Shown here one piece after another: positions 1 to 64,000 of a stretch of 64,000 bases of DNA. The notes beneath the pieces were generated by a model that was not told the origin of the DNA, ran no database searches, and saw only the letters and a list, made by a program, of their open reading frames with translations. The stretch is taken from contig BDTO01000053.1 of NCBI GenBank assembly GCA_002897855.1, positions 45,205 through 109,204 of the forward strand. Reading direction: 5' to 3'. Numbering within the stretch: the stretch's first letter is position 1; each line of letters begins with the position of its first letter. The DNA is from a bacterium BMS3Bbin05 (lineage in GTDB: Bacteria > Nitrospirota > Thermodesulfovibrionia > Thermodesulfovibrionales > BMS3Bbin05). The translations under genes were made by a program, and so were the position numbers.

Positions 1-2293
1 TGTCATTGTCGGTGTCCATATACCTGTCTATCATTACCTGATCTGTAGAAGCATCAAGCCTGAAATGAATGGTATAATCATCTTCGAGATTCTGAATCTT
101 GTCCGGAGTGGTATCTTCCCTCATTGCACTGTTTTGAAGCCTGGGATCAATATAGTACCAGAGATTCTGCATCTGGCTTATCCAGGAAACCTCGGTGTCA
201 TTGTCGAACCCCTTAATGGGATAAAAAACAGCCTGTATCAGATTTGCCCCTCTTCCTTCACTTGATGCGAGCACTGATGCTGCGGTACCGGCAGATGCCC
301 GTCTCAAGATATCCGTTATCGCCTTTTTAATGGATTTTTCCAGTGCATAACCGTCGTCTCCTTCATAATAGGTCAAGGGCAGATCTGAAGAATCAATTAC
401 ACCGTCTCCGTTTGAATCCCGCGTATACTCATTCAGGGAAGGCCCGGGCGCTCCATCTCCGTTGAGATCCTTAAACCCCCCGTTTATCGCCGCGTCCTTG
501 AGCAACTGCGACCCCTTACCGAACATGAATACGCTGTAAAGGTAAATGTTCTGGTTACCGGGGATACATTGATCAAATGACGTAGGAGTCGTTGTGCAGG
601 CGCCCGGCCTCATGTCCTTCGTCCTCGCCCACAATGCAACATCATCAAGGTAATCAGTGCCATTTGAGGGATAACTCCCGGGGTCATTTCCGTCATTGTC
701 GTAGTCCTGATATTTCACGGGAATGTTCTGGTCCTTGGTTGACTCGCCGTCCGTCAGCAGCAGGACGAATGACTTGGCGCATGGCACATACTGATCCCCC
801 AGACCCGATCCCGCCAGCTTGGAGTACTGATAATAATAGGGGTCATAATTTATCCCGGTTTGATAGTCTGCAGGAGAATTGCCGGGATAATACGGGTTAT
901 CCTGCCTGAAATACCCTATCATTTCGTAAAGTGTCTCCGCCAGGGGAGTCCACGTGTCGGGATGCATACCTGAAATTGACGTTACCATGTTAACCGCCGC
1001 ACCGAAATCAATATAATTTTCTACATGGGCGCCGTCTCTCCTGCCGTTACTATACCCGCACTCGGAACCGCAACCCTGGTTGTAATAAGACAGGCCGAAT
1101 CTCACATCACTGCTCAGGGTATCTATAATACCCTGCGCCTTCTGCATCCCCTGGTCCACAATGATGCTGTAAGGTCCGCCGGAGGGGGTGCTCACGGTAA
1201 CCTGAAGATATACCTGCGTAACCCTCACATGATTGGAGGCGGAATTGTTCCTCGCCGTCTCCACACCGAAACCATCGAGCTGGGCCAGGAGGTCGGGCTT
1301 GAAATCGGACCACTGCCACGCAGCCCCTGTATCAGGATTGGTAGTGAAAGTAAAGTTGTAATTTCTATAATATGTACGCAGGTTGACATATCCGGAAGTG
1401 TAATCAGTCCCGTTCACGCGAAGCACACCTCTTACCCTCCTTGTCCAATTGCGGGTCTTCCTTGCGCGCACCTTGACTATGACACTTGCTATTGTACCGG
1501 TGATGCCCGGTGTGTAACTGTAATCAAGGACCACGTGATCATTAATGGTAGTCCCTGCGTTCTTGATATATGTCGTGTTTCCGTCGGCAGGGTTATCGTC
1601 CACAGCGTCCCAGGCATTTGATGCCCCCACAATGGTCCACATAGAGGGGACACTGATATCGCCGTTTGGAAAAACATTCTCGTAATTCGACGATGCCTGA
1701 AGGGGCGTTATACGAAGGTTAGGCCCCGACATTCTATAGCGATAGTTTCCGACGAATGGATAGATCAGGCCGGGAATGGAGGTGTTGTCAAAGTCCTTTG
1801 AAAAATTCCACGACCAAACATACGAACCATTTTCACCATAAAGTTTGACCGTAACCGATCCGGACGGCGAACGCGGTGAGGCCTTGCCGCCGATCAGGAG
1901 CTTTTTAGCCACATCAACTCTCCGCATCGTGGCCCAGTTCAGGAAACTTCCGTTGGCTATGGGATTCGCTGAGGTCCCGGAAGTCATGGGCAGGGAGGTC
2001 ACTTCCCAGCGGCCGTTAGCCGTATACTCGTAGTTCTGATTCGGATCGAAATAGCCGTAGTATAGCCCGTTTGTAAATTGAGTGGGGTCATATGTCGAGG
2101 CATACGCCCGATCGTTCATGCTTCCCGAATTATCAAGCACAATCAAGACGTTGGGAGATATGGCATTTGTAACAAAAGGAGGCGTAACACAGTAGTCATT
2201 CATGACTGCCCCGTTGGCCGTGGCAATCGGCATGATCATGGCAATAATCCCGGCAAAAAAGGCCAAACTTATTATTTTTTTATGTAATCTCAT
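1..2293 (-). CDS. PilY1-like / von Willebrand factor A domain surface protein, N-terminal ~764 codons (3' end beyond window start)
   Basis: Absent from the ORF track because it runs off the window. My reverse-strand translation starts at ATG 2293 with AAGGAGG upstream: MRLHKKIISLAFFAGIIAMIMPIATANG (signal peptide). It continues NVLIVLDNSGSMND (MIDAS DxSxS) and AKSFVLLLTDGEST. I checked the frame at three distant points and it is open to nt 2. Plus-strand ORFs 592-909, 1025-1621, 1845-2033 and 2078-2287 are antisense artefacts. Confidence 0.7.
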   Translation of the reverse strand, partial: MRLHKKIISLAFFAGIIAMIMPIATANGAVMNDYCVTPPFVTNAISPNVLIVLDNSGSMNDRAYASTYDPTQFTNGLYYGYFDPNQNYEYTANGRWEVTSLPMTSGTSANPIANGSFLNWATMRRVDVAKKLLIGGKASPRSPSGSVTVKLYGENGSYVWSWNFSKDFDNTSIPGLIYPFVGNYRYRMSGPNLRITPLQASSNYENVFPNGDISVPSMWTIVGASNAWDAVDDNPADGNTTYIKNAGTTINDHVVLDYSYTPGITGTIASVIVKVRARKTRNWTRRVRGVLRVNGTDYTSGYVNLRTYYRNYNFTFTTNPDTGAAWQWSDFKPDLLAQLDGFGVETARNNSASNHVRVTQVYLQVTVSTPSGGPYSIIVDQGMQKAQGIIDTLSSDVRFGLSYYNQGCGSECGYSNGRRDGAHVENYIDFGAAVNMVTSISGMHPDTWTPLAETLYEMIGYFRQDNPYYPGNSPADYQTGINYDPYYYQYSKLAGSGLGDQYVPCAKSFVLLLTDGESTKDQNIPVKYQDYDNDGNDPGSYPSNGTDYLDDVALWARTKDMRPGACTTTPTSFDQCIPGNQNIYLYSVFMFGKGSQLLKDAAINGGFKDLNGDGAPGPSLNEYTRDSNGDGVIDSSDLPLTYYEGDDGYALEKSIKKAITDILRRASAGTAASVLASSEGRGANLIQAVFYPIKGFDNDTEVSWISQMQNLWYYIDPRLQNSAMREDTTPDKIQNLEDDYTIHFRLDASTDQVMIDRYMDTDND

Positions 2294-2310
2294 ATATACT
2301 TCCTCCTTGA

Positions 2311-2613
2311 TTATTGCGCAATTACTCTTATAATCCTGAGAACAGGACCGTCCTTTGTATTTCCATATTCATACTGAACACGCGTTGGAGGGGCCAGTTC
2401 ATCCATTGATATCTCCTTCCCCTCACTATCTAAAACCGAGACCAGGGGATCAACATTAAAGCCGCTGCCGTCTATTATCACGCTTCCGTCATCTTCAACG
2501 GACGTCAATACTCCCACGGCCTTAATGTTGCCGGTGGCAAATGCAACAGCACCTGTTATTACCAGAACAGCAATCCCCAGGAGAAAAATTTTTAAAAAAC
2601 CCTTGGTTTTCAT
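2311..2613 (-). CDS. small signal-anchored/secreted hypothetical protein
   Basis: 100-aa ORF with N-terminal hydrophobic segment MKTKGFLKIFLLGIAVLVITGAVAFA. It sits 18 nt upstream of the PilY1-like gene on the same strand. No family recognised. Confidence 0.55.
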   Translation of the reverse strand: MKTKGFLKIFLLGIAVLVITGAVAFATGNIKAVGVLTSVEDDGSVIIDGSGFNVDPLVSVLDSEGKEISMDELAPPTRVQYEYGNTKDGPVLRIIRVIAQ

Positions 2614-2810
2614 AAAGACCTCCGCTTTATTTAATCAGTCATAAAAAATTGACATCGCCTGATGTTGCAGGCAATTATTAATCGCCCTGATAAAATTTAA
2701 GCAAGGACTATGCCAACATATAACTACTTGGAAATACAGAATATCATGGCATGCATCCTCGCAAAACTATATAATCTTATTCCATATTGGGAAGGCAATT
2801 ACATAAAATA

Positions 2811-3389
2811 TTACTTTTTTTTCAACGACTCAATGACTTTTTTCTCTTCCTTATTAAGTGCATTTGCTTCGTCATTAAACCTGATTATTTTTTGTTCAAT
2901 GTCTGACAGCCGTGTTTTCAACCGGTTAAACTCCGCCTGTGATTTAACCATCCCTGTTTTGTTGATATCCTTAATCAGCTGGTCCCTTTCATGAATGATT
3001 TTTCCCCGTTCCACGACAAGCTTCGATTTTCTCTTTTCTATCTCATCAAGACTCCTTTCTTTCTCTTCATTTGTACTGTTTGAGACATCTGTTTCTTCTG
3101 TTTTTTCAGATGCCCCGTCTTCGGAATCTTTATCTGCACCCTTTAACTCCTCATTGCCGTTGGCCTGAGACAACGATACAGTATCTTTATCTGCTTGTCC
3201 CACAATCATCTCACTGTTTTCTTTAGAAAAAAAACTCTTCTCATTTGGAATCAAAACCTCATCTCCTGATTTACCATACATGTCAACCTTCATCTTTGTG
3301 TCACGTTTTAAATAAACACCGGCATAAGAAAAAGAAGACAGCAAAACACTTACCAGTAACAATAAAAATAATTTCCTGCCAAGATACAT
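2811..3389 (-). CDS. secreted coiled-coil hypothetical protein
   Basis: 192-aa ORF with signal-like N-terminus LFLLLLVSVLLSSFSYAG, an acidic low-complexity middle and a K/E-rich heptad-like C-terminus. Confidence 0.55.
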   Translation of the reverse strand: MYLGRKLFLLLLVSVLLSSFSYAGVYLKRDTKMKVDMYGKSGDEVLIPNEKSFFSKENSEMIVGQADKDTVSLSQANGNEELKGADKDSEDGASEKTEETDVSNSTNEEKERSLDEIEKRKSKLVVERGKIIHERDQLIKDINKTGMVKSQAEFNRLKTRLSDIEQKIIRFNDEANALNKEEKKVIESLKKK

Positions 3390-3591
3390 TTCTCACCTCA
3401 CTCAAACACTCTCCACACAAGAAAGAGATACGATTTTATTCACCGCTTATCCTGCATAAACAAACTATACATAATATATAAGTATTTTGCAACAGGGATA
3501 ATACATTTATAGAGAGTTCGAAAAAACCGTTATGGATATTTATTTGCCGGATATTCTTCAGGACATCGACAGGTGCATGTATCTCACAACT

Positions 3592-4020
3592 TCAGCCGCA
3601 CTTTTTACAATACCCCTGTATCTCCAGCACGTGCCTGACACCGCTGAAGTCCTCCTTCCTGCATACCTCATCCTGGATGTGTTCCAGCTTTTCAGAGTGG
3701 AACTCGATTATTTTACCGCACTTCAGACAGATGAGGTGGTCGTGGTGCTCCTTCCCGAAAGTATATTCATAATATGTGTGAGTGTCAATAGTCTTTATCT
3801 CCTCGACAAGACCGGACTCCACAAGCAGCGGCACCGTTCTGTAAACAGAGGCCCTCGATACCTTCCGGTCCTTTTTCCTCAATGTAATATAAAGCTCTTC
3901 AATGTCAAAGTGCCGCTTCAGCCTGGAAATCTCTCTCAGAACAGTGATTCTCTCATGTGTGAACTTCAGGTCTTTACCCTGTAGAAAATCCCTGAATATA
4001 TCCTCTGCTCCATATATCAC
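3592..4020 (-). CDS. fur: Fur-family metal-responsive transcriptional regulator
   Basis: 142 aa with winged-helix N-terminus, HHDHLICLKCGKIIEF and C-terminal CKKCG (the two CxxC pairs typical of Fur). It overlaps the feoB stop by 4 nt. Confidence 0.85.
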   Translation of the reverse strand: MIYGAEDIFRDFLQGKDLKFTHERITVLREISRLKRHFDIEELYITLRKKDRKVSRASVYRTVPLLVESGLVEEIKTIDTHTYYEYTFGKEHHDHLICLKCGKIIEFHSEKLEHIQDEVCRKEDFSGVRHVLEIQGYCKKCG

Positions 4021-5996
4021 AACTGTATCCCCGACCTTAACAGGACATAATTAAGCAGGCCGCCCACAAGAAATGCAAAGGGGAATATAAAAGCCGTGAT
4101 AGCAACCGCTGTCTTGATTCCCCGTTCCTTTATGATCATAAAGAAATTTGCAAGGCACGGGACAAAAAGCGTAATTGTAACAAGACTTACAAGAGACTGG
4201 ACTGCGGTGAGCCCACCATGCTGTGCCATATCGAAAAGACCGGCTGCCCCGTAATCCCTCCTTAAAAAACCGAGTATGAAATAACCCGTAGTCTTTGCCG
4301 GGAGACCGACAAAATCCACCACGACCGGAGAAGCGATCTTTTCGAGGAGTTTAAGGAGGTTCAGTTTATGAAGCAAAAAGAGGATAAACGTACCGAGTAT
4401 GAAGAGTGGGACCGCCTCTTTCAGGTACCACTCGATTCTGCCCACCGTCTTTACGAGGATATTCATAAGATTCGGCCTCCTGACAGGTGGTATTTCGAGG
4501 AAAAATTCCGTCTTGTCTCCGGGAATTACCTTCGCCGCCAGATATCCCACGAAAAGCATTATCCCGATGATAGTGCCGATCCATATTACTGTCGCCTTCC
4601 AGGAAAGTGCCCCCAGCATGCCGAGTATCACGCCAAGCTGAGCGGAACAGGGCACCGCCAGCGCCAACAAAAGCGTTGTAAGTAACCGGTCTCTTCTGGT
4701 CTCGAGTATCCTCGATGTAAGTACGGCCATAGTTCCACACCCAAGCCCGAGGACCATCGGCAGAATGGCCTTCCCGTTCAGTCCGATGAGATTAAATATC
4801 CGGTTACTCATGATAGCCAGCCGCGGCAGGTATCCGCTGTCCTCAAGTATTGAAAAGGCGATAAAAAATGTAGCTGTAATGGGCAGGATAATGGCTATGG
4901 AATATGTGAGGGCCACTGTTATCAAACCGTATTCACCAACCAGCATCTCACGCAGCAGCTCAAACGGGACGACCAGGTTGACCACGGATGTGAACATCGG
5001 GTTCAGGTACTTCCCGAATATTACACCTTCAAAAAAATCCACAAGTGTCCCTGCGCCGAAAACCCCGACAAACTCATAGAAGAAAAAAAGCGCGCCTATC
5101 AGTACGGGCAGCCCGTATACAGGATGCATGCTTGTCTTCTCAATGAAATTCGTCAGCCTGCTTCGCCGGCGCTCTATCCTCTTAATCGTGCCCCCTGTTA
5201 TTTTCTCTGCCTTCTTAAGCCTCGCTTCATTAATGATCGTACTGACGGGCCTGTTAAAACCACTCTGGCATTCATCCCGAAGCGCCTCTATCTTTTCAAT
5301 TTCAGTGTCCGGGATATGCTTGTTGAGCCACTCCCTGAGGCTCTCATCCCCGGAAAGTATCATGGCCGCAAGAGACTGCCCCGAAATTGGTGCGTCAGGT
5401 AATAAGCCTGCGATCTTATCAATATATTGCTTTACTCTTTCGGGGTAATCTATCGAAAGAGATGGTTCAGCAGGGTTGAGCAGCGCATCCTTCAGATCTC
5501 TTATGCCCTTCCTCCGCGGCGCCACGGTCCCTATCACCTTGATATTGAGCTGTTTTGCAAGCGCATCTTTATCAAGAATTATCCCCCTGTCCCTTGCCTC
5601 GTCCTCCATATTGAGGGCAAGGATCACCGGAAGCCCCATCTCCGCAAGCTGAATGGTGATCAGCAATGTCCTCCTGAGGTTTTTTGAATCACCCACATGT
5701 ATCACCGATGCAGGCCGTTCATCAAGAAGTATATCCCGGGTAACCTTTTCATCCTCACTCATTGGTATGAGATTATTTACGCCGGGTGTATCGATAACAT
5801 CGAACTTCCTGCCGTGAAGAGTAATATTGCCGTGAGAAACCTCAACGGTCGTACCCGGATAATTCGAGACAGTCACATACTTGCCCGTCAGCAAACCGAA
5901 TATAATGCTCTTGCCTACATTTGGATTTCCGACAAGTACAACCCTGTCAAGGCTCGACGGAAGATTTTTTGGTGTATCATGACATTTCAATGCCAT
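4017..5996 (-). CDS. feoB: ferrous iron transporter FeoB
   Basis: 659 aa with N-terminal G-domain (GNPNVGKS, DTPG) followed by a polytopic membrane domain. No feoA ORF is visible upstream. Confidence 0.95.
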   Translation of the reverse strand: MALKCHDTPKNLPSSLDRVVLVGNPNVGKSIIFGLLTGKYVTVSNYPGTTVEVSHGNITLHGRKFDVIDTPGVNNLIPMSEDEKVTRDILLDERPASVIHVGDSKNLRRTLLITIQLAEMGLPVILALNMEDEARDRGIILDKDALAKQLNIKVIGTVAPRRKGIRDLKDALLNPAEPSLSIDYPERVKQYIDKIAGLLPDAPISGQSLAAMILSGDESLREWLNKHIPDTEIEKIEALRDECQSGFNRPVSTIINEARLKKAEKITGGTIKRIERRRSRLTNFIEKTSMHPVYGLPVLIGALFFFYEFVGVFGAGTLVDFFEGVIFGKYLNPMFTSVVNLVVPFELLREMLVGEYGLITVALTYSIAIILPITATFFIAFSILEDSGYLPRLAIMSNRIFNLIGLNGKAILPMVLGLGCGTMAVLTSRILETRRDRLLTTLLLALAVPCSAQLGVILGMLGALSWKATVIWIGTIIGIMLFVGYLAAKVIPGDKTEFFLEIPPVRRPNLMNILVKTVGRIEWYLKEAVPLFILGTFILFLLHKLNLLKLLEKIASPVVVDFVGLPAKTTGYFILGFLRRDYGAAGLFDMAQHGGLTAVQSLVSLVTITLFVPCLANFFMIIKERGIKTAVAITAFIFPFAFLVGGLLNYVLLRSGIQL

Positions 5997-6057
5997 ATCC
6001 CTTCCGGAATAAATTTATACATAGTGTCTGTCCGCGGCATTCATATGCCCCTTTCTT

Positions 6058-6080
6058 ATATTGAGATTGTGTCTCAATAT
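6058..6080. promoter_or_regulatory. 23-bp perfect palindrome, candidate operator in the feoB/argG divergent intergenic region
   Basis: ATATTGAGA-ttgtg-TCTCAATAT. The 9-bp arms at 6058-6066 and 6072-6080 are exact reverse complements, 62-84 nt upstream of the feoB ATG. Confidence 0.4.
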
Positions 6081-6200
6081 CAATAATATTCTTTTGCCCC
6101 GGAAAATGTCAAATCTTTTACAAGCTTCACATTTTGGGATCAATTATGCTACTTTTCAGAATAAGTTATTCAATTTATCATTTAATAAAGGGAGGATACC

Positions 6201-7400
6201 GTGAAAAAAGTTGTTCTTGCATATTCGGGCGGACTTGACACGTCCATTGCCATACAGTGGATAAAGGATGAATACGATGCAGATGTGATAGCATACTGCG
6301 CCGATCTCGGCCAGGAAGAAGACCTCGGGAAGATAAAGGCAAAGGCCCTGAAGACAGGCGCTTCGAAGGTCTTCATTGAGGACCTGAGGGAAGAATTTGT
6401 GAGAGATTACATCTTCCCGATGTTAAGGGGATGCGCGGTATACGAGGGAACTTACCTGCTCGGGACCTCCATAGCCAGACCTCTTATCTCAAAGAGACAG
6501 GTAGAGATAGCCCTGGAGGAAGGGGCGGATACAGTTGCTCACGGGGCAACCGGCAAGGGCAACGACCAGATAAGGTTCGAGCTTTCATATTATGCACTGA
6601 ACCCCGGAATAAAGGTCATCGCTCCATGGAGACACTGGCCGTTTCGATCACGTGAAGCGCTGATCGATTATGCATCCGAACACGGCATCGAGGTGCCGGT
6701 TACCAGGGAAAAACCATACAGCACGGATATTAATATATTCCATATAAGTTACGAAGGCGGCGTGCTGGAAGACCCGTGGGCCGAACCCCCGGATGAAATG
6801 CATAAACTATGCACACCGGTCGAAAATACTCCTGATTCCCCTTCCTACATAGAGATAGGATATGAAAAGGGAAACCCTGTCACCCTTAATGGCAGAACAC
6901 TCCCGCCCTTTGAGCTCCTCAGGGAACTGAACGGTATAGCAGGTAAAAACGGTATAGGCAGGGTGGACATTGTTGAAAACAGGTTCGTGGGAATGAAGTC
7001 CAGAGGGGTATATGAAACACCGGGCGGTACGGTCCTGCATATTGCCCACAGAGCAATGGAATCCATAACGCTGGACAGGGAAGCAATGCACCTGAGAGAC
7101 TCTCTCATATCAAAATATGCAGAACTGATTTATTACGGGTTCTGGTTCTCTCCCGAGAGAGAGGCCATCCAGAGACTCATAGACGAGACCCAGGGAGTCG
7201 TAAACGGCACTGTAAGGCTGAAACTCTTCAAGGGCAACTGTATAGTCGTGGGACGAAAATCGCCCGATTCACTCTACGACCCCGAACTTGCAACCTTTGG
7301 CGAAGAGCATATTTACGACCAGGCAGACGCAGAGGGGTTTATAAAACTGAATGCACTGCGTCTGAAGATGAGAAAGATAAAACAGCCATGGACGAAATAA
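6201..7400 (+). CDS. argG: argininosuccinate synthase
   Basis: 399 aa with [12 protein letters not shown]-pyrophosphatase motif and full-length resemblance to type I ArgG. GGAGG RBS upstream of the GTG start. Confidence 0.95.
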
Positions 7401-8491
7401 GGGCTGCCCTTGCCCTGCAGGTAATCCAGGATATAGGCCCCGCCATTTCCAGGACCCTGATCGACGCCTTCGGCCCTCCATCGGAAATATTCAGGGCAGA
7501 CTATGACAGGCTTCTTCACATTGCCGGCCTCGGTCAGAAGAGGGCGGGGAAAATAGTTTCCTTCGACGAGTGGCATAAGGTGGAAAGGATTATGGAAGAG
7601 TGCCGGCTTAAGGGAATTAATCTGTCGTACTATGGCGACGGAGAATATCCCGAGCTCCTGAGCCAGATTACAGACCCTCCAACGGTGATCTTTTATAAAG
7701 GCGCTCTGAACCCGGAGGACAAATACTCCATATCGATTGTCGGATCGAGGAGGACAACATCTTATGGCAGATTTGTGGCCAGGTATCTTTCAGAAGGGCT
7801 TTCATCCATGGGTTTTACAATCATAAGCGGTATGGCAAGGGGTATTGATTCCGTATCTCATACAGGGGCATTAAAAAAGGGGGGGCGAACCCTTGCAGTG
7901 CTTGGATCGGGCATTGATGTAATCTATCCGCCCGAGGGTCTGGATTTATATGAGAGGATACACCGGAGCGGGGCCGTTATCAGTGAACTGCCTTTAGGCA
8001 CACCTCCGAACAGGGAAAATTTTCCCAGGAGAAACAGGATAATCAGCGGCCTTTCCATCGGGGTCATAATTGTTGAGGCGTCAAAAGGGAGCGGGACACT
8101 GATAACGGCGCGGTCGGCCCTGGATCAGAACAGGGAAGTGTTTGCCGTACCCGGTAATATAAACTCGCCTAACTCATACGGCACCAACGAACTCCTGAAA
8201 AGCGGCGCAAAACTGGTCACAAGGCCGGAGGACGTCGTAGAAGAACTCAGCCACCAGCTAAAAGGTTTTATAAAAGCCGAAAAAACGGTGGCAGTAGAAA
8301 TCTCGACAGAAGAAAGACGGATTTGTGATATACTATGCGGCGAGCCGGTCCATATAGATGAGATAACACGAAGGGCCGGATTACCTTCTTCAAAGATCCT
8401 CGGGATCCTGCTGGAACTTGAGTTAAAATCCGTTGTCGGACAGGCGGAAGGAAAAAAGTTTTTTCTCATACAGGAGGAACAGCGTGTATAG
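7388..8491 (+). CDS. dprA: DNA-processing protein DprA (Smf)
   Basis: 367 aa with a Rossmann-like DprA core ([19 protein letters not shown]) and a C-terminal winged-helix extension. It overlaps the argG end by 13 nt. Confidence 0.9.
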
Positions 8492-8768
8492 GAACATTAT
8501 GGATGTGTTACTGGCACTCGCCAGGGAGATAGTCGAGAACGACATGAAAATCGAGGACGCCATTATAAAGATCGACGATTCCGGACTGAATCTTGATCAC
8601 ATAAGGGAAGAACTGAGCGTAATAGAAAGGACAAGCCTGATGAGCGATGAAGAGGCCGACGCCCTGAAAAGCCTCCTCATTTACCTGCTTATGAGGAATA
8701 CAGATCTTGATCATGACGACATTTATGCAATGGTTTTTGGCTCGGGCAGAACCATTTTGTGGAACTGA
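8484..8768 (+). CDS. small acidic protein in the smg position between dprA and topA (family unconfirmed)
   Basis: The track ORF is 8433-8768. I prefer GTG 8484 (AGGAGGA 5 nt upstream); ATG 8499 is the alternative. MDVLLALAREIVEN... loosely recalls the Smg/DUF494 N-terminus, and the E. coli order is smf-smg-topA. Confidence 0.45.
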   Translation: MYRNIMDVLLALAREIVENDMKIEDAIIKIDDSGLNLDHIREELSVIERTSLMSDEEADALKSLLIYLLMRNTDLDHDDIYAMVFGSGRTILWN

Positions 8769-11119
8769 GGAGTAATGTTTTGAAATCCCTTGTTATCGTA
8801 GAATCCCCCGCAAAAGCAAAGACGATAAATAAAATACTCGGAAAGGATTTTTCCGTCAAGGCATCCGTAGGCCATATAAGAGACCTGCCCAGTAAGGAGT
8901 TCGCCGTTGATGTCGAAAACGATTTTACTCCAAAGTACGTGGTTATCCCGGGAAAGGAAAAAGTTATCCGGGAACTGAGAAAGGCTGCAAAAAATGCCGA
9001 CAATATCTTTCTTGCACCTGACCCGGACAGGGAGGGAGAAGCCATTGCATGGCACATCGCCTCAGAGATACGGAAGGGCGCCAAAGGGGACAAGGAAGGC
9101 GTAAGACTCTTCAGGGTCACCTTTAATGAGATCACAGCACGCGCAGTCAGAGAAGCCATAAAAAACCCTAAGCAGATCGATGGCAACAAGGTCGATGCTC
9201 AACAGGCAAGAAGGATACTCGACAGGATAGTCGGATACAAATTAAGTCCTCTGCTCTGGAAAAAAGTAAGAAGGGGCCTGAGCGCCGGCAGGGTCCAGTC
9301 GGTGGCCGTCAAACTCATTGTTGACAGGGAGCGGGCAATAAGGGCATTTAAAAGCGAGGAATACTGGAGCATAGAGATGCTCCTTGAAGGAAGTGTGCCC
9401 CCCCGATTTACGGCAAGACTAATGAGATATGAAAATGAAACCGTTATAAACAGGGATGCTTCAAAGACTAAAGACGGCGCAGGCGGCAGAAAATTTCTAA
9501 TAACATCGGAGAAACATGCAAAAGCGGTTGTCAAAAAGCTCAAGGGCCTGAAATATTCATTGGTGAAGATTGAAAGGAAAAAGAAACGACGCTCACCGGC
9601 TCCGCCGTTTATCACGAGTACACTTCAGCAGGAGGCTTCAGGGAAACTGAGATTCACTGCCAGAAAGACCATGATGGTCGCCCAGAAACTCTATGAAGGT
9701 ATAGAAATCGGGGCTGAAGGTTCTGTCGGTCTGATTACTTATATGCGAACCGACTCTACAAGGACTGCTCCTGAGGCGGTCAAATGGGCAAGGGATTACA
9801 TCACAGACAGGTTCGGCAGGGATTATGTCCCCAAGACCCCTCCGCGTTACAAATCAAAGTCCACGGCACAGGATGCCCACGAGGCTATCAGGCCGACGTA
9901 TCCCGATAAAAGCCCTGAAAATATAAGCAAGTATCTGACCAAAGAACAGCTTGCACTGTATTCTCTTATCTGGAAACGCTTTATTGCAAGCCAGACGGCG
10001 CCTGCCCAGATAGAACAGACCACATTCATAGTACAACCCGAAAGACATCCCGATATAGAACTCAGGGCAACAGGTTCCATAATAAAATTTAAGGGCTTTC
10101 TCATCATTTATCCGGAGCCGGCAGATACCGGACGCAGTACAGGAGATGTATCAGGAAATGCCTGCACTGCGCCCGGGGAAGAAGCAATACTGCCTGATCT
10201 TAAGGAAGGGGAGCCGCTGAATCCGGGGGACATCACTCCGCAGCAGCACTTTACCCAGCCTCCGCCGAGATACAGCGAGGCCACTCTGGTAAAGACACTC
10301 GAAGAAAAGGGCATAGGAAGACCCAGTACCTATGCAGCCATTATCAGCACTGTTCAGGGCAGGAAGTATGTAGAGAAGCAGGATGGCCGCTTTGCACCAA
10401 CCGAACTCGGAGAAGTCGTAAACGACCTCCTGGTCGACAAATTCCCGGAACTCGTAAATGAAAAATTCACTGCACAGATGGAAAAGGAGCTCGACAGCAT
10501 TGAAGAGGGCAAAAAGAAGTGGATAAAGGTGGTCAGGAAATTTTACGGACCATTTAATAAAGAGCTGAATGAGGCAACAAAGACCCTGGGAAGGGTCAAG
10601 CCGGAAGATAAACCTACGGATATTGTTTGCAATGAATGCGGTATGCCGATGGTAATCAGGTGGGGAAGACATGGCCGTTTCCTTGCATGTACAGGATATC
10701 CCAAATGCAAAAATACCAGGCCCATGGAGGGAGAAGAAAAAAGGGAGATTCCTGTAATACAGTCTGATGAGAAGTGTGATAAATGCGGTTCCCCCATGGT
10801 AATAAAGACAAGCCGGTTCGGAAGGTTTCTCGCCTGTTCCGGATATCCTGAATGCAAAGGTACCAGACCCATATCCACTGGGATCAAGTGCCCGGAGGAC
10901 GGCGGAGAGATAGTGGAGAGGTCAACCAGGCGGGGGAAGATTTTTTTCAGCTGCAGCAATTATCCAAAATGCAAATTCGCAACATGGTACAGGCCTGTTG
11001 CAAAGCAATGCCCGCAGTGCGATGGGAAATTTTTAGTAGACAAAAAGACCAAAGCCGGCCACTTTTTTATGTGTCTGAATAAGGACTGCGGTTATAAAGA
11101 AGAAATCATGGAAGAATAA
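8759..11119 (+). CDS. topA: DNA topoisomerase I
   Basis: 786 aa with LVIVESPAKAKTI Toprim start, a topo IA core and several C-terminal C4 zinc ribbons (CNECGMPMV..CTGYPKC, CDKCGSPMV..CSGYPEC, and others). In-frame TTG 8780 with GAGGAG 7 nt upstream may be the real start. Confidence 0.95.
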   Translation: MELRSNVLKSLVIVESPAKAKTINKILGKDFSVKASVGHIRDLPSKEFAVDVENDFTPKYVVIPGKEKVIRELRKAAKNADNIFLAPDPDREGEAIAWHIASEIRKGAKGDKEGVRLFRVTFNEITARAVREAIKNPKQIDGNKVDAQQARRILDRIVGYKLSPLLWKKVRRGLSAGRVQSVAVKLIVDRERAIRAFKSEEYWSIEMLLEGSVPPRFTARLMRYENETVINRDASKTKDGAGGRKFLITSEKHAKAVVKKLKGLKYSLVKIERKKKRRSPAPPFITSTLQQEASGKLRFTARKTMMVAQKLYEGIEIGAEGSVGLITYMRTDSTRTAPEAVKWARDYITDRFGRDYVPKTPPRYKSKSTAQDAHEAIRPTYPDKSPENISKYLTKEQLALYSLIWKRFIASQTAPAQIEQTTFIVQPERHPDIELRATGSIIKFKGFLIIYPEPADTGRSTGDVSGNACTAPGEEAILPDLKEGEPLNPGDITPQQHFTQPPPRYSEATLVKTLEEKGIGRPSTYAAIISTVQGRKYVEKQDGRFAPTELGEVVNDLLVDKFPELVNEKFTAQMEKELDSIEEGKKKWIKVVRKFYGPFNKELNEATKTLGRVKPEDKPTDIVCNECGMPMVIRWGRHGRFLACTGYPKCKNTRPMEGEEKREIPVIQSDEKCDKCGSPMVIKTSRFGRFLACSGYPECKGTRPISTGIKCPEDGGEIVERSTRRGKIFFSCSNYPKCKFATWYRPVAKQCPQCDGKFLVDKKTKAGHFFMCLNKDCGYKEEIMEE

Positions 11120-11223
11120 TTCTTTATTCTCGAATTTCCCCTGCCCTGCATATATAGCTTCTTCATTTGCCGGCTCATTACAGATTTTTTCAGAACCGCC
11201 AACCTTACTTGTGCGGCAATCTC

Positions 11224-11550
11224 TCAGAGAGGAGCAGGGTTCCTTAATATACCCAGAAGGGTAGCAGAAAGCTCAAACCCCGGATATTCTTCTTCGCGCA
11301 CTGTTTTATAAAAATCACACTGTTCGCAACTTTTGAACTTCCGGGCAAAAGTTCCCTGTACTATCCCCTCGCACATGGTCCCTGTAACCACCCAGCAGGC
11401 CCTTCCGGCATTTACACCGTCGTGCACTCCATCCAGCTTTCTTTCTATTGGTGCAGGGCAGACACCGAGGTCAATTTCATGCTCACCTCCCGGCTGCCTT
11501 CCGCACATCTTGAATTCCCAGCAATTCAGCTTTGATTGCCTCTCTTTCAT
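11224..11550 (-). CDS. small Cys-rich protein with two CW motifs (two-CW-domain-like)
   Basis: Start re-set to ATG 11550 (GAGGAGG 6 nt upstream); the track begins at GTG 11565. Sequence: MKERQSKLNCWEFKMCG...GRACWVVTGTMCEG...KSCEQCDFY, with seven Cys. Confidence 0.7.
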   Translation of the reverse strand: MKERQSKLNCWEFKMCGRQPGGEHEIDLGVCPAPIERKLDGVHDGVNAGRACWVVTGTMCEGIVQGTFARKFKSCEQCDFYKTVREEEYPGFELSATLLGILRNPAPL

Positions 11551-11679
11551 AAAGTGCCTCCTCACTTGTATTTGTGTGATACATACTACTTAATTTTATT
11601 TATTTTTTATATACGTTTAACACATTTAATGCGCTTAAATCAAGGTTCCGCACATACTTTTCTGGACATATATTTAGAC

Positions 11680-11771
11680 ATTGATCCTCCCTCTGGCTCC
11701 GCCGGCGGGAATCTAATGTAAGGAATAAATTATTACTATTATATTCGCTCACATCCGCTCCTATCCATTTA
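11680..11771. repeat. intergenic repeat family 2, copy A
   Basis: ATTGATCcTCCC..TGGCTC..GAATCTAATG..TATTATATTCGcTCACaTC..CTATCCATTTA. The same ordered blocks recur at 21222-21340. Confidence 0.6.
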
Positions 11772-11908
11772 TGATGTTTTATACTCATAAATTATAATAT
11801 AATTTCATTAATGTGTTTCGTGCAAATGATACAGTTTAGCAGGTATATCCAGCTACAGGCTATAAGGGATAATTTTGAAAAGAGAACGGTCTTCAAAGGA
11901 GAGAGCAT

Positions 11909-14900
11909 ATGCCAAAGTATACAAGATTCATCATTTTGCTTTTAATTCCCATGATTATGGCAATCACCCCGAATAAAGCCGAGGCATCGGATTTGCCCAT
12001 TTATGAACTTCATGTAAGGATTTTACCTGAAACCCACACCCTTGAAGGCAGGGCAATAATCCATCTGCCCGCCGACATCAAACCATACCTCATGACCAGC
12101 GGTCTGGAAATAAAAAAAATTACCATCAACGGCCGCATATACAGGACAGTCAAGGACTCAATAAATGAGTTGGTTGCGGGCAGGGGAGATAAGACCATAG
12201 AGATCGATTATGCAGCTGTCTTCAGTCCGGTGGAAATTCAGGAAAGCATCGAAAATACCGGCGTAATTGCAGATAACATAATCGACCGTACCAGGGTAAT
12301 GCTTCTTTCCAGCTGGTACCCGGCTATTCAAGGGACTGCCATATACAGGCTCACGGCGGAAATTCCATCTGATCTTGAGGCAATCTCTGAAGCCGATAGC
12401 TCCACTGCGAGAAGTTACGGTGGTACAAAAACAGTCAGCTTTGACTTCCCCCATCCCACATCCGGCATAACCCTCATAGCCGGAAAATATCAGGTGCATG
12501 AAGAGGTCTTCCACGGTATCTCCATAAAGACTTTTTTCTTTCCGGAAGATGATAACCTTTCATCAAATTATATTGAACACGCAAAGAAATACCTGGAGAT
12601 GTACGAGTCAATGCTCGGGAAGTACCCTTACAGGAGCTTCTCAATAGTGGAAAACAGTTTTCAGACAGGATACTCGTTTCCTGCATATACACTGCTCGGC
12701 TCGCGTGTAATAAGACTTCCCTTCATAGTCGAAACATCCCTTGGACATGAGATTCTCCACCAGTGGTTCGGAAATTATGTATATGTGGATTACAAAAAAG
12801 GGAACTGGGCCGAGGGTCTTACAACATACCTTGCGGACCAGTGGTATGAACACCTGAACGGCAGAGGGCCCGCTTACAGAAAAAAAATACTTATTGATTA
12901 CATGAATTATGTTAATCCTGAAAATGAGATCAGCCTTAAGGAATTCAACAGCCGTGAGGACTTTTCCTCAAAAACAATCGGATACGGAACGGCCGCTATG
13001 GTCTTCCATATGTTGCGAAAGAAGCTTGGCGATGAGACCTTTTTCAGTGTTCTCAGGAATTTCGTCACAACCTTCAGATACAGGAATGCATCGTGGGACG
13101 ATATCAGGGACTCGTTCATGTCATCCGGCGGGAAAGGGCTTAAACAGTTCTTCAGACAATGGGTCGACCGGAAAGGTATCCCGTCGTTCTATGTAAAAAA
13201 TGTATCCGTGGCGTTCAGGGATGGGAAATATATACTCTCATTTGATATCAGCCAGAAAGGAGATGTTTATAATATTGACGTCCCTCTGAAGGCAGATACT
13301 CCGGGCGGACATAAGGAATTTAAGGTTACCATCGACAGGAAGGAAGTTCATTTTGAAAAGGCCTTCGATGAGAGGCCGGCAAGGCTGGTATTTGATGAAA
13401 ATTATGATGTCGTGAGGACACTTGCAGAATCCGAAAAACCTCCCGTAATATCCTCCTTTACAGGTGATAAGGGAAATATTGTCATCCTCCCTGAAAAACA
13501 CCGGGAGATATACAGAGATGCAGCGGTTTTTTTTAAAAAGCAGGGGTTCACAATAAAAGGAGAAAAAGAGATTACAAACAAAGATATAAGGAACCACTCG
13601 ATTCTCATCATGTCGACCGGTAACAGGATATACAAAAGGCTGTTCGCAGGTAAACCGCTTGATGATGCCGGATTTGTTTTAAGGGTTGAGGAAAACCCCC
13701 TTAATAGCGGGAAGACCGCAGTTATAATAAACTCAAAAAATGCGGAAGAAACAAGACGTGCCTGCAGGAAGATATTCAGGTACGGGAATTATTCTCACCT
13801 CGTTTTTGAAAACGGGAAGAACATAATAAAAGAAACCGCCCGTTCCGACAACGGCATTATTGAAGACCTCGGCATTAATCCCGGGGTCGTGGAACCCAAG
13901 AACGACCTGGACATCGGGGAGCTGATACAGCAGATAAAGGACCGGCACGTCGTCTTCGTCGGGGAGATTCACAACATCTATTCCCATCACGTCATGCAGT
14001 ACGAAATAATCAGGAGACTATACAGGCTCAATGGAAAGATCGTCATAGGCATGGAGATGTTCCAGCACCCCTTTCAGAAGTATCTCGACCAGTATATCCA
14101 TGGCAAAATCGATGAAGAAACCTTTCTTAAAAAAACCCAATACTTCAAGCGGTGGAAATTCGATTATAACCTTTACAGGGACATACTTCAGTTCGCGCGG
14201 GCCAATCAAATACCCGTAATAGCCCTCAATCTGAAAAAAGAGATCATAGAAAAAGTGTCCAGAGAAGGAATAGACTCACTTTCAGATGAAGAGGATGCTG
14301 AAATACCACAGGATATGGACATGACAAACCGGAAGTACATGGAAAGCATGAAAAACGTTTATATGCGCCATTCCATGAATAAGGGAAGTTTCGAAAATTT
14401 CTATCAGTCCCAGATCCTGTGGGACGAAACAATGGCACACAACACAGCTGAGACATTAAAAAAATATCCTGACTCACAGATGGTTGTACTTGCCGGGAAC
14501 GGTCATCTCGAATTTTCATGGGGCATCCCGTCCAGGGTCAAACGTCTCTCGGGAGTCAGTATGGCGGTAATATTGAATAACGGCATGGACGACATCGAAA
14601 AGGGGCTCGCCGATTTCATACTTTTTCCTCCCCGAATCAGCATGCCGGCCAGCCCGAGACTGATGGTCTTTCTGAATAACGAAAAAGGCCATGTCAGGAT
14701 TGAAAAGGTCATGAAGGGAGGAGCGGCCGACAGGGCAGGCCTCCGGGAAGGAGATATCATTACTGCCGTGGATAATACAGGCATAAAAGACATTGCCGAC
14801 TTGAAGATCATGCTCCTCAACATGAAAAGGGGCGATACCATAAAGATAAAAATCAAAAGACCACGTTTTCTTATAGGTCCAAAAGAAATGACGGTTGAAA

Positions 14901-14911
14901 TAAATCTTTAA
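11909..14911 (+). CDS. secreted M1-family zinc metallopeptidase fused to a ChaN/Tiki-superfamily domain and a C-terminal PDZ domain
   Basis: 1000 aa with signal peptide ...ITPNKAEA. HEILHQWFGN (nt 12746-12760) plus WAEGLTTYLAD gives HExxH-x18-E. VVFVGEIHNIYSHH...GMEMF...LAGNGH is ChaN-like. GHVRIEKVMKGGAADRAGLREGDIITAVDN is PDZ. Confidence 0.85.
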   Translation: MPKYTRFIILLLIPMIMAITPNKAEASDLPIYELHVRILPETHTLEGRAIIHLPADIKPYLMTSGLEIKKITINGRIYRTVKDSINELVAGRGDKTIEIDYAAVFSPVEIQESIENTGVIADNIIDRTRVMLLSSWYPAIQGTAIYRLTAEIPSDLEAISEADSSTARSYGGTKTVSFDFPHPTSGITLIAGKYQVHEEVFHGISIKTFFFPEDDNLSSNYIEHAKKYLEMYESMLGKYPYRSFSIVENSFQTGYSFPAYTLLGSRVIRLPFIVETSLGHEILHQWFGNYVYVDYKKGNWAEGLTTYLADQWYEHLNGRGPAYRKKILIDYMNYVNPENEISLKEFNSREDFSSKTIGYGTAAMVFHMLRKKLGDETFFSVLRNFVTTFRYRNASWDDIRDSFMSSGGKGLKQFFRQWVDRKGIPSFYVKNVSVAFRDGKYILSFDISQKGDVYNIDVPLKADTPGGHKEFKVTIDRKEVHFEKAFDERPARLVFDENYDVVRTLAESEKPPVISSFTGDKGNIVILPEKHREIYRDAAVFFKKQGFTIKGEKEITNKDIRNHSILIMSTGNRIYKRLFAGKPLDDAGFVLRVEENPLNSGKTAVIINSKNAEETRRACRKIFRYGNYSHLVFENGKNIIKETARSDNGIIEDLGINPGVVEPKNDLDIGELIQQIKDRHVVFVGEIHNIYSHHVMQYEIIRRLYRLNGKIVIGMEMFQHPFQKYLDQYIHGKIDEETFLKKTQYFKRWKFDYNLYRDILQFARANQIPVIALNLKKEIIEKVSREGIDSLSDEEDAEIPQDMDMTNRKYMESMKNVYMRHSMNKGSFENFYQSQILWDETMAHNTAETLKKYPDSQMVVLAGNGHLEFSWGIPSRVKRLSGVSMAVILNNGMDDIEKGLADFILFPPRISMPASPRLMVFLNNEKGHVRIEKVMKGGAADRAGLREGDIITAVDNTGIKDIADLKIMLLNMKRGDTIKIKIKRPRFLIGPKEMTVEINL

Positions 14912-14934
14912 GCCGAATAATAGATAAACATAAA

Positions 14935-15453
14935 CTACTTCAGCCTGACCTCTGAAAGATGAAGATGGTCTGTCTCCACTTCTACGAGCGCCTCAAATAT
15001 CTGCTTTATCCTCTCGTTTCCGGATTCCGCAGCCGCTTCACTGTAAAACTTGATCGCCTTCGTTTCTCTGGCATGCGAATCTTCCAGATTCTCCCTGTTC
15101 TTTATATGACACCGCTCATTTCCTTCCGGAACTTTATCAAGCTTCAATATCTTTTTCCATATGCTCGCGTGCTCTGCTTCAACCTTGCCCAGGACATTGA
15201 ACAGTAGTTTGCCTTCGAAGTCGTCGGTCTTGCCGGCAGCACAGAAATAAAATGTAGCGTTGCTCACCTCAACCTGCAATGCATGTTCTGCATTAGCCCT
15301 GTCCTTATCATTCAGCTCTATATCAAAATATACATCAGCATCCTTTGCCTCTCTGATATACTTCCTGTGCGCCCCGCAAAAAGGGCAGTTGTCCGGCGGT
15401 GCTTCTCCTATATAGGGATCCCCGCATATTTCACATCTCCACAGTTTTACCAT
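14935..15453 (-). CDS. rubrerythrin-family protein with N-terminal rubredoxin-like domain (reverse rubrerythrin arrangement)
   Basis: Start re-set to ATG 15453 (GAGGTGG upstream). MVKLWRCEICG...CPFCG, then a ferritin-like four-helix region with ExxH pairs (VEAEH, VETDH). Confidence 0.85.
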   Translation of the reverse strand: MVKLWRCEICGDPYIGEAPPDNCPFCGAHRKYIREAKDADVYFDIELNDKDRANAEHALQVEVSNATFYFCAAGKTDDFEGKLLFNVLGKVEAEHASIWKKILKLDKVPEGNERCHIKNRENLEDSHARETKAIKFYSEAAAESGNERIKQIFEALVEVETDHLHLSEVRLK

Positions 15454-15632
15454 TTTCCACCTCATGTATATTATAAAAATACCGGCGCAAAACATCGCAT
15501 TGCCGCCACGCACTATTTATTGTAACAGACGTAAGAATGAATAATAAAGCAGGCTGACTCTGCCCGATATTTTTACAGATTATTGTATACGCAGGCAGAA
15601 TGCCTGTTGGACGGATATGATGAAAAAGCTGT

Positions 15633-15787
15633 TAATTAGAGTCCGTGTATAAAGTCAGTCTCTCTATCTGTCATTCCGGCAGTCCTTAAGCCGGAATCTA
15701 TTCTTTTCTATAAGTTCCGGATGCCCGATTACAGACTTCGGGCATGACAAAAATAAAAAACGGCAATTTATACACAGACTCTAATTA
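15633..15787 (+). mobile_element. MITE-like element copy 1 (143-bp core 15639-15781 flanked by TAATTA on both sides)
   Basis: Left terminus GAGTCCGTGTATAAA matches the reverse complement of the right terminus, GAGTCTGTGTATAAA (14/15). Internal hairpins are ATTCCGGC-n9-GCCGGAAT (15673-15697) and ATGCCCGA-n9-TCGGGCAT (15721-15745). A near-identical second copy lies at 20930-21072. Confidence 0.75.
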
Positions 15788-15816
15788 ATCCAGCAATGCA
15801 GTGTGAAGTGCAGTAC

Positions 15817-16767
15817 CTATTTCTTTGATTCAACGAGCGAATCAAACTTCTTCATGATCTTCTCTGCCTTCCATTCGGAAATCAGAAAGGGATAGTTACT
15901 TTCAGAGGAAACAGCGGGATATTTGCCGTTTTTTTCTTTAAAAATCGATATAGTATATGTCTTTGTCCCCTTGAGGGAAACTGTATATACCGGCGATGTG
16001 AAATCCTTTTTAGTCTTCCCGGCGATAAACTCGTCACAAAGAAGATTTGAAAACGTATTGATAATATCTTCGACTTCTGCGCCTTTAACATGTTGTCCCT
16101 TTGCAGTCCGCCACTGAGGCTTCGGTTTTTTTGCCTCTTGCGCCTTTTGCCCCCTGTTGACATTGACCGGAGCCGCAGCCTCCGACCTGACAATAGTCAT
16201 CTTCCTTTTACCGTCATATAGCCGGACCTCGTTTATCTGCTCCACAATCTTCATGACCAATCTGTCGCGGAGCGAGGCTACGGTTTTGTCAAAACCGGAT
16301 CTCAATTCATTGGACACAAGAAATACACGCTGGTCGTTCCCCAGTTTTATATAGGTATGCCGGCCTGATTGCGCAGGCTTGCCTATCTCTATTTTTATCA
16401 ATGAGTCATCCCCCTTGAAGGCTTCGACTTCTATCCTGTGTGCTTCATCAAGCTTATAAAGGGGATAGTTTTTTGATTCCGACACAACGGCTGTCAGTTT
16501 GAGTCCTGATATGTCCGACAGCATTTTATCCACTTTGCCTCCATCCGCCGGGACGTTGCCTGGAGAAACAATCCACCTTTTATTGTCCCTTTTCAGTCTG
16601 ATCTCAGAGCCTTTCTTTTTTATTGTCAATCTCGATATGTCGCTCTTGTCTATGTGCTTTATTTCCGGCAGATCATAATGAATCTCACCTTCCTTCCGGA
16701 CAAAAAGGTAAACCGACAGTGCCACAATGATAATTATCAGTATAATGTGTTCTTTTTTCAGTGTCAT
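15817..16767 (-). CDS. DUF4340-like membrane-anchored protein, usual partner of GldG-type ABC auxiliary proteins
   Basis: Start re-set to ATG 16767 (AGGAG 6 nt upstream, directly after the upstream gene's stop). MTLKKEHIILIIIIVALSVYLF is a TM anchor. The family call rests on operon context and overall look. Confidence 0.6.
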   Translation of the reverse strand: MTLKKEHIILIIIIVALSVYLFVRKEGEIHYDLPEIKHIDKSDISRLTIKKKGSEIRLKRDNKRWIVSPGNVPADGGKVDKMLSDISGLKLTAVVSESKNYPLYKLDEAHRIEVEAFKGDDSLIKIEIGKPAQSGRHTYIKLGNDQRVFLVSNELRSGFDKTVASLRDRLVMKIVEQINEVRLYDGKRKMTIVRSEAAAPVNVNRGQKAQEAKKPKPQWRTAKGQHVKGAEVEDIINTFSNLLCDEFIAGKTKKDFTSPVYTVSLKGTKTYTISIFKEKNGKYPAVSSESNYPFLISEWKAEKIMKKFDSLVESKK

Positions 16768-16769
16768 TG

Positions 16770-18956
16770 CTATCTCCTGAATATCTGCTGAATGATCCTC
16801 TTTCTTGAGGACCGCCTGAGCCATACAATAAGTCCGGCTATGACAATAAGGGCAGGAAGCCCCGCAATGTTAATTGTCTTGATTGTCGTCTTAAGCAGGG
16901 GTGAAGTCTCCCTGAGCGGATTGAAGCGCTGAGATTTAGTACGCATCAGGGCATTTTCTTCCCTGCCGTTCAGATAATCCAGGACATTCATTACAAACTG
17001 TGTGTTCGGGCTCTGGCCGTTTTCATCGAGGACATTGTCTTTGAGTATCTCCGATGTGCCGATGAGGAATATCTTTGCCGGTTTGCCTTTCCTGATCGTA
17101 ACGCCCTTACCGGTAATATTTGACATATCAATACCTGATCGATCTTTTTTGCCATTGTCTTTGACACTGCCTGTTTTTGTATCTTGTTTTGCAGGTATGG
17201 GTTTATCTGCAAAATAACTCGGAAAACTGCCTTCAAGGATATACGCCATCGGCATGCTCCTGAAACTATCACCTGTCTCGGGCGGCCGAAGGAACATCGG
17301 ATTCAGATTTACATTTCCGGATATCTCCCAGGATTTTGCGGATGAAGAGAAAAGCCTGATGGCCTTCAGCCCATTGTCCTTTACCGTTTTCTCAATTACT
17401 TCCACCGGAGATGCCTTCAGCATTACCAGGCCTTTGATGTTATGTAAGATGGGCATCCGGCTGTTTATATTTTTCTGTTTGATAATCGGCGCATAATAAA
17501 CAGACCTCTCTCCACCGCCGAATACCCGGGGAACTGCCTGTTTGTAACAATTTTCATCGAGGACATAGGACTTTTTCACTCTCAACCCGTAATGCTCCAG
17601 CAGTTTCTCGATCCCTGTATTAACCGGCAGGGTTACAGGCCTCCGGCTCATCATCATGCTGCGTTGATTCTGAGATGTTACTTCCCGGAACGGATCCAGA
17701 AAGATGGCCAGGTTCTTTCCCTTCATAAGGAACTGGTCGATCTGGTAGAGTTCATAATCAGAGAATTTCTCCCTGGGCCCGGCAATCATCAGAAAAGGCA
17801 GTCCCACCGGGATGCCCCCCTTCTTTAAATTCACCGGCCTTACACTATAGTCCCTGGAAACGAGCTTGTTAAATGTGCTCAATGAAGCCTTCGGGCCGGG
17901 TTGGCCCGGCATCCGGAATCCTCCGGAGAGGGGATCCGTTCCATGATCGGCCAGGTATCCGATCTCTGCATTTATATTAATGACGTCTTCTATTGTTTCA
18001 TTTATCGACTTTTCGAGGGTATCCATGGCTGTAAGGCGATACTGAGTGCCAAAGAGAGGCAGCCGGAATGCCTGGATGACCTGAAGCCTTTCAGACTTCT
18101 TTCCATGCTCGACTACGATGCCTGCATAGCCCTTGTCGGCGCTTATCCTGTTTCCCTTCCTGTCGGTAAATGCCCTCCACTGGAGCGATAATATCTTATC
18201 TCTTACGGCTGTTTTTGCTGCTGCCCTGTCCGTGCTGGGATCAAGATATAAAAAAGATATTTTACCGTAGTTCTTTTCATTTATTTTTTTTACGATTCCT
18301 TGAATCTTCCCCGGCAGACCGGAAAGGCCGGGCAGATTCATATAAGGCGCCACTGCCTGTAACGAGGAAGAGAGGAACAGTTTCACAGAGATGTTGTCCT
18401 TCAGGCGAAGAAGTGCGCTTATCTTGTTATTCATTTTTCTTATGGCAGACGTGATCCTGTATTCGAGTCCGTCAGTGGATGTAATTGTAGGAATGGCCTC
18501 GATGATGTCACCATGGATGAGTGCTATGCCCATGAGCGCCTTCTTGAATTTGACTTCGTCCTGCTCCAGCACCTTTATCTGGACCGGCTGAATTCCGTAA
18601 CTGCCTGCGAGTTCCCGGTTTTTGGCCGACGCCTCATCTTCCTTTCCGGAAACATTGTAGAACTGGTAATTGAAGTAACGGTTTCCGGCGATACCATACT
18701 CATCGAGCAGGTCGTGGAGATAACGTTCTATATTGTTGTATGGAGCCGGGAGATCGTTTGTAAAAAAGACCTTGACGGTAAGCGGTTCGGAAAGGGTGGA
18801 GACAACATCCCTGCTCTCCTTTGAAAGAGAATAAATCTTGTTTGCAGTCAGGTCCGCCCTGAAGAACATGGTTATTCCGGCGATATTAATAAGAACAACC
18901 ACGGCCATATACATAATAAATTTATAATATCTGCCTGTGTTAACCGCTTTCTTCAT
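16770..18956 (-). CDS. GldG-like ABC-transporter auxiliary protein
   Basis: Start re-set to ATG 18956 (AAGGAG 6 nt upstream). N- and C-terminal TM segments flank a large extracytoplasmic domain. It follows the ABC-2 permease and ATPase, as in gldA/F/G-type operons. Confidence 0.75.
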   Translation of the reverse strand: MKKAVNTGRYYKFIMYMAVVVLINIAGITMFFRADLTANKIYSLSKESRDVVSTLSEPLTVKVFFTNDLPAPYNNIERYLHDLLDEYGIAGNRYFNYQFYNVSGKEDEASAKNRELAGSYGIQPVQIKVLEQDEVKFKKALMGIALIHGDIIEAIPTITSTDGLEYRITSAIRKMNNKISALLRLKDNISVKLFLSSSLQAVAPYMNLPGLSGLPGKIQGIVKKINEKNYGKISFLYLDPSTDRAAAKTAVRDKILSLQWRAFTDRKGNRISADKGYAGIVVEHGKKSERLQVIQAFRLPLFGTQYRLTAMDTLEKSINETIEDVININAEIGYLADHGTDPLSGGFRMPGQPGPKASLSTFNKLVSRDYSVRPVNLKKGGIPVGLPFLMIAGPREKFSDYELYQIDQFLMKGKNLAIFLDPFREVTSQNQRSMMMSRRPVTLPVNTGIEKLLEHYGLRVKKSYVLDENCYKQAVPRVFGGGERSVYYAPIIKQKNINSRMPILHNIKGLVMLKASPVEVIEKTVKDNGLKAIRLFSSSAKSWEISGNVNLNPMFLRPPETGDSFRSMPMAYILEGSFPSYFADKPIPAKQDTKTGSVKDNGKKDRSGIDMSNITGKGVTIRKGKPAKIFLIGTSEILKDNVLDENGQSPNTQFVMNVLDYLNGREENALMRTKSQRFNPLRETSPLLKTTIKTINIAGLPALIVIAGLIVWLRRSSRKRIIQQIFRR

Positions 18957-18966
18957 CCACAACTCC

Positions 18967-19671
18967 TTATATTTTCTCCTTAATAACAAGATTCGTGCAG
19001 TAGAGCATGACGAAAACGACACTCAGGAAGTATATAATATCCCGGGAATCGAGTATTCCCCTGGCAATATTCTGAAAATGATAATCTGCGCCGAGATACT
19101 GAAATACATTCAGGACAGGTACCGGAAGGAAAAAGAGCATCTTGTCAATGAGCGTAAGGACAAAACATATGGCCATCCCGATTATTAGTGAAATGATCTG
19201 GTTCCGTGTAAGGGATGATGCAAAGAGCCCTACCGATGAAAATGCGCCTCCCATCAGAACCGCCCCCAAATAGCCACCGATTACGGGTCCCCAGTCAAGG
19301 TCTCCGATAAACGAAATGGTTACCGCGTAAGCAAGGGTAGGCAAAAGCATGATAGCGACGAAAACAGTAGCAGCCAGAAACTTCCCGATGATAATATCGA
19401 GGGATGAAACAGGCATGGTCATTAATAATTCAAATGATCCGGTATTGAACTCCTCTGAAAACAGCCTCATGGTAACCGCCGGAACAATAAATGAAAATAA
19501 TACCGGGAGCAGTGCAAAAAAGATCCTCAACTCCGCCTGGTTATAAATGAAAAACGTTGTGAAGAAAAACCACCCTGCCAATATAAGGAATATGGATATC
19601 ACAATGTATGCTATAGGCGACACGAAGTAACTTTTCAATTCTTTTTTCAGGATATGTGCGACATTATTCAT
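18967..19671 (-). CDS. ABC-2 type transporter permease (GldF-like)
   Basis: 234 aa with about six hydrophobic helices, immediately downstream of the ATPase (1-nt gap). Confidence 0.8.
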   Translation of the reverse strand: MNNVAHILKKELKSYFVSPIAYIVISIFLILAGWFFFTTFFIYNQAELRIFFALLPVLFSFIVPAVTMRLFSEEFNTGSFELLMTMPVSSLDIIIGKFLAATVFVAIMLLPTLAYAVTISFIGDLDWGPVIGGYLGAVLMGGAFSSVGLFASSLTRNQIISLIIGMAICFVLTLIDKMLFFLPVPVLNVFQYLGADYHFQNIARGILDSRDIIYFLSVVFVMLYCTNLVIKEKI

Positions 19672-19672
19672 A

Positions 19673-20608
19673 TCAACTTTCCCTTGTCAGTTCCCTGAAT
19701 ATATTTTCGAGCGTTCTCGTTTCCATATGGAATTCAAGAAGAGGCCAGCCATTGTCCCTTATAACCGAGTAGATATCCGGGCGGACATCTTTTCCGGTAC
19801 TGCATGAAATATAAAAATCGATGATACCATCCCTTGAACCCGTTTGTATTGGTTCCTTTACCCCGGGAATTAACCGGAATGCATCCCTTATAATATCGAA
19901 ATCCGTATGCTGCAGAGAGATATGGACTATATAATCGCTGCCTGCATCCTTCTTCAGTTCGTCTGTCGTGCCGTCCGCAACTATTCGCCCGTGGTTTATT
20001 ATCACAACCCTGTCGCATGCGGCCTCGGCCTCGGTCAGGATATGCGTTGAAAGGATAACCGTTTTTTCTTTTCCTATCCCCTTAATAATCTCCCTTATCT
20101 CAACGATCTGGTTCGGGTCGAGACCTGATGTCGGTTCATCCAGCACCAGTATCTCCGGGTCGCTCATCATTGCGTGTGCCAGCCCGACCCTCTGTTTATA
20201 GCCCTTGGACAACTCATGGATGGATTTGTGCATGACTTCATTAAGGCCGCATAGTCCGGCCAGCTCCCTGATGCGCGATTCCCTGTGACCGCCGTTCAGT
20301 TGCCTTATGTCCGCAACAAAACAGAGATAATCATATACGATCATGTCGGGATAGAGTGGGGCCGATTCAGGCAGGTAACCGATAAACTTTTTTATCTCAA
20401 GGGAGTTGTTATGAATATTAAGATCCTTTACATGGATATTGCCCGATGTGGGTGTCATGTAACAGGTAAGGATGCGGAGAGTTGTCGTCTTGCCGGCGCC
20501 GTTCGGTCCGAGAAGGCCGAGGATCTCACCCTCATTGATATCAAGACTGATATCATCAACTGCACAGACATCACCGTAGTACTTCGTCAGGTTTTCTATA
20601 CGTATCAT
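19673..20608 (-). CDS. ABC transporter ATP-binding protein (GldA-like)
   Basis: Walker A GPNGAGKTT, signature LSKGYKQR, Walker B ILVLDEPTSGLD. Confidence 0.95.
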   Translation of the reverse strand: MIRIENLTKYYGDVCAVDDISLDINEGEILGLLGPNGAGKTTTLRILTCYMTPTSGNIHVKDLNIHNNSLEIKKFIGYLPESAPLYPDMIVYDYLCFVADIRQLNGGHRESRIRELAGLCGLNEVMHKSIHELSKGYKQRVGLAHAMMSDPEILVLDEPTSGLDPNQIVEIREIIKGIGKEKTVILSTHILTEAEAACDRVVIINHGRIVADGTTDELKKDAGSDYIVHISLQHTDFDIIRDAFRLIPGVKEPIQTGSRDGIIDFYISCSTGKDVRPDIYSVIRDNGWPLLEFHMETRTLENIFRELTRES

Positions 20609-20784
20609 TACACGCTCCGATGGTAAAAATTAATCTCCATCCGATGCTCTTTAATTACAAATATCCCCGGGTGGAATGATGGCCGGCAATCATGGAAGAA
20701 TTTATCTATAATTTCGGCAAACCAATCGGGCATTATGCATGCTTATACAGCCATCACCCGCCCTGTACATTTCAAACAAATCAT

Positions 20785-20812
20785 GTTATAACGATGACAC
20801 TCCTGGTGTCAA
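20785..20812 (-). promoter_or_regulatory. candidate sigma70 promoter for the ABC operon
   Basis: The reverse strand reads TTGACA (20812-20807), a 16-nt spacer, then TATAAC (20790-20785), about 175 nt upstream of the ATPase start. Confidence 0.35.
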
Positions 20813-20923
20813 GGGTCAGGGAACCGGGAGTTCCCCCGATTTTTTCAGCCCTGTCATGATTTCCAGGGTCACGGCAACCTTCACAAACTCATTATTACAT
20901 CCCCTTTGAAAAGGCCGGATTCA

Positions 20924-21078
20924 TAACGAGAGTCTGTCCATAAAGTCAGTCTCTCTATCTGTCATTCCGGCAGTCCTTAAGCCGGAATCTATTCTTTTCT
21001 ATAAGTTCCGGATGCCCGATTAAAGACTTCGAGCATGACAGAAACAAGAAACGGCAGTTTATGGACGGACACTAACGA
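20924..21078 (+). mobile_element. MITE-like element copy 2 (143-bp core 20930-21072 flanked by TAACGA on both sides)
   Basis: Same length and orientation as copy 1. By eye, about six internal substitutions plus terminal differences. Termini are GAGTCTGTCCATAAA and TTTATGGACGGACAC. The direct repeat TAACGA lies at 20924-20929 and 21073-21078. Confidence 0.75.
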
Positions 21079-21221
21079 GAGAAAAAAACCTGAGAACCGG
21101 CGGGCCGGACATGCGGATTTTCACCGCATCCGGACATCAGGTTCAACACTATGGAAGTTTTTGAGCATAGCGTGTGCTATAATGAAACATCTGTAGCATT
21201 CCATTGTATTCCACATGAGAA

Positions 21222-21340
21222 ATTGATCTTCCCGGTGGCTCTGTCACCGTGAATCTAATGATGCAGTGAAGATTTTATTATTATATTCGTTCACTTCAAC
21301 CCGTGATAAGGCCACGGGGAATACACCTGCTATCCATTTA
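21222..21340. repeat. intergenic repeat family 2, copy B
   Basis: Same ordered blocks as 11680-11771, plus a ~27-nt insertion carrying the hairpin CCCGTG-n7-CACGGG (21300-21318). It ends 2 nt before ATG 21343. Confidence 0.6.
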
Positions 21341-21360
21341 ATATGAAAGGAGATATTATT

Positions 21361-21789
21361 ATGTCAACTGCAGGCAATGGAGATACAGTAAAGGTTCATT
21401 ATACAGGTAAACTCGATGGCGGATCCGTCTTTGATTCTTCTGTAGGCCGTGAGCCTCTCCAATTCATGCTGGGAAAAGGTCAATTGATTCCCGGCTTTGA
21501 AAATGCTGTAATAGGGATGGAAAAGGGAGAAAAAAAGACAGTAAATGTTCCTGCCGGAGAAGCTTATGGACAGCGAAAGGATGACCTCATGATTACGGTG
21601 GAAAGAACAAAGGTTCCGGATAATATAAAACCCGAACCCGGGCTTGCGGTACAGATACCACAGCAGGATGGCAGTTCCATAAACATGGTTATCACAGGTG
21701 TTAACGACGAAAATATAGTGCTTGATGCAAATCATCCTCTATCAGGAAAAGATCTTACATTTGAAATTGAACTCGTCGAGATAGCCTGA
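21361..21789 (+). CDS. FKBP-type peptidyl-prolyl cis-trans isomerase (SlyD/FkpB-like, with insert-in-flap region)
   Basis: Start re-set to ATG 21361 (AAGGAG 8 nt upstream). VKVHYTGKLDGGSVFDSS...PLQFMLGKGQLIPGFENAVIGM. There is no His-rich tail. Confidence 0.9.
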   Translation: MSTAGNGDTVKVHYTGKLDGGSVFDSSVGREPLQFMLGKGQLIPGFENAVIGMEKGEKKTVNVPAGEAYGQRKDDLMITVERTKVPDNIKPEPGLAVQIPQQDGSSINMVITGVNDENIVLDANHPLSGKDLTFEIELVEIA

Positions 21790-21844
21790 CAATCTCACTT
21801 TTTTCTGCTATCAAAGTCCAGATCAGCATTGGTACTCATATAAA

Positions 21845-21874
21845 AAGCCCTGGTATAAACACATATCAGGGCTT
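21845..21874 (-). terminator. candidate rho-independent terminator for the 21892-22227 gene
   Basis: AAGCCCTG-n14-CAGGGCTT. On the minus strand the stem is followed by TTTTTA. It lies between convergent genes. Confidence 0.45.
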
Positions 21875-21891
21875 CTTCAAAAGAGGTTTTC

Positions 21892-22227
21892 CTATTTGAC
21901 CGGCACAGATGCTTCTTTGCCGCCCTCTTTTGCCGGCAATCTGATAATGTCAGCCACATAGGCAAGAGCCGTACCCACAACCGAACCTGCAACGATACTT
22001 ACGGCTGCTACGCAGAAAAGACCAAGCATTGTACCCACAACAAGAAGCATCCTTACCATAATACCGGGCTCCAATGGTCCGCCGGCAAGCTGCGAGAGTA
22101 AAATAACAGTAGCAGCGCTTCCAAAATAGAACCCCGGCACAATCCCGAACACCACAAATACAATCCCCCCTGAAAGCGCTCCTATTTTCCTTCCTGTTCT
22201 CAGAGTTTTCATTCTTTCTTCAGTCAT
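21892..22227 (-). CDS. small multi-TM membrane protein, paralogue A
   Basis: 111 aa with about three hydrophobic helices. It shares G..PG..(F/L)G.....G.P.EPGI..R.L with the next gene. Confidence 0.6.
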   Translation of the reverse strand: MTEERMKTLRTGRKIGALSGGIVFVVFGIVPGFYFGSAATVILLSQLAGGPLEPGIMVRMLLVVGTMLGLFCVAAVSIVAGSVVGTALAYVADIIRLPAKEGGKEASVPVK

Positions 22228-22261
22228 TTTCTTTTCTCCTTTCAGTTATTTTACTGCTTAA

Positions 22262-22579
22262 CTAACGAAACCTGACGGTTTCCATTACTTTTCTTGCACC
22301 CACCATTGCATCCATGACAGTCCCGATAAGCCAACCGGCAACAGAAGTACTTGCAACAAAGAGAAATCCGGATACCATGACCCCGGTGAGCATCGACACA
22401 GCTACAAGGATTCTCGAAATAATTCCCGGTTCCACCGGAGTACCGAATATAATTCCTGCCAAACCCAAACCCGCTACTCCTCCAAGGAAAGATCCGGGCA
22501 ATAAGCCATAGATAGCAAAGAGTACCAATCCCGTCCCTGCTCCCAGATAAGTCATTTTCTGTGATATTCTTTCTCTCAT
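22262..22579 (-). CDS. small multi-TM membrane protein, paralogue B
   Basis: Start re-set to ATG 22579 (AGGAGG 9 nt upstream). MRERISQKMTYLGAGTGLVLFAIYGLLPGSFLG...TPVEPGIISRIL aligns with paralogue A. Confidence 0.6.
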   Translation of the reverse strand: MRERISQKMTYLGAGTGLVLFAIYGLLPGSFLGGVAGLGLAGIIFGTPVEPGIISRILVAVSMLTGVMVSGFLFVASTSVAGWLIGTVMDAMVGARKVMETVRFR

Positions 22580-22945
22580 CTCTCTTTCCTCCTTTCCACG
22601 TTCTTGCCCTTTATGAAGCAGAATGCGTGCCAAGATACAACTCTCTGATTTTAAAAGATAATACCAACCTGGATTTTTGCAGCCGTGCAAAGTTTTTCGC
22701 ACCGTTGCATACACTCCCTGCCGTCAGGAGCCCATAATAAAAAAATATTTGGTTCTTCTCCAAAATAGTTGAAAACCATGAAGGAGAAAGAAAATAAGTC
22801 GTCATTGTCGTTCCGAATACGATTTTCGGTACAGGAATCAGGAAAAAGACATGAAAAAGTTTTACATTTATATTCTCTGAAGTAAGCGTGAGCTTCGTGT
22901 TCGAGTGGTTTAAACTCTTCTGATTTTTGATATTTTAAAAAACTC

Positions 22946-22974
22946 TTGACATAGAATCTGTTTTCTTATAATAT
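22946..22974 (+). promoter_or_regulatory. candidate sigma70 promoter abutting the trmB-like start
   Basis: TTGACA (22946-22951), a 17-nt spacer, TAATAT (22969-22974); alternatively TATAAT at 22967-22972 with a 15-nt spacer. The ATG is at 22983. Confidence 0.4.
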
Positions 22975-22982
22975 TAACTACC

Positions 22983-23792
22983 ATGGTAGTGAATATTATC
23001 GACAAGCTCATGGATATCGGCCTTTCAGAGTATGAGGCCAGGGCATATGCTGCTCTTCTTGGAAAGAGTCCCGCTACAGCCTACGGACTTGCGAGGGCCT
23101 CCGGTATACCTACATCCAAGATATATGAAATCCTCTCAAGGCTCTCTGAAAAGGGGATTGCCTTTCCCGTCGATGAGAATGGCACAAAGAGATATATCCC
23201 CATGGAGCCGGATGAATTCATAGAGAGCCACAGAAGCAGGGTAGAGACGACATTGGCCGCTCTCAAGGAAAACCTTGCCTCTGTTGGGAATGTAGCAGAC
23301 CTCTCGTATATATGGAATATCAAAGATTACGGATATCTTATAGACAAGGCAGGGAGAATGATTCTTGAGGCAAAAAAGACCCTTCTCATCTCTGTATGGG
23401 AAGACGAGATGGGACGCCTTGAAAAAATTCTTGAAAAAGCGAAAAGCAGAAAAGTGAGGATTGCAGTAATCCATTTCGGAACACCGGAAGTAATAATTGG
23501 ACAGGTCTTTCAGCATCCAATAGAAGATACCATCTATGCTGAAAAGGGCGGCAGAGGGCTTGTGGTTGTGGCTGATTCAAAAGCGGTGCTGATGGGAACA
23601 ATATTCAAAGATGGCAGGGTGGAGGGGGCATGGAGCCTGAACAGAGGATTTGTTACCATGGCTGAAGATTATATAAAACACGATATCTATATGATGAAGA
23701 TCGTAAGACGCTTTGACAGAACCCTCAAAGATCGTTTTGGAGACAGATACGAAGAATTAAGGGATATATTCAGAGACAGGGAGGCAATATGA
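22983..23792 (+). CDS. TrmB-family transcriptional regulator
   Basis: 269 aa. The N-terminal wHTH LSEYEARAYAALLGKSPATAYGLARASGIPTSKIYEILSRLSEKGI is typical of TrmB, followed by a C-terminal effector-type domain. Confidence 0.85.
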   Translation: MVVNIIDKLMDIGLSEYEARAYAALLGKSPATAYGLARASGIPTSKIYEILSRLSEKGIAFPVDENGTKRYIPMEPDEFIESHRSRVETTLAALKENLASVGNVADLSYIWNIKDYGYLIDKAGRMILEAKKTLLISVWEDEMGRLEKILEKAKSRKVRIAVIHFGTPEVIIGQVFQHPIEDTIYAEKGGRGLVVVADSKAVLMGTIFKDGRVEGAWSLNRGFVTMAEDYIKHDIYMMKIVRRFDRTLKDRFGDRYEELRDIFRDREAI

Positions 23793-24640
23793 AGATATAT
23801 ATAGATGGGAAATATTACAGCAGGGCAGATGCACGTATCCCGGTCTTTGACCATGGGCTTCTTTATGGTGACGGAGTTTTTGAAGGTATAAGGATTTACA
23901 ACGGAAATGTATTTCGGCTCAGAGAACATATTGAAAGGCTATATCAGAGTGCAAAGGCCCTTTATCTGAAAATACCCGTGAGCAAGGATGAGATGGAGGA
24001 TGCAGTATTGAGAACTGTGGAAATTAATAAAAAAGCCAATGGATATATTCGTCTTATTGTTACAAGGGGAGAAGGGCCACTGGGTATTGACCCGTTCCAA
24101 TGCAAAAGAGCGACCGTGATAATCATCGTTGCTGACATTCATCTTTATCCTGAGGAATATTATAAAAAGGGTATAGAGATTATCACTGCATCAACAAGAA
24201 GAATGTCGTCGGATTGTCTTGACCCCCGGGTGAAGTCATTAAACTACCTCAACAATGTCCTGGCAAAGATAGAGGCACGGCAGGCGGGCTGCCTGGAAGC
24301 GATAATGCTTAACAGGGATGGATTTGTGGCAGAATGTACAGGAGACAATATCTTCATTGTAAAAGACGGTGAGTTGCTCACTCCTTCATCTTATCACGGT
24401 GCACTTGATGGTATAACAATGAGAACCGTAATGGAAATAGCGGAATCGCTTGGTATCACCACTTGTGAAACCACCCTTACACGTTATGACCTCTACAATG
24501 CAGACGAATGCTTCCTGAGCGGCACAGGCGCTGAGATAGTACCTGTTGTGAAGATAGATGGGAGAGTCACAGGCAGCGGGAGTCCCGGGGCCATTACAAA
24601 AATGATTATGAAAAGATTTATCTTAATAATCCAAATTTAA
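23789..24640 (+). CDS. ilvE: class IV (branched-chain / D-amino-acid) aminotransferase
   Basis: 283 aa. IPVFDHGLLYGDGVFEGIRIYNG and the overall fold-type IV pattern. ATGA overlap with the trmB-like gene. The last ~8 codons appear to be read-through into foreign remnant DNA (see findings). Confidence 0.8.
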   Translation: MKIYIDGKYYSRADARIPVFDHGLLYGDGVFEGIRIYNGNVFRLREHIERLYQSAKALYLKIPVSKDEMEDAVLRTVEINKKANGYIRLIVTRGEGPLGIDPFQCKRATVIIIVADIHLYPEEYYKKGIEIITASTRRMSSDCLDPRVKSLNYLNNVLAKIEARQAGCLEAIMLNRDGFVAECTGDNIFIVKDGELLTPSSYHGALDGITMRTVMEIAESLGITTCETTLTRYDLYNADECFLSGTGAEIVPVVKIDGRVTGSGSPGAITKMIMKRFILIIQI

Positions 24641-24844
24641 TCTATGCCATCTCAGGCCATACCCCTGCAAATACCGGAAATCCGAGGGAGACATTGTAAA
24701 TGGTAAATATATATTTGAGATCGGGGGAAAGAACAAGGATTTTTCACATATCATAAATCTGAAAAATTCTTTTCTGTTAGTGGATAATATTCAAACAGGC
24801 ATAGGAAAGAGAATCACGTATGGTTGTTTGGTTTCTTATACTGA
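24613..24844 (+). pseudogene. decayed 3' remnant of an AAA-ATPase gene of the DUF4143 type
   Basis: Three pieces in three frames. KIYLNNPNLIYAISGHTPANTGNPRETL* runs from 24613. NGKYIFEIGGKNKDFSHIINLKNSFLLVDNIQTGIGKRI runs from 24699. WLFGFLY* is at 24821-24844. From memory, this order and the terminal WLFGFLY are characteristic of the C-terminus of that ATPase family. Confidence 0.55.
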
Positions 24845-24957
24845 GGAAAATCGTTGTGTAGAAGATCATGGCAGCCTTTCAGATATGTAGCTGACGGTGT
24901 ATAAACTATACAAACTTACACCGGAGGGGACAGGGATTATGAAACGGAGGTGGTCAA

Positions 24958-25377
24958 GTGGACAATGATATAAGAAACGAATTTGAAAAAGGTACGGCCA
25001 AACCTTATAATATCTTACCCCACTCGTTCCCCTTTGTGATGCTGGATAAGGTTTTGGATGTAGAAAAAGGCCGAAGGGGAAAAGGGGAAAAACTCGTAAC
25101 CTGTGATGATTACCCGGGAAGGGGAGATATGTTCCCACAGGTATTGCTTCTTGAAGCATCTGCTCAATTGTCGGGGATTGTATCGGGCAGAGAGGAGGGT
25201 GGGTACTTGGCGGGAATGAAGAATATCCATTTCGAAAAGAATGTGATGCCGGGTGATGTTGTCGAGTTCGAATCAGTAATGCAGGGGGTCTTTGGTGGAA
25301 TGTACATCTTCAGGGTATCGGCCAGGGTGGGGAACGAAACTGTGATGAAAGGGGATATATATCTTGCGCTGGCATGA
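24958..25377 (+). CDS. FabZ/FabA-like hotdog-fold protein (atypical active site)
   Basis: 139 aa, GTG start with GGAGGTGG upstream. ILPHSFPFVMLDKVLDVEKG and LLLEASAQ align with FabZ LPHRFPFLLVDRV and LILEAMAQ. The GHFPG histidine segment is replaced by the shorter DDYPGRGDMFPQ. Confidence 0.7.
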   Translation: MDNDIRNEFEKGTAKPYNILPHSFPFVMLDKVLDVEKGRRGKGEKLVTCDDYPGRGDMFPQVLLLEASAQLSGIVSGREEGGYLAGMKNIHFEKNVMPGDVVEFESVMQGVFGGMYIFRVSARVGNETVMKGDIYLALA

Positions 25378-25504
25378 AAGCAACGAAAAGATCAGGTTCT
25401 GTGAGGTCGATTCCTTTGGCGTGATATGGCATTGCAACTGCGTGATGGTCCCTGAAGTACTGAAACAGAAACTGAGAGAGATGCCGGCCTGTTGTCATGG
25501 CTGA
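25364..25504 (+). pseudogene. possible N-terminal stub of a 4HBT/YbgC-type acyl thioesterase
   Basis: A 46-codon frame too short for the track: (L)RWHESNEKIRFCEVDSFGVIWHCNCVMVPEVLKQKLREMPACCHG*. Its D-x2-G-x3-H-x2-(Y/C) spacing matches YbgC [14 protein letters not shown]. It stops inside the first codons of the exporter gene. Confidence 0.35.
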
Positions 25505-27842
25505 GTTTTCGGTTCTGCTTGCCAGGCTATCAGGTAAGAATTCAATTGCAGTAAGAATTATTATTGTACTGCTCTGTCTTCTGTCCGTCTTTGTAATATT
25601 GAAGAGCGGATTTAATGCCAATCTGCTCAGTCTTATCCCTGCAGATGCAGCCAGAACGCGCCTTTATCTTGACCTCATAAAGGATTTCGGGCTCCTGGAT
25701 GAGACATACATTGTACTTGATGGGAATATCATGCAGAATCTCCCTAAAGTGGAGAATTTTACGGGAGATCTCCGCCGCAGTCCGCTTGTAAGAGATGCCC
25801 GGTACAGACTCGACCCTTCCGTTAAGAAATATTTTTCTGACCTGCTCAGAAAGAATGTCTTCCTGTTCATGGATAACATCCAGCTAAGTAATGCACTCAA
25901 ATCGCTCAGCCCGGTTAATATAACGAAAAGGCTGAGGAAGATAAAAGACAGACTCCTGCTCCCCGCAGGAGGCGCAGCAATAGTTGACCCGCTCGGTTTT
26001 TCCGAAAGCATGCTTGCGCATATGCCTTCTCCCGATATGCCATTTGATATATCGAGCGGACTGTATCTATCCGATAAGGGGAGGCGGCTCTTTATTGTGG
26101 TAAAACCGGATGGCGAGGCAAGGGATATTGATTACGACCGGAAACTTCTGGATATGATCAACGCTTCATTCATGAAAAATTTTAAGAATGCGCCTTCAAT
26201 AAAGATGCAGATTACGGGCAGTCATGCGATAACCTATTATGAGCAGGAGATAATGAAGTCTGATATACTCAGGAATATTGTTACGGCGTTCATCGGGGTT
26301 TTCCTGATCTTTGTTTTTTTTCTCAGGTCTTTAAGGGGTATGCTTTACGCATTCATCCCCGTTGCTGCATCAATTGTCCTGACAACGGGATCATCAGCCT
26401 GTATATTCGGATCGATGAGTGAGGTGTCCGGGGCGTTTGGGGCCATGATTGTCGGGCTTGGTGTTGATCTTGCAATTGTCCTGTATATCAGATATCTTTA
26501 CAGTAAGGATATTGAAAGGTCGGTCAGTGAAACTTCCGGCGCCATATGGACAGGTGTATTGACGACGGCTGCAACATTTTACCCCATGCTCCTGTCCGAT
26601 TTCGGCGGTATCAGACAGCTCGGATTCCTGACCGGAACCGGCATCATCATCTGTGCTCTGCTGATATTCTCCCTGTCTGTATCATTTATGAAGGGGGTGA
26701 CATTTCGAACTACACGAAATACCCTGTTCGAAATGCTGCCTCTTTACGCAATCAGGTACAAAAAGCAGTTTCTGGCTGCTGCGGTCATTCTCTCGCTCAT
26801 ATCCCTGTACGGTGTAAGAGACCTCGGTTTTTCGGCTGACCTCAGGGGATTCGGAGCCCGACACAACAAGGCGAGAGAACTGTTCCAGTCGCTGGATATC
26901 AGGAGAGGCGGTTCCTTTATCTCAGGTATTGTGCCTGATATGGAAGACGTTATCAAGGACTCGAATCACATAGTACACAAACTGGAGGAAAAGGGCATAT
27001 ACAATACGGTTTCCATTGCTTCCTTTATTCCGGATGCTGCGCAGCAGTTACGGAACATCAGGAGGATAAGGTCTGTAAATGTCCGGCGTTTGCTGAAGGA
27101 TTTCGGGACCACGGCTGAGAGGCTTGGGTTTTCAGATGATCATATTCATATCATGGAGAAAAACATCGAAAAATATTTCTCCGTAGACAGGCCGGTTTCG
27201 CTTGAAGATTTTCAGGGGACGGGGATGGGAAATTTTCTGCAGAGGTTTTTCAGGAAGGTTAACGGCGGGTACAGGTTTGTCGTTATGGTGAATGATAAAA
27301 AAGACGTCAGGGATATAGTGCCGGGATATGATGTTACCGGTCCGAAGCTGGTGAGGGATGAACTCTCGGGCATGCTCAGGGACAATGCCGGGATTATTAC
27401 CCTTGTGGGCATGATCCTCGTAAATATTATCCTGTTTGCAAGTTTCAGGAATGTAAAATATGTGTTATATGCCCAGATACCGGTTATGGTTGCCATACTC
27501 GTTACCGGGGCTATCATGAATCTGCTTGGAATCAAGATCCATATCATGAACGCACTTGTCGCGGTGATGCTTTTCGGGATAGGCACGGATTATTCCATTC
27601 ATCTTATCCACCATATCCTCAGGGACAGTGATATTAATGCAATTATCAGGGGTACCGGAAGGGCCGTTTCAATAGCGGCATTTACGACGATAGCAGGTTT
27701 CGGCAGCATCTATTTTTCCTCTTACAGGGGACTTTCGGAGATGGGACTTGCGGTTACCATAGGATGTATATTGACACTCATCTTCAGTCTTGTGCTTATT
27801 CCGGTTTTTATGAACAGGCAGTTAACCGGCGGCAGGGAGTAA
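25497..27842 (+). CDS. MMPL/RND-superfamily exporter (predicted-exporter type, ~12 TM with two extracytoplasmic loops)
   Basis: 781 aa with two repeated 6-TM bundles (…FIGVFLIFVFFLRSLRGMLYAFIPVAASIVLTTG… and …LVGMILVNIILFASFRNVKYVLYAQIPVMVAILVTG…GIGTDYSIHL). Confidence 0.8.
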   Translation: MAEFSVLLARLSGKNSIAVRIIIVLLCLLSVFVILKSGFNANLLSLIPADAARTRLYLDLIKDFGLLDETYIVLDGNIMQNLPKVENFTGDLRRSPLVRDARYRLDPSVKKYFSDLLRKNVFLFMDNIQLSNALKSLSPVNITKRLRKIKDRLLLPAGGAAIVDPLGFSESMLAHMPSPDMPFDISSGLYLSDKGRRLFIVVKPDGEARDIDYDRKLLDMINASFMKNFKNAPSIKMQITGSHAITYYEQEIMKSDILRNIVTAFIGVFLIFVFFLRSLRGMLYAFIPVAASIVLTTGSSACIFGSMSEVSGAFGAMIVGLGVDLAIVLYIRYLYSKDIERSVSETSGAIWTGVLTTAATFYPMLLSDFGGIRQLGFLTGTGIIICALLIFSLSVSFMKGVTFRTTRNTLFEMLPLYAIRYKKQFLAAAVILSLISLYGVRDLGFSADLRGFGARHNKARELFQSLDIRRGGSFISGIVPDMEDVIKDSNHIVHKLEEKGIYNTVSIASFIPDAAQQLRNIRRIRSVNVRRLLKDFGTTAERLGFSDDHIHIMEKNIEKYFSVDRPVSLEDFQGTGMGNFLQRFFRKVNGGYRFVVMVNDKKDVRDIVPGYDVTGPKLVRDELSGMLRDNAGIITLVGMILVNIILFASFRNVKYVLYAQIPVMVAILVTGAIMNLLGIKIHIMNALVAVMLFGIGTDYSIHLIHHILRDSDINAIIRGTGRAVSIAAFTTIAGFGSIYFSSYRGLSEMGLAVTIGCILTLIFSLVLIPVFMNRQLTGGRE

Positions 27843-27858
27843 AACGCTCTTTAAGTCT

Positions 27859-28530
27859 ATGAGATCAGACATCTGGATATTAATGCCGGCCTTCAATGAG
27901 GAAGAGTCTATCGGCAAGGTGATAGAAGAAGTACACAGGTGTTATAAGAATGTTATAGTTGTAAATGACGGCTCAGATGATGATACGGGAGAAATTGCCG
28001 GGCAGGCCGGATGTGTTGTATTGAATCATGAGAGCAACCTCGGCAAGGGCGCTGCAATTAAGACCGGCTTCGGTTGGCTGCTTGAAAGGGAGTACTCCGC
28101 CGTTATAACACTCGATGCAGACGGCCAGCACGACCCTGCCGAGATACTGCGATTTATAGAATGTTTTGAGAAAATAAAATCTGATGCTGTAATAATCGGT
28201 AACCGGTCGATTGAAAGAGAGAGTATGCCTCTTTACAGGGCAATCCCGAACAGGATCGGGGAGCTGTTTATTTCTATTGCTGCAAGAAGGCATATCCCTG
28301 ATACCCAATCCGGATTCAGGTTATATTCGAGGAAAGTGATCGAGAAGGTCAGATGTGATTCGGACGGGTTTGAGATGGAGGCCGAGATGCTTATCAGGGC
28401 CTCAAGGGGAGGGTTCGGTATATACAGTATTCCCATACGGACGATATATCAGGCAAACTACAGCAGCCATTTCAGGCCGGTGAAGGACTTCTACAGGATA
28501 AGCAGGATAGTTTTAAGACATATCCTGTAA
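27859..28530 (+). CDS. family 2 glycosyltransferase
   Basis: 223 aa. ILMPAFNEEESIGKVIEE, VVNDGSDDDT, TLDADGQHDP (DxD). Confidence 0.9.
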   Translation: MRSDIWILMPAFNEEESIGKVIEEVHRCYKNVIVVNDGSDDDTGEIAGQAGCVVLNHESNLGKGAAIKTGFGWLLEREYSAVITLDADGQHDPAEILRFIECFEKIKSDAVIIGNRSIERESMPLYRAIPNRIGELFISIAARRHIPDTQSGFRLYSRKVIEKVRCDSDGFEMEAEMLIRASRGGFGIYSIPIRTIYQANYSSHFRPVKDFYRISRIVLRHIL

Positions 28531-28567
28531 ATTATTGGGGAATCTTTTTTATCCCGGGAGGTGGATT

Positions 28568-29020
28568 ATGTCAAAGTATAAGAAGGGATTTGTCTTGGCT
28601 GCAATTTTTATCTTTGCGGCGATCAGTACTGTATCCGCAGATGCCGTATTTGCGGGCTCTGCTCCTGCACTTGATGTAAACACTGTAATCAGGCAGCTGG
28701 ACCCTGCCGTAAATACCAGGGCGAGAATCAAGAAGTACTTCAGGTCGATAAAAGGCCGGAAGGTAAGGGGTAAAGGGAAAGTCGTGAATGTACTCGGGGG
28801 CAGAAGCAGGATTAGTGTTACAATCCTGACTTCTGCAACTAAACCCCGGAAGGGCTACAATGTTGTAATATACACAAAACAGGATGCAATATCGGAACTA
28901 TATATCCATGACAGGCTCTCTTTTGAGGGTGTGCTGTTTAAGTACAGCGCCTTCGGGGGCGGGAGCATTGCTATAAAGGGCGTATATAAAAAACTTGGAC
29001 AGGAGGAAAGTAGGCCATGA
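28568..29020 (+). CDS. small secreted hypothetical protein
   Basis: Start re-set to ATG 28568 (GGGAGGTGG upstream). MSKYKKGFVLAAIFIFAAISTVSADA is a signal peptide. The stop overlaps the next start (ATGA). Confidence 0.55.
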   Translation: MSKYKKGFVLAAIFIFAAISTVSADAVFAGSAPALDVNTVIRQLDPAVNTRARIKKYFRSIKGRKVRGKGKVVNVLGGRSRISVTILTSATKPRKGYNVVIYTKQDAISELYIHDRLSFEGVLFKYSAFGGGSIAIKGVYKKLGQEESRP

Positions 29021-29625
29021 AAAAAGTATTTATGTTGCTTTTGGTTTCGGTGTTTATCATTTCCTGCGGTGGAAGATCGGGGGTTAAACCAAAAGATAAT
29101 GCAACGAAGGGAAGAAGGATACTTAAGAGTGAAAGGGTTTTTGTCAAAGAACCGCTAAGCAGGAAATACAGCACGATTGTGATACCGGATTTTTCCTTTG
29201 AAAACGCAGAGATCCAGAAAGTCGATGAGATAAAAGATCCTGATTTTAAGGTAGCGGTAAAAAAACTGGGCTCATATGTCCCGGACAAGGTGGCGGCCTA
29301 TCTGAAATCATGGAAGGTGTTTAAGAAGGTAATAAGGGTAAAGAAGGCTAAAAAGACTTACAGGCATGCCGTAGTTCTTAAGGGCAGGTTTACTAAAATA
29401 ACATCCGGCAGCAGGGCTTTAAGATGGTTCGTGGGTTTTGGGGCGGGCTCTTCTACTCTCAGCGTTGATGGAGAACTGATTGACGCAGCCCACAAAACGA
29501 GGCTTGCAAGATTTATACAAAGCAGGCATTCACCTTTCAGCGGGGCGGGTTATCATACCATATTTAAGGCCGACGGGGTGAATATGGCTAAGGATATAGC
29601 CAGATTCATAAAGAAGCTTTACTGA
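29017..29625 (+). CDS. lipoprotein (DUF4410-like)
   Basis: MKKVFMLLLVSVFIISCGG has a lipobox. GSRALRWFVGFGAGSSTLSVDGELID resembles the DUF4410 signature as I remember it. Confidence 0.6.
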   Translation: MKKVFMLLLVSVFIISCGGRSGVKPKDNATKGRRILKSERVFVKEPLSRKYSTIVIPDFSFENAEIQKVDEIKDPDFKVAVKKLGSYVPDKVAAYLKSWKVFKKVIRVKKAKKTYRHAVVLKGRFTKITSGSRALRWFVGFGAGSSTLSVDGELIDAAHKTRLARFIQSRHSPFSGAGYHTIFKADGVNMAKDIARFIKKLY

Positions 29626-29629
29626 ATTT

Positions 29630-30907
29630 ATGAATCTCCATGTTATTGCCCCTCGCAGGAAAGAGGATATCTGGAGAAAAAAGAGGGCGACATTTACACT
29701 TCCGCCGATGGCGCTTGCAATCCTTGCCGCCCTCACTCCGGCAGGCATAAATATAAAGGTCACGGATGAACTTGTTGATGATATAGATTTTGATTATCCG
29801 GCCGATCTGGTGGCGCTGAGTGTGAATACGGCAGATGCCTTTCATTCATATGAGGTGGCGGACAGGTTCAGAAGGGCGGGCGCCAGGATAGTAATGGGTG
29901 GGATTCACCCTTCCGTAATGCCGGACGAGGCCCTTCTGCATGCCGACAGTGTGGTAATCGGAGAGGCGGAAAATAAATGGGAAGGCGTCATTGATGATTT
30001 CATTAACAATCGACTGAAAGAGAAATATAGATCGGATGATAAACCTGCCCCAGAGACCATACCCCGGCCCAGGTGGGATCTGCTGAACACAAAGAAATAC
30101 TATCTCCCGCGCACAATCCAGGCATCCCGCGGCTGTCCCTATGGCTGCAGCTTCTGCTCTTCCACCCAGTTCTTTGGCGTAAAATTCCGATTAAGACCGG
30201 TTGAGAAGGTCGTCGAAGAGGTAAGGGAGTATCCCGGAAAGATGCTGGTCTTTGTTGATGACAATATTGTGTGTAAGCCTGATTATTCAAGGGAGCTGTT
30301 CAGTGCTCTCAGGGGTCTTGGCAAGATGTGGGTGGCGCAGTCGAGCATAGATATCGCAAAAGATGCAACACTTCTGAGGCTTGCATCGGAGAGCGGCTGC
30401 GCAGGTTTGCTGATAGGGTTTGAGAGTATAACATACGGTAACAGAACGGATATAAAAAAACTCAGAACGGCCAGAGAATATGAAGAAGCGATAAGTGTCA
30501 TCAGAAGTTATGGCATCGGCGTCAATGGATCATTTGTTTTCGGTTTTGATGCGGATGACCTGGACACATTTCACTCTACGGTTGATTTTGTCCTCAGAAA
30601 CAGACTTGAGGTGAGCAATTACTGCAAGTTGACTCCATTTCCAGGGACGCGTCTCTTCAGAAAAATGGATGAAGAAGGCAGGCTGTTGCACAGGGACTGG
30701 TCGAAATACGACAGATACAATATTGTTTACCAGCCTAAAAATTTTTCCATTGATGACTTCAAGAGATATACAGACGATGCATACAGGAAAACGTATTCCA
30801 TATCTTCAATTATCAGAAGGACCCCGGGGGTTGTTAAAAATATTCCTTATTACTATGCGTTAAACCTGAGTTACCGGTTTGGGGCCAGGGCGCTGAGGAA
30901 CTCCTGA
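29630..30907 (+). CDS. B12-binding-domain radical SAM enzyme, paralogue 1
   Basis: 425 aa. The N-terminal Rossmann-like region is DLVALSVNTADAFHSYEVADRFRRAGARIVMGGIHPS. The rSAM motif is ASRGCPYGCSFC (Cx3Cx2C). Confidence 0.85.
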   Translation: MNLHVIAPRRKEDIWRKKRATFTLPPMALAILAALTPAGINIKVTDELVDDIDFDYPADLVALSVNTADAFHSYEVADRFRRAGARIVMGGIHPSVMPDEALLHADSVVIGEAENKWEGVIDDFINNRLKEKYRSDDKPAPETIPRPRWDLLNTKKYYLPRTIQASRGCPYGCSFCSSTQFFGVKFRLRPVEKVVEEVREYPGKMLVFVDDNIVCKPDYSRELFSALRGLGKMWVAQSSIDIAKDATLLRLASESGCAGLLIGFESITYGNRTDIKKLRTAREYEEAISVIRSYGIGVNGSFVFGFDADDLDTFHSTVDFVLRNRLEVSNYCKLTPFPGTRLFRKMDEEGRLLHRDWSKYDRYNIVYQPKNFSIDDFKRYTDDAYRKTYSISSIIRRTPGVVKNIPYYYALNLSYRFGARALRNS

Positions 30908-31623
30908 AGCGGCAGTGTCCTTGAGGCCTCCATGTGTTTAAAAGCAGCGGACGGCAGTTCCGTGTTTATGGAGAGGTTATCCGCATTGATTTCGAAACGG
31001 CTCTTCCCTGCTGTAACCGAAAACTCCGTCGGCAGATTTTCGTTATCCGTCTCTTCTATATCAATGGCAAAGATGAGTTTCCCATCGTTATATTTTTCTA
31101 TCCTGTAGTTTTTGAGTGTTCTCTTATTGAAGTAATATATCGAGTCTGGAGATGAAGAGTTATTGGGGGGGGGGTAAATATTTAACATATAATCATCTGC
31201 CCTTTCCGCCACGTCGGCCCTGTAAGAACGCAATTGTTTTTTGGTCGGCAGCAGAAAATGGATATTCAGGCGGGCAGTATAAAGCGTATCTTTGTTTGGA
31301 ATATATATTTCAAAAACACCTTCTGCCAGCAATATCTTCATTACGGTGATGCCGAAAGGTCCGAAGACGGACATGGACAGTGAAGCGGGTCTTTTGTAAT
31401 TCACAGCGCCCGTAAGATATGCAGCATATTCCCCATCATTGAATATCCTGATACTGGCGGTTCCGCTCAGGGTATCGATATTATCGTATGTTATTCTGTC
31501 GATGAGTTCGGAAGGAGTTGCAGGTGACCATGCCTCCGGTCTAACGGTCTCTTTCTTTGCACATGAAAAGAGAACAAATGAAATGAGGGCAATACTAACA
31601 GCTAATCTTGCCGTTTTTTTCAT
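30871..31623 (-). CDS. lipoprotein, LolB/LolA-fold-like (DUF4292-like)
   Basis: Start re-set to ATG 31623. MKKTARLAVSIALISFVLFSCAKK has a lipobox LFSC. The beta-rich remainder resembles DUF4292. The 3' end overlaps the convergent rSAM gene by 37 nt. Confidence 0.55.
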   Translation of the reverse strand: MKKTARLAVSIALISFVLFSCAKKETVRPEAWSPATPSELIDRITYDNIDTLSGTASIRIFNDGEYAAYLTGAVNYKRPASLSMSVFGPFGITVMKILLAEGVFEIYIPNKDTLYTARLNIHFLLPTKKQLRSYRADVAERADDYMLNIYPPPNNSSSPDSIYYFNKRTLKNYRIEKYNDGKLIFAIDIEETDNENLPTEFSVTAGKSRFEINADNLSINTELPSAAFKHMEASRTLPLQEFLSALAPNR

Positions 31624-32950
31624 TCCATGCTTTTTCTGCGAGCAAGCCCCATTCAGAAGCGTATCTGTCAATCAGTGGGGCAAATGAAGTTATTATATTT
31701 TCCGCTCCTTCATGTGTAAACTTTACGCCCGGCATGTTGCATACTTCCCTGTACTGTTCGGGATGGTCGACTATCATGCATGGCTGAAGGAGATTCTTGT
31801 TTGACATCTGATTTTCTCGTATCTTCCTGAACATCGGGGATGTCACGGCTTCCCTGAGCGAGGTGTCTTTGATATTATGCATGGCGAAATGACAGAACAC
31901 ACACGGCTCGACATCGCCCTTGGAATTGATGTGCAGATACTTTCTGCCGCCGGCGATGCATCCTCCCACCACGGGCCCATCATTCCAGAAATCACCGAAA
32001 AACATCTTTTTTGTTGATCTGAGGTATTCCACTCTCTGCCGGAGCATATCCCGCTGCTCCGGTGTAGGTACGAGTTCCCATGCCGTATCCCTTCCGACGG
32101 GGGTGTAAAGAAAATACCATCCTACGGTGCAACCCTGATCCATCCAGAAATCCACGAATTCGTCGGATACGAGTAACTCTGCATTATTATTTGTTACAGT
32201 TGCCGAGTATGCAAACAGTACGCCGGCTTCTTTGAGGAGCTTCATCGCGTTCAGGACTTTTTCGTAGTGGCCCGTTCCCCTTCTTGCATTTGTTTCTTTC
32301 CTGAATCCCTCTACGCTGATGGCCGGTAATACATTCCCGAGTCCGGCGAGTCTGTCGACCCTTTCTTCATTGAGCAGGCCCCCGTGAGTAAAAACGTGAA
32401 AGGCCATATCACTATGTTTTTCAAAAATATCAAAAATATCTTTCCGGAAAAAAGGCTCGCCGCCGGAAATCACTATAAAATAAATGCCCATCTCCTTGGC
32501 TTCATTCAATATCCGGTCAATGACCTCAAAGGGCAGGTCTTCATCCTTGCTGTATTTGCCTGCATAGCATCCGAAACAGTTAAGATTGCATTTCATCGAA
32601 GGACTTATCACGAGAAGGCCGGGCGGATAAAAACCCCCTTCCTGTTCTGAAAAGAGTTTTCTCCGGGTGCTTCCCACCAGCAGCTGATTAATAATGAAAT
32701 TCTTTACAATCTTCTTCTTGTGTTTACTTGAGGTTTTTTTGAGAATCTTCATCGTGGCCCCCAGGCTCGGATGTCCATTCAGCCACATTTCCCTGATTCT
32801 CCTGATGGCTCGTTTGTAGTGTGGTCTTGTTGTTGCAAGTTCTGCAAGCCGTGAATAGTGAATAAGCATGGCCGGCGAACTGGAGGACATAAGCTGAAAT
32901 AGCCCATATATTATCCGGGACAGGATGACCGGTTTGTATTTTTTATACAA
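31595..32950 (-). CDS. radical SAM enzyme with C-terminal SPASM/twitch-like Cys region and ~100-aa N-terminal extension
   Basis: 451 aa. MKCNLNCFGCYAG (Cx3Cx2C), ISGGEPF, GGCIAGGRKYLHINSKGDVEPCVFCHF. Confidence 0.85.
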   Translation of the reverse strand: MYKKYKPVILSRIIYGLFQLMSSSSPAMLIHYSRLAELATTRPHYKRAIRRIREMWLNGHPSLGATMKILKKTSSKHKKKIVKNFIINQLLVGSTRRKLFSEQEGGFYPPGLLVISPSMKCNLNCFGCYAGKYSKDEDLPFEVIDRILNEAKEMGIYFIVISGGEPFFRKDIFDIFEKHSDMAFHVFTHGGLLNEERVDRLAGLGNVLPAISVEGFRKETNARRGTGHYEKVLNAMKLLKEAGVLFAYSATVTNNNAELLVSDEFVDFWMDQGCTVGWYFLYTPVGRDTAWELVPTPEQRDMLRQRVEYLRSTKKMFFGDFWNDGPVVGGCIAGGRKYLHINSKGDVEPCVFCHFAMHNIKDTSLREAVTSPMFRKIRENQMSNKNLLQPCMIVDHPEQYREVCNMPGVKFTHEGAENIITSFAPLIDRYASEWGLLAEKAWNEKNGKISC

Positions 32951-34243
32951 TTACTTGACAGCTCCTTTTTCTTTCAATACAGCGCTGGTCCATGCGCCAG
33001 CGTCATATTCTAACATTTCTCCCTTCTTCAGGGGGAAGCATGCCATTGTCTTTACTACGGGACCTTTGTCCGAGTCTTCATATTCGGCCGGATAAAATGA
33101 TTTCCATGCATCCGTATAACCCTCGTAAAGTTCATCCGGTGTCATGCATGTCGGCCTGAAAACAACCTTCGATGTGGTGTATTCGGAAAAGTCATTTGTC
33201 AGAAGCCGTTCCTGGGAGTTCAGCCTGTCATAGAGTCTGCTGTTAGGGTATGGAGTAAGGATATGGAACTCCGCTTCCTCCAGTTCATGTTTTTTTGCAA
33301 ATTCTACTGTTCTTTCAAAAATATCCTTTTCGTCGTGATCAAACCCGAATACGAAAGAAGCGATTATCTTGATATCATTGTCGTGGATTCTCTTAATGTA
33401 ATCCCCTGCCTTTTTTGCCTGGACTCCGTCGATGACCTCGTTAAGGCTTGCGGATATCCAGGGGCTCAGGTCTACATACATGGCCCAGCAGTTGCTCTTT
33501 CTTATCAGCCTGAGGAAATCCATGTCTTCGGCAATCATGAGCGGCGCCAGGCCGACCCACTCTTTCGTGCTATTTTCCAATGCATTAAAGAAGGGCCTTG
33601 TCCTCCGTTTTGCGAGATGCAGATTATCATTTACTATGAAAACGTATCTGTCAAGCTTTTCTATCTCGGCAATGAGGGTATCAATACTGCGCATCCTGAA
33701 AGTGGTGCCAAAAGTCTGGGGGACCGAACACATGTCGCAGTTAATCGGGCATCCCCTTGATACCTGGATCGAGTTTATCGGCATATACCCCTTGCCATTA
33801 CAGATAATATCCCATCTTGGGAAAGGGACCTCGATCGGCGGATTTTTGCATTTATATATCTTTTTCAGATTCATGCTGATGAAGTCCTCAATAACCCTTT
33901 CCCAGATGCCTTCGGCCTCGCCTATGACAATGGCATCTGCATGTTTTATTGCATCATCAGGAGCAAGAGAGACATGGACTCCTCCGAGGATAACGGGTAT
34001 GCCCAGTGCCCTGTATCGATCGGCTATCTCATATGCCCTGTTCGCCTGGGGGGTCATCAGTGATATTCCCACAAGGTCCGCATCATCTTCAATTTTGAGG
34101 GGTTCTATGCGTTCATCCACAAAGGATATTTCCCAGTCGTCCGGTGTAAGTGCGGCAATTGTGGCCATACCCAGCACAGGTATGTATCTTCTGTATATCA
34201 GGGGGAAATGCCCCCATTCAGGGAAGATCAGTTTAAGTTTCAT
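32951..34243 (-). CDS. B12-binding-domain radical SAM enzyme, paralogue 2
   Basis: 430 aa. DLVGISLMTPQANRAYEIADRYRALGIPVILGGVHVS and VSRGCPINCDMC. Colinear with paralogue 1. Confidence 0.85.
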   Translation of the reverse strand: MKLKLIFPEWGHFPLIYRRYIPVLGMATIAALTPDDWEISFVDERIEPLKIEDDADLVGISLMTPQANRAYEIADRYRALGIPVILGGVHVSLAPDDAIKHADAIVIGEAEGIWERVIEDFISMNLKKIYKCKNPPIEVPFPRWDIICNGKGYMPINSIQVSRGCPINCDMCSVPQTFGTTFRMRSIDTLIAEIEKLDRYVFIVNDNLHLAKRRTRPFFNALENSTKEWVGLAPLMIAEDMDFLRLIRKSNCWAMYVDLSPWISASLNEVIDGVQAKKAGDYIKRIHDNDIKIIASFVFGFDHDEKDIFERTVEFAKKHELEEAEFHILTPYPNSRLYDRLNSQERLLTNDFSEYTTSKVVFRPTCMTPDELYEGYTDAWKSFYPAEYEDSDKGPVVKTMACFPLKKGEMLEYDAGAWTSAVLKEKGAVK

Positions 34244-35171
34244 TACCGGTTTCCTTTTTGTCTTTTAACCAGAAGGGCATGAATGTATACCACTGGTCGG
34301 GATATTTTCTTATATATTTTTCAAATATAGGGATGATATCACTGAGGTTCCTGCCAAGCGTCTCGGCCCTGTTAGAGTATACTTTTATACTAATCGGTTT
34401 TTCAATATAAATATTGTAGATATTATAACCCTCCATTATCACAAAGGCCGGGAGTATAACGGCGTCAGCAGCGGATGCAAGCATTATCGGGCCCTTGGGA
34501 AACCGAGCCTTGTGTCCGAACATTTCCATCTCAATGCCCCTGTCGTACTGCAGCCTGTCTCCCTGTATGGCGACCGCACCCCCTTCCTGAAGAATACGGA
34601 GAAGCTTGATGGAACTGAATCTGCCCGCCCCGAGTTCAACGTGTCTGATATTGCAAATACTCCTGAACCGGTTTCTCTGGCTTTCTATTATGTCCTGACT
34701 GTCCGGAAAGTAAACGATCGTAGGTGTAATGCCTGTCTTTGCGAGCTTAATGCCCCCTATCTCCCAGTTTCCCATATGGAGTGTAAGCAGTATAATGCCG
34801 TGTCCGGAGCCAATAGCTTCGTTCATGTTTTCCTCGCCGACGGTATTGATCCTGAATGATTTTATCCTGTCCTTTCCATGACTCAAATAGAAAAGGTCAA
34901 TAAGATACCAGGCGTATTTCAGAAACGTCCGGAACGCCAGGAACGAGGTGTAAAAACTGCCTTTGTCCGGGAATATTATCCTCATATTTACACGAACCGA
35001 CCTGTAATTCGCCACATTGAAACAGATGAAAATAAGAGAAAAGAAAATGGCGGTAAATCTCATGAACCACCTTGGAAGTATTTTTGATGCATATTTGAAT
35101 GCAAGAATGAGTGATTTGAAGAAGAAGTTACGCTGGTGTTTTCTGAAAACACTTTTTGCCTCTGCATGCAT
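34233..35171 (-). CDS. LpxL/HtrB-family lysophospholipid (lipid A-type) acyltransferase
   Basis: 312 aa with an N-terminal TM and LTLHMGNWEIGG (the HxxxxE acyltransferase motif of this family). It overlaps the next gene by 11 nt. Confidence 0.8.
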   Translation of the reverse strand: MHAEAKSVFRKHQRNFFFKSLILAFKYASKILPRWFMRFTAIFFSLIFICFNVANYRSVRVNMRIIFPDKGSFYTSFLAFRTFLKYAWYLIDLFYLSHGKDRIKSFRINTVGEENMNEAIGSGHGIILLTLHMGNWEIGGIKLAKTGITPTIVYFPDSQDIIESQRNRFRSICNIRHVELGAGRFSSIKLLRILQEGGAVAIQGDRLQYDRGIEMEMFGHKARFPKGPIMLASAADAVILPAFVIMEGYNIYNIYIEKPISIKVYSNRAETLGRNLSDIIPIFEKYIRKYPDQWYTFMPFWLKDKKETGNET

Positions 35172-35513
35172 TGCCGGTTATTATAACAGTTTGTATCAAA
35201 CTCTTTGCATAAAGACCTGGAGTTTCTATATACCCAAACTGAGTTCTCAGGCTCAATACCCGGTAAACAACTCAAAAGGCATAAAGGGAGGGGGATGAAG
35301 CCTTCGTGTAAAAACAAACCTTATTGTGCTTTTCTTCATATCCGCTTTAATCCTGCTTCAGAACCCGGGTTATTGCACTTTTCCTTTTTTTTGTAAATAT
35401 CCATGAAGGACATATGGACAACCGATACTTCATTTTGGTATCTTAAAGACATGGAACATCGCAATCTGTTTGATGTCCACTCTTCCGACACTGTACAAAA
35501 GGAGGTCTCCCCT

Positions 35514-35732
35514 GTGGAAAAAGTGAAAAATCTCGAGGATAAAATAGCATCGGCCATCGAAAAGGTTAAAATGCTCAAGGATGAAAACAGCAGGTTGAAG
35601 CAGCGGCTGCAGGAACTCGAAGATATTGTAAACCGGAAGGACGAAGAAATATCACACCTTTCAACCGACAAGGATTCCATACGCGGCCAGGTAGAGGAAT
35701 TGCTGGGAGAACTTGAATCATTGGAGATTTAG
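35514..35732 (+). CDS. ZapB-like coiled-coil protein
   Basis: The track ORF starts at 35403. I prefer GTG 35514 (AAGGAGG 8 nt upstream). VEKVKNLEDKIASAIEKVKMLKDENSRLKQRLQELE is coiled coil, directly upstream of zapA. Confidence 0.55.
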   Translation: MEKVKNLEDKIASAIEKVKMLKDENSRLKQRLQELEDIVNRKDEEISHLSTDKDSIRGQVEELLGELESLEI

Positions 35733-35734
35733 GT

Positions 35735-35998
35735 ATGGGAAGCATTGAGGTAGTCATACTCGGGCAGAGGTATACCATCAAGGGTGACGCCGAAGAAGAT
35801 TATATCCGGGAGCTTGCCGGTTATGTCGACTCTAAAATGAAAGAGGTCCTCCATGCCGCACCGAATACCTCTCCATTGAAGGCATCGATCCTTGCGGCTC
35901 TGAATATTGCAGATGAACTCCACAGCACGGAGAAGACCCAGGCGGATCTGAAAGGGCTCGAAGAAAAGGCAAATGCCCTCAGCAGTCTTTTTGACTGA
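35735..35998 (+). CDS. zapA: cell division protein ZapA
   Basis: 87 aa. VEVVILGQRYTIKGDAEEDYIRELAGYVDSKMKEV...ILAALNIADEL is the typical ZapA pattern. Confidence 0.8.
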   Translation: MGSIEVVILGQRYTIKGDAEEDYIRELAGYVDSKMKEVLHAAPNTSPLKASILAALNIADELHSTEKTQADLKGLEEKANALSSLFD

Positions 35999-37163
35999 TA
36001 TTCTTCGATATTAATTCCTTATAAAGCGTGGCATTGTCTATCGCCGTCCCGCACACCTCGGCAAGCGACGTGGTAAATCTTATCTCTTCATCTGTAAAGT
36101 GTCTGGGTTTATCGGTAAGGAGCCTCATTATCCCTATTAGATTCCCGCGCGCAATAATTGGAAGCGTCAGCATGCTTTTGATACCTTCGCGGACGGCTTC
36201 CTTACGGTAATTTACCCTGTCATCGTTTGCTACATCATGAATGGCAACGGGTTTGAGCTGTAAGGCTTCCTTCACATTCGCCTCGGAATCTACAGGGCCG
36301 CGACCAAGGTATTCTTCCGACAAACCATGGGCAGCCACAAGCTTAAGTTTTTTACCGGTCTCATCAAGCAGCCTGATTGTTGCGGCCTTCAGACCCATAA
36401 CATCCGGAAGTTTTGTGACTATAAGGTCAAGCACTTCTTCGAGGTTCAGTGTGGAACTGACAGCCCTTGTTACCTCCTGAAATACCCTGAGATACTCCTT
36501 CTCTCTTGATACGGTTCTCTCAAACAGCCTCGCATTGTTGATCGCAATGGCCGCCTGCTCTGCGATGGCCGTAATGAACTTCAGGTCATCACCGGTATAT
36601 TTTACCGGCTCTATCGTATACATCCTGAGAACCCCTATCACTTCATCGTGAATCCTTAACGGGACCGACAGGATACTCCGGATCCCTTCCCTGACCGCCT
36701 CTTCCCTGTAAGGCGCCCCCGGATCCGACTGGATATCATATATGGAAACCGCCTTGCCGGAAAGCGCATCATCAACGCTTGCATCGGAATCGACCGGGCC
36801 CTTGTTTACATATTCTTCGCTCAGGCCGTGGTATGCCGCCACTTCCAGCTTGTTTGTTAATTTGTTCAGGAGCCGAACCATACTCGCCTTGACATTCATG
36901 ACATTGACGGCATTCGTAACTATAAGGTCGAGTACCTCCTCGAGTGAAAGGCTCGGGCTTATCGCCTTGCATATATTCTGGTAACTTTCGAGATATATCC
37001 TCTTTTCGAATATCTTTTCAGCGCAGTCGGGACACATGCTGTGCGTAAAAACCCCAAACCCTATATCTGTGAGATACTGGTCGATCCCCTCCCACCGGTC
37101 TTCTTCCAGCCTTATCTTTTTACACCATGAACAAATGGGTATAAGGTCTTTTTCTCCAGCCAT
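35979..37163 (-). CDS. N-terminal Cys4 module fused to two tandem GAF domains
   Basis: 394 aa. ICSWCKKIRLEEDRWEGIDQYL...THSMCPDCAEK is followed by two colinear GAF-like repeats (LSLEEVLDLIVTNAV... and LNLEEVLDLIVTKLP...). No output domain is present. Confidence 0.8.
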   Translation of the reverse strand: MAGEKDLIPICSWCKKIRLEEDRWEGIDQYLTDIGFGVFTHSMCPDCAEKIFEKRIYLESYQNICKAISPSLSLEEVLDLIVTNAVNVMNVKASMVRLLNKLTNKLEVAAYHGLSEEYVNKGPVDSDASVDDALSGKAVSIYDIQSDPGAPYREEAVREGIRSILSVPLRIHDEVIGVLRMYTIEPVKYTGDDLKFITAIAEQAAIAINNARLFERTVSREKEYLRVFQEVTRAVSSTLNLEEVLDLIVTKLPDVMGLKAATIRLLDETGKKLKLVAAHGLSEEYLGRGPVDSEANVKEALQLKPVAIHDVANDDRVNYRKEAVREGIKSMLTLPIIARGNLIGIMRLLTDKPRHFTDEEIRFTTSLAEVCGTAIDNATLYKELISKNISQKDC

Positions 37164-37418
37164 ACGTCACCTCGTTTTTCTTTTCTCTCCATGACACGGA
37201 CCCTATAATAATTCCCCGGGGAAGGGTCAATAAACAATTTTATTATATATCATTGTAAATCCTGATACATCCTGCATGATAAAGGCATAAAAAATCGTTA
37301 TATGCCCTCCCGAGTTGAGCGTGATCATATTTTTTGTAATGCTTTCTATACTACCCGGGGCTAACAGTTCTTTAGACCGCCCCCAAGATTGTCATTCCCG
37401 CGAACAGTATGTGTACTG

Positions 37419-39959
37419 CTACTTCCTATCCAGTACCTCACGGATCTTGAGTGCCAGGCGCCTGGGAGTCAGGGGCTTCTGAATAAAAGTCTCTCCCCGC
37501 TTCAGCACGCCGTGATAAGTGATGACATCGTCAGGGTATCCCGACATAAAAATCACATCTATTTCCGGCCGCTTTATCTTCAGCGCATCAGCCAGTTCAT
37601 GGCCATTCATCCCCGGCATGATCACATCGGTCAGTAAGAGATCGATCTTCCCCTCAAAGGTATCGCCGGTCTGTAATGCCTCCCCACCGCAGGAGGCCTC
37701 CAGAAGCCGGTACCCCAATGGCTGAAGTGTATCCGCAATCAGCTTGCGGATAGTGGGTTCATCATCCACCACCAGCACTGTCTCGGTTCCTCGTACTACC
37801 ACCGGGCACTCCTTTTCACCTGCTTCCTCCACCTCACCCCCGGCAACCGGCAGGTAAATCTTAAACATTGTCCCCTTACCGGGCTCACTGTAAACCCATA
37901 TATATCCATTATGCTGCTTGACGATACCATAGACAGTTGCCAGCCCCAAACCGGTACCTTTTCCCAGCCCCTTTGTTGTGAAGAACGGCTCAAAGATTCT
38001 CTCCTGTACTTCCCTGCTCATGCCCTCTCCTGTATCGGTTAGCGACAGCATCACGTAAGAGCCGGGCCTTGCCCCTTCGTGACTCTTTGCATATTCCTCA
38101 TCCAGATCGGCATCTGCTGTCTCTATTATCAGGCTGCCGCCGCAGGGCATGGCATCCCGGGCATTTACCACCAGGTTCATCAAGATCTGATCAATCTGGC
38201 CGGGGTCGGCAATCACATTTCTGACCGGAGATTTGATATGCAGTTCCAGCAGCACATCCTCGCCGACAACAACGGAGAGCATCCTGTCCATATTCCGGAC
38301 AATAGTGTTAAGGTTAACTGCCTTTAGTTCAAGCACCTGCTTGCGGCTGAAGGCAAGAAGCTGCCGTGTAAGCGCTGTCGCTTTCTCACCAGCTTCACTG
38401 ATGATCTTGATCTTCTCCCTTACGGGATGATTATGCGGCAGTTCCTCCATGGCCATTTCGCTATAGCCGATAATAGCGGACAGCAAGTTATTGAAATCAT
38501 GGGAAATGCCGCCTGCCAGCCGCCCGACGGACTCCATCTTCCGGGATTGAAGGAGCTGGTGCTGGAGTCTTCGCTTCTCCTCTTCGGCCTGATTGCGCCC
38601 AGTGATGTCTCTTGAGATGGCCAATAAATGTTTTTTGCCCTTAAAATCAAATACGGTCCCTCTAATCTCAACATCAATCGGGCTGCCATCCTTATGAATA
38701 TTGATTGATTCAGCATAAAATTCACCACTGGTCTGAAGATCTTCCTTGAATTGTTCAAAAATGTGCTGATAATCAGGGTGGATTAATTTCCCGGCATGAA
38801 GGCCTATCAACTCTTCATGAGAATAACCATACATTTTGGATGCTTGAGGATTGGCTTCTACAATCTTACCCCTGAGATTCATTATCAAAAATGCATCACT
38901 GGCAGAATTAAAGATGCCGCGATATTGTGTCTCGCTTTTTCTCAGGGCATCTTCCGCCTGCTCGCGCTCGGTCAGCTCCTTCTGCAGGGCGCCTGTAAGA
39001 GGACGCAGGAGCAACACTATGCCAAACGTACCGAATAATATCAGGGCAATAATGATACTGGATATCAGGATAATCTGACGGTTAACGGGAGAATAAAGTT
39101 CCTCTGCATCCATCTTGACGGCGATACCCCATTGAGCGCCCTTGACAGGACAATAAGCCGTGATCACCGAATTGCCATCCTTATTTTTTGATATTGTAAT
39201 CGCGGTCTTCTTTTGGAACGATTTTTCTATCGCAAATCCGAGACAGGAGTCTCGTGGAATGGTTTTGACAGCACCACTCCCGCTCTTTCTTAATGGAAAA
39301 AACAGTTCTATCCTCTTCCCCCGGGGAACACCTATGATGGTTTCCCCCGTTTTCCCCAGCCCGGGGTAGTCTTCCACAATATGCCGCAACCGGTCGATAC
39401 TGAACACGATGATGTCGGTTCCCGCCTGGACGTTTTTTTCACCAATAATATGAACTCCCACCAGAAGATAAGATTTTTTTCCAGTAGAAACCGGCCCATG
39501 GATAACCACATCTCTGCTGTTAACAGGGGGGATCGGCCACAGATCCCTTCCCGGCAACGGCAGGCCGACTTCAACCAGAAGTTTATCCGTCGGACCAAGA
39601 CGGGTGATTCCCACCACCTCGTCGGATAATTTCATGGCATCAGACAGTTTGCCCCGGGTGTATTTCACCAGTTCCTTCAGACTAACCTCACCCCTGTTGT
39701 ATGCCTCCAACTTTTTTCTAATCTGGGTTCGGCTTGTTATCTGCAGGGCTATATCTTTTGCTCGGGACAGGTACTCATCAACTGCCATCGCTTCGATTTG
39801 CACTGCATAACTCAAGTTGTTTTGCAGGCCCTCTTTGAGGCGGGCGTATAGTGGAAGAATGCTTACCAGAGAAACGATCAATCCAATGGCAAGAATAGCC
39901 AGCGCCGAATAAATAATAATAGATTGTCTTACCCGCTTCTGAACACTTTTTTCAACCAT
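37419..39959 (-). CDS. hybrid sensor histidine kinase (TM - extracytoplasmic sensor - TM - PAS - HisKA - HATPase - REC)
   Basis: 846 aa. H-box GGISHDFNNLL, G-box DTGEGM...GKGTGLGLATVYGIV, receiver VLVVDDEP...DLLLTDVIMPGMNG. Confidence 0.9.
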   Translation of the reverse strand: MVEKSVQKRVRQSIIIYSALAILAIGLIVSLVSILPLYARLKEGLQNNLSYAVQIEAMAVDEYLSRAKDIALQITSRTQIRKKLEAYNRGEVSLKELVKYTRGKLSDAMKLSDEVVGITRLGPTDKLLVEVGLPLPGRDLWPIPPVNSRDVVIHGPVSTGKKSYLLVGVHIIGEKNVQAGTDIIVFSIDRLRHIVEDYPGLGKTGETIIGVPRGKRIELFFPLRKSGSGAVKTIPRDSCLGFAIEKSFQKKTAITISKNKDGNSVITAYCPVKGAQWGIAVKMDAEELYSPVNRQIILISSIIIALILFGTFGIVLLLRPLTGALQKELTEREQAEDALRKSETQYRGIFNSASDAFLIMNLRGKIVEANPQASKMYGYSHEELIGLHAGKLIHPDYQHIFEQFKEDLQTSGEFYAESINIHKDGSPIDVEIRGTVFDFKGKKHLLAISRDITGRNQAEEEKRRLQHQLLQSRKMESVGRLAGGISHDFNNLLSAIIGYSEMAMEELPHNHPVREKIKIISEAGEKATALTRQLLAFSRKQVLELKAVNLNTIVRNMDRMLSVVVGEDVLLELHIKSPVRNVIADPGQIDQILMNLVVNARDAMPCGGSLIIETADADLDEEYAKSHEGARPGSYVMLSLTDTGEGMSREVQERIFEPFFTTKGLGKGTGLGLATVYGIVKQHNGYIWVYSEPGKGTMFKIYLPVAGGEVEEAGEKECPVVVRGTETVLVVDDEPTIRKLIADTLQPLGYRLLEASCGGEALQTGDTFEGKIDLLLTDVIMPGMNGHELADALKIKRPEIDVIFMSGYPDDVITYHGVLKRGETFIQKPLTPRRLALKIREVLDRK

Positions 39960-40333
39960 TATTCAATCCATGTTCCAATTATAGAAAATTTTTCCCTTTA
40001 TGAAAAACAGGTGCCTGTCCCGCTGATATACCATACCTTTTTTTTATGAATTAATGTAGTCTCATCGATGTCCGAAATACTCAAAATCAATAAATGCGGA
40101 ATACCGAAAAAACAGAATTATGACACGCTCTAAAACCTTTCCAGCCCCTTCCCGGCAATAAGATCATATTTTTGAGGCTATTTTCGACCTGTATTTTAAT
40201 TTTATCATTCAGCCTTTAAACATGCAATAATAATTATGTGTTCGATAACTTATTGCATAAAGAAAATAAAACCGTTAAAATTAAAAGTAGAGAGGTGCAG
40301 ATCACAAAAATCCCAAAATCAGCGGAGGAAATC

Positions 40334-40777
40334 ATGGACAAAATTATTATTGTCGCTGATTCAGGCTATTTCAGGGCTTACAGAATTTTTAAAAACCCTA
40401 TGGAAAGCGCCAGGATAGAAATTATTAAGGAGTTCGATAACCCTGAAGCGCATGGCAAATTAGGGGAAATACTGAGTGACAGTGCCGGGAAATTCGGCCT
40501 CGGCGGCGGGAAAACCGGAGTCAAGGGATATGGAGAACCGCACAACCTTGAACTGGAAAATAAAAAAAGGGCGATAAAGGTCCTTGCAAAAAATATCAAT
40601 AAGTTAATAGCCGGAAGCGCGTGCAAAAAGTGGTACATGGCTGCCGGCAAAAAGATTAACAGACAGATCCTTGAATACCTGGACCCTGCGGTAAAAGCAA
40701 AATTATCCAGGAATATTCCTTCAGACCTCACAAATGCCGGGAAATCGGAAATACTCGCGCGCTTTGAAGAAGCATAA
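40334..40777 (+). CDS. host-attachment-family (Host_attach-like) protein
   Basis: Start re-set to ATG 40334 (GGAGGA upstream). MDKIIIVADSGYFRAYRIF...DSAGKFG...WYMAAGKKINRQILEYL...DLTNAGKSEIL matches my memory of that ~145-aa family. Confidence 0.5.
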   Translation: MDKIIIVADSGYFRAYRIFKNPMESARIEIIKEFDNPEAHGKLGEILSDSAGKFGLGGGKTGVKGYGEPHNLELENKKRAIKVLAKNINKLIAGSACKKWYMAAGKKINRQILEYLDPAVKAKLSRNIPSDLTNAGKSEILARFEEA

Positions 40778-40794
40778 ATTTATCGACACAAGTT

Positions 40795-41133
40795 ATGAAA
40801 ATAGATTACTACTCCTTCGGAAAAATCGTAATTAACGGAAAGACATATTCCAGGGACGTCATCATCTTTCCGGACAGGGTCTTCTCTCCATGGTGGCGGA
40901 AGGAAGGGCATCTGCTCAGGATGGAAGATCTCGTCGATGCTGTAAAAGAAAAACCCGGTGTCCTTGTCATCGGCCAGGGTTTTTCGGGGCTGATGTCTGT
41001 CCCCCGGGAACTTGTTGATGAACTAAGGTCGATGGGAATGGAAGTTTTAACCTCGGGAACCACGGAAGCGGTCAATACATTTAACAAACTTGCGGGGAAG
41101 AGTGTAATCGCCGCCCTTCATTTAACCTGCTGA
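40795..41133 (+). CDS. Mth938-domain protein (DUF498; NDUFAF3-related fold)
   Basis: 112 aa. FGKIVINGKTYSRDVIIFPD...VLVIGQGFSG...VIAALHLTC parallels MTH938 FGSVTYRGREYRSDIVV...AAIIHVTC. Confidence 0.8.
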   Translation: MKIDYYSFGKIVINGKTYSRDVIIFPDRVFSPWWRKEGHLLRMEDLVDAVKEKPGVLVIGQGFSGLMSVPRELVDELRSMGMEVLTSGTTEAVNTFNKLAGKSVIAALHLTC

Positions 41134-41297
41134 GCAAAAAAAAGGCCGCAGATATTCAGAGATTCAAGTGATTACCCACCCCTCACGGTATCCGTATTTA
41201 TCCGTGGCCAGATAATTTTTTCGATCTTTTTATTTCTTTTCGGCTAAGGCAGGCAATCCCCTTTTTCTCCTGCGCACCGTGCATCTCTATTCCTCTC

Positions 41298-42731
41298 TTA
41301 CAAGGCCGCTGAGGCGGCTCCGGCAAAATCAATGAACCTGGCCGGCAGGATGCCCATGGCAATAACCATTGCAACGGTTATTATAAGTGCGAGTCCGATA
41401 GCAGGTGATACAGACAGGACAGGGGTCTCTTTTGATTCCTTCATATACATATACATAACGACCCTGAGGTAGAAGTATGCAGATATTGCACTGAATGCGA
41501 CGGCAACTACCGCCAGCCATGCATAGCCTGCATTGACTATCGACATCAAAAGATAGAACTTCCCCATAAAGCCGCCCGTTGGCGGTATCCCCGTAAGTGA
41601 AAACATGAATACAAGCATTAATGCAGAAGCAACGGGGTGTGTCTTTGCAAGCCCCTCATAATCGCTCAGGTTATCCCCCTCGAGTCCTTCCGACTTCAGC
41701 ATTATCACTACGGCAAATGCGCCTATATTCATAAATGCGTAAATCAGCATGTAATTCATCGTAGCAGCCATACCTTCCTGTGTGCCGGCTATAATGCCGA
41801 GGATGGCATAGCCTGCATGTGCTATTGACGAGTACGCGAGCATCCTCTTTATATTGGTCTGGGATATTGCTATGATATTTCCAACCGCCATTGTAAGGAT
41901 AGCCACGGGTATTAATATTGTGGTCCATTCTATCCTGACCGATGCCAGTCCTATGAGAAATACACGGCCCATCACCGCAAAGCCAGCCGCCTTCGGTCCG
42001 ACCGACATGAAGGCGGTAATCGAAGTAGGGGCCCCTTCATAAACATCGGGTGCCCACATATGAAACGGTGCCGCTGCCACCTTGTACCCGAATGCAACTA
42101 CAAAAAGCGCCACAGATAAAAGCAGAACGGGGGACGATTTTATGCCACCGCCGGCCAGCAGGCCGGCCAGATGCCTTATGTCTGTCGTCCCTGTAAGACC
42201 ATAGATCATCGATATACCGTAGAGAAGTATTGCGGATGAAAATCCGCCTAAAAGAAAGTATTTGACTGCAGCCTCATTGGACTTCTTTTTGTGTCTGAGA
42301 AAGCCGGCGAGTATATATGTGCTGAGCGCCATCAACTCGAGGCCGAGATAAAGAACTATAAGATCGCCTGCCGACGCCATGATCATCATGCCGGCGGTTG
42401 CAAACATGAGCAGGCCGAAATATTCGCCCCGAAGGGCTCTTTCAATCTTAAGGTATTTGAGTGATATCAGAACTGTAAGGTAAAAATTCAAATAAAAGAT
42501 AATCTTGAAAAAAGCGCTATACCCGTCGGAAATGAACATCCCCCCGAAGGTCTCTTGTCCCACAACCCCCTTAACGTAGAACATGGAACACATTGACAAA
42601 CCAACGCCGATTAAGGCTATGAAACCGATTGTCTCTTTCCTCTTGATAAAAAGTTCAAGCATCAGGACCAGGAGCGCTGCCGCAATCAGGATTATTTCCG
42701 GCAAAACAGGATTTATGTCGGGATACTGCAT
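41298..42731 (-). CDS. nuoN: NADH-quinone oxidoreductase subunit N
   Basis: 477-aa antiporter-like polytopic protein, last gene of a colinear nuoA-N operon. Confidence 0.9.
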   Translation of the reverse strand: MQYPDINPVLPEIILIAAALLVLMLELFIKRKETIGFIALIGVGLSMCSMFYVKGVVGQETFGGMFISDGYSAFFKIIFYLNFYLTVLISLKYLKIERALRGEYFGLLMFATAGMMIMASAGDLIVLYLGLELMALSTYILAGFLRHKKKSNEAAVKYFLLGGFSSAILLYGISMIYGLTGTTDIRHLAGLLAGGGIKSSPVLLLSVALFVVAFGYKVAAAPFHMWAPDVYEGAPTSITAFMSVGPKAAGFAVMGRVFLIGLASVRIEWTTILIPVAILTMAVGNIIAISQTNIKRMLAYSSIAHAGYAILGIIAGTQEGMAATMNYMLIYAFMNIGAFAVVIMLKSEGLEGDNLSDYEGLAKTHPVASALMLVFMFSLTGIPPTGGFMGKFYLLMSIVNAGYAWLAVVAVAFSAISAYFYLRVVMYMYMKESKETPVLSVSPAIGLALIITVAMVIAMGILPARFIDFAGAASAAL

Positions 42732-42742
42732 TTTTCCTCCAC

Positions 42743-44260
42743 TTATTTGACCATATGTATTATCGCCTGTGCTACATTCATATCAGCCGGCCCACCGCTA
42801 TTAATCTTCTCAAGCAGATGGCTCACACTTACATGCATAAACCCGAGAAAGCTGTCAGGATAGACTCCGATCCAGAAGACAAGCGCCAGAAGCGGAAGGA
42901 GAGTCAGCACCTCCCGTGCATCCATATCCTTCAGACCGGCCACCTTTTCGTTAACATTCATGAAAAAGACCCTCTGGTACAGCCACAACATATAACCTGC
43001 ACTGATGACAACACCCGTTGCAGCAAGAACACCCACAATTCTGCTTGCGGCAAAACCTCCAAGGATAATGAGGAACTCCCCTACAAAACCGTTCATCCCG
43101 GGCAGTCCAATGGTTGCAAGGGTAAATACCATGAAGAAACCTGCATAAACGGGAAGGGGCGTAGCAAGTCCGCCGTAATCGGATATCTCCCTGGAATGAG
43201 TCCTGTCATATATAATGCCGATACACAGAAACAGTGCCCCGGTTACAATACCGTGATTTATCATCTGCAGTATCCCTCCCTCGACTCCGTAGGAATTGAG
43301 GGCAAATATTCCCAGGGTCACGAATCCCATATGGCTGACCGAACTGTAAGCTATCAGTCTCTTCATATCCGTCTGTACAAGACATATTAAACCGCCATAA
43401 ATAATTGCAACAACAGAGAGTCCCAGCATGACCGGGATCATCGCCTTTGTGGCATCCGGGAACATTGGAATCGAAAATCTGAGAAAGCCGTAAGCCCCCA
43501 TCTTGATAAGTATGGCCGCAAGTATGACACTGCCGGCCGTTGGCGCCTCGGTATGCGCATCAGGCAGCCATGTATGCAGCGGGAACATCGGCACCTTTAC
43601 GGCAAATGCGGCAAAGAATGCCCAGAAGAGGATCATCTGAAGCTTATAGGGATATGTATGATTCGCTAATTCCAGAATGTTGAATGTATGTGCATGATTG
43701 TACAGGACAATGATACCGACGAGCATCAGCACACTCCCAACGAGAGTATACAGGAAGAACTTTATGGCGGCATAGAGCCTCCTCGGCCCTCCCCATACCC
43801 CTATGATGAGATACATTGGTATCAGCATGGCTTCCCAGAAAAGATAGAACAGAAAGAAATCGAGAGAACAGAAAACACCTATCATGGCCCCTTCCGTTAT
43901 CAGAAGCGCAATATAAAACTCTTTTACTTTATCCTTTATGGCGTTCCATGATATAAGGACACAGAGAATACTTATGAGCGTTGACAGAAGGACAAAAAAG
44001 ACGCTTATGCCATCAACTCCCAGAAAATAATTGATGTTCCATGAAGGGATCCATGCGTGTTTTTCCTGAAACTGCATCAAATATGTGGTTTTGTCAAAAT
44101 CTGTAAACAGCGGCAGCGAGATAACGAATGTCACAATAGTCACAAGCAGCGCCCCCCACTTTATGATGGACTCGTTGGCCCTGTTCACAAGCAGTAAGAC
44201 AAGCCCTCCTATAACAGGCACAAAAATTACAGCGCTCAGAATCGGATACCCTATCTCCAT
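42743..44260 (-). CDS. nuoM: NADH-quinone oxidoreductase subunit M
   Basis: 505-aa antiporter-like subunit at the expected operon position. Confidence 0.9.
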   Translation of the reverse strand: MEIGYPILSAVIFVPVIGGLVLLLVNRANESIIKWGALLVTIVTFVISLPLFTDFDKTTYLMQFQEKHAWIPSWNINYFLGVDGISVFFVLLSTLISILCVLISWNAIKDKVKEFYIALLITEGAMIGVFCSLDFFLFYLFWEAMLIPMYLIIGVWGGPRRLYAAIKFFLYTLVGSVLMLVGIIVLYNHAHTFNILELANHTYPYKLQMILFWAFFAAFAVKVPMFPLHTWLPDAHTEAPTAGSVILAAILIKMGAYGFLRFSIPMFPDATKAMIPVMLGLSVVAIIYGGLICLVQTDMKRLIAYSSVSHMGFVTLGIFALNSYGVEGGILQMINHGIVTGALFLCIGIIYDRTHSREISDYGGLATPLPVYAGFFMVFTLATIGLPGMNGFVGEFLIILGGFAASRIVGVLAATGVVISAGYMLWLYQRVFFMNVNEKVAGLKDMDAREVLTLLPLLALVFWIGVYPDSFLGFMHVSVSHLLEKINSGGPADMNVAQAIIHMVK

Positions 44261-44317
44261 TTATGACTCCTTAACTCCTGCTAAACGTACTTGCATGCGT
44301 CTTTCCATTCTGCTCAA

Positions 44318-46252
44318 TTACCCCAGGAGTTTTACCAGCATCAATGCAAAGATTAAAAACATGCCCAATACCATCATGGCGGCATACCGGTGGGCATCAC
44401 CCGACTGCACCTTTCTTATCTGTGCCGACGTCCATCCGATAAGTCTGGGGATCCCGTTAACTATGCCCTCTATTATCTTTGAGTCTGTAAAACCAACCAT
44501 AATATTCCTTGCTATACCCTTCGCAGCCCTCACGATTATCAGGTCGTACAGCTCATCGACATAATACTTATTGAACAAAACCCTGTAAGTAAACGGGAAC
44601 ATCCCTGCAAATTTCCCGGGCAATTCTTTATTTTTTATGTAAAAGGACCTTGCAACGAATATCCCTGTCAATGCTATCGCCACAGAGAGCGCTATAACCA
44701 TCCAGGCCGTCGAATGTGCAGCATTGACCTCCGGATGGCCTACGACAGGCCTGACAAAGTTTGCAATCCAGTTGGAATGCTCACCGCCGATGAGTTCGGG
44801 TATCCCAATCCAGCCCGAAGCAACCGCCCCGATACAAAGCAACACCAGGGGAATGGTCATAACCTTCGGGGATTCATGGAGGTGGTGTCTCTGCTCCTCC
44901 GTACCCCTGAACTCTCCATGGAATGTAAGATAAATCAGCCTGAATGAATAAAAGGCCGTCAGCAGGGCGGCAACTGTGCCCAGAAGCCAGACAAACTTGC
45001 CGACTCCATTGCCGTTAAAGGCGAGCCACAGGATTTCGTCCTTGCTGAAAAAGCCGGCAAAAGGCGGAATCCCGGAAATACTCAACGAAGCAAGTAACAT
45101 CGTCCAGTATGTAACAGGCATATACTTCCTCAGTCCGCCCATTTTCTGCATGTCCAGTTCGCCGGCCATCGCATGCATGACACTCCCTGCGCAGAGAAAG
45201 AGCAACGCCTTGAAAAATGCGTGTGTATAAAGGTGAAATATACCGGCACCGTATGCACCCACTCCGCAGGCAAGGACCATGTATCCGAGCTGGCTGACCG
45301 TTGAATAGGCGATAACCCGCTTTATATCATTCTGCACGAGGGCTATCGTGGCAGCGAACAGGGCGGTAAAACCACCGGTTATCGCGATGACATCCATTGC
45401 AACCGGAGAGACATTGAAAATCGGATTAAGCCTTGCCAGCATGAACACTCCCGCCGTAACCATCGTAGCGGCATGGATCAGTGCGCTGACGGGTGTAGGA
45501 CCTTCCATTGCATCGGGCAGCCACACATGCAGCGGAAACTGTGCAGACTTCCCGACTGCTCCGCAAAAGAGCAGCAGGGCAATGACCGTAACAAGATTTA
45601 CTTCCATACCAAAAATGGAAATCGTCTGGCCTGCAACTGAAGCCACTTTATCAAAGACAGGGAGGTAATGAAGTGTTCCGAATGTCAAAAACACGAGAAT
45701 GACCCCGAGACCGAAACCGAAATCGCCAAACCTGTTCACAATAAATGCCTTTTTGCCGGCATCCGAGGCGCTCTTTTTCTCGTACCAGAACCCGATCAAT
45801 AAATATGAGCAGAGCCCCACTGCCTCCCATCCGAAATAGAGCTGAAGCATATTGTTGGCCATGATCAGCATAAGCATCGAGAAGGTGAAAAGACTCAGAT
45901 AGGCAAAGAACCTGTAATACCCTTTGTCACCACGCATGTAGCCGACTGAATAGACGTGCACAAGGAAGCTGACCGTGGTTACGACAACGAGCATAACGGC
46001 AGTTAACTGGTCTATGAGAAATCCAACCGAGACCCTGAAGCCGGTACCGGCAATTATCCATGTATACAGGTCGGCATTAAGCGTGTGGCCCCGGATGACA
46101 TCGAATACCGTCATGTAGGATATAACCATTGAGCCGAATACTGCGAGTATGGATACCCATTGAGAAGCAGTCTTCAGTATCTTTCTGCCCAACAGTATAT
46201 TTATAACAAAGGCAGCAAGCGGTAAAAACGGTATCAGTAAATAGTATTTCAT
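44318..46252 (-). CDS. nuoL: NADH-quinone oxidoreductase subunit L
   Basis: 644 aa, antiporter-like with a long C-terminal extension, at the expected operon position. Confidence 0.92.
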   Translation of the reverse strand: MKYYLLIPFLPLAAFVINILLGRKILKTASQWVSILAVFGSMVISYMTVFDVIRGHTLNADLYTWIIAGTGFRVSVGFLIDQLTAVMLVVVTTVSFLVHVYSVGYMRGDKGYYRFFAYLSLFTFSMLMLIMANNMLQLYFGWEAVGLCSYLLIGFWYEKKSASDAGKKAFIVNRFGDFGFGLGVILVFLTFGTLHYLPVFDKVASVAGQTISIFGMEVNLVTVIALLLFCGAVGKSAQFPLHVWLPDAMEGPTPVSALIHAATMVTAGVFMLARLNPIFNVSPVAMDVIAITGGFTALFAATIALVQNDIKRVIAYSTVSQLGYMVLACGVGAYGAGIFHLYTHAFFKALLFLCAGSVMHAMAGELDMQKMGGLRKYMPVTYWTMLLASLSISGIPPFAGFFSKDEILWLAFNGNGVGKFVWLLGTVAALLTAFYSFRLIYLTFHGEFRGTEEQRHHLHESPKVMTIPLVLLCIGAVASGWIGIPELIGGEHSNWIANFVRPVVGHPEVNAAHSTAWMVIALSVAIALTGIFVARSFYIKNKELPGKFAGMFPFTYRVLFNKYYVDELYDLIIVRAAKGIARNIMVGFTDSKIIEGIVNGIPRLIGWTSAQIRKVQSGDAHRYAAMMVLGMFLIFALMLVKLLG

Positions 46253-46347
46253 AATCTTTCCTTTGAAAATCCAAACATTAAAGAGAAAAATCCAGAAATC
46301 CGGAATTCATTTATTTCCAATTCTGCATTTTGTACTTTAATCTTCCT

Positions 46348-46650
46348 TCATCCTTTCATATCGTTCATCTCGTCCACATGAACTGTCGGTTTGTTTCTGA
46401 ACAGGGCTACGATTAACGCAAGCCCTATCGCAGCTTCAGCAGCAGCAACGGCTATTATAAAGAATACAAGCACCTGGCCGCGCAAATCCTGCATATAATG
46501 GCTGAAGGCCATAAGACTGATGTTGACCCCGTTAAGCATCAATTCCATGGACAAAAACATTATTATAATATTCCTGCGGGTCAGGAACCCGAGTATGCCT
46601 ATCGTAAAAACTACAGCGCTCAAAAGCAGATACCAGTTTAATGGGACCAT
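46348..46650 (-). CDS. nuoK: NADH-quinone oxidoreductase subunit K
   Basis: 100 aa, three TM helices, typical NuoK size and position. Confidence 0.9.
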
Positions 46651-46653
46651 ATT

Positions 46654-47181
46654 CTATTCATCCTCCGGACTATCGCTTTTTCCCCTTGCAAGGAATACAG
46701 CACCCACAATAGCCACAAGGAGTATTATCGATGCAACTTCAAACGGGAAAAGATATCCGGTATAAAGCACCTTTCCAAGGGCTACTGTGTGAGTTTCTTT
46801 CGAAATCGCAGCTATGCTCCATTTCCCGAACGGCTTCACCTTCATTCCTGCAAGCGGGATCAATATTACCACTAATACGGATAAGGCCAATGTCAAACCC
46901 ATAGGCCACTCGCCTACATAGTGTTCCCCCTGAATCTCCTCTTTCAGGTTAAGCAGGAATATCAGGAACACGTACAGTACCAGTATAGCCCCTGCATATA
47001 CAATAATCTGGACTGCCGCCATAAACTCCGCATTGAGAAACAGGTACAACCCTGCGACATGGAAAAACATAACAAGCATCCACAGAACACTGTGGACGGG
47101 ATTCTTTCGTGTTACCACCAATAATGCAGTTAAAATAATAACAAACGCAAAATATCCGAAAAAAAACTGATTAATCGCCAT
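46654..47181 (-). CDS. nuoJ: NADH-quinone oxidoreductase subunit J
   Basis: Start re-set to ATG 47181 (MAINQFFFGYFAFVI...). The track start at 47274 would lie deep inside nuoI. Confidence 0.88.
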   Translation of the reverse strand: MAINQFFFGYFAFVIILTALLVVTRKNPVHSVLWMLVMFFHVAGLYLFLNAEFMAAVQIIVYAGAILVLYVFLIFLLNLKEEIQGEHYVGEWPMGLTLALSVLVVILIPLAGMKVKPFGKWSIAAISKETHTVALGKVLYTGYLFPFEVASIILLVAIVGAVFLARGKSDSPEDE

Positions 47182-47743
47182 CCGGTCTCTCCGTTTCCGG
47201 TCTGCTCCCGCTGAAGACCGCCTGGTCATCATGAGCTGTAAAATCCTCCGACTTCGGTCTCCAGAACCGCTCAAAATATTCTATCCCTTTCTTGCCGGAC
47301 ATGTATTTGTCCCAGTTTGAGAGCAGTTTATCCCTTGTCATGTAAAAATCATCCCTTGAATAATTCGAATACTCAAAGTGCTCCGTAAGCGAAATGGCCC
47401 CATATGGGCATGCCTCTACGCAAAATGCACAAAATACGCACCTCAGCACCTCGATCTCGTATCTCTCAACTATCTTCTGGTGGTCCGGCCCGTCTATCGT
47501 ATGAATATTTATGCACTTTGACGGACAGACTGCCGCGCACAGACCGCATCCCACACACTTGGCATCCCCTGTAACGGGATTTCTGACAAGTGCATGAAGC
47601 CCCCTGAAACCCGGAGCGGCCTGTCTTTTTTCCTTTGGATAACGCCTGGTAACCGGTTTGGTAAAAAGACGGCTCAGCGTCAGCGCCAGACCCTTCAGTA
47701 TCTCCCACAGAAAAATCTTTTTTATTATTGCCGAAACTTTCAT
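47171..47743 (-). CDS. nuoI: NADH-quinone oxidoreductase subunit I
   Basis: Start re-set to ATG 47743 (ATGA overlap with the nuoH stop). Two 4Fe-4S motifs: CVGCGLCAAVCP and CVFCAFCVEACP. Confidence 0.92.
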   Translation of the reverse strand: MKVSAIIKKIFLWEILKGLALTLSRLFTKPVTRRYPKEKRQAAPGFRGLHALVRNPVTGDAKCVGCGLCAAVCPSKCINIHTIDGPDHQKIVERYEIEVLRCVFCAFCVEACPYGAISLTEHFEYSNYSRDDFYMTRDKLLSNWDKYMSGKKGIEYFERFWRPKSEDFTAHDDQAVFSGSRPETERPDGD

Positions 47744-48777
47744 ACCAGCAGTTTTATAAACCCCGTAATAACAATATTCAGCAGGGCAAGTGGAATAAGC
47801 ACCTTCCATCCAATGGCCATAAGCTGGTCATACCTGTATCTCGGAAGCGTCGCCCTCACCCAGTAATAAACAAACATTCCAAGGTAGACCTTGGCTGCAA
47901 AAACAATTACCCCCGGAATCTTCGAAAGAAACGGCGCCACATTCAGAATATAATGCGGAATGGTCCAGCCACCTAAAAAGCATGTAACGGCTATGGATGA
48001 CATGATAATCATCCCTACATACTCACCAAGGTAAAAAAGCGCAAATCTTATACCGCTATATTCGACAAAATATCCTGCAACAAGTTCATTCTCCGCCTCG
48101 GGCAAGTCAAATGGTGCCCTGTTGGTCTCTGCAAAGGCGGCAACGATAAAGACAAAAAAACCGATTATCTGGGGAATTGCATAAAATCCGGTCGGGTAAT
48201 TCTGTTGTGCCCTGACTATATCCTGGAGATTAAGCGAACCCGCCATTATCATTACCCCGACAAGACTGAGCCCCAGCGGCACCTCGTAACTGATAACCTG
48301 CGCGGACGACCTCAGCCCTCCGAGAAATGCATATTTTGAATTCGAAGACCACCCGGCAAGAATAACTCCGTAGGCGCCCAGGGATGACATTGCAAGAATA
48401 AAGAGCAGGCCGATATTTATATCCGCTATGACAAAATTATTAAAAAACGGGATAACCGAAAGAGACGCAAGTGCGGCCATCATGCTGATGAGAGGGGCCA
48501 GATAGAAAACGGGCTTATCGGCATTGGCAGGGATAATGTCTTCCTTAAAAAACAGCTTCAGACCGTCGGCTATAGGCTGCAGCAAACCGTGCCAGCCAAC
48601 TTCCATCGGACCCATTCTTACCTGCATGTGCCCTATCGTTTTCCGTTCAAAATATGTCGCATACGCCACGTGCAGCAGCGCAACGGCAACAACTACAACT
48701 ATCTTCAGAGCTATAATGACAATATTAACTATTACATCAAAACTTCCCGGTTGTATTATGGTCTCAAAAAAATGCAT
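47740..48777 (-). CDS. nuoH: NADH-quinone oxidoreductase subunit H
   Basis: 345-aa polytopic protein. FERKTIGHMQVRMGP is the typical NuoH N-terminus. Confidence 0.93.
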   Translation of the reverse strand: MHFFETIIQPGSFDVIVNIVIIALKIVVVVAVALLHVAYATYFERKTIGHMQVRMGPMEVGWHGLLQPIADGLKLFFKEDIIPANADKPVFYLAPLISMMAALASLSVIPFFNNFVIADINIGLLFILAMSSLGAYGVILAGWSSNSKYAFLGGLRSSAQVISYEVPLGLSLVGVMIMAGSLNLQDIVRAQQNYPTGFYAIPQIIGFFVFIVAAFAETNRAPFDLPEAENELVAGYFVEYSGIRFALFYLGEYVGMIIMSSIAVTCFLGGWTIPHYILNVAPFLSKIPGVIVFAAKVYLGMFVYYWVRATLPRYRYDQLMAIGWKVLIPLALLNIVITGFIKLLV

Positions 48778-48778
48778 A

Positions 48779-51364
48779 TCACTGCACCTTCTCTATCTTT
48801 ATATCCGATAATTTCCACACAGGCGCCCCCGTGCCGGGCTCAATCCCGTAATCCACGAGAGACATGACGCAAACTCCCTCGAATACATTGGGTACCCTGA
48901 CACTAAAATCCCTTATCTCATTATCCACCTTTGACACCAGCTCAATGGACCATCCGTTCGCGGCTGCTATCTTTATCCTGTCACCATCTTTTATATCAAT
49001 GCTTTTTGCCGTATCAGGATGCATAACCGCGTAGGGCTCTGCCTGTATGCTGTTAAGCGCAGGAGAGTATCTGCTGAAAGAACCTGAGTGGAAAAGCAAC
49101 CTGTCCGGATACACGTGGCAGCCATGCCCTGTTTTTTCCACAACTTCTTCAGGTATCTTAATTTCCCATTTCCCGCTCCTTAGCGGTTCACCTTTATACG
49201 GCCAGAGTGATTTATCGGTGGCAAGGTCTTCATAGCTTACAGACCCGTAAAGATGTGAAGCGCGTGTTATCTCTTCCCAGATGTCCCTTGCGGAATTATA
49301 CTCCATCCTGCTGCCCATAAGTCCCGAAATTCCGGCAATGATCTGCCATCCCTCCAGTCCGCCAACAGATTTTTTGGCCCTGTGGAGCCTCTGTATCCTT
49401 CTTTCAAGATTTACATATGTGCCATCCTTTTCGGCCCACAGCGCAGCAGGAAGCACTACATCGGCCATCTTCGCCGTCTCTGAGAGAAAGGCATCCTGAA
49501 CAACAAGAAAATCGAGACCGGACATCGCCTCCCTTATCCTGTCTGCAGCAGGGAGATTAAAGACGGGATTGTCCCCCATTACGTAAGCAGCCTTTATATC
49601 GCCTTTCCCGATCGCCTCAAACATCTCAAACAGTGTAAGACCTTTCTGACCCGGGACTCCATAACCCATTTCCTGTTCAAACTTTTCCCTGAAGCTGCTT
49701 ATTTCCAAAGGCCGGCCTCCGGGAAGGGTATCCGGCATGCATCCGGTATCAATCACACCCTGTTCATTCGGCCTTTCGCTAAGGAGATAAATCCTTGCAT
49801 CGAGCACATAAATTATGGCGGCAATCAGGAACAATCCCATAAGGCCGTTATTTATCATGATATCAGGTCCGATAATGACGGATATGTTCTTCGGGTCCTT
49901 AAGATCCTCTGCAACTTTCTCAATATCAGACTTCCGAAGTCCTGTCCGTTGTGTTATCTCTTCATCATTCGGCCACTTTATATTCCCTATCTCCTGCTCT
50001 ATCGATCCGGACCGCCCCGGCAATCCTCTTGTATCGATCAGTGCCTTCAATAACGCTGAATACAGGAAATTTTCCGAGCCCGACCGTGCAACCGGTTCTG
50101 AGGAAGCAAACCTCTTCAGGCCGGCCGCATTACTCAGGGATACAACCTTTGCGCCATTACCGGATGCTGCCCGTACCTGGAGCCCAAGCACCGGATTTAT
50201 TTTGGTGGGATCACCGCCCGCAACAACTACAGCATCGGATTTCCCTATCCCGCTTATCAGATTTGCTGTTATGCCCTGGCCGAAAATGCCCTCAAAATAT
50301 GCCTGGGCCGGCGCATAAAACATCCTGATAATGGAATCTATATTATTGCTGAACAGAGTTTCTCTGAAAAATCTCTGAAAGACATAATTGTCCTCATTGG
50401 TCAATTCGGGAGAGACAATGCCTGCAAATTTTTCGCCTCCGTCTTGCTCCTTTATCTCACTGAATTTTTCAGCAACGAGCCCGAGCGCTTCAGCCCAGGA
50501 AACAGCCTTTAACTCGCCGTTTTTTCTGACAAGCGGGGTTGTTAATCTCCTGTTGCTCTCGATAATATCATATCCAAACCGACCCCTTGCACATAAAAGA
50601 CCTTTATTTATCCCCATCCCCATTCTTGGAATTGCCCTGAGAATCGTGTTCTCTCTCATCTGTAGAATCATTGAACAGCCGACTCCGCAAAAACCGCATA
50701 ATGTTTCGATTTCATCTTCAACAAACCAGGCCCTGTAACTGTGCCTGTGAAGACGCGACATGATAGCGCCTACCGGACAGACAGTAAGGCAATTACCACA
50801 GTATTCGCAATCATATCTGCCGCCGGAAAAAGGTTCAACAAATGAATGGTCTCCCCTGCCTGTCACCGTAATGGCGGAAGCTCTCTGCACCCCGTCGCAC
50901 ATCCTGACACACCGCGTACAGGTTACGCAACGCTCCATGTTTCTCACTATTATGGGATCGTCGAAACTCTCCGGATGACGCCGTTTTCCCTCTGCAAAAC
51001 GGCCCTCCTCGGCGCCATACTGTGCAACAAGATCCTGTAACTCACACTCCCCGGACTTGTCACAATAAGGACAGTCGAGAGGATGATTTATCAGAAGGAA
51101 TTCAAGCATCGCCTTCCTGGCCCTGATTATGGCATCCGTCTCGGTCCTTACCACCATACCGTCCGTAACCATTACCGTGCAGGCCGTTTGAAGCCTCGGC
51201 AGTTTTTCCACTTCGACAAGACAGAGCCTGCAACCCCCGAACTTCTCAAGACCTTCAAAAAAACAGAGGGTGGGTATCTTTATTCCCCCTGATCTCGCGG
51301 CCTCAAGTATGGTAACGGCCTTGTCGAACTTTATTTCCCTGTCGTTAATGGTTACAGTTATCAT
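48779..51364 (-). CDS. nuoG: NADH-quinone oxidoreductase subunit G (long form with molybdopterin-oxidoreductase-like domain)
   Basis: 861 aa. N-terminal 2Fe-2S ferredoxin-like region plus His/Cys 4Fe-4S motifs (HPLDCPYCDKSGECELQ), then a MopB-like domain. Confidence 0.93.
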   Translation of the reverse strand: MITVTINDREIKFDKAVTILEAARSGGIKIPTLCFFEGLEKFGGCRLCLVEVEKLPRLQTACTVMVTDGMVVRTETDAIIRARKAMLEFLLINHPLDCPYCDKSGECELQDLVAQYGAEEGRFAEGKRRHPESFDDPIIVRNMERCVTCTRCVRMCDGVQRASAITVTGRGDHSFVEPFSGGRYDCEYCGNCLTVCPVGAIMSRLHRHSYRAWFVEDEIETLCGFCGVGCSMILQMRENTILRAIPRMGMGINKGLLCARGRFGYDIIESNRRLTTPLVRKNGELKAVSWAEALGLVAEKFSEIKEQDGGEKFAGIVSPELTNEDNYVFQRFFRETLFSNNIDSIIRMFYAPAQAYFEGIFGQGITANLISGIGKSDAVVVAGGDPTKINPVLGLQVRAASGNGAKVVSLSNAAGLKRFASSEPVARSGSENFLYSALLKALIDTRGLPGRSGSIEQEIGNIKWPNDEEITQRTGLRKSDIEKVAEDLKDPKNISVIIGPDIMINNGLMGLFLIAAIIYVLDARIYLLSERPNEQGVIDTGCMPDTLPGGRPLEISSFREKFEQEMGYGVPGQKGLTLFEMFEAIGKGDIKAAYVMGDNPVFNLPAADRIREAMSGLDFLVVQDAFLSETAKMADVVLPAALWAEKDGTYVNLERRIQRLHRAKKSVGGLEGWQIIAGISGLMGSRMEYNSARDIWEEITRASHLYGSVSYEDLATDKSLWPYKGEPLRSGKWEIKIPEEVVEKTGHGCHVYPDRLLFHSGSFSRYSPALNSIQAEPYAVMHPDTAKSIDIKDGDRIKIAAANGWSIELVSKVDNEIRDFSVRVPNVFEGVCVMSLVDYGIEPGTGAPVWKLSDIKIEKVQ

Positions 51365-51373
51365 TAACCTGCC

Positions 51374-52633
51374 TCAATTCACCATGCACTTCCTGTTTTC
51401 AATGTGATGATCAAATTCATCGCTGAAATATTTAATAAAACTCAACAGCATGCCTGCAGCCCCATCGCCAAGAGGACAGAAGGTCTTGCCGGATATATTC
51501 GAGGCTACCTCAAGAAGAAGTTCTATATCTCCGTTCCTGCCCATACCATTTTCAATCCTCTCAAGTATATTACTGAGCCATCCCGTACCTTCCCTGCAGG
51601 GTGTACATTTGCCGCATGACTCATGTTCAAAAAACTGCATGGCCCTCATGCAGACACTTACAAGGCAGACGGACTCATCAAAGACCATAACGGCTCCCGA
51701 GCCCAGCATGCTGCCGGCCTTTGGCAGGTTTACAAAATCCATCTGACAGTCTATCTTGTCCGGTGGCAGAATGGGCGTTGATATACCGCCGGGGATAACC
51801 GCCTTTAACTTTCCCCCGCCCTTTATACCACCGCAATGTTTATAAATAATATCTCTCAGTATTGTTCCCATTGGAAGTTCATATACACCGGGTTTTTCAA
51901 CAAAACCGCTGACGCAGTAAAGCTTTGGCCCGGGACAGTCGGGATTGCCGATCTTTGAATATTCCTCCGGGCCGATCTCGATGATCAAAGGCAGATTTGA
52001 AAACGTTTCCACATTGTTGACGATTGTCGGTTTTCCCCAGGCCCCCACATTTACAGGGAACGGGGGTTTAAGCCTCGGCTGTCCCCTCTTGCCCTCTATG
52101 GATTCGATAAGCGCGGTCTCTTCACCACAGATGTAAGCTCCGGCGCCCCTGTGTACGGAGAGATCGAATTTAAAACCCTTCCCCGTTATATTTTCACCAA
52201 GCAGCCCTTCCTTATATGCCTGATCAATAGCTTTATCGAGAATGACTTCCGCCGCAGGATACTCGGCCCGGAGATAGATGTATCCCCTTCCAACCTTCAG
52301 CGCACGGGCCGCAATAACCATCCCTTCTATCAGAAGATGCGGGTCCCTTTCCAGTATGTGTCTATCCTTGAAGGTACCGGGTTCCCCTTCATCCGCATTA
52401 CATATCAGATATTTGGGAAAGTTTGGATCACGCGATGCAAAATCCCATTTCATGCCTGTAGGGAATCCCGCGCCCCCCCTTCCCCTGAGGCCCGACTTCT
52501 TTACCTCATCCACGATCTTCCCGGGTTCCATCTCAACGGCCTTTTTCAGCCCCTTGTATCCACCCGATTTCCGATACTCCCTTATATCCGTAGATCTGGG
52601 GTTATCAACATTTTTCAATAAGAATTTCTGCAT
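51374..52633 (-). CDS. nuoF: NADH-quinone oxidoreductase subunit F
   Basis: 419 aa. GLRGRGGAGFPTGMKW (FMN/NADH site) and ESCGKCTPCREG (4Fe-4S). Confidence 0.95.
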   Translation of the reverse strand: MQKFLLKNVDNPRSTDIREYRKSGGYKGLKKAVEMEPGKIVDEVKKSGLRGRGGAGFPTGMKWDFASRDPNFPKYLICNADEGEPGTFKDRHILERDPHLLIEGMVIAARALKVGRGYIYLRAEYPAAEVILDKAIDQAYKEGLLGENITGKGFKFDLSVHRGAGAYICGEETALIESIEGKRGQPRLKPPFPVNVGAWGKPTIVNNVETFSNLPLIIEIGPEEYSKIGNPDCPGPKLYCVSGFVEKPGVYELPMGTILRDIIYKHCGGIKGGGKLKAVIPGGISTPILPPDKIDCQMDFVNLPKAGSMLGSGAVMVFDESVCLVSVCMRAMQFFEHESCGKCTPCREGTGWLSNILERIENGMGRNGDIELLLEVASNISGKTFCPLGDGAAGMLLSFIKYFSDEFDHHIENRKCMVN

Positions 52634-52636
52634 ATC

Positions 52637-53101
52637 CTACTTATACCCATTCAGGATATCCATTACCCTCTTCTCATCGAGGTTGTCATGAAAATCATCA
52701 TTCACAAGCATTGCGGGCGCCGTACCACATGCCCCGATACATTCCATAATAACAAGGGAAAATCTCTTATCCCCGGTAGTACCACCCGCTTCGATCCCGA
52801 ATTCCCTTTTCAGCAAATCCACCAGTTTTTCCGCACCCATAATCATGCATGCCACATTCGTACATATCTGGATTATATTTCTGCCCATGGGGACATGTCT
52901 GTACATATGGTAAAACGTGGCTACTCCCTTGACCGTGGCGGGGGGTATGTTCAGCATCCCGGACACCTTGTAAAGCGACTCCTGTGAAAGCCAACCCTCC
53001 GTATTCTGTATCTCATGGAGTGCAGACATGATGGCCGACCTGAAGACAGGATAATCGCCTTTCTTCTGCTGAATTTTTTTTATTATCTCTTCAGTAATCA
53101 T
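52637..53101 (-). CDS. nuoE: NADH-quinone oxidoreductase subunit E
   Basis: 154 aa, thioredoxin-like 2Fe-2S subunit. QICTNVACMIMG...ECIGACGTAP. Confidence 0.93.
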   Translation of the reverse strand: MITEEIIKKIQQKKGDYPVFRSAIMSALHEIQNTEGWLSQESLYKVSGMLNIPPATVKGVATFYHMYRHVPMGRNIIQICTNVACMIMGAEKLVDLLKREFGIEAGGTTGDKRFSLVIMECIGACGTAPAMLVNDDFHDNLDEKRVMDILNGYK

Positions 53102-53141
53102 TTCCGGTTTTTGATTTCGCTCTTTTATTCTTAAACGATTA

Positions 53142-54338
53142 TTATCTGTCGCACTCTCCGAGTACTATATCAATCGTTCCTATATTGGCAACGACATCTG
53201 CAACCATATGACCCTTGCACAATCTCGGCAGAACAGAAGCATGTACAAAAGACGGTGCTCTCACCCGCATTCTGTAAGGCTTGCCTGTCCCGTCACTCAC
53301 TATGTAAAAACCGAGCTCACCCTTGGGGGCCTCCGTTGCAACATATATCTCACCTTCAGGTGCCGCCATCTGTCCCTTTGTTATCAGAACGAAGTGATGT
53401 ATCAGTGACTCCATGTCGGCAAGTACCCTGTCCTTGGAAGGGAGGATAACCTTCGGCGCGTCAGGCGTCAATACCGGCCCCTTCGGTATCTGTTCTATGC
53501 ACTGCCTTATGATACGGTTGGATTGCCTGAACTCTTCCATGCGGCAGCGATACCTGGCATAAACATCGCCGCTTTTACCAAGCGGCACTTCAAAATCAAC
53601 TTTATCATAGGCATCATACGGAAAACGTTTTCTTATATCATAATTTACTCCCGACCCTCTCAGTGTAGCACCGGAAAGACCCCAGTTAATAGCCTCTTCC
53701 GCCGGGATCACACCGATTCCCTTTGTCCTCTTCAGCCATATACGGTTCCGGTCTATCAGGGTCTCATATTCCCTGATCCTTCCCGGGAATTCATCCGTAA
53801 ACCTGTAAAGGCTGTCGAGAAAATGCCGGCTTACATCATTTCTGACACCGCCTATCCTGGGATAACTGACCGTCAGGCGGGCGCCGCAGAGTTCTTCAAA
53901 CAGATCGAGCAGCCACTCCCTCTCCCTGAAAGAGTATAGAAATATCGTCATGGCGCCGATATCCAGGGCATGGGTACCAATCCATATTATATGGCTGCTG
54001 ATACGAGCCATTTCGCATACTATTGTCCGGATATACTCGGCTCTCTCGGGCGCCCGTATGCCGAACAGCCTTTCGACAGCAAGGCAGTATCCAACATTAT
54101 TAGTCATCGATGATATATAATCCATCCTGTCCGTGAGAGGTATTGCGGAATGATATGTCATTGTCTCGGAAAGCTTTTCAATCCCCCTGTGAAGATAGCC
54201 TACATAAGGGGTACAATTAACTACGGTTTCCCCGTCAAGTTCCAGCACAAGCCGCAAAACACCATGGGTCGAAGGATGCTGCGGCCCCATGCTGACGGTA
54301 AGTTCTTTTGTTCTCAGATTATCCTTTATCCCTTCCAT
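53142..54338 (-). CDS. nuoD: NADH-quinone oxidoreductase subunit D
   Basis: Start re-set to ATG 54338 ([30 protein letters not shown]). The track begins at GTG 54392, inside nuoC. Confidence 0.93.
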
Positions 54339-54865
54339 TCGTATTTCCTGAACTCTTCCGATTTTCTCAGGACTTCCTTGAAGCCCTGCCACTCCCCTTC
54401 TGAATCAGGGCCTTTTACCGGGTAATCCTTTCTCAGGGGATAGCCTTCCCAGTCCTCCGGCATGAGAATTCTTCTCAGGTCGGGATGCCCCTTGAATTCT
54501 ATACCATACATGTCATAACACTCCCTCTCATGCCAGTCCGCTCCAATCCATATGGAAGTGACGGAATCAACAACACAATCACTTTCGCTTACGGGCACTT
54601 TTATTCTCAACATGTGCCTGTGTTCCATGGAATAGAGGTGGTAAACAACTTCAAAGCGGGAATCTCTTTTACCCAGATAATCGACTCCGCAGAGGTCTTT
54701 CAGGTAATCAAGCAGAAAAACCGGATCATCATGGAGATATCCAAAGATATCCGGTATCCTTTCCTTTTTCAGTACTAAGGATACCTGGCCCCTGAAATCC
54801 TGTATCTCTATGACTTCTTCAGGAAATTTCTCCCTGACCTTTTCGGCTAACCCAGAGGGCTCCAT
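54326..54865 (-). CDS. nuoC: NADH-quinone oxidoreductase subunit C
   Basis: 179 aa at the expected position. ...[24 protein letters not shown] is the NuoC signature region. Confidence 0.92.
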
Positions 54866-55368
54866 CTGAAATGCTCCTTCCTGATTTTTTGCTGCAGCTT
54901 TACGATACCATTCATCAGGGCTTCAGGTCTGGGCGGACAACCAGGCACATATACGTCCACCGGCAAAAAACTGTCGCAACCCTGGACAACGCTGTATGAC
55001 CTGAATATACCTCCCGAGCATGCGCAGCTTCCCATCGATATAACATATCTCGGCTCTGGCATCTGGTCATAAACCTTCCTCACTACAGGAGCCATTTTTT
55101 TTGTAACAGTTCCGGCCACTATCATGACATCGGCCTGCCTCGGAGAACCCCTGAAGATTACTCCCAGACGGTCAAGATCGTAATGGCTGGACCCTGTTGT
55201 CATCATCTCTATGGCACAGCACGCAAGCCCGAATGTAACAGGCCACAAAGATGAAGCCCTTCCCCAGTTTATTATTTTATCCAGTGCGGTTATTATCGTG
55301 TTTGCACCCGGAATAATCCTGATGCCTTCTTCCACTTCTATCAGTTCTTTATTTGTCTCAAACACCAT
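54847..55368 (-). CDS. nuoB: NADH-quinone oxidoreductase subunit B
   Basis: Start re-set to ATG 55368 (AGGTGG upstream). [17 protein letters not shown]...GSCACSGG...VPGCPPRPE. Confidence 0.93.
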
Positions 55369-55387
55369 AATCCCACCTGTTAATTGC

Positions 55388-55762
55388 CTATCTCTCCCAC
55401 TGAAATGCCTTCTTTTTCCAGGCATAAATATAACCTATCAACAAAATCAGTATGAAAACCATCATCTCAACAAATGCATACACACCTATCCTGTCAAAGA
55501 CAATAGCCCAGGGATAAAGGAAAATTGCCTCAACATCAAAAACAACAAACAGCATCGCTACAATAAAGAATTTAACGGAAAACCTGAACCTCGGTTCACC
55601 GACCGAAGGAATACCCGATTCATAGGCGGAAAGTTTTTCCGGATACGGTCTCCGGGGTCTGAAGAGCATGCCCACTACCAGCGCTCCGATACCGATAGTG
55701 AATGATATTACCAGAAATATCAGTATGGGAAGGTAATTTTCTGGCAAATAAGTCCCGGGCAT
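55388..55762 (-). CDS. nuoA: NADH-quinone oxidoreductase subunit A
   Basis: 124 aa, three TM helices, first gene of the operon. No RBS is visible upstream. Confidence 0.9.
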
Positions 55763-55770
55763 ATCAGTAA

Positions 55771-55800
55771 CTTATACATCAAACAAAATACCTTTGTCAA
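55771..55800 (-). promoter_or_regulatory. candidate sigma70 promoter of the nuo operon, placed for a (near-)leaderless nuoA
   Basis: The reverse strand reads TTGACA (55800-55795), an 18-nt spacer, TATAAG (55776-55771), then 8 nt (ttactgat) before ATG 55762. Confidence 0.35.
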
Positions 55801-55988
55801 CAAAAAATTTAAATCTGTAATTTTAGATTGTCTTAATAATGAAGATTTTACAAAATGGCGGCGTCCCGGGCTGGATTTTAATATAAAAATATTGTAAAGT
55901 TGTATGTGAGAGTCCGGAGATATGCCAAAATTTTCGTTTGTATACGGATCTTATAGCTTACTGTGACTTGATCGCCAAACACTTTGAT

Positions 55989-57668
55989 ATGCCAAAACTT
56001 TCATCTTTAAAAGAACTCATCGCCAGAAAGTCCATACACTCACTCAGCTTTAAGTTGATAGTCGCAATCGGCGGCCTCATAATCGTCGGGAGTCTGACCT
56101 TCTGGTACTCGATTATATATACGAGTGAAGAAGACGCCCTCAGGACCACTGCAAATCATGCCAAGACATACATAAACCTTATCAAAAAAAGCACTTTTCA
56201 GTATATGCTTGCAAACAACACGGATGCGGTACAGAAGACCTTCGAGTCCATGGCATCTGAAGAAGGGGTAATGGGCATCAGGGTATTTGACTGCAACGGC
56301 GCAATAGCTTTCTCGTCCGACCCTCGTGATGTGGGAAAACAGATTCCCGGCAACTCTGCAATCTGTAAAATATGCCATGAAGATCCGGCATCTCCTGCCA
56401 AATCCCTGAAATTCAGTAAAAGCTCTTTCAAACAACCGCAATGGGTCGTTCAGAAGAAGGATGACACGTATATCCTGAGGAGTGTTATCCCGATATACAA
56501 CGAACCATCCTGCTATACGGCTTCCTGCCACTTCCATAAAGAGACCAAAGAAAAACTCGGGATACTGGAAACCGATTATTCGCTCAGTGACCTCTATTCA
56601 ATGACAAAGCAGCAGAATATAGCCATAGCTTCTTTCGGCGTTATATTCACAGCTCTCACATCCGTGATCCTCTGCATCATTCTCTGGAAAATCGTCATAA
56701 GGCCATTGATAATACTATCGGAGGGCATGGAAAGCGTATCAAGGGGGGATCTGGACCACCGAGTGAACATCAATACAAAAGATGAACTCGGCATGCTTGC
56801 AAAGACGTTCAATTCAATGACGAAGGAGCTCAAGACATCAAGGGAGAGACTCGAAAACTGGGCAAAGGAACTCGAAGAAGAAGTGGCAAAGAAAACGGAG
56901 GAGATAAAAAGGGGGCAGGAGCAGTATATTCATACGGAAAAACTCGCCTCTCTCGGAAGGATGGCGGCGGGTGTTGCACATGAGCTTAACAGCCCACTCA
57001 CGGGTATAGTGACTTTCTCACATCTTCTGCTTGACCGGATACCACCGGAAAACAAGATGGACAGGGAAGACGTCGAGGTCATTATTGAGCAGGCTGAACG
57101 CTGTTCAAAGATTATTAAAGGGCTCCTGGGCTTTTCCCGTGCCATGCCGGCCGAAAAGAATGAAATAAACATAAACAAAACATTACGCCATTCCATCGGG
57201 ATGATAAAGAACCAGGCAAAGTTTCACAATATATCCATGGAAATGAAGCTTGATGAATCACTGCCTGTAGTAAACGGCGATGCCTCACAGATCGAACAGG
57301 TATTTCTAAACCTCTTCATCAATGCTGCAGATGCCATGAACGACAAAGGAGAAATACGGATAAAAACTTCCAATATCCAAATAGACAATAAACCCTATGT
57401 CGAAATAGTTATCTCCGACACCGGCCCCGGCATCCCGGAGGCAAATATGTCCAGGCTGTTTGAGCCGTTCTTTACTACAAAACCTGTAGGAAAGGGGACC
57501 GGGTTGGGGTTGGCGGTGAGCCACGGGATTATCAGAAAACACGGGGGCCATATAGTAGTACAAAGTCGCCCGGGTGAAGGAGCAAGCTTTTTAGTCAGGC
57601 TTCCCGTACCTGACAGCCGGGGCCGGGGAATGGAAAATGAAGATGGACACAATGAAAAAACAGACTGA
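55989..57668 (+). CDS. sensor histidine kinase with periplasmic CxxCH-containing domain, HAMP, HisKA, HATPase
   Basis: The track ORF starts at TTG 55938; I list ATG 55989 (MPKLSSLKEL). Two TM helices flank a ~170-aa loop containing CKICH (56364-56378) and CYTASCH (56511-56531). H-box AAGVAHELNSPL; G-box DTGPGI...GKGTGLGLAVSHGII. Confidence 0.88.
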   Translation: MPKLSSLKELIARKSIHSLSFKLIVAIGGLIIVGSLTFWYSIIYTSEEDALRTTANHAKTYINLIKKSTFQYMLANNTDAVQKTFESMASEEGVMGIRVFDCNGAIAFSSDPRDVGKQIPGNSAICKICHEDPASPAKSLKFSKSSFKQPQWVVQKKDDTYILRSVIPIYNEPSCYTASCHFHKETKEKLGILETDYSLSDLYSMTKQQNIAIASFGVIFTALTSVILCIILWKIVIRPLIILSEGMESVSRGDLDHRVNINTKDELGMLAKTFNSMTKELKTSRERLENWAKELEEEVAKKTEEIKRGQEQYIHTEKLASLGRMAAGVAHELNSPLTGIVTFSHLLLDRIPPENKMDREDVEVIIEQAERCSKIIKGLLGFSRAMPAEKNEININKTLRHSIGMIKNQAKFHNISMEMKLDESLPVVNGDASQIEQVFLNLFINAADAMNDKGEIRIKTSNIQIDNKPYVEIVISDTGPGIPEANMSRLFEPFFTTKPVGKGTGLGLAVSHGIIRKHGGHIVVQSRPGEGASFLVRLPVPDSRGRGMENEDGHNEKTD

Positions 57669-59097
57669 TCGGGATGCAGGGGGAAACAGCATTTCTGCTG
57701 CTAAAATTCTTGTTATTGACGACGAGGAGATTCTCCTTAAGAGCTGCAGGAGGGCGCTTGAACCTTCAGGATATGATGTCGTAACGGCTCAATACCCTGA
57801 AGACGGTTTTAATCTTCTGGAAAACGAGCGGTTTGATCTGGTACTTTCAGACCTCAGGATGCCCCTGGTAGACGGTATGGAAATCCTGCGGAAAGTAAAA
57901 GAAAGCTGGCCGGATACAGAGGTAATAATAATTACGGGACATGGAACGGTCAACACCGCAGTATCTGCAATAAAACTGGGCGCTTACGATTATGTCGAGA
58001 AACCATTTACTCCGGATACCCTGAATATCATCGTGGAAAAGGCCCTTGAGCGAAAAAAGCTGTATCTCGAAAACGCAAGGCTTAAGAAAGAAATAAGGGG
58101 CCACTACATAAAAAACATCATAGGCAAATCGCAGGCCATGGAAAATGTCTTTAAACTCATAGCATCGGTTGCTCCTGCATCGAGTACTGTGTTGATAACC
58201 GGAGAGAGCGGGACGGGAAAGGAACTTGCCGCCCGTGCAATTCATTATAACAGCCCGCGCAGTGATAACCCGTTTGTAGTCGTAGACTGCGGAACAATAT
58301 CGGAAAATCTCATGGAATCGGAGCTTTTCGGTCATGTCAAGGGGTCATTCACGGGTGCAACCGAGACCAGGAAGGGGCTCATTGAGGCTGCCGACACAGG
58401 AACTCTCTTTCTTGATGAAATAGGGAACCTTCCTTTATCCCTCCAGTCAAAACTTCTGAGAGTATTGCAGGAAAGGGAATACCGCCCCATCGGGAGCAAA
58501 AAGTCCTTTAAGGTGGATATCCGGTTTATTGCAGCAACCAACAGGGACCTGAAGAAAATGACGACTGAAGAAACATTCAGGGAAGACCTTTATTACAGGC
58601 TCAATATATTTCCCATACGCATCCCTCCCCTCAGGGAGAGAAAGGAAGATATCCCGCTTCTATCTTTCCATTTTCTGAATAAATTTGCGCCTGAACTCGA
58701 TATGGAGGAGTGCAGTATCTCAGCCGAAGCCATGAATATCCTTATAAATCACGACTGGCCGGGAAATGTAAGGGAACTCGAAAATAACATTCACAGGGCA
58801 ATGCTATTGAGCGAAAGGGGCTCGATAACACCATCCCGGCTTGCTTTTCTGGATAATGAAAACACGGGTCACGTGCCGGAGACTATTGAAGAACTCAAGA
58901 AGATCAAGAAGAAATTAAGGTCAAGGTCCGTTGAGAAAGTTGAAAAAGCATTTATAACAAAAGCCCTGGAAAGAAACAACTGGAACATTACCAGGGCCGC
59001 CAATGATGTCGGTATGCAGAGAACGAATTTTCATGCGCTCATCAAAAAATACAACATTCCTGTCAGGACTGAATCGAACCGGGGCGGCGGCAGGTGA
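57637..59097 (+). CDS. sigma54-dependent response regulator (NtrC family: REC - AAA+ - Fis-type HTH)
   Basis: ILVIDDEE...LVLSDLRMPLVDG, GESGTGKE, GSFTGA (GAFTGA variant), C-terminal NWNITRAANDVGMQRTNFHALIKKY. The start could instead be ATG 57652. Confidence 0.9.
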   Translation: MKMDTMKKQTDRDAGGNSISAAKILVIDDEEILLKSCRRALEPSGYDVVTAQYPEDGFNLLENERFDLVLSDLRMPLVDGMEILRKVKESWPDTEVIIITGHGTVNTAVSAIKLGAYDYVEKPFTPDTLNIIVEKALERKKLYLENARLKKEIRGHYIKNIIGKSQAMENVFKLIASVAPASSTVLITGESGTGKELAARAIHYNSPRSDNPFVVVDCGTISENLMESELFGHVKGSFTGATETRKGLIEAADTGTLFLDEIGNLPLSLQSKLLRVLQEREYRPIGSKKSFKVDIRFIAATNRDLKKMTTEETFREDLYYRLNIFPIRIPPLRERKEDIPLLSFHFLNKFAPELDMEECSISAEAMNILINHDWPGNVRELENNIHRAMLLSERGSITPSRLAFLDNENTGHVPETIEELKKIKKKLRSRSVEKVEKAFITKALERNNWNITRAANDVGMQRTNFHALIKKYNIPVRTESNRGGGR

Positions 59098-59444
59098 AAC
59101 TTCAGAAGATAATAGATACATTAGAGGCAGTTACACTCGACAGCACCACTAATACCGGCCTTGAAGTAGGGTGGGCATGCGCAACAGACCTGATGAGCGA
59201 GGTTCTCTATTATGCCCATGAAAACTCTTTATTGCTTACGGGACTGGTAAAACCGCAGGTGATAAGAACCGCCGAAATCGCAGATATCAGGGTGGTAGTT
59301 TTTACAAGGGGGAAGGAACCGGATACAGAAACAATCTCGCTGGCAAAACGGAAGGGCATTACACTTCTGGTAACCCCGCTTTCCCTCTTTACGGCAAGCG
59401 GCAGGCTTTTCAGCGCGGGGCTCCAGTGCTGCCCGTATACCTGA
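59094..59444 (+). CDS. DRTGG-domain protein 1
   Basis: 116 aa. The GTG start overlaps the regulator stop (GTGA). SLLLTGLVKPQVIRTAEIADIRVVVFTRGKEPDTETISLAKRKGITLLVTPLSLFTASGRL fits the DRTGG-domain pattern as I remember it. Confidence 0.65.
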   Translation: MKLQKIIDTLEAVTLDSTTNTGLEVGWACATDLMSEVLYYAHENSLLLTGLVKPQVIRTAEIADIRVVVFTRGKEPDTETISLAKRKGITLLVTPLSLFTASGRLFSAGLQCCPYT

Positions 59445-59474
59445 TAAATACAAAGGAGTTTTATTCGGAAAGAA

Positions 59475-59921
59475 ATGGATCATACCAGGAAAATTGATGG
59501 GAGATTTAACCTGGTTGGAGGTGATTTTACCAATGCAGGCGAAGCTTCTACTCAATTGAAAAAGATACTTCAATTGCGCGGAGTAAAAGACTCATACATC
59601 AGGCGCGCATCAATAGCAACATTCGAGGCGGAGATGAACGTAATTATATATACCCCTGCCGGAATCCTCAGGTATGATGTTGATGATGAATCCATCAAGA
59701 TTACCGTAGAAGATATGGGGCCCGGGATTGAAGATATCGATCTTGCCATGCAGGAAGGTTATTCGACAGCACCCGAATGGGTCAGAGAGATGGGATGGGG
59801 CGCCGGTATGGGCCTGCCGAACATGAAAAAAAACTCGGATGTTTTTAGAATCGATTCTGCTCCGGGAGAAGGCACAACAGTAAAGATGATCATTTATTTA
59901 AACAAAGGAGAGCAATCATGA
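59475..59921 (+). CDS. stand-alone GHKL/HATPase protein (anti-sigma-factor-kinase-like)
   Basis: 148 aa. ITVEDMGPGIEDIDLAMQEGYST...GWGAGMGLPNMKKNSDVFRIDSAPGEGTTV. No HisKA or dimerisation domain. Confidence 0.75.
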   Translation: MDHTRKIDGRFNLVGGDFTNAGEASTQLKKILQLRGVKDSYIRRASIATFEAEMNVIIYTPAGILRYDVDDESIKITVEDMGPGIEDIDLAMQEGYSTAPEWVREMGWGAGMGLPNMKKNSDVFRIDSAPGEGTTVKMIIYLNKGEQS

Positions 59922-60253
59922 CCATTGGGGACATAATCAATCAATTATCGCCGGACTCTTTCAGCATCGAACCGGACAGGGATATTGAAATTAAAGATGT
60001 CTATGTCAGTGACCTGCTTTCCGACGTCATGGCCAACGCCGGAGAAGGCTCTCTATGGATAACTCTGCAAACGCATATAAATATCGTTGCCGTAGCTTCC
60101 ATGAAAAACATGCCTGCCGTCATCCTCGTAAATGGCCGCAAGCCGGAGGGAGAGACTGTTCAAAAGGCCGCATCCGAGGGTATTGCACTATTCGGAACAG
60201 ACATGCATGCCTTTGAACTGGCGGGAAGACTTTACAATATGTTGCATGGTTAG
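59918..60253 (+). CDS. DRTGG-domain protein 2
   Basis: 111 aa with ATGA overlap to the HATPase gene. SLWITLQTHINIVAVASMKNMPAVILVNGRKPEGETVQKAASEGIALFGTDMHAFELAGRL is colinear with DRTGG protein 1. Confidence 0.65.
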   Translation: MTIGDIINQLSPDSFSIEPDRDIEIKDVYVSDLLSDVMANAGEGSLWITLQTHINIVAVASMKNMPAVILVNGRKPEGETVQKAASEGIALFGTDMHAFELAGRLYNMLHG

Positions 60254-60288
60254 GGAAATTTACCACCTCTTTTTTTATTATTTATTTT

Positions 60289-61035
60289 ATGATTAAAAGA
60301 TACCGCTCCGACCTCCACATTCATTCATGCCTTTCGCCATGTGCGGAACTCGACATGACACCCAAAAGGATTATCAGCCGGGCGGTTGAAAAACAACTCG
60401 ACATCATAGCTGTATCGGATCACAACAGTGCGGAGCATGTACATGTAACTATGGAATTGGGAAGCAAGCATAATATCGCAGTCCTTCCCGCGATGGAGAT
60501 ATCATCCGCTGAAGAAGTCCATATGCTTGCTTTTTTTGATTCTATCGATGACTGTCTCAAAGTCCATGAAGATGTCTCGGCTTCCATGTCCAATATACCG
60601 TCATACAGTCATGACGAAACTTCGCAGCCGGTTGTAAATGTAAAAGAGGAGATACTGTATTTCAATCCTCTTCCCCTCATCAACGCCGCTGATATACCGG
60701 TGGAAAAGCTGGTCGGAATCATTCACCGAAACAACGGCCTTGCCGTCGCCAGCCACATTGACAGGGAGGTATTCGGTATAATATCCCAGCTCGGATTCAT
60801 ACCTGAAGGACTTCCGCTTGATGCGGTTGAAGTCTCGTGGCGCGTCAAATCGGAAGAAGAGGCTCAACGTTTTATTGCCGGTCAAGAGTATCCCATAGTA
60901 TCTTTTTCCGACGCCCACCATATTGTCGATATCGGCAGAAGAATCACGGAATTTTATATTGAAAAACCGGCTATTAAGGGTATTCGCATGTGCCTCAGAA
61001 GCGAAGCGGGCAGGAAGTTAACTGTCTTGTATTAA
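60289..61035 (+). CDS. PHP-domain metal-dependent phosphoesterase
   Basis: 248 aa. DLHIHSCLSPCAELD and IIAVSDHNS are typical PHP His/Asp motifs. Confidence 0.85.
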   Translation: MIKRYRSDLHIHSCLSPCAELDMTPKRIISRAVEKQLDIIAVSDHNSAEHVHVTMELGSKHNIAVLPAMEISSAEEVHMLAFFDSIDDCLKVHEDVSASMSNIPSYSHDETSQPVVNVKEEILYFNPLPLINAADIPVEKLVGIIHRNNGLAVASHIDREVFGIISQLGFIPEGLPLDAVEVSWRVKSEEEAQRFIAGQEYPIVSFSDAHHIVDIGRRITEFYIEKPAIKGIRMCLRSEAGRKLTVLY

Positions 61036-61141
61036 TTTGAGAGGCATGCAAAAATATTTTTGATGAACTCGTAAAAAATCTTCTTTTCTCTCCCCTGTGG
61101 GCAGGAATATCCGGATTACCTACCTGAAATGAGAAAAAACC

Positions 61142-61175
61142 AAAAAAAAGGAGGCGGGATACCGATCCCACCTCC
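61142..61175 (-). terminator. rho-independent terminator of the FadL-type gene
   Basis: GGAGGCGGGAT-accg-ATCCCACCTCC (10 of 11 positions pair). On the minus strand it is followed by T8 (plus-strand A-run 61142-61149). Confidence 0.75.
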
Positions 61176-61200
61176 GGTATTATCATGTTGACCTGTGATT

Positions 61201-62574
61201 TTAGAAGAGATATGTCAGTTGCATTCCGACGGAATCCTCTTTCAGAGATATCGTCGCACCGGAATCAGCTGTGAAAGGTGTCATTTGCTGGAATCCGGCA
61301 GGTACATCGTTTCGCCCCTTCAGAGTCTCCTTGAAGGCCTTCATATAAGTCATGGCTATACCCCAGTGATCACCCAGCATATAATCGGCTCCAATAGTAA
61401 AATGCTGTTCCACGATAGCAGGCAGGACGAGATTATTGAACACATCTTTTTCGTCAATTGGCGCTTTTGAGTAGTTGTATCCTGTACGGACGGTCAACCT
61501 GTCGGTTGCCTTATACTGTATACCCAACGCATATACCCACTGGTCTTTCCACCCGAAGTCAAGCGTTGTCGAATCAGTCGGGCCGCTCGGCGTCATAAAT
61601 GCACCGCTTGGTCCCGAAAAATCAACCTTGTCATGGGTATCAGACCAGTTAATCCATTTAACATCAAAATCAACCAGGAGCGGTTTAATAGGTTTGATCG
61701 CAATACCTATAGCCGCCTGCCGGGGGAAATTAAGCGCCATCTTGTATGTGCCCGCCTTGCCCGTAGCACCGTTAAAATTGTAGACATCACCCGAACCCAC
61801 ACGGAATGTTGCATCACTAAAGAACTGTTTGCTCGAATATGAGGCACCGAGGGTAATCCAGTCGTTTATATCATAAAGCGCGCCAACGGTAGCGCCGATA
61901 CCCATCTGGCTTGTCGGGCGGCCAAGGTCAAGATTGACATCATCCTGCGTAACACCGGCCGACGGATTGCTCGGGTCGTTCCAGAACGGAACATTGCGAA
62001 TCCTTTCCCTGATCGCCACCGACTGATAATCAAGGTTAAGGGCAAAACCAAGGCTCAACTGTTTATTGACGTTCCACGCAATCGTAGGCGCCATCTTCCA
62101 GAAAGCTATTGCACTATATCCATCAAAAGTAACATCAGCAGGCATTCCCATCGCCGGATTGGCCGGCATCATGAGCACCTGGCCATAATCAACACCAAGA
62201 CCGGAAGTGCCATACATGCCGCCGCCAAAATAAATGTTGCTGGAGTTAAATGCAGGCGCCGTCCAGCCTATTGCAGGGATACCGTAAAGCTTTGAGCCGC
62301 CCTCGGTAGACTGACCGCTCATTGATGTGAAATCCACCGAGCGGTTGGGCATGAAGGCCTCCATACTGAAGTCTGCCCTCTTGCCGATACGCGCCATACC
62401 TGCCGGGTTGGTAATGGCAGTCATTGCATCCAGAGGCGCTGCGGTAACGGCACCGCCCATACTCTTTTCCTGCTGACCCACACCGATCAGCTGATAGCCG
62501 TTCGTTGCCATGGCCGTGCCTGTCATGCCTGCAAGAAAAACAAGAGCGAAAAAGACGAAAAAGAACCTCCTCAT
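61201..62574 (-). CDS. outer-membrane hydrophobic-compound channel, FadL/TodX (OmpP1) family
   Basis: 457 aa with signal peptide ...GMTGTAMA, early NGYQLIGVGQQEKSMGGA, a beta-rich body and a terminal aromatic (...QLTYLF). Confidence 0.8.
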   Translation of the reverse strand: MRRFFFVFFALVFLAGMTGTAMATNGYQLIGVGQQEKSMGGAVTAAPLDAMTAITNPAGMARIGKRADFSMEAFMPNRSVDFTSMSGQSTEGGSKLYGIPAIGWTAPAFNSSNIYFGGGMYGTSGLGVDYGQVLMMPANPAMGMPADVTFDGYSAIAFWKMAPTIAWNVNKQLSLGFALNLDYQSVAIRERIRNVPFWNDPSNPSAGVTQDDVNLDLGRPTSQMGIGATVGALYDINDWITLGASYSSKQFFSDATFRVGSGDVYNFNGATGKAGTYKMALNFPRQAAIGIAIKPIKPLLVDFDVKWINWSDTHDKVDFSGPSGAFMTPSGPTDSTTLDFGWKDQWVYALGIQYKATDRLTVRTGYNYSKAPIDEKDVFNNLVLPAIVEQHFTIGADYMLGDHWGIAMTYMKAFKETLKGRNDVPAGFQQMTPFTADSGATISLKEDSVGMQLTYLF

Positions 62575-62820
62575 TTCTACCTCCTCATTAAAGATTTTTT
62601 TGAAAAAAATAATCGATACTACCTTGCCAGCTTAGCAGAAAATTTTAAAAAGGTCAATATAATAATTGAATTATTATATCAATAAGTTTCTAAACTATTG
62701 AAATATGCTATTTAAATATTGTACACTTAAACATTAAAATATGGTTATTATGAATAATTATGATAAAATACGCGAAATCGGCGCACAAAAATAATGAATT
62801 TTTGAAAAGGAGGAAGTAAT

Positions 62821-63045
62821 ATGGCGAAGACGGAATTAGACTTCAAGGGGATGTCATGTCCCATGCCTATAATGAAGACGGCTATGGCATTTAAAAAGGC
62901 TGCTTCCGGAGATATCGTCGAGGTAGTATGTGATGATCCGGGGTTTGAACCCGATATCAGGGCATGGTGCAATGAGACAGGCAATGTCCTTGACAGTATC
63001 GAAAAGAAGGACAAGGATATTGTTGCGACAATAATCAAGAAATAA
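62821..63045 (+). CDS. tusA: TusA/SirA-family sulfurtransferase
   Basis: 74 aa. LDFKGMSCPMPIMK contains the CPxP active-site motif. Confidence 0.9.
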   Translation: MAKTELDFKGMSCPMPIMKTAMAFKKAASGDIVEVVCDDPGFEPDIRAWCNETGNVLDSIEKKDKDIVATIIKK

Positions 63046-63063
63046 GTCTTAAAGGAGAAAACC

Positions 63064-63648
63064 ATGGGGAACTCAGAGGCAACTGAAAAGATCAATGAAA
63101 TTAAGGAAGCAGGCGGAGAAGGGCTATCTGCAAAGCTGAAAGAACTTGAAGACCGCGTCGCAAAGATCGAAGAAAAAGATGGCAATCTTACGCTGATCCT
63201 TATGAGCGGTGAGTTCGACAAGGCAATGGCCGCTTTTATCATCGCCAACGGGGCCCTCGCCATGGGCAAGGAAGTTACGATATTCGTAACATTCTGGGGG
63301 CTTGACGTGATAAAAAAACCGGCTTTCAGCACCGCCGGCAGAAAATTTCTCGAAAAGATGGTACTCTGGATGAGGCCGAAAGGCCCCGACAAAATCCCGA
63401 CATCGAAGATGAATTTTGCCGGAATCGGTCCAAAGCTCTTCCGTTATATGATGGGCAAGAAAAATGTGGAAAAGCTTGGTTCTCTTATCGAGATGGCGCA
63501 GGAATTCGGCCTGAAGATCATCGCCTGCCAGATGTCTATGGATGTCATGGGGCTCAGGAAAGAAGACATGATAGACGGCATCGAGGTCGGTGGAGTGGCT
63601 GTAATGCTTAACAAGTCGTACAAGTCAAATTCAACATTATTTATATAG
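63064..63648 (+). CDS. DsrE/DsrF-like family protein (DsrE3/COG2210-like)
   Basis: 194 aa. After a ~35-aa charged N-terminus: LTLILMSGEFDKAMAAFIIANGALAMGKEVTIFVTFWGL...KIIACQMSMDVMGL. Confidence 0.7.
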   Translation: MGNSEATEKINEIKEAGGEGLSAKLKELEDRVAKIEEKDGNLTLILMSGEFDKAMAAFIIANGALAMGKEVTIFVTFWGLDVIKKPAFSTAGRKFLEKMVLWMRPKGPDKIPTSKMNFAGIGPKLFRYMMGKKNVEKLGSLIEMAQEFGLKIIACQMSMDVMGLRKEDMIDGIEVGGVAVMLNKSYKSNSTLFI

Positions 63649-63662
63649 GAAGGAGTCCGCAG

Positions 63663-64000
63663 ATGGCTACCAAGGTTGTTTATGTAATTTCAGGTGACCC
63701 GAGAGAAAAGACCGAGAATGTCTCGGCAGTCTTTGCACAGGCGCTTACCGCCATATCGTTTGATTACGAGTGTGAAATATTCCTGATGGATGAGGCCGTA
63801 AAATCAGTGGTCAAGGGCGCAATAGAGGGGATAAAATTCAAAACCTTCGAACCTATTACGGAAATGATGGAAAACTATATGGATATGGGTGGTAAACTAT
63901 ATGTGTGTCATCCATCGAGTGATGCACGTGACATAACAGAAGCAGACTGCATCGACGGTATAGAGTTCGTTAATGCCTCAAGGCTCCTCGAGAGCGGCAA
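63663..64000 (+). CDS. DsrE-family protein, partial (runs off window end)
   Basis: Not in the track. My translation from ATG 63663 (AGGAAGGAG upstream): MATKVVYVISGDPREKTENVSAVFAQALTAISFDYECEIFLMDEAVKSVVKG...GGKLYVCHPSSDARDI... Confidence 0.65.
   Translation, partial: MATKVVYVISGDPREKTENVSAVFAQALTAISFDYECEIFLMDEAVKSVVKGAIEGIKFKTFEPITEMMENYMDMGGKLYVCHPSSDARDITEADCIDGIEFVNASRLLESG

Follow-up and report, generated by a model that had tools for sequence, protein, structure and literature searches.

The window (the whole 64,000-nucleotide stretch analysed) carries an island of ten genes, 24958-35171, organised as two convergent operons. We consider it probable that this island serves envelope-lipid tailoring and export, with three radical SAM (rSAM) genes as its core: a SPASM/twitch enzyme, which probably belongs to the family of Mss, a synthase of membrane-spanning lipids, and two class-B-type enzymes, B12A and B12B. 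The joining of a probable membrane-spanning-lipid synthase with two related B12-type radical enzymes, an acyltransferase and an exporter gives a new form of the known lipid-rSAM systems, and the Nitrospirota island offers a testable lead to how inert lipid tails are modified in anaerobic bacteria.

Organisation of the island

The plus-strand operon begins with a FabA-like gene (24958-25377, +; 139 aa, 3-hydroxyacyl dehydratase fold; Pfam FabA 31.4 bits, cut-off 23), which adjoins the MMPL gene here as in locus L014. It is followed by an MMPL/HAE3-type RND lipid exporter (25497-27842, +; 781 aa; Pfam MMPL 81.4 bits), whose best NCBIfam matches, HpnN (201.7 bits, cut-off 751.85) and HAE3, were both below cut-off, and by a family-2 glycosyltransferase (GT2; 27859-28530, +; 223 aa; Pfam Glycos_transf_2 86.3 bits) of the polyprenyl-phosphate type (PpgS/AglJ-like; neither NCBIfam PpgS, at 117 bits, nor AglJ, at 112 bits, reaches its cut-off). 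GT2 and MMPL are conserved together in the Nitrospirota loci, where they are adjacent; in Desulfobacterota, MMPL orthologues adjoin B12A orthologues. The next gene encodes a secreted protein with a signal-like N-terminal segment (28535-29020, +; 161-aa ORF), for which Pfam and NCBIfam searches returned no match; its start lies 11 codons later in public assemblies (150 aa), and its copy in L001 is 51% identical. A DUF4410 lipoprotein (29017-29625, +; 202 aa, lipobox IISC; Pfam DUF4410 72.3 bits) precedes B12A (29630-30907, +; 425 aa; Pfam B12-binding 44.3 and Radical_SAM 54.3 bits). In L086 as well, a DUF4410 gene lies upstream of a B12-rSAM/LpxL-like/SPASM module.

The minus-strand operon opens with the gene for an LpxL/HtrB-family acyltransferase of the lysophospholipid/lipid A type (34233-35171, -; 312 aa; Pfam Lip_A_acyltrans 89.3 bits), with PIM acyltransferase and lipid A lauroyl acyltransferase as best NCBIfam matches, below cut-off. 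B12B (32951-34243, -; 430 aa; Pfam B12-binding 52.0 bits and, weakly, DUF4070 25.2 bits) and the SPASM/twitch rSAM (31595-32950, -; 451 aa, TTG start; Pfam Radical_SAM 84.5 and SPASM 34.8 bits) follow and abut, B12B ending at 32951 and the SPASM gene starting at 32950. Then comes a lipoprotein gene (30871-31671, -; 250-266 aa), which possibly has its own promoter. Its product is weakly LolB/DUF4292-like (Pfam DUF4292 E 0.0013; NCBIfam LolB1 22.5 bits, cut-off 50), and translation probably begins at the ATG at 31623, giving 250 aa with a signal peptide and lipobox LFSC, as public assemblies also call it. It is this gene, between the SPASM gene and B12A, that overlaps the 3' end of B12A (37 nt), and the overlap was present in every Nitrospirota locus examined. 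The earlier note had described two opposing operons that converge on the third rSAM. The convergence holds, but the SPASM gene is not the meeting point, belonging as it does to the same operon as B12B. Gaps or overlaps across the island are 0-37 nt, and this tight packing leaves no space for extra genes.

The three rSAM enzymes had been proposed to act on unactivated lipid carbons. The genomic context supports this proposal and fits no other reading: the trio is surrounded by an LpxL/HtrB-family acyltransferase, a GT2, an MMPL/HpnN-like exporter and a FabA-like dehydratase, together with three genes for secreted proteins or lipoproteins. No KS, ACP or Ger gene was found within the window, indicating that substrate supply is encoded elsewhere.

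Conservation and lipid context in other genomes

The order LpxL-like, B12B, SPASM ... lipoprotein, converging B12A ... GT2, MMPL recurs in 15 Nitrospirota loci (L001-L014 and L072), so the arrangement is not a matter of chance; the island is a conserved feature of Thermodesulfovibrionales-type Nitrospirota. A literature search found no lipid data for Thermodesulfovibrionales. LpxL-like genes adjoin B12B or SPASM homologues in Nitrospirota and in L018, L046, L050, L086 and L087. Of 49 SPASM loci with flanks of 8 kb or more, only 15, chiefly from Nitrospirota, had B12-rSAM neighbours, and the SPASM/B12-rSAM partnership is therefore lineage-specific.

In Desulfobacterota (L015-L026), the SPASM orthologue lies inside a type-II fatty-acid-synthase-like cluster, surrounded by KS, KS/CLF, FabA-like dehydratase, 4HBT thioesterase and SDR genes and accompanied by GT2, a CsgG-like lipoprotein and MMPL. 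The same loci encode a BcrAD activase and a DUF2229/HGD-D protein, whose domains are of the types found in Ger, an ether-lipid enzyme (Ger/PlsA-type). The L086 cluster contains ACP, KS, two phytoene-desaturase-like genes, DUF4410, B12-rSAM, LpxL-like and SPASM genes, and adjoins bamA-skp-lpxD-fabZ-lpxA-lpxI. L003 also gave a weak ApeP-like match, and L086 contains an ApeP/ApeI-like gene. Elsewhere, SPASM family members neighbour LPG_synthase_TM (Caldisericales) or LpxL-like genes (Omnitrophota); in Firmicutes they stand alone, with lipid neighbours absent.

The island might instead form that half of a specialised secondary-lipid pathway of the APE/ladderane type which handles tailoring and export, the pathway being that of the TIGR04072-marked FAS-II-like supercluster. 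Instead of tail-to-tail coupling, the SPASM enzyme would then carry out some other reaction on a polyunsaturated chain, for example cyclisation, desaturation or cross-linking, and would yield a minor lipid of the outer membrane rather than a bulk membrane-spanning one. The set of acyltransferase, GT2, MMPL, LolA/LolB-like and dehydratase genes presumably parallels the genes for anchoring and export in aryl-polyene clusters. The Desulfobacterota orthologues occur with KS/CLF, KR, DH and TE genes and with a TIGR04072 protein above cut-off (397.7 bits, cut-off 360), and in Nitrospirota L003 a TIGR04072 gene near cut-off (353.8/360 bits) clusters with SDR, FabA-like and thioesterase genes. The two phytoene-desaturase-like genes of L086 likewise recall the Kuenenia and Desulfotalea clusters (PMC2649909). 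By contrast, monoderm Firmicutes carry a solitary gene of the same SPASM family, and the family also occurs in taxa reported as Mss holders, which argues for a general membrane-lipid reaction, and KS, ACP and TIGR04072 genes are absent from the window. We regard this alternative as unlikely.

The SPASM/twitch enzyme

From its letters, the third rSAM had been described as bearing CNLNCFGC and CIAGG...GDVEPCVFCHF and an N-terminal helical extension of about 100 aa. Both features were confirmed: in the AlphaFold2 model (pLDDT 91.4), residues 2-102 form five helices with no strand, and the rSAM motif is C121-x3-C125-x2-C128. A C-terminal auxiliary-cluster region is also present. Over 311 family members, the only conserved C-terminal cysteines are C331, C350 and C391, with C353 of 'CVFC' being a cysteine in 45% of them; this pattern fits one, twitch-like auxiliary cluster better than a complete SPASM domain with two. 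A single cluster at C331, C350 and C391 is probable.

The protein has more than 6700 homologues with alignments starting at residue 1. Along its full length (442 aa aligned, N-terminal domain included) it shares 38% identity with the Moorella member (E 3e-120). Its family spans Nitrospirota, Desulfobacterota, Actinomycetota, Caldisericales, Atribacterota, Omnitrophota, Poribacteria and Planctomycetota, as well as Halanaerobium and Woesearchaeota, with further members in Moorella, Thermanaeromonas, Natranaerofaba, Halothermothrix and Natranaerobius. The same taxa have been reported to hold Mss homologues (PMC13159169; PMC11868695; PMC13274423 Table 2), with Thermotoga maritima Tmari_0825 and Thermoanaerobacter ethanolicus WP_129545148.1 as confirmed Mss enzymes (Sahonero-Canavesi et al. 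2022, PMC13159169). With the Moorella protein as proxy, and given this taxonomic coincidence, we hold it probable that the SPASM protein is a member of the Mss family.

We also considered Tes as an identity for the protein and rejected it: the sequence match was confined to the CxxxCxxC region (E 2.6e-3), and GDGT-MAS (7tol) came 45th in the fold ranking (TMq 0.39), below peptide maturases such as SuiB and SkfB (TMq about 0.52). More broadly, all three rSAMs fall outside the known families tested, namely Tes, HpnR, HpnJ, BchE and TIGR04072.

Among solved structures, the protein comes closest in sequence and in fold to SkfB and SuiB, which are peptide maturases, and to anSME, a sulfatase maturase; the NCBIfam list is led by NirJ2, AhbD and mycofactocin maturase. 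The protein might accordingly be a RiPP peptide maturase or a cofactor-maturing enzyme (AhbD/NirJ/PqqE-like), the lipid genes being mere neighbours. However, those NCBIfam scores are far under cut-off (91/500, 86/500 and 83/265 bits), and the N-terminal domain, being purely helical, is not a winged-helix RiPP recognition element. The island encodes neither a peptidase nor an ABC exporter and leaves no intergenic space in which a precursor-peptide gene could lie, and synteny with lipid genes extends across several phyla. A maturase function is close to refuted.

Two B12-type paralogues

The view that B12A and B12B are colinear paralogues was upheld by their pairwise alignment (367 aa aligned with 36% identity, 57% positives and 4 gaps; E 3e-85), in which the common N-terminal Rossmann motif is seen; RGCPxxCxxC is present in both. 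Both passed the Pfam B12-binding cut-off of 32.1 bits. B12A combines an N-terminal B12-binding-type Rossmann domain with the rSAM motif C169-x3-C173-x2-C176; B12B scored 24.6 bits against Radical_SAM, under the cut-off of 29.5, with its CxxxCxxC motif intact. Neither reached the NCBIfam cut-off of any curated family, including HpnR, HpnJ, BchE and TIGR04072.

The pair are more similar to each other than to the other B12-rSAM families of the same loci (22-26% identity, 63-132 bits), and neighbour-joining places A and B with a Desulfobacterota sister clade, separate from these other B12-rSAMs. However, more than 100 clusters (50% identity level) outscored the B12A cluster against B12B, so the two are not mutual nearest database relatives. 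Inside one large uncharacterised subfamily, such similarity is typical.

Each paralogue has its own module. B12A orthologues (58-75% identity in Nitrospirota, 47-51% in Desulfobacterota) pair with GT2, MMPL and lipoprotein genes, and A-type genes occur with these in L081, L084 and L085. B12B orthologues (57-69% identity) always follow an LpxL-like gene, as does the nearest outside relative (44%), and in L018 and L087 the B-type and its closest relatives come directly behind one; the B-type pairs with the acyltransferase.

The AlphaFold2 model of B12A (pLDDT 91.5) has a Rossmann domain and an rSAM barrel, as in class B enzymes. Its best fold match was AprD4 (TMq 0.77), followed by MgmA (0.65), TsrM, CysS, OxsB and TokK, and AprD4 was also its best PDB sequence match (E 8e-15). 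AprD4 has a Rossmann domain yet binds no cobalamin (PMC12931638), and for this reason methylase chemistry is something that we only infer. Like AprD4, the paralogues might be cobalamin-independent and perform a radical reaction without methylation, for example a dehydration, a rearrangement or the formation of a C-C bond, which might target a sugar or glycerol head group rather than the alkyl chain; GT2 shares an operon with B12A. Against this, both paralogues passed the Pfam B12-binding cut-off, the only PDB sequence match of B12B is the cobalamin-dependent methylase MgmA (PDB 9ccb), and identity to AprD4 is only about 21%, with 61.9 and 25.9 bits for the paralogues against the NCBIfam AprD4 model (cut-off 500). 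We judge a cobalamin-independent reaction of this kind improbable. We give cobalamin-dependent methylation somewhat less than an even chance.

Proposed pathway

We propose that the acyltransferase would transfer a fatty acyl chain to a lipid or glycolipid acceptor that GT2 helps to build. Using 5'-deoxyadenosyl radicals and one auxiliary [4Fe-4S] cluster, the SPASM/twitch enzyme would then link two alkyl tails through unactivated carbons (Csp3-Csp3) into a dimeric or membrane-spanning chain; we put this carbon-carbon coupling at even chances. The B12-type paralogues would functionalise other unactivated chain carbons, most likely by C-methylation. The MMPL pump and the lipoproteins would deliver the product to the outer membrane, a destination that we hold to be about as probable as not.

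Comparison with known systems

APE clusters contain anchoring and export genes for the ApeD acyltransferase, ApeJ GT2, ApeM MMPL, ApeL/N lipoproteins and ApeI/P dehydratases. The non-rSAM genes of the island represent the same set of domain types, whereas KS, ACP and adenylation genes are absent from the window. We know of no rSAM genes in APE clusters.

AprD4 (PDB 6fd2) and MgmA share the Rossmann-plus-rSAM-barrel fold with the paralogues (sequence E-values 8e-15 to 9e-10) at only about 18-21% identity, and their substrates, an aminoglycoside and a protein glutamine, are unrelated. The two enzymes bracket the possible chemistry of the paralogues without settling it. Tes/GDGT-MAS, like the SPASM protein, combines an rSAM domain with C-terminal iron-sulfur domains, but its cysteine complement differs, and the coupling of unactivated lipid carbons that Tes performs is only proposed for the window protein.

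TIGR04072, the 'lipid biosynthesis B12-binding/radical SAM protein', is known from the FAS-II superclusters of Kuenenia and Desulfotalea (Rattray et al. 2009, PMC2649909). In Desulfobacterota it is encoded in the loci that carry the SPASM orthologues, a situation that one Nitrospirota locus comes close to, and deacetylase, lipoprotein, KS and desaturase-like neighbours are common to these loci and the superclusters. B12A (64 bits) and B12B (46 bits), however, stay far below the 360-bit cut-off; they share 22-26% identity with the TIGR04072 proteins that these loci encode, and represent a different subfamily.

Mss enzymes, like the window protein, are rSAM enzymes from anaerobes, with a matching taxonomic spread that includes Woesearchaeota, Poribacteria, Natranaerofaba, Moorella and Halanaerobiaceae, and the Desulfobacterota SPASM orthologue lies near genes with Ger-type domains. 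In the organisms of the confirmed enzymes, as in our Firmicutes loci, the gene stands alone, whereas in the window and in Desulfobacterota it lies inside an acyltransferase/GT2/MMPL/lipoprotein island with B12-type rSAMs, a setting not described in the cited Mss literature.

The gms-grs-gmm cluster of Thermococcus guaymasensis, in which the genes for a SPASM/twitch GMGT synthase and for B12-rSAM enzymes acting as ring synthase and methylase lie together (Garcia et al. 2024, PMC11214058), resembles the window in architecture, compared by gene arrangement alone. Its substrates are isoprenoid tetraethers; two auxiliary clusters are proposed for Gms, whereas the window family has only three conserved C-terminal cysteines; and the B12 proteins of the window differ in being paralogues of each other. 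What the two systems would have in common is a C-C-forming SPASM/twitch rSAM together with two B12-binding rSAMs directed at the same lipid tails, roles that are proposed ones for the window.

An island of ten genes in two convergent operons

ORF analysis of the window revealed an island of ten closely packed genes arranged in two convergent operons (24958-35171), which were assigned by Pfam and NCBIfam searches. The forward-strand operon begins with a FabA-like dehydratase (24958-25377; Pfam FabA, 31.4 bits), an MMPL/HAE3 exporter (25497-27842) and a family-2 glycosyltransferase (GT2; 27859-28530). These are followed by a secreted protein of 150-161 aa without a Pfam or NCBIfam family match (28535-29020), a DUF4410 lipoprotein (29017-29625) and B12A (29630-30907), a B12-type rSAM protein recognized by its Pfam B12-binding match and rSAM motif. 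On the reverse strand, an LpxL/HtrB-family (LpxL-like) acyltransferase (34233-35171) is followed by B12B, the paralogue of B12A recognized in the same way (32951-34243), a SPASM/twitch rSAM protein bearing a Pfam SPASM match and the motif CNLNCFGC (31595-32950), and a lipoprotein with weak similarity to LolB/DUF4292 (30871-31671, likely start 31623). The TTG start of the SPASM gene directly abuts the stop of B12B and is supported because homologues align from residue 1. The earlier note described the two operons as converging on the SPASM gene. This gene is co-directional with B12B and is therefore not the convergence point; the lipoprotein gene stands between it and B12A, and the 3' ends of the lipoprotein gene and B12A overlap by 37 nt (30871-30907). 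A near-consensus sigma-70-like site (TTTACA-17-TATAAT, 11/12 matches; 31692-31720, reverse strand) lies in the 3'-terminal part of the SPASM gene, a short distance upstream of the lipoprotein gene, which by this consensus match may therefore have its own promoter.

Beyond the end of the acyltransferase gene lie the housekeeping genes for ZapB and ZapA. At the FabA-like end, a TrmB-like regulator and an IlvE-type branched-chain aminotransferase (22983-24640), the latter likewise a housekeeping gene, are encoded immediately upstream of the island and on the same strand, a pair that is not kept at the other loci; the IlvE-type enzyme could supply iso-branched fatty-acid primers. The remainder of the window is housekeeping (feoB, argG, dprA, topA, the nuo operon and two-component regulators). 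The window as a whole has no KS, ACP, Ger or Ger-like gene, and neither a cobalamin riboswitch nor any other RNA element (Rfam) or tRNA. On the far side of zapA/zapB, near the island, a double-GAF protein with an N-terminal CxxC...CxxC segment (CSWCKK...CPDC; 35979-37163, reverse strand) is followed by a PAS/histidine-kinase/receiver hybrid (37419-39959). Other genes in the window encode a baeRF family 12/Host_attach domain protein (40238-40777, forward strand; Pfam, 75.7 bits), a 1000-aa fusion of peptidase M1, ChaN/Tiki haem-binding and PDZ domains (11909-14911, forward strand) and, at a distance of 26 kb from the island, an outer-membrane channel of the FadL/TodX type for hydrophobic compounds (61201-62574, reverse strand; Pfam Toluene_X, 129 bits).

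Conservation of the island in Nitrospirota

Fifteen Nitrospirota loci encode a SPASM protein 71-76% identical to that of the window, and all of them kept the order LpxL-like, B12B, SPASM. Where the flank permitted, the convergent lipoprotein gene/B12A pair, and then GT2 and MMPL, were kept in these loci as well. An insertion of 1.5-7 kb separates the SPASM gene from the lipoprotein gene in 7 of the 15. The 3'-overlapping lipoprotein gene/B12A pair was never split, and its overlap measured about 28-37 nt in all Nitrospirota loci. None of these neighbours was found within the short flank of a further Nitrospirota locus with a more distant SPASM copy (51%; L022). The island is thus real and conserved, and its arrangement is more than chance.

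Of the 49 loci with enough flank, 15 have a B12-rSAM gene no more than 8 kb from the SPASM gene. A universal partnership between Mss (the synthase of membrane-spanning lipids) and B12-rSAM proteins was rejected on this count, which indicates that the link is lineage-specific. In Nitrospirota, both paralogue modules and the Mss-like gene have been brought together.

The SPASM/twitch protein is a probable member of the Mss family

The SPASM protein matches Pfam SPASM at 34.8 bits (cut-off, 21.5), in agreement with the earlier assignment of a third rSAM carrying CNLNCFGC. Its AlphaFold2 model (pLDDT 91.4) bears out the proposed helical N-terminal extension, with five helices in residues 2-102. 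Only six cysteines are universal in 311 family members: C121, C125 and C128 of the rSAM cluster, and C331, C350 and C391. The three universal C-terminal cysteines point to a single, twitch-like auxiliary cluster with three Cys ligands; the sequence comparison thus indicates one auxiliary cluster, not two. In the auxiliary-cluster region of the earlier note, C353 of CVFC is Cys in only 45% of the 311 members; C274 is Cys in 50%.

The best fold matches of the model were SPASM/twitch enzymes (SuiB, SkfB and anSME; TMq about 0.52), and the fold search returned these generic enzymes with no lipid-specific relative. The best NCBIfam score was 91 of the 500 bits required for NirJ2. Tes (GDGT-MAS; PDB 7tol) was rejected as the family of this protein: phmmer against 7tol gave E 2.6e-3 over residues 115-186 only, which span the cluster motif, Foldseek placed Tes at rank 45 (TMq 0.39), and only three C-terminal cysteines are conserved. 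The earlier note had also named a peptide-modifying (RiPP) maturase with a nearby precursor peptide. This too was rejected, since the five helices of the N-terminal 102 residues include no strand and hence no winged-helix RiPP recognition element, the genes abut or overlap, and the island contains no peptidase or ABC exporter.

A homology search with the SPASM protein gave more than 6700 matches, with members in Nitrospirota, Desulfobacterota, Actinomycetota, Caldisericales, Atribacterota, Halanaerobium, Omnitrophota, Poribacteria, Planctomycetota and Woesearchaeota. With a Clostridia member (L069) as the query, members in Moorella, Thermanaeromonas, Natranaerofaba, Halothermothrix and Natranaerobius were also recovered; Thermoanaerobacter and Thermotoga were not reached among the matches listed for this search. 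Published Mss homologues are named in Caldiserica, Nitrospirae, Atribacterota, deltaproteobacteria and DPANN archaea, and Moorella, including Moorella thermoacetica, is named as an Mss holder (PMC13159169, Fig. 4A for Moorella). The Bacillota families listed for Mss include Halanaerobiaceae, Moorellaceae, Natranaerofabaceae and Thermoanaerobacteraceae (PMC13274423). In a Black Sea study, archaeal Mss matches were confined to Woesearchaeia, and bacterial ones include Poribacteria and Omnitrophota (PMC11868695).

The published homology criteria for Mss are an identity of 30% or more together with E <= 1e-50 against Tmari_0825 or WP_129545148.1. Using the Moorella sulfitireducens protein as a proxy for a confirmed Mss, we found 38% identity to the window protein (E 3e-120) across 442 aa that include the N-terminal domain. 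The protein carries the rSAM CxxxCxxC, and the family is spread among anaerobes as published for Mss. By this proxy and the taxonomic spread, the SPASM protein probably belongs to the Mss family.

The Natranaerofaba carboxydovora chromosome has two members of the SPASM family (P0247 and P0248), 61-63% identical to the L069 query. A Phycisphaerae locus (L033:6851-9917) has a side-by-side pair of SPASM rSAM paralogues in divergent orientation, about 25% identical to each other, which may be an mss-like and a gms-like gene.

B12A and B12B are old paralogues in a large subfamily

As proposed in the earlier note, B12A and B12B are paralogues that align colinearly, at 36% identity (57% positives) across 367 aa, with 4 gaps and E 3e-85. 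Both have RGCPxxCxxC, and both exceed the Pfam B12-binding cut-off (PF02310; 44.3 bits for B12A and 52.0 bits for B12B; cut-off, 32.1). That their similarity might be mere B12-rSAM background is contradicted by the scores: A versus B gave 255 bits, and comparison with the TIGR04072-type, HpnR-like, HpnJ/BchE-like and 521-aa-type B12-rSAMs of the loci gave 63-132 bits at 22-26% identity. In a neighbour-joining tree, the A-type and B-type orthologues and a Desulfobacterota sister clade grouped apart from the other B12-rSAMs of the loci. Desulfobacterota orthologues (47-51%) fell within the A clade, indicating that the A/B duplication is old. An exhaustive search with B12B yielded 1529 relatives at E <= 1e-30 among 50%-identity cluster representatives, and more than 100 of these clusters outscored the B12A cluster. 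A and B therefore belong to one large, uncharacterized subfamily and are not a private duplication. A recent tandem duplication was rejected, since the split is older than the sharing of A-type genes with Desulfobacterota and many database clusters lie nearer to B than A does.

Each paralogue has its own partner module. The A-type genes of Desulfobacterota always lie beside a CsgG-like lipoprotein, GT2, an MMPL pump and a class I methyltransferase, and none has a SPASM gene in its vicinity. B-type genes, like their closest relatives, lie directly 3' of an LpxL-like gene in Nitrospirota, in the Desulfobacterota locus L018 and in L087/L088, two loci without a SPASM gene whose B-type relative is 44% identical.

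None of the three rSAM proteins of the island reached the cut-off of a curated NCBIfam family. The candidates rejected for B12A and B12B, respectively, were HpnR (67.5 and 36.0 bits; cut-off, 650), HpnJ (76.1 and 70.3; 577.6), BchE (94.4 and 70.2; 481), TIGR04072 (64.1 and 46.1; 360), PhpK (79.0 and 35.3; 600) and MgmA (69.9 and 57.2; 360). For models of GrsA/GrsB, Gmm, Gms and HpnP, the profile libraries searched gave no match.

Both paralogues have the N-terminal Rossmann domain and rSAM CxxxCxxC of class B enzymes, and the B12A model (AlphaFold2, pLDDT 91.5) showed the same Rossmann-plus-barrel fold. Its best fold match was AprD4 (TMq 0.77), and the cobalamin-dependent MgmA, TsrM, CysS, OxsB and TokK came next; the only sequence match of B12B in the PDB was MgmA (9ccb). 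By analogy with most characterized class B enzymes, C-methylation of alkyl carbons would be the likeliest reaction of the paralogues. A reaction without cobalamin is still in contention, and the top-ranking fold match of B12A speaks for it, as AprD4 binds no cobalamin (PMC12931638).

Lipid genes around the SPASM orthologues of other phyla

In the Desulfobacterota loci L015-L026, the SPASM orthologue is 55-58% identical and has as neighbours two KS, a FabA-like dehydratase, a 4HBT thioesterase, an SDR, GT2, an ATP-grasp protein, a CsgG/NHL lipoprotein and an MMPL pump. A protein of TIGR04072, the 'lipid biosynthesis B12/rSAM' family, lies about 8 kb off (397.7 bits; cut-off, 360). A BcrAD activase was found in eight of the Desulfobacterota loci and a CrtC-DUF2229-HGD-D protein in six. 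In L015-L025 (for example, L017:15886-19746), the BcrAD-type activase and a 961-aa CrtC-lipocalin/DUF2229/HGD-D fusion, which no NCBIfam model matches, adjoin MMPL two genes from the SPASM orthologue. BcrAD, DUF2229 and HGD-D are constituent domains of the ether-lipid enzyme Ger (Ger/PlsA domain types).

At another locus (L086:1-21392), a module of DUF4410, B12-rSAM, LpxL-like and SPASM genes comes after KS, ACP, cyclases and two phytoene-desaturase-like genes and ahead of the outer-membrane/lipid A genes bamA-skp-lpxD-fabZ-lpxA-lpxI; its B12-rSAM (521 aa) is of a different subfamily from A and B. The SPASM gene has an LPG_synthase_TM neighbour in Caldisericales and an LpxL-like neighbour in Omnitrophota, and by neighbourhood inspection it stands alone in Firmicutes. 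The island is almost certainly lipid-related.

Interpretation and comparison with known systems

Taken together, we lean towards lipid tailoring as the explanation of the island. It is probably a variant of known lipid-rSAM systems, in which a probable Mss has been drawn into an acyltransferase/GT2/MMPL export island, along with two representatives of an uncharacterized B12-type subfamily. Our literature search found no paper describing such an island or cluster type, none naming the enzymes of brGDGT methylation or cyclization, and nothing specific on membrane-spanning lipids of Thermodesulfovibrio. A 2026 review of lipid rSAM enzymes covers almost exclusively those of isoprenoid lipids; for fatty-acyl lipids it has only Mss, Jaw5 and unproven ladderane candidates, and apart from the latter no B12-rSAM acting on bacterial fatty-acyl lipids (PMC13459092).

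The island places a probable Mss in physical linkage with two B12-type rSAMs, an acyltransferase and an exporter, giving three concrete genes for joint expression, and it is a hint that in some diderm anaerobes such lipids travel to the outer membrane. A more specific reading, which we consider rather improbable, is that the island is the bacterial fatty-acyl counterpart of archaeal Tes/Gms plus Grs/Gmm. The Mss-type synthase would make membrane-spanning chains, the paralogues would tailor them position-specifically as C-methylases or ring formers, and the product would be exported to the outer membrane. If so, the paralogues would be candidates for the enzymes that add the extra C5/C6 methyls or cyclopentane rings to the branched GDGT-type lipids of anaerobes; widely used proxies of palaeotemperature and pH are based on how far bacterial branched tetraethers are methylated and cyclized. 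Should the paralogues prove cobalamin-free or act on head groups, they would still define a large, uncharacterized B12-rSAM-like subfamily.

Among known systems, the SPASM protein comes closest to the Mss family, of which it is a probable member. The gene set of the island may overlap the anchoring/export half of aryl-polyene (APE) clusters. Of the domain types of an APE-type module, LPLAT-type acyltransferase, GT2, MMPL, LolA/LolB-like lipoprotein and FabA-like dehydratase occur in the island, although the LolB-like match is weak (E 0.0013); the KS and ACP of that module, absent from the window, are present in the related Desulfobacterota loci. The wider gene set also has an overlap with the Kuenenia/Desulfotalea FAS-II superclusters. 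In architecture, the nearest precedent is the archaeal gms-grs-gmm cluster, in which a SPASM/twitch cross-linking enzyme is likewise clustered with two B12-rSAM tailoring enzymes.

Follow-up and report, generated by a model that had tools for sequence, protein, structure and literature searches.

Known systems related to the locus

The closest described systems are gene clusters containing HydS, a putative H2-sensing [FeFe]-hydrogenase of group D/M2e, located upstream of the trimeric electron-bifurcating HydABC; examples are TamHydS of Thermoanaerobacter mathranii and Cthe_0335 to Cthe_0342 of C. thermocellum. The literature describes HydS as adjoining a 'histidine kinase-like ATPase' or 'protein kinases', and work on group D HydS leaves the signalling partners unidentified, in line with the initial annotation of our locus, which held that the function had not been established. 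We analysed a 64 kb stretch of Nitrospirota DNA (bacterium BMS3Bbin05; hereafter the window), which carries orthologues of four genes of these clusters—DRTGG-A, a HATPase (45–56% identical), DRTGG-B and a PHP protein—in identical order and likewise associated with NuoE/NuoF genes. Unlike the HydS clusters, the window has neither HydS nor a hydrogenase, and a HAMP histidine kinase and sigma54 regulator accompany the cassette, facing Complex I. The description of the module as undescribed needs qualifying: the adjoining 'kinase' has been mentioned in passing since 2010–2012, but across the searchable hydrogenase literature only this neighbour is noted, with the DRTGG members, PHP members and fusions not discussed. 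The cassette is a widespread, uncharacterised putative signalling unit.

Three further groups invite comparison. The partner-switching systems SpoIIAB-SpoIIAA-SpoIIE and RsbW-RsbV-RsbU/RsbT-RsbS-RsbX share a small stand-alone GHKL kinase with adjacent small partners, a phosphoesterase in the operon and a strictly conserved serine at a helix N-terminus of the partner; the window differs in having DRTGG rather than STAS partners and a PHP rather than a PP2C phosphoesterase. No sigma factor gene was found among the Pfam-annotated cassette neighbours. Family II (CBS-) inorganic pyrophosphatases carry a CBS-DRTGG-CBS insert (PDB 3L2B/3L31) with the same DRTGG fold, and the association of DRTGG with a CBS pair recurs in a CBS-HATPase variant of the cassette; in contrast to the insert, the cassette domains are free-standing, form two fixed paralogues and bear an sDL[ML]SDV motif absent from the pyrophosphatase sequence. 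Finally, the upstream genes resemble NtrB/NtrC- and ZraS/ZraR-type pairs (HAMP-HisKA-HATPase kinase, REC-sigma54-HTH regulator), and HoxBC-HoxJ-HoxA of the H2-sensing [NiFe] regulatory hydrogenases is a functional analogue coupling a redox or gas sensor to redox-enzyme control. Unlike these two-component and Hox systems, the window has four extra, apparently co-transcribed genes after the regulator and c-haem motifs in the sensor domain, and the regulator lacks an output domain in half of the relatives.

Organization of the locus

The four genes occupy 59094–61035, all on the + strand, and checking the open reading frames confirmed the initial observation that they follow an NtrC-type regulator, at exactly the positions first assigned. 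They are real genes rather than chance reading frames; the HATPase has at least 8,000 database relatives (E ≤ 1e-3). The proposed GTGA and ATGA overlaps exist at two junctions, where the regulator stop meets the DRTGG-A start (59094–59097) and the HATPase stop meets the DRTGG-B start (59918–59921); at the other two, DRTGG-A/HATPase and DRTGG-B/PHP, the genes are separated by a few tens of nucleotides (30 and 35 bp) instead. A search of the + strand up to the end of the PHP gene found no terminator-like site, and the quartet, the HAMP histidine kinase and the NtrC-type regulator form an apparent single operon, divergent from nuoA-N. The window sequence is 100% identical to that of 'bacterium BMS3Abin07'.

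The operon opens with a membrane sensor histidine kinase (55938..57668, +; Pfam HAMP-HisKA-HATPase), laid out as TM1, a periplasmic domain of ~170 aa, TM2, HAMP, HisKA and HATPase; translation probably begins at the ATG at 55989. Two periplasmic motifs, CKICH (56364–56378) and CYTASCH (56511–56531), are retained in orthologues (CxxCH in 10/10, Cx4CH in 9/10), and we classify the kinase as a predicted haem-type sensor with two periplasmic haem-c motifs. In every HydS-less locus whose contig reaches that far, the kinase gene immediately precedes the cassette. The response regulator that follows (57637..59097, +) scores 243 bits for Sigma54_activat, 103 bits for Response_reg and 37 bits for HTH_8 in Pfam and carries GSFTGA (aa 236) in its sigma54 AAA+ domain; a REC-only protein replaces it in six relatives (L001, L002, L008, L086, L088 and the sister lineage of L006).

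On the opposite strand, divergent from the kinase gene, lies the Complex I operon nuoA-N (41298..55762, −; Pfam matches for ten subunits), which includes nuoE (52637–53101, −), nuoF (51374–52633, −) and nuoG (48779–51364, −). The DRTGG-A and nuoA starts are 3.3 kb apart. The divergent placement first noted is confirmed, as is the absence of a hydrogenase: none of the genes across the full 64 kb encodes an [FeFe]-hydrogenase domain.

The four cassette proteins

The kinase-like member is a SpoIIAB/RsbW-type GHKL ATPase encoded as a stand-alone protein (148 aa; 59475..59921, +; Pfam, NCBIfam and PDB matches). It passes the Pfam thresholds (HATPase_c 30.9 bits, HATPase_c_2 29.9 bits) and, as first described, has no HisKA domain, nor does it have a DHp domain. 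Its ATP-binding boxes are intact—N box (E51, E53, N55), G1 (D80xGxG) and G2 (G107xGxGxGL)—and the ATP-binding residues are invariant in the alignment. The nearest relative in sequence and fold is SpoIIAB, with RsbW second: SpoIIAB is the best NCBIfam match (4e-15, under that model's cut-off), SpoIIAB entries 1L0O and 1TIL are the best PDB matches, and Foldseek with an orthologous fusion model gives TM 0.84–0.86 to SpoIIAB.

DRTGG-A (116 aa; 59094..59444, +) is a single-domain protein scoring 24.7 bits against Pfam DRTGG, slightly below the 25.2 cut-off, and matching the DRTGG domain of 3L2B, the C. perfringens CBS-pyrophosphatase structure (E=4e-4). DRTGG-B (111 aa; 59918..60253, +) has no Pfam DRTGG match of its own; it is a colinear paralogue of DRTGG-A (27% identity, E=1e-15). 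The original domain assignment holds for both, as orthologues of DRTGG-A exceed the cut-off and those of DRTGG-B are DRTGG-positive (PF07085). Invariant residues comprise D32-L-M-S35 (S35 codon 59196–59198), T49-G50, R58-T59 and K74 in DRTGG-A, and Y29, D32-L-L-S35 (S35 codon 60020–60022), W47, T49, Q51, H53 and N55 in DRTGG-B. The sDL[ML]SDV motif, with its 100% conserved serine, is common to both paralogues; S35 of DRTGG-A is conserved in all of 80 sequences.

Natural DRTGG-A–HATPase fusions occur in more than 100 protein clusters, and the AF2 model of such a fusion (pLDDT 87, pTM 0.76) has a disordered linker. Other natural fusions are HATPase–Fer4–Fe_hyd_lg_C–FeS (HATPase–HydS), CBS2–HATPase and REC–HATPase. 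Fusion of the HATPase with DRTGG-A, HydS, CBS and REC ties the cassette parts together physically.

The last member (248 aa; 60289..61035, +) is a PHP-family metal-dependent phosphoesterase, as initially assigned: it scores 27.7 bits against Pfam PHP (cut-off 26.4), and its ligand set is complete (H10, H12, D44/H45, E70, H78, H156, D208 and H210), all metal ligands being conserved. The site is predicted to be active. A C14..LSPC18 motif is family-specific. The AF2 model (pLDDT 93.5, pTM 0.92) is nearest to the EndoQ PHP domain (TM 0.75), BAD_1165, RNase AM and TM0559; the PHP protein phosphatases CpsB/YwqE are structurally more distant.

A candidate phospho-switch

We propose that the locus encodes a modular cytoplasmic signalling cassette, with a core of GHKL kinase, two DRTGG partners and PHP protein acting as a partner-switch-like phospho-switch, and give this reading a probability of roughly 0.55. 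A sensor would set the activity of the GHKL kinase, which would bind a DRTGG partner and probably phosphorylate it, the candidate site being the invariant Ser35 at a strand-to-helix N-cap. The phospho-serine of SpoIIAA likewise sits at a strand-to-helix N-cap. DRTGG-A and DRTGG-B probably heterodimerize, PHP would reset the switch through phosphoester hydrolysis, and the state of the switch would tune the enzyme that contains NuoE/F, probably at the post-translational level. The sigma54 regulator may provide a parallel transcriptional output, with a target promoter outside the window. Of the mechanisms considered, we infer that the phospho-switch is the best, with the kinase alone carrying the partner-switch analogy, since the partner is not STAS and the phosphoesterase is not PP2C.

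The PHP fold speaks against a phospho-switch, being nearest to nucleic-acid and nucleotide enzymes (EndoQ, RNase AM, pAp phosphatase-like), and the invariant DRTGG serine might bind a ligand or phosphate instead of serving as an acceptor. An alternative we regard as unlikely builds on these points: PHP would cleave a small phosphoester (candidate substrates are a nucleotide, a dinucleotide or a nucleic-acid end, as phosphodiester or phosphomonoester), the DRTGG proteins (and, in other variants, the CBS pairs) would regulate by binding a ligand, and the GHKL protein would act as an ATP-dependent clamp or sensor. It fits the nearest structural neighbours of the PHP model (EndoQ, nucleotide phosphatases of the BAD_1165/Cv1693 type, RNase AM and the PolC PHP domain) and its sequence matches to RNase AM/RNM and 3',5'-bisphosphate nucleotidase models; for DRTGG itself, the most familiar setting is the nucleotide-regulated CBS-DRTGG-CBS insert in family II pyrophosphatases, one cassette variant has CBS pairs fused to the kinase, and the invariant D-x-x-S-D at the strand–helix junction together with T49/G50 and K74 resembles a phosphate-binding site. 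However, the cassette includes no conserved nucleotide cyclase or synthetase, the PHP protein, at 248 aa versus ~400 for EndoQ, has neither the Zn-ribbon nor the C-terminal DNA-binding part of that enzyme, and the GHKL protein is, in sequence and fold, specifically like SpoIIAB/RsbW, which are protein kinases.

Distribution and partner enzymes

We confirmed at least 599 cassette loci in species-representative genomes; neighbourhood counts refer to 37 fully flanked loci, those having 9 kb or more to either side. Over 80 loci from many phyla the order is DRTGG-A, HATPase, (HydS), DRTGG-B, PHP. DRTGG-A lies upstream of the HATPase in 36/37 fully flanked loci, DRTGG-B downstream of HATPase or HydS in 35/37, and PHP is present in 33/37. 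The quartet stands as a unit conserved in order and sequence across many phyla. A fifth protein, which the initial annotation omitted, usually belongs to it as well: in most loci HydS lies between HATPase and DRTGG-B, which ties the cassette there to a hydrogenase-like sensor as input. The initial annotation placed the quartet in Firmicutes and Thermotogae. Firmicutes do carry it, within a far wider range that takes in Bacteroidales, Acidobacteriota, Spirochaetota, Synergistota, Chloroflexota, Planctomycetota and Nitrospirota; no cassette was seen in Thermotogae among the sampled loci, and the literature describes a different sensor there, a PAS-type group C hydrogenase.

The core plugs into differing sensors: HydS in most genomes, encoded beside the kinase or fused to its C-terminus; a CBS pair joined to the N-terminal end of the kinase; or a membrane histidine kinase with a receiver. 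HydS-less relatives of the Nitrospirota type have a CxxCH-bearing kinase and a receiver protein upstream instead.

The suggested co-occurrence with NuoE/F is borne out, NuoE or NuoF lying within 10 kb in 29 of the 37 fully flanked loci (none within 10 kb in 8/37), and a setting beside NuoE/NuoF of multimeric [FeFe]-hydrogenases is common for this conserved unit. Its usual place is within, or next to, an operon encoding an NADH-flavoprotein enzyme of the NuoE/NuoF type. The third enzyme subunit varies: a true HydA (L010, L022, L032, L085), a 590-aa Fe-S protein without an H-cluster (L021, L038, L055), a GltD-like fusion (L011, L042, L065, L080) or a molybdopterin (FdhA-like) protein (L002). Complex I is the NuoE/F-type partner enzyme in this window. 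Given this variety of third subunits, the cassette is linked to the NuoE/F module and not to hydrogenase. This fits the core of the original interpretation, a tie to NADH-flavoprotein modules in place of hydrogenases per se; the interpretation as a whole is partly supported, the hydrogenase-like sensor input in most genomes being one of its corrections.

L065 and L042 each have the cassette placed between the NuoF and NuoG-like genes of one operon, and REC–NuoE fusion proteins are encoded downstream of it in L002 and L086. That the cassette is co-transcribed with structural genes of the enzyme, in some cases from a position between NuoF and the third subunit, might also point to maturation or quality control of the NuoE/F Fe-S-flavoprotein module rather than signalling, with a chaperone-like GHKL clamp and PHP processing a cofactor or nucleotide; the GHKL superfamily includes chaperones, and many phosphorylated metabolites serve as substrates of PHP enzymes. 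We consider this improbable. The kinase is SpoIIAB-like, unlike Hsp90 or MutL, and signalling is favoured because each of the variable partners (HydS, CBS, REC, HAMP kinase) is a classical module for sensing or input. Published preparations and structures of HydABC are not known to include proteins other than HydA, HydB and HydC (plus HydD in some), which also counts against a maturation role.

Relation to Complex I

Conserved synteny is the sole indication of a functional tie between quartet and nuo. nuoA is divergently adjacent in 10/12 informative HydS-less relatives, plus the window itself; the relatives away from nuo are L004/L005 and L009. A probable sigma70-type nuoA promoter, TTGACA-18 nt-TATAAG, can be read at 55771..55800 (−), and its TGTCAA box (+ strand) is conserved in nine nuoA–kinase intergenic regions; no sigma54 consensus was found in the nuoA–kinase intergenic region.

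The cassette might accordingly be an accessory branch of the two-component system, unrelated to Complex I and modulating the kinase, the regulator or other sigma54 targets, with nuo adjacency being a gene order inherited in one lineage. We think this quite unlikely. The conserved sigma70-type nuoA promoter and the lack of a sigma54 promoter in the shared intergenic region agree with it, as do the kinase–regulator–cassette arrangements without nuo in L004/L005 and L009 and the restriction of nuo-adjacent cases to Nitrospirota-type MAGs and one 'Deferribacteres'-labelled lineage. L091 has a strong sigma54 promoter 9 kb downstream, ahead of other genes, but those genes encode a REC protein and a NuoE-like protein; half of the relatives, moreover, have a REC-only regulator with no DNA-binding output. 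Lineage inertia fails to account for the general association, because the orthologous cassette also adjoins NuoE/F in unrelated phyla, in differing operon contexts.

Downstream of the PHP gene, Pfam identifies a FadL-like outer-membrane protein (61201–62574, −), TusA (62821–63045, +) and a DsrE-like protein (63064–63648, +). In the closest relatives this FadL-TusA-DsrE block separates PHP from a gene pair for a stand-alone kinase catalytic domain and a REC protein (PHP-FadL-TusA-DsrE-DsrE-DUF302-HATPase_c(180 aa)-REC(126 aa) in L090 and L091), and in L006 and L087 the HATPase_c-REC pair directly follows PHP. In this genome the pair probably lies just past the window end.

Components of the cassette

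The four small genes are found on the plus strand exactly where the initial annotation had placed them: DRTGG-A (ORF1, 59094–59444, 116 aa), a GHKL-type ATPase (HATPase, ORF2, 59475–59921, 148 aa), DRTGG-B (ORF3, 59918–60253, 111 aa) and a PHP phosphoesterase (ORF4, 60289–61035, 248 aa). They follow genes for a membrane HAMP–HisKA–HATPase kinase (55938–57668, plus strand) and a REC–sigma54–HTH_8 regulator (57637–59097, plus strand). Of the GTGA and ATGA overlaps first described, those of regulator with ORF1 and of ORF2 with ORF3 are present (4 bp each); at the other two junctions the genes stand 30 and 35 bp apart. Given these overlaps and short gaps, and since no terminator-like structure was found on the plus strand from the kinase gene through the end of PHP, all six genes plausibly form one operon. 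The window sequence is identical to that of 'bacterium BMS3Abin07'.

ORF2 passes the Pfam cut-offs for both HATPase_c and HATPase_c_2. Its ATP-binding residues (E51/E53/N55, D80-G82-G84 and G107-G109-G111-G113) are invariant across 27 sequences, leaving the N, G1 and G2 boxes intact, with the N-box Asn, DxGxG and GxGxG motifs of GHKL/HATPase_c proteins all present. The ATPase had been described as lacking a HisKA domain; indeed there is no HisKA match and the protein is too short for one, such that ORF2 does not have the HisKA/DHp domain and phospho-accepting His of a classical sensor histidine kinase. HisKA is found instead in the upstream 576-aa kinase. The nearest relatives of ORF2, by sequence and by fold, are the serine kinases SpoIIAB and RsbW: the SpoIIAB model TIGR01925 matches at 4e-15 (55.9 bits, below its 135-bit equivalog cut-off), the best PDB matches are SpoIIAB, and Foldseek superimposes the predicted fold of an orthologous fusion protein on SpoIIAB with a TM score of 0.84–0.86 (RMSD 2.0–2.5 Å). 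SpoIIAB and RsbW have a STAS antagonist and a sigma factor partner nearby, but neither a STAS nor a sigma70-family domain is present in the window operon or in the Pfam-annotated neighbourhoods of related loci, and on these grounds we reject an anti-sigma factor.

The initial DRTGG and PHP assignments are borne out by domain searches, although two of those in the cassette are marginal. ORF1 scores 24.7 bits against Pfam DRTGG (PF07085), 0.5 bit short of the gathering score of 25.2; its match to the DRTGG domain in 3L2B, a solved CBS-pyrophosphatase regulatory region, has E=4e-4, and its orthologues clear the Pfam cut-off. A model of an orthologous DRTGG domain matches 3L31 in Foldseek. ORF3 itself has no Pfam DRTGG match and is assigned to the family as a probable member through its colinear paralogy to ORF1 (E=1e-15) and its DRTGG-positive orthologues. 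Both paralogues share an sDL[ML]SDV motif, and its serine, Ser35, never varies in the 80 and 71 sequences compared, respectively, nor in 78 fusion proteins. In an AF2 model of a DRTGG-A–HATPase fusion (pLDDT 87, pTM 0.76), this serine is predicted to sit at a helix N-terminus immediately after a strand; the phospho-serine in the SpoIIAA structure reportedly occupies a similar position. Ser35 is a candidate phosphorylation site in both DRTGG paralogues.

ORF4 passes the Pfam PHP cut-off (PF02811, 27.7 bits against 26.4) and retains a complete metal site, with ligands H10, H12, D44/H45, E70, H78, H156, D208 and H210 invariant or nearly so. Its confident model (pLDDT 93.5) matches PHP structures, and the HxH start, full ligand set and predicted (βα)7 barrel are those of the PHP family. 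The closest matches to this model are EndoQ, RNase AM and nucleotide phosphatases, with PHP protein phosphatases not the nearest. EndoQ/COG1379 proteins combine PHP, Zn-ribbon and C-terminal DNA-binding domains in ~400 aa, whereas ORF4 consists of the PHP part only; accordingly, the EndoQ alignment (TM 0.75 over query, 0.47 over target) is limited to the PHP domain, and TIGR00375 scores 20 bits against a cut-off of 327 bits.

Matches to the NCBIfam TrlF/Ppl models raised a role in anti-phage defence, which we reject. Ppl/TrlF-like defence proteins fuse PHP to an AAA/ATPase body and match over their whole length, but ORF4 has no such body and its similarity to Ppl is confined to the PHP domain (24 bits); PADLOC models gave no match to the other three cassette proteins. 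In the window PHP, a loop at residues 101–111 (60589–60621) diverges, the family-conserved N105, F110 and G111 being replaced by S, E and T; this loop is modelled with low confidence (pLDDT about 57).

HydS is the usual fifth member of the cassette

Searching a whole library with the HATPase returned 1734 clusters (50% identity) at E<=1e-3, many of them fusion proteins. A pattern scan using one genome per species confirmed at least 599 cassette loci, of which we examined the 80 most similar, labelling six-frame ORFs against the window's own proteins. These 80 span Bacteroidales, many Bacillota, Acidobacteriota, Spirochaetota, Synergistota, Chloroflexota, Planctomycetota, Zixibacteria, Nitrospirota and others. 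The recurring order is DRTGG-A, HATPase, a ~440-aa protein, DRTGG-B and PHP, often with a ~180-aa stand-alone histidine-kinase catalytic domain after PHP. NuoE comes next, followed by a small thioredoxin-like protein, a ~597-aa NuoF and a subunit of ~590 aa. Wherever loci were labelled, the DRTGG paralogues keep their order (A 5′ of the HATPase, B 3′) and are never swapped. Where 9 kb or more flanks the cassette on each side (37 loci), DRTGG-A is present in 36 loci, DRTGG-B in 35 and PHP in 33.

The ~440-aa protein contains Fer4, Fe_hyd_lg_C and PF04060 FeS domains, as does HydS, the putative sensory [FeFe]-hydrogenase of group D/M2e (Land et al. 2020). The quartet first described is therefore incomplete, with HydS the usual fifth member and input elsewhere. 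In group D clusters, HydS lies between HATPase and DRTGG-B with hydABC (encoding the trimeric electron-bifurcating hydrogenase) downstream, whereas the window has neither: the HATPase and DRTGG-B genes overlap there and no Fe_hyd_lg_C-like ORF is present. In agreement with the initial annotation, the [FeFe]-hydrogenase domain is absent from the whole 64 kb. The remaining four members of the group D cluster are orthologous to those of the window.

Three input variants can be distinguished, such that one core is also served by inputs other than HydS. Most loci are of the HydS type. A second type lacks HydS and carries a CBS pair on the HATPase N-terminus (L023, L042, L060, L065, L076 and L080, of the comparison loci L001–L091). 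The third, comprising the window and its relatives, also lacks HydS and has a HAMP kinase, apparently haem-sensing (see below), and a receiver protein directly upstream. Natural gene fusions join neighbours and so support the grouping: HATPase–Fer4–Fe_hyd_lg_C–FeS (about 520 aa), CBS2–HATPase, REC–HATPase and DRTGG-A–HATPase (265–278 aa, more than 100 clusters at 90% identity). A 434-aa ORF in L026 (9308 onward) is a single PHP–HATPase_c fusion, which hints that PHP may act jointly with the second, stand-alone kinase catalytic domain.

The label 'sensory' has been attached to group D [FeFe]-hydrogenases for over a decade. A 'histidine kinase-like ATPase' was noted flanking HydS by Land et al. 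2020, a 2024 review-level statement holds group D to be still functionally undefined, and a 2026 paper considers its interaction partners and signalling route still to be identified. Full-text literature searches found no paper tying DRTGG or PHP members to such operons, and none of the four cassette proteins has a dedicated NCBIfam family. The hfsABCD genes of Thermoanaerobacterium, considered as an already described equivalent, belong to another system built on a group C PAS-hydrogenase. The window cassette is a two-component-coupled variant without HydS, adjoining Complex I, of a parent cassette known only in outline and never characterised. For group D hydrogenases, the conserved core now supplies concrete candidate partners, namely the SpoIIAB-like kinase, both DRTGG proteins and the PHP enzyme.

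Association with NuoE/F enzymes

A NuoE or NuoF homologue lies within 10 kb in 29 of the 37 flanked loci (78%), and NuoF occurs in 43 of the 59 loci whose downstream sequence extends 6 kb or more. NuoF paralogues number only a handful per genome, so we estimate that proximity by chance would be a few per cent. The NADH-flavin module formed by NuoE/F is common to electron-bifurcating HydABC-type enzymes and Complex I.

Gene context sustains the initial proposal that the cassette is tied to this module rather than to hydrogenases as such, since the third subunits vary. L010, L022, L032 and L085 have a true HydA (Fe_hyd_lg_C plus small-subunit domain) as their ~590-aa subunit; in L021, L038 and L055 this ~590-aa protein has N-terminal Fe-S domains and no H-cluster domain. 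A ~1087-aa Fer2/Fer4/Pyr_redox_2 (GltD-like) fusion takes the place of third subunit in L011, L042, L065 and L080, and a molybdopterin/FdhA-like protein does so in L002. Counting Complex I, beside the window cassette, at least five different catalytic partners are represented among the NuoE/F enzymes associated with the core. In the CBS variant (L065, L042), the cassette is placed between NuoF and NuoG-like genes in one operon. The H-cluster-less subunits (L021, 16174–17958; L038, 16083–17858; L055, 9816–11576) lie behind HydS-containing cassettes, and the putative H2 sensor may therefore control bifurcating-type enzymes that are not hydrogenases. The initial interpretation was, then, largely right as to NuoE/F, and incomplete in omitting the fifth member and input found in most loci, HydS.

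A possible phospho-switch

We favour a mechanism resembling partner switching, in which a sensor would tune the HATPase, this kinase would bind or phosphorylate a DRTGG partner, PHP would reset the switch, and the state of the switch would act on the NuoE/F enzyme. The likeness of the kinase to SpoIIAB, the invariant DRTGG serine and the intact PHP metal site all favour such a phospho-switch. The nearest folds to PHP are those of nucleic acid and nucleotide enzymes (EndoQ, RNase AM and nucleotide phosphatases) and the conserved serine pocket could instead be a ligand site, both of which count against it. Beyond the parts themselves, which are conserved, linked and catalytically intact, we infer every step of the phospho-switch. 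The full proposal is that DRTGG proteins are phospho-acceptors or switch partners of the SpoIIAB-like kinase with PHP as cognate phosphatase, forming a new class of partner switch without STAS or PP2C; that this is the missing signal path of group D [FeFe]-hydrogenases; and that it acts directly on NuoE/NuoF, hence in Nitrospirota on Complex I under a periplasmic haem-sensing kinase. We give this combination a probability of roughly one in four. On this view, bacterial Complex I may be subject to phospho-regulation.

The two-component variant beside Complex I

A complete nuoA–N operon, with nuoE, nuoF and nuoG, occupies 41298–55762 on the minus strand, and in the window it is synteny that suggests a link between cassette and nuo. 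Ten other loci (L001, L002, L006, L008 and L086–L091) retain the divergent nuoA and L004/L005 and L009 lack it, L007 being uninformative; these loci include close relatives and represent perhaps seven or eight independent lineages. On the far side of the operon, just 3′ of nuoN, the interval 35979–39959 (minus strand) holds genes for an 846-aa hybrid sensor kinase (PAS–HisKA–HATPase–REC) and a 394-aa double-GAF protein.

The upstream kinase has two transmembrane segments around a ~170-aa domain in which CxxCH is found in 10/10 orthologues and Cx4CH in 9/10 (CKICH, 56364–56378, and CYTASCH, 56511–56531, in the window). These motifs, with a weak Pfam match to the Mcp40H-20 sensor domain of a methyl-accepting chemotaxis protein, make the periplasmic domain a likely c-haem redox or gas sensor, possibly di-haem. 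From the orthologue alignment, the kinase probably starts at ATG 55989 (MPKLSS...), the listed TTG at 55938 being too far upstream.

The window regulator is of the NtrC two-component type, with REC, sigma54 AAA+ and HTH domains and GSFTGA at residue 236. About half of the loci in this lineage have an NtrC-type regulator and the rest a REC-only protein, which argues against transcription as the sole, or at least the main, output. The nuoA gene has a sigma70-type promoter (TTGACA, 18 nt, TATAAG; 55771–55800, minus strand) whose −35 box is kept in nine related nuoA–kinase intergenic regions. A sigma54 promoter for nuo or the kinase operon is rejected, with none in the intergenic region 55763–55988, and matches across the window are fewer than chance predicts. 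A CTGGATTTT box 5′ of the kinase gene (55871–55879), which is not a sigma54 promoter, is conserved only where the regulator is sigma54-type (window, L004, L006 and L087).

Downstream of PHP, the window encodes a FadL-like outer-membrane protein, TusA and DsrE-family proteins (61201–63648), a block found with DUF302 in relatives (L090, 10840–15870; L091, 10927–15905). A stand-alone histidine-kinase catalytic domain paired with REC directly follows PHP in L006 and L087, and in L090 and L091 comes after the FadL–TusA–DsrE–DsrE–DUF302 block. Since the window shows an L090/L091-like FadL–TusA–DsrE block up to its end, the pair probably lies just past position 64000.

L091 also has a near-perfect sigma54 promoter, CTGGCATGCGCTTTGCT (19528–19545), 9 kb downstream and ~30 nt 5′ of a gene for a 256-aa REC protein, with a NuoE-like gene next in line; no such promoter precedes their counterparts in the REC-only loci L002 and L086. 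The NtrC-type regulator may target this L091 pair. At the equivalent place 3′ of the cassette, L002 (13278–14171) and L086 (13294–14190) encode fusions of REC to NuoE (2Fe-2S thioredoxin-like); in L002 the subunits that come next are NuoF-like (617 aa) and FdhA-like (819 aa). These REC–NuoE fusions offer a lead toward direct control of NuoE-type subunits.
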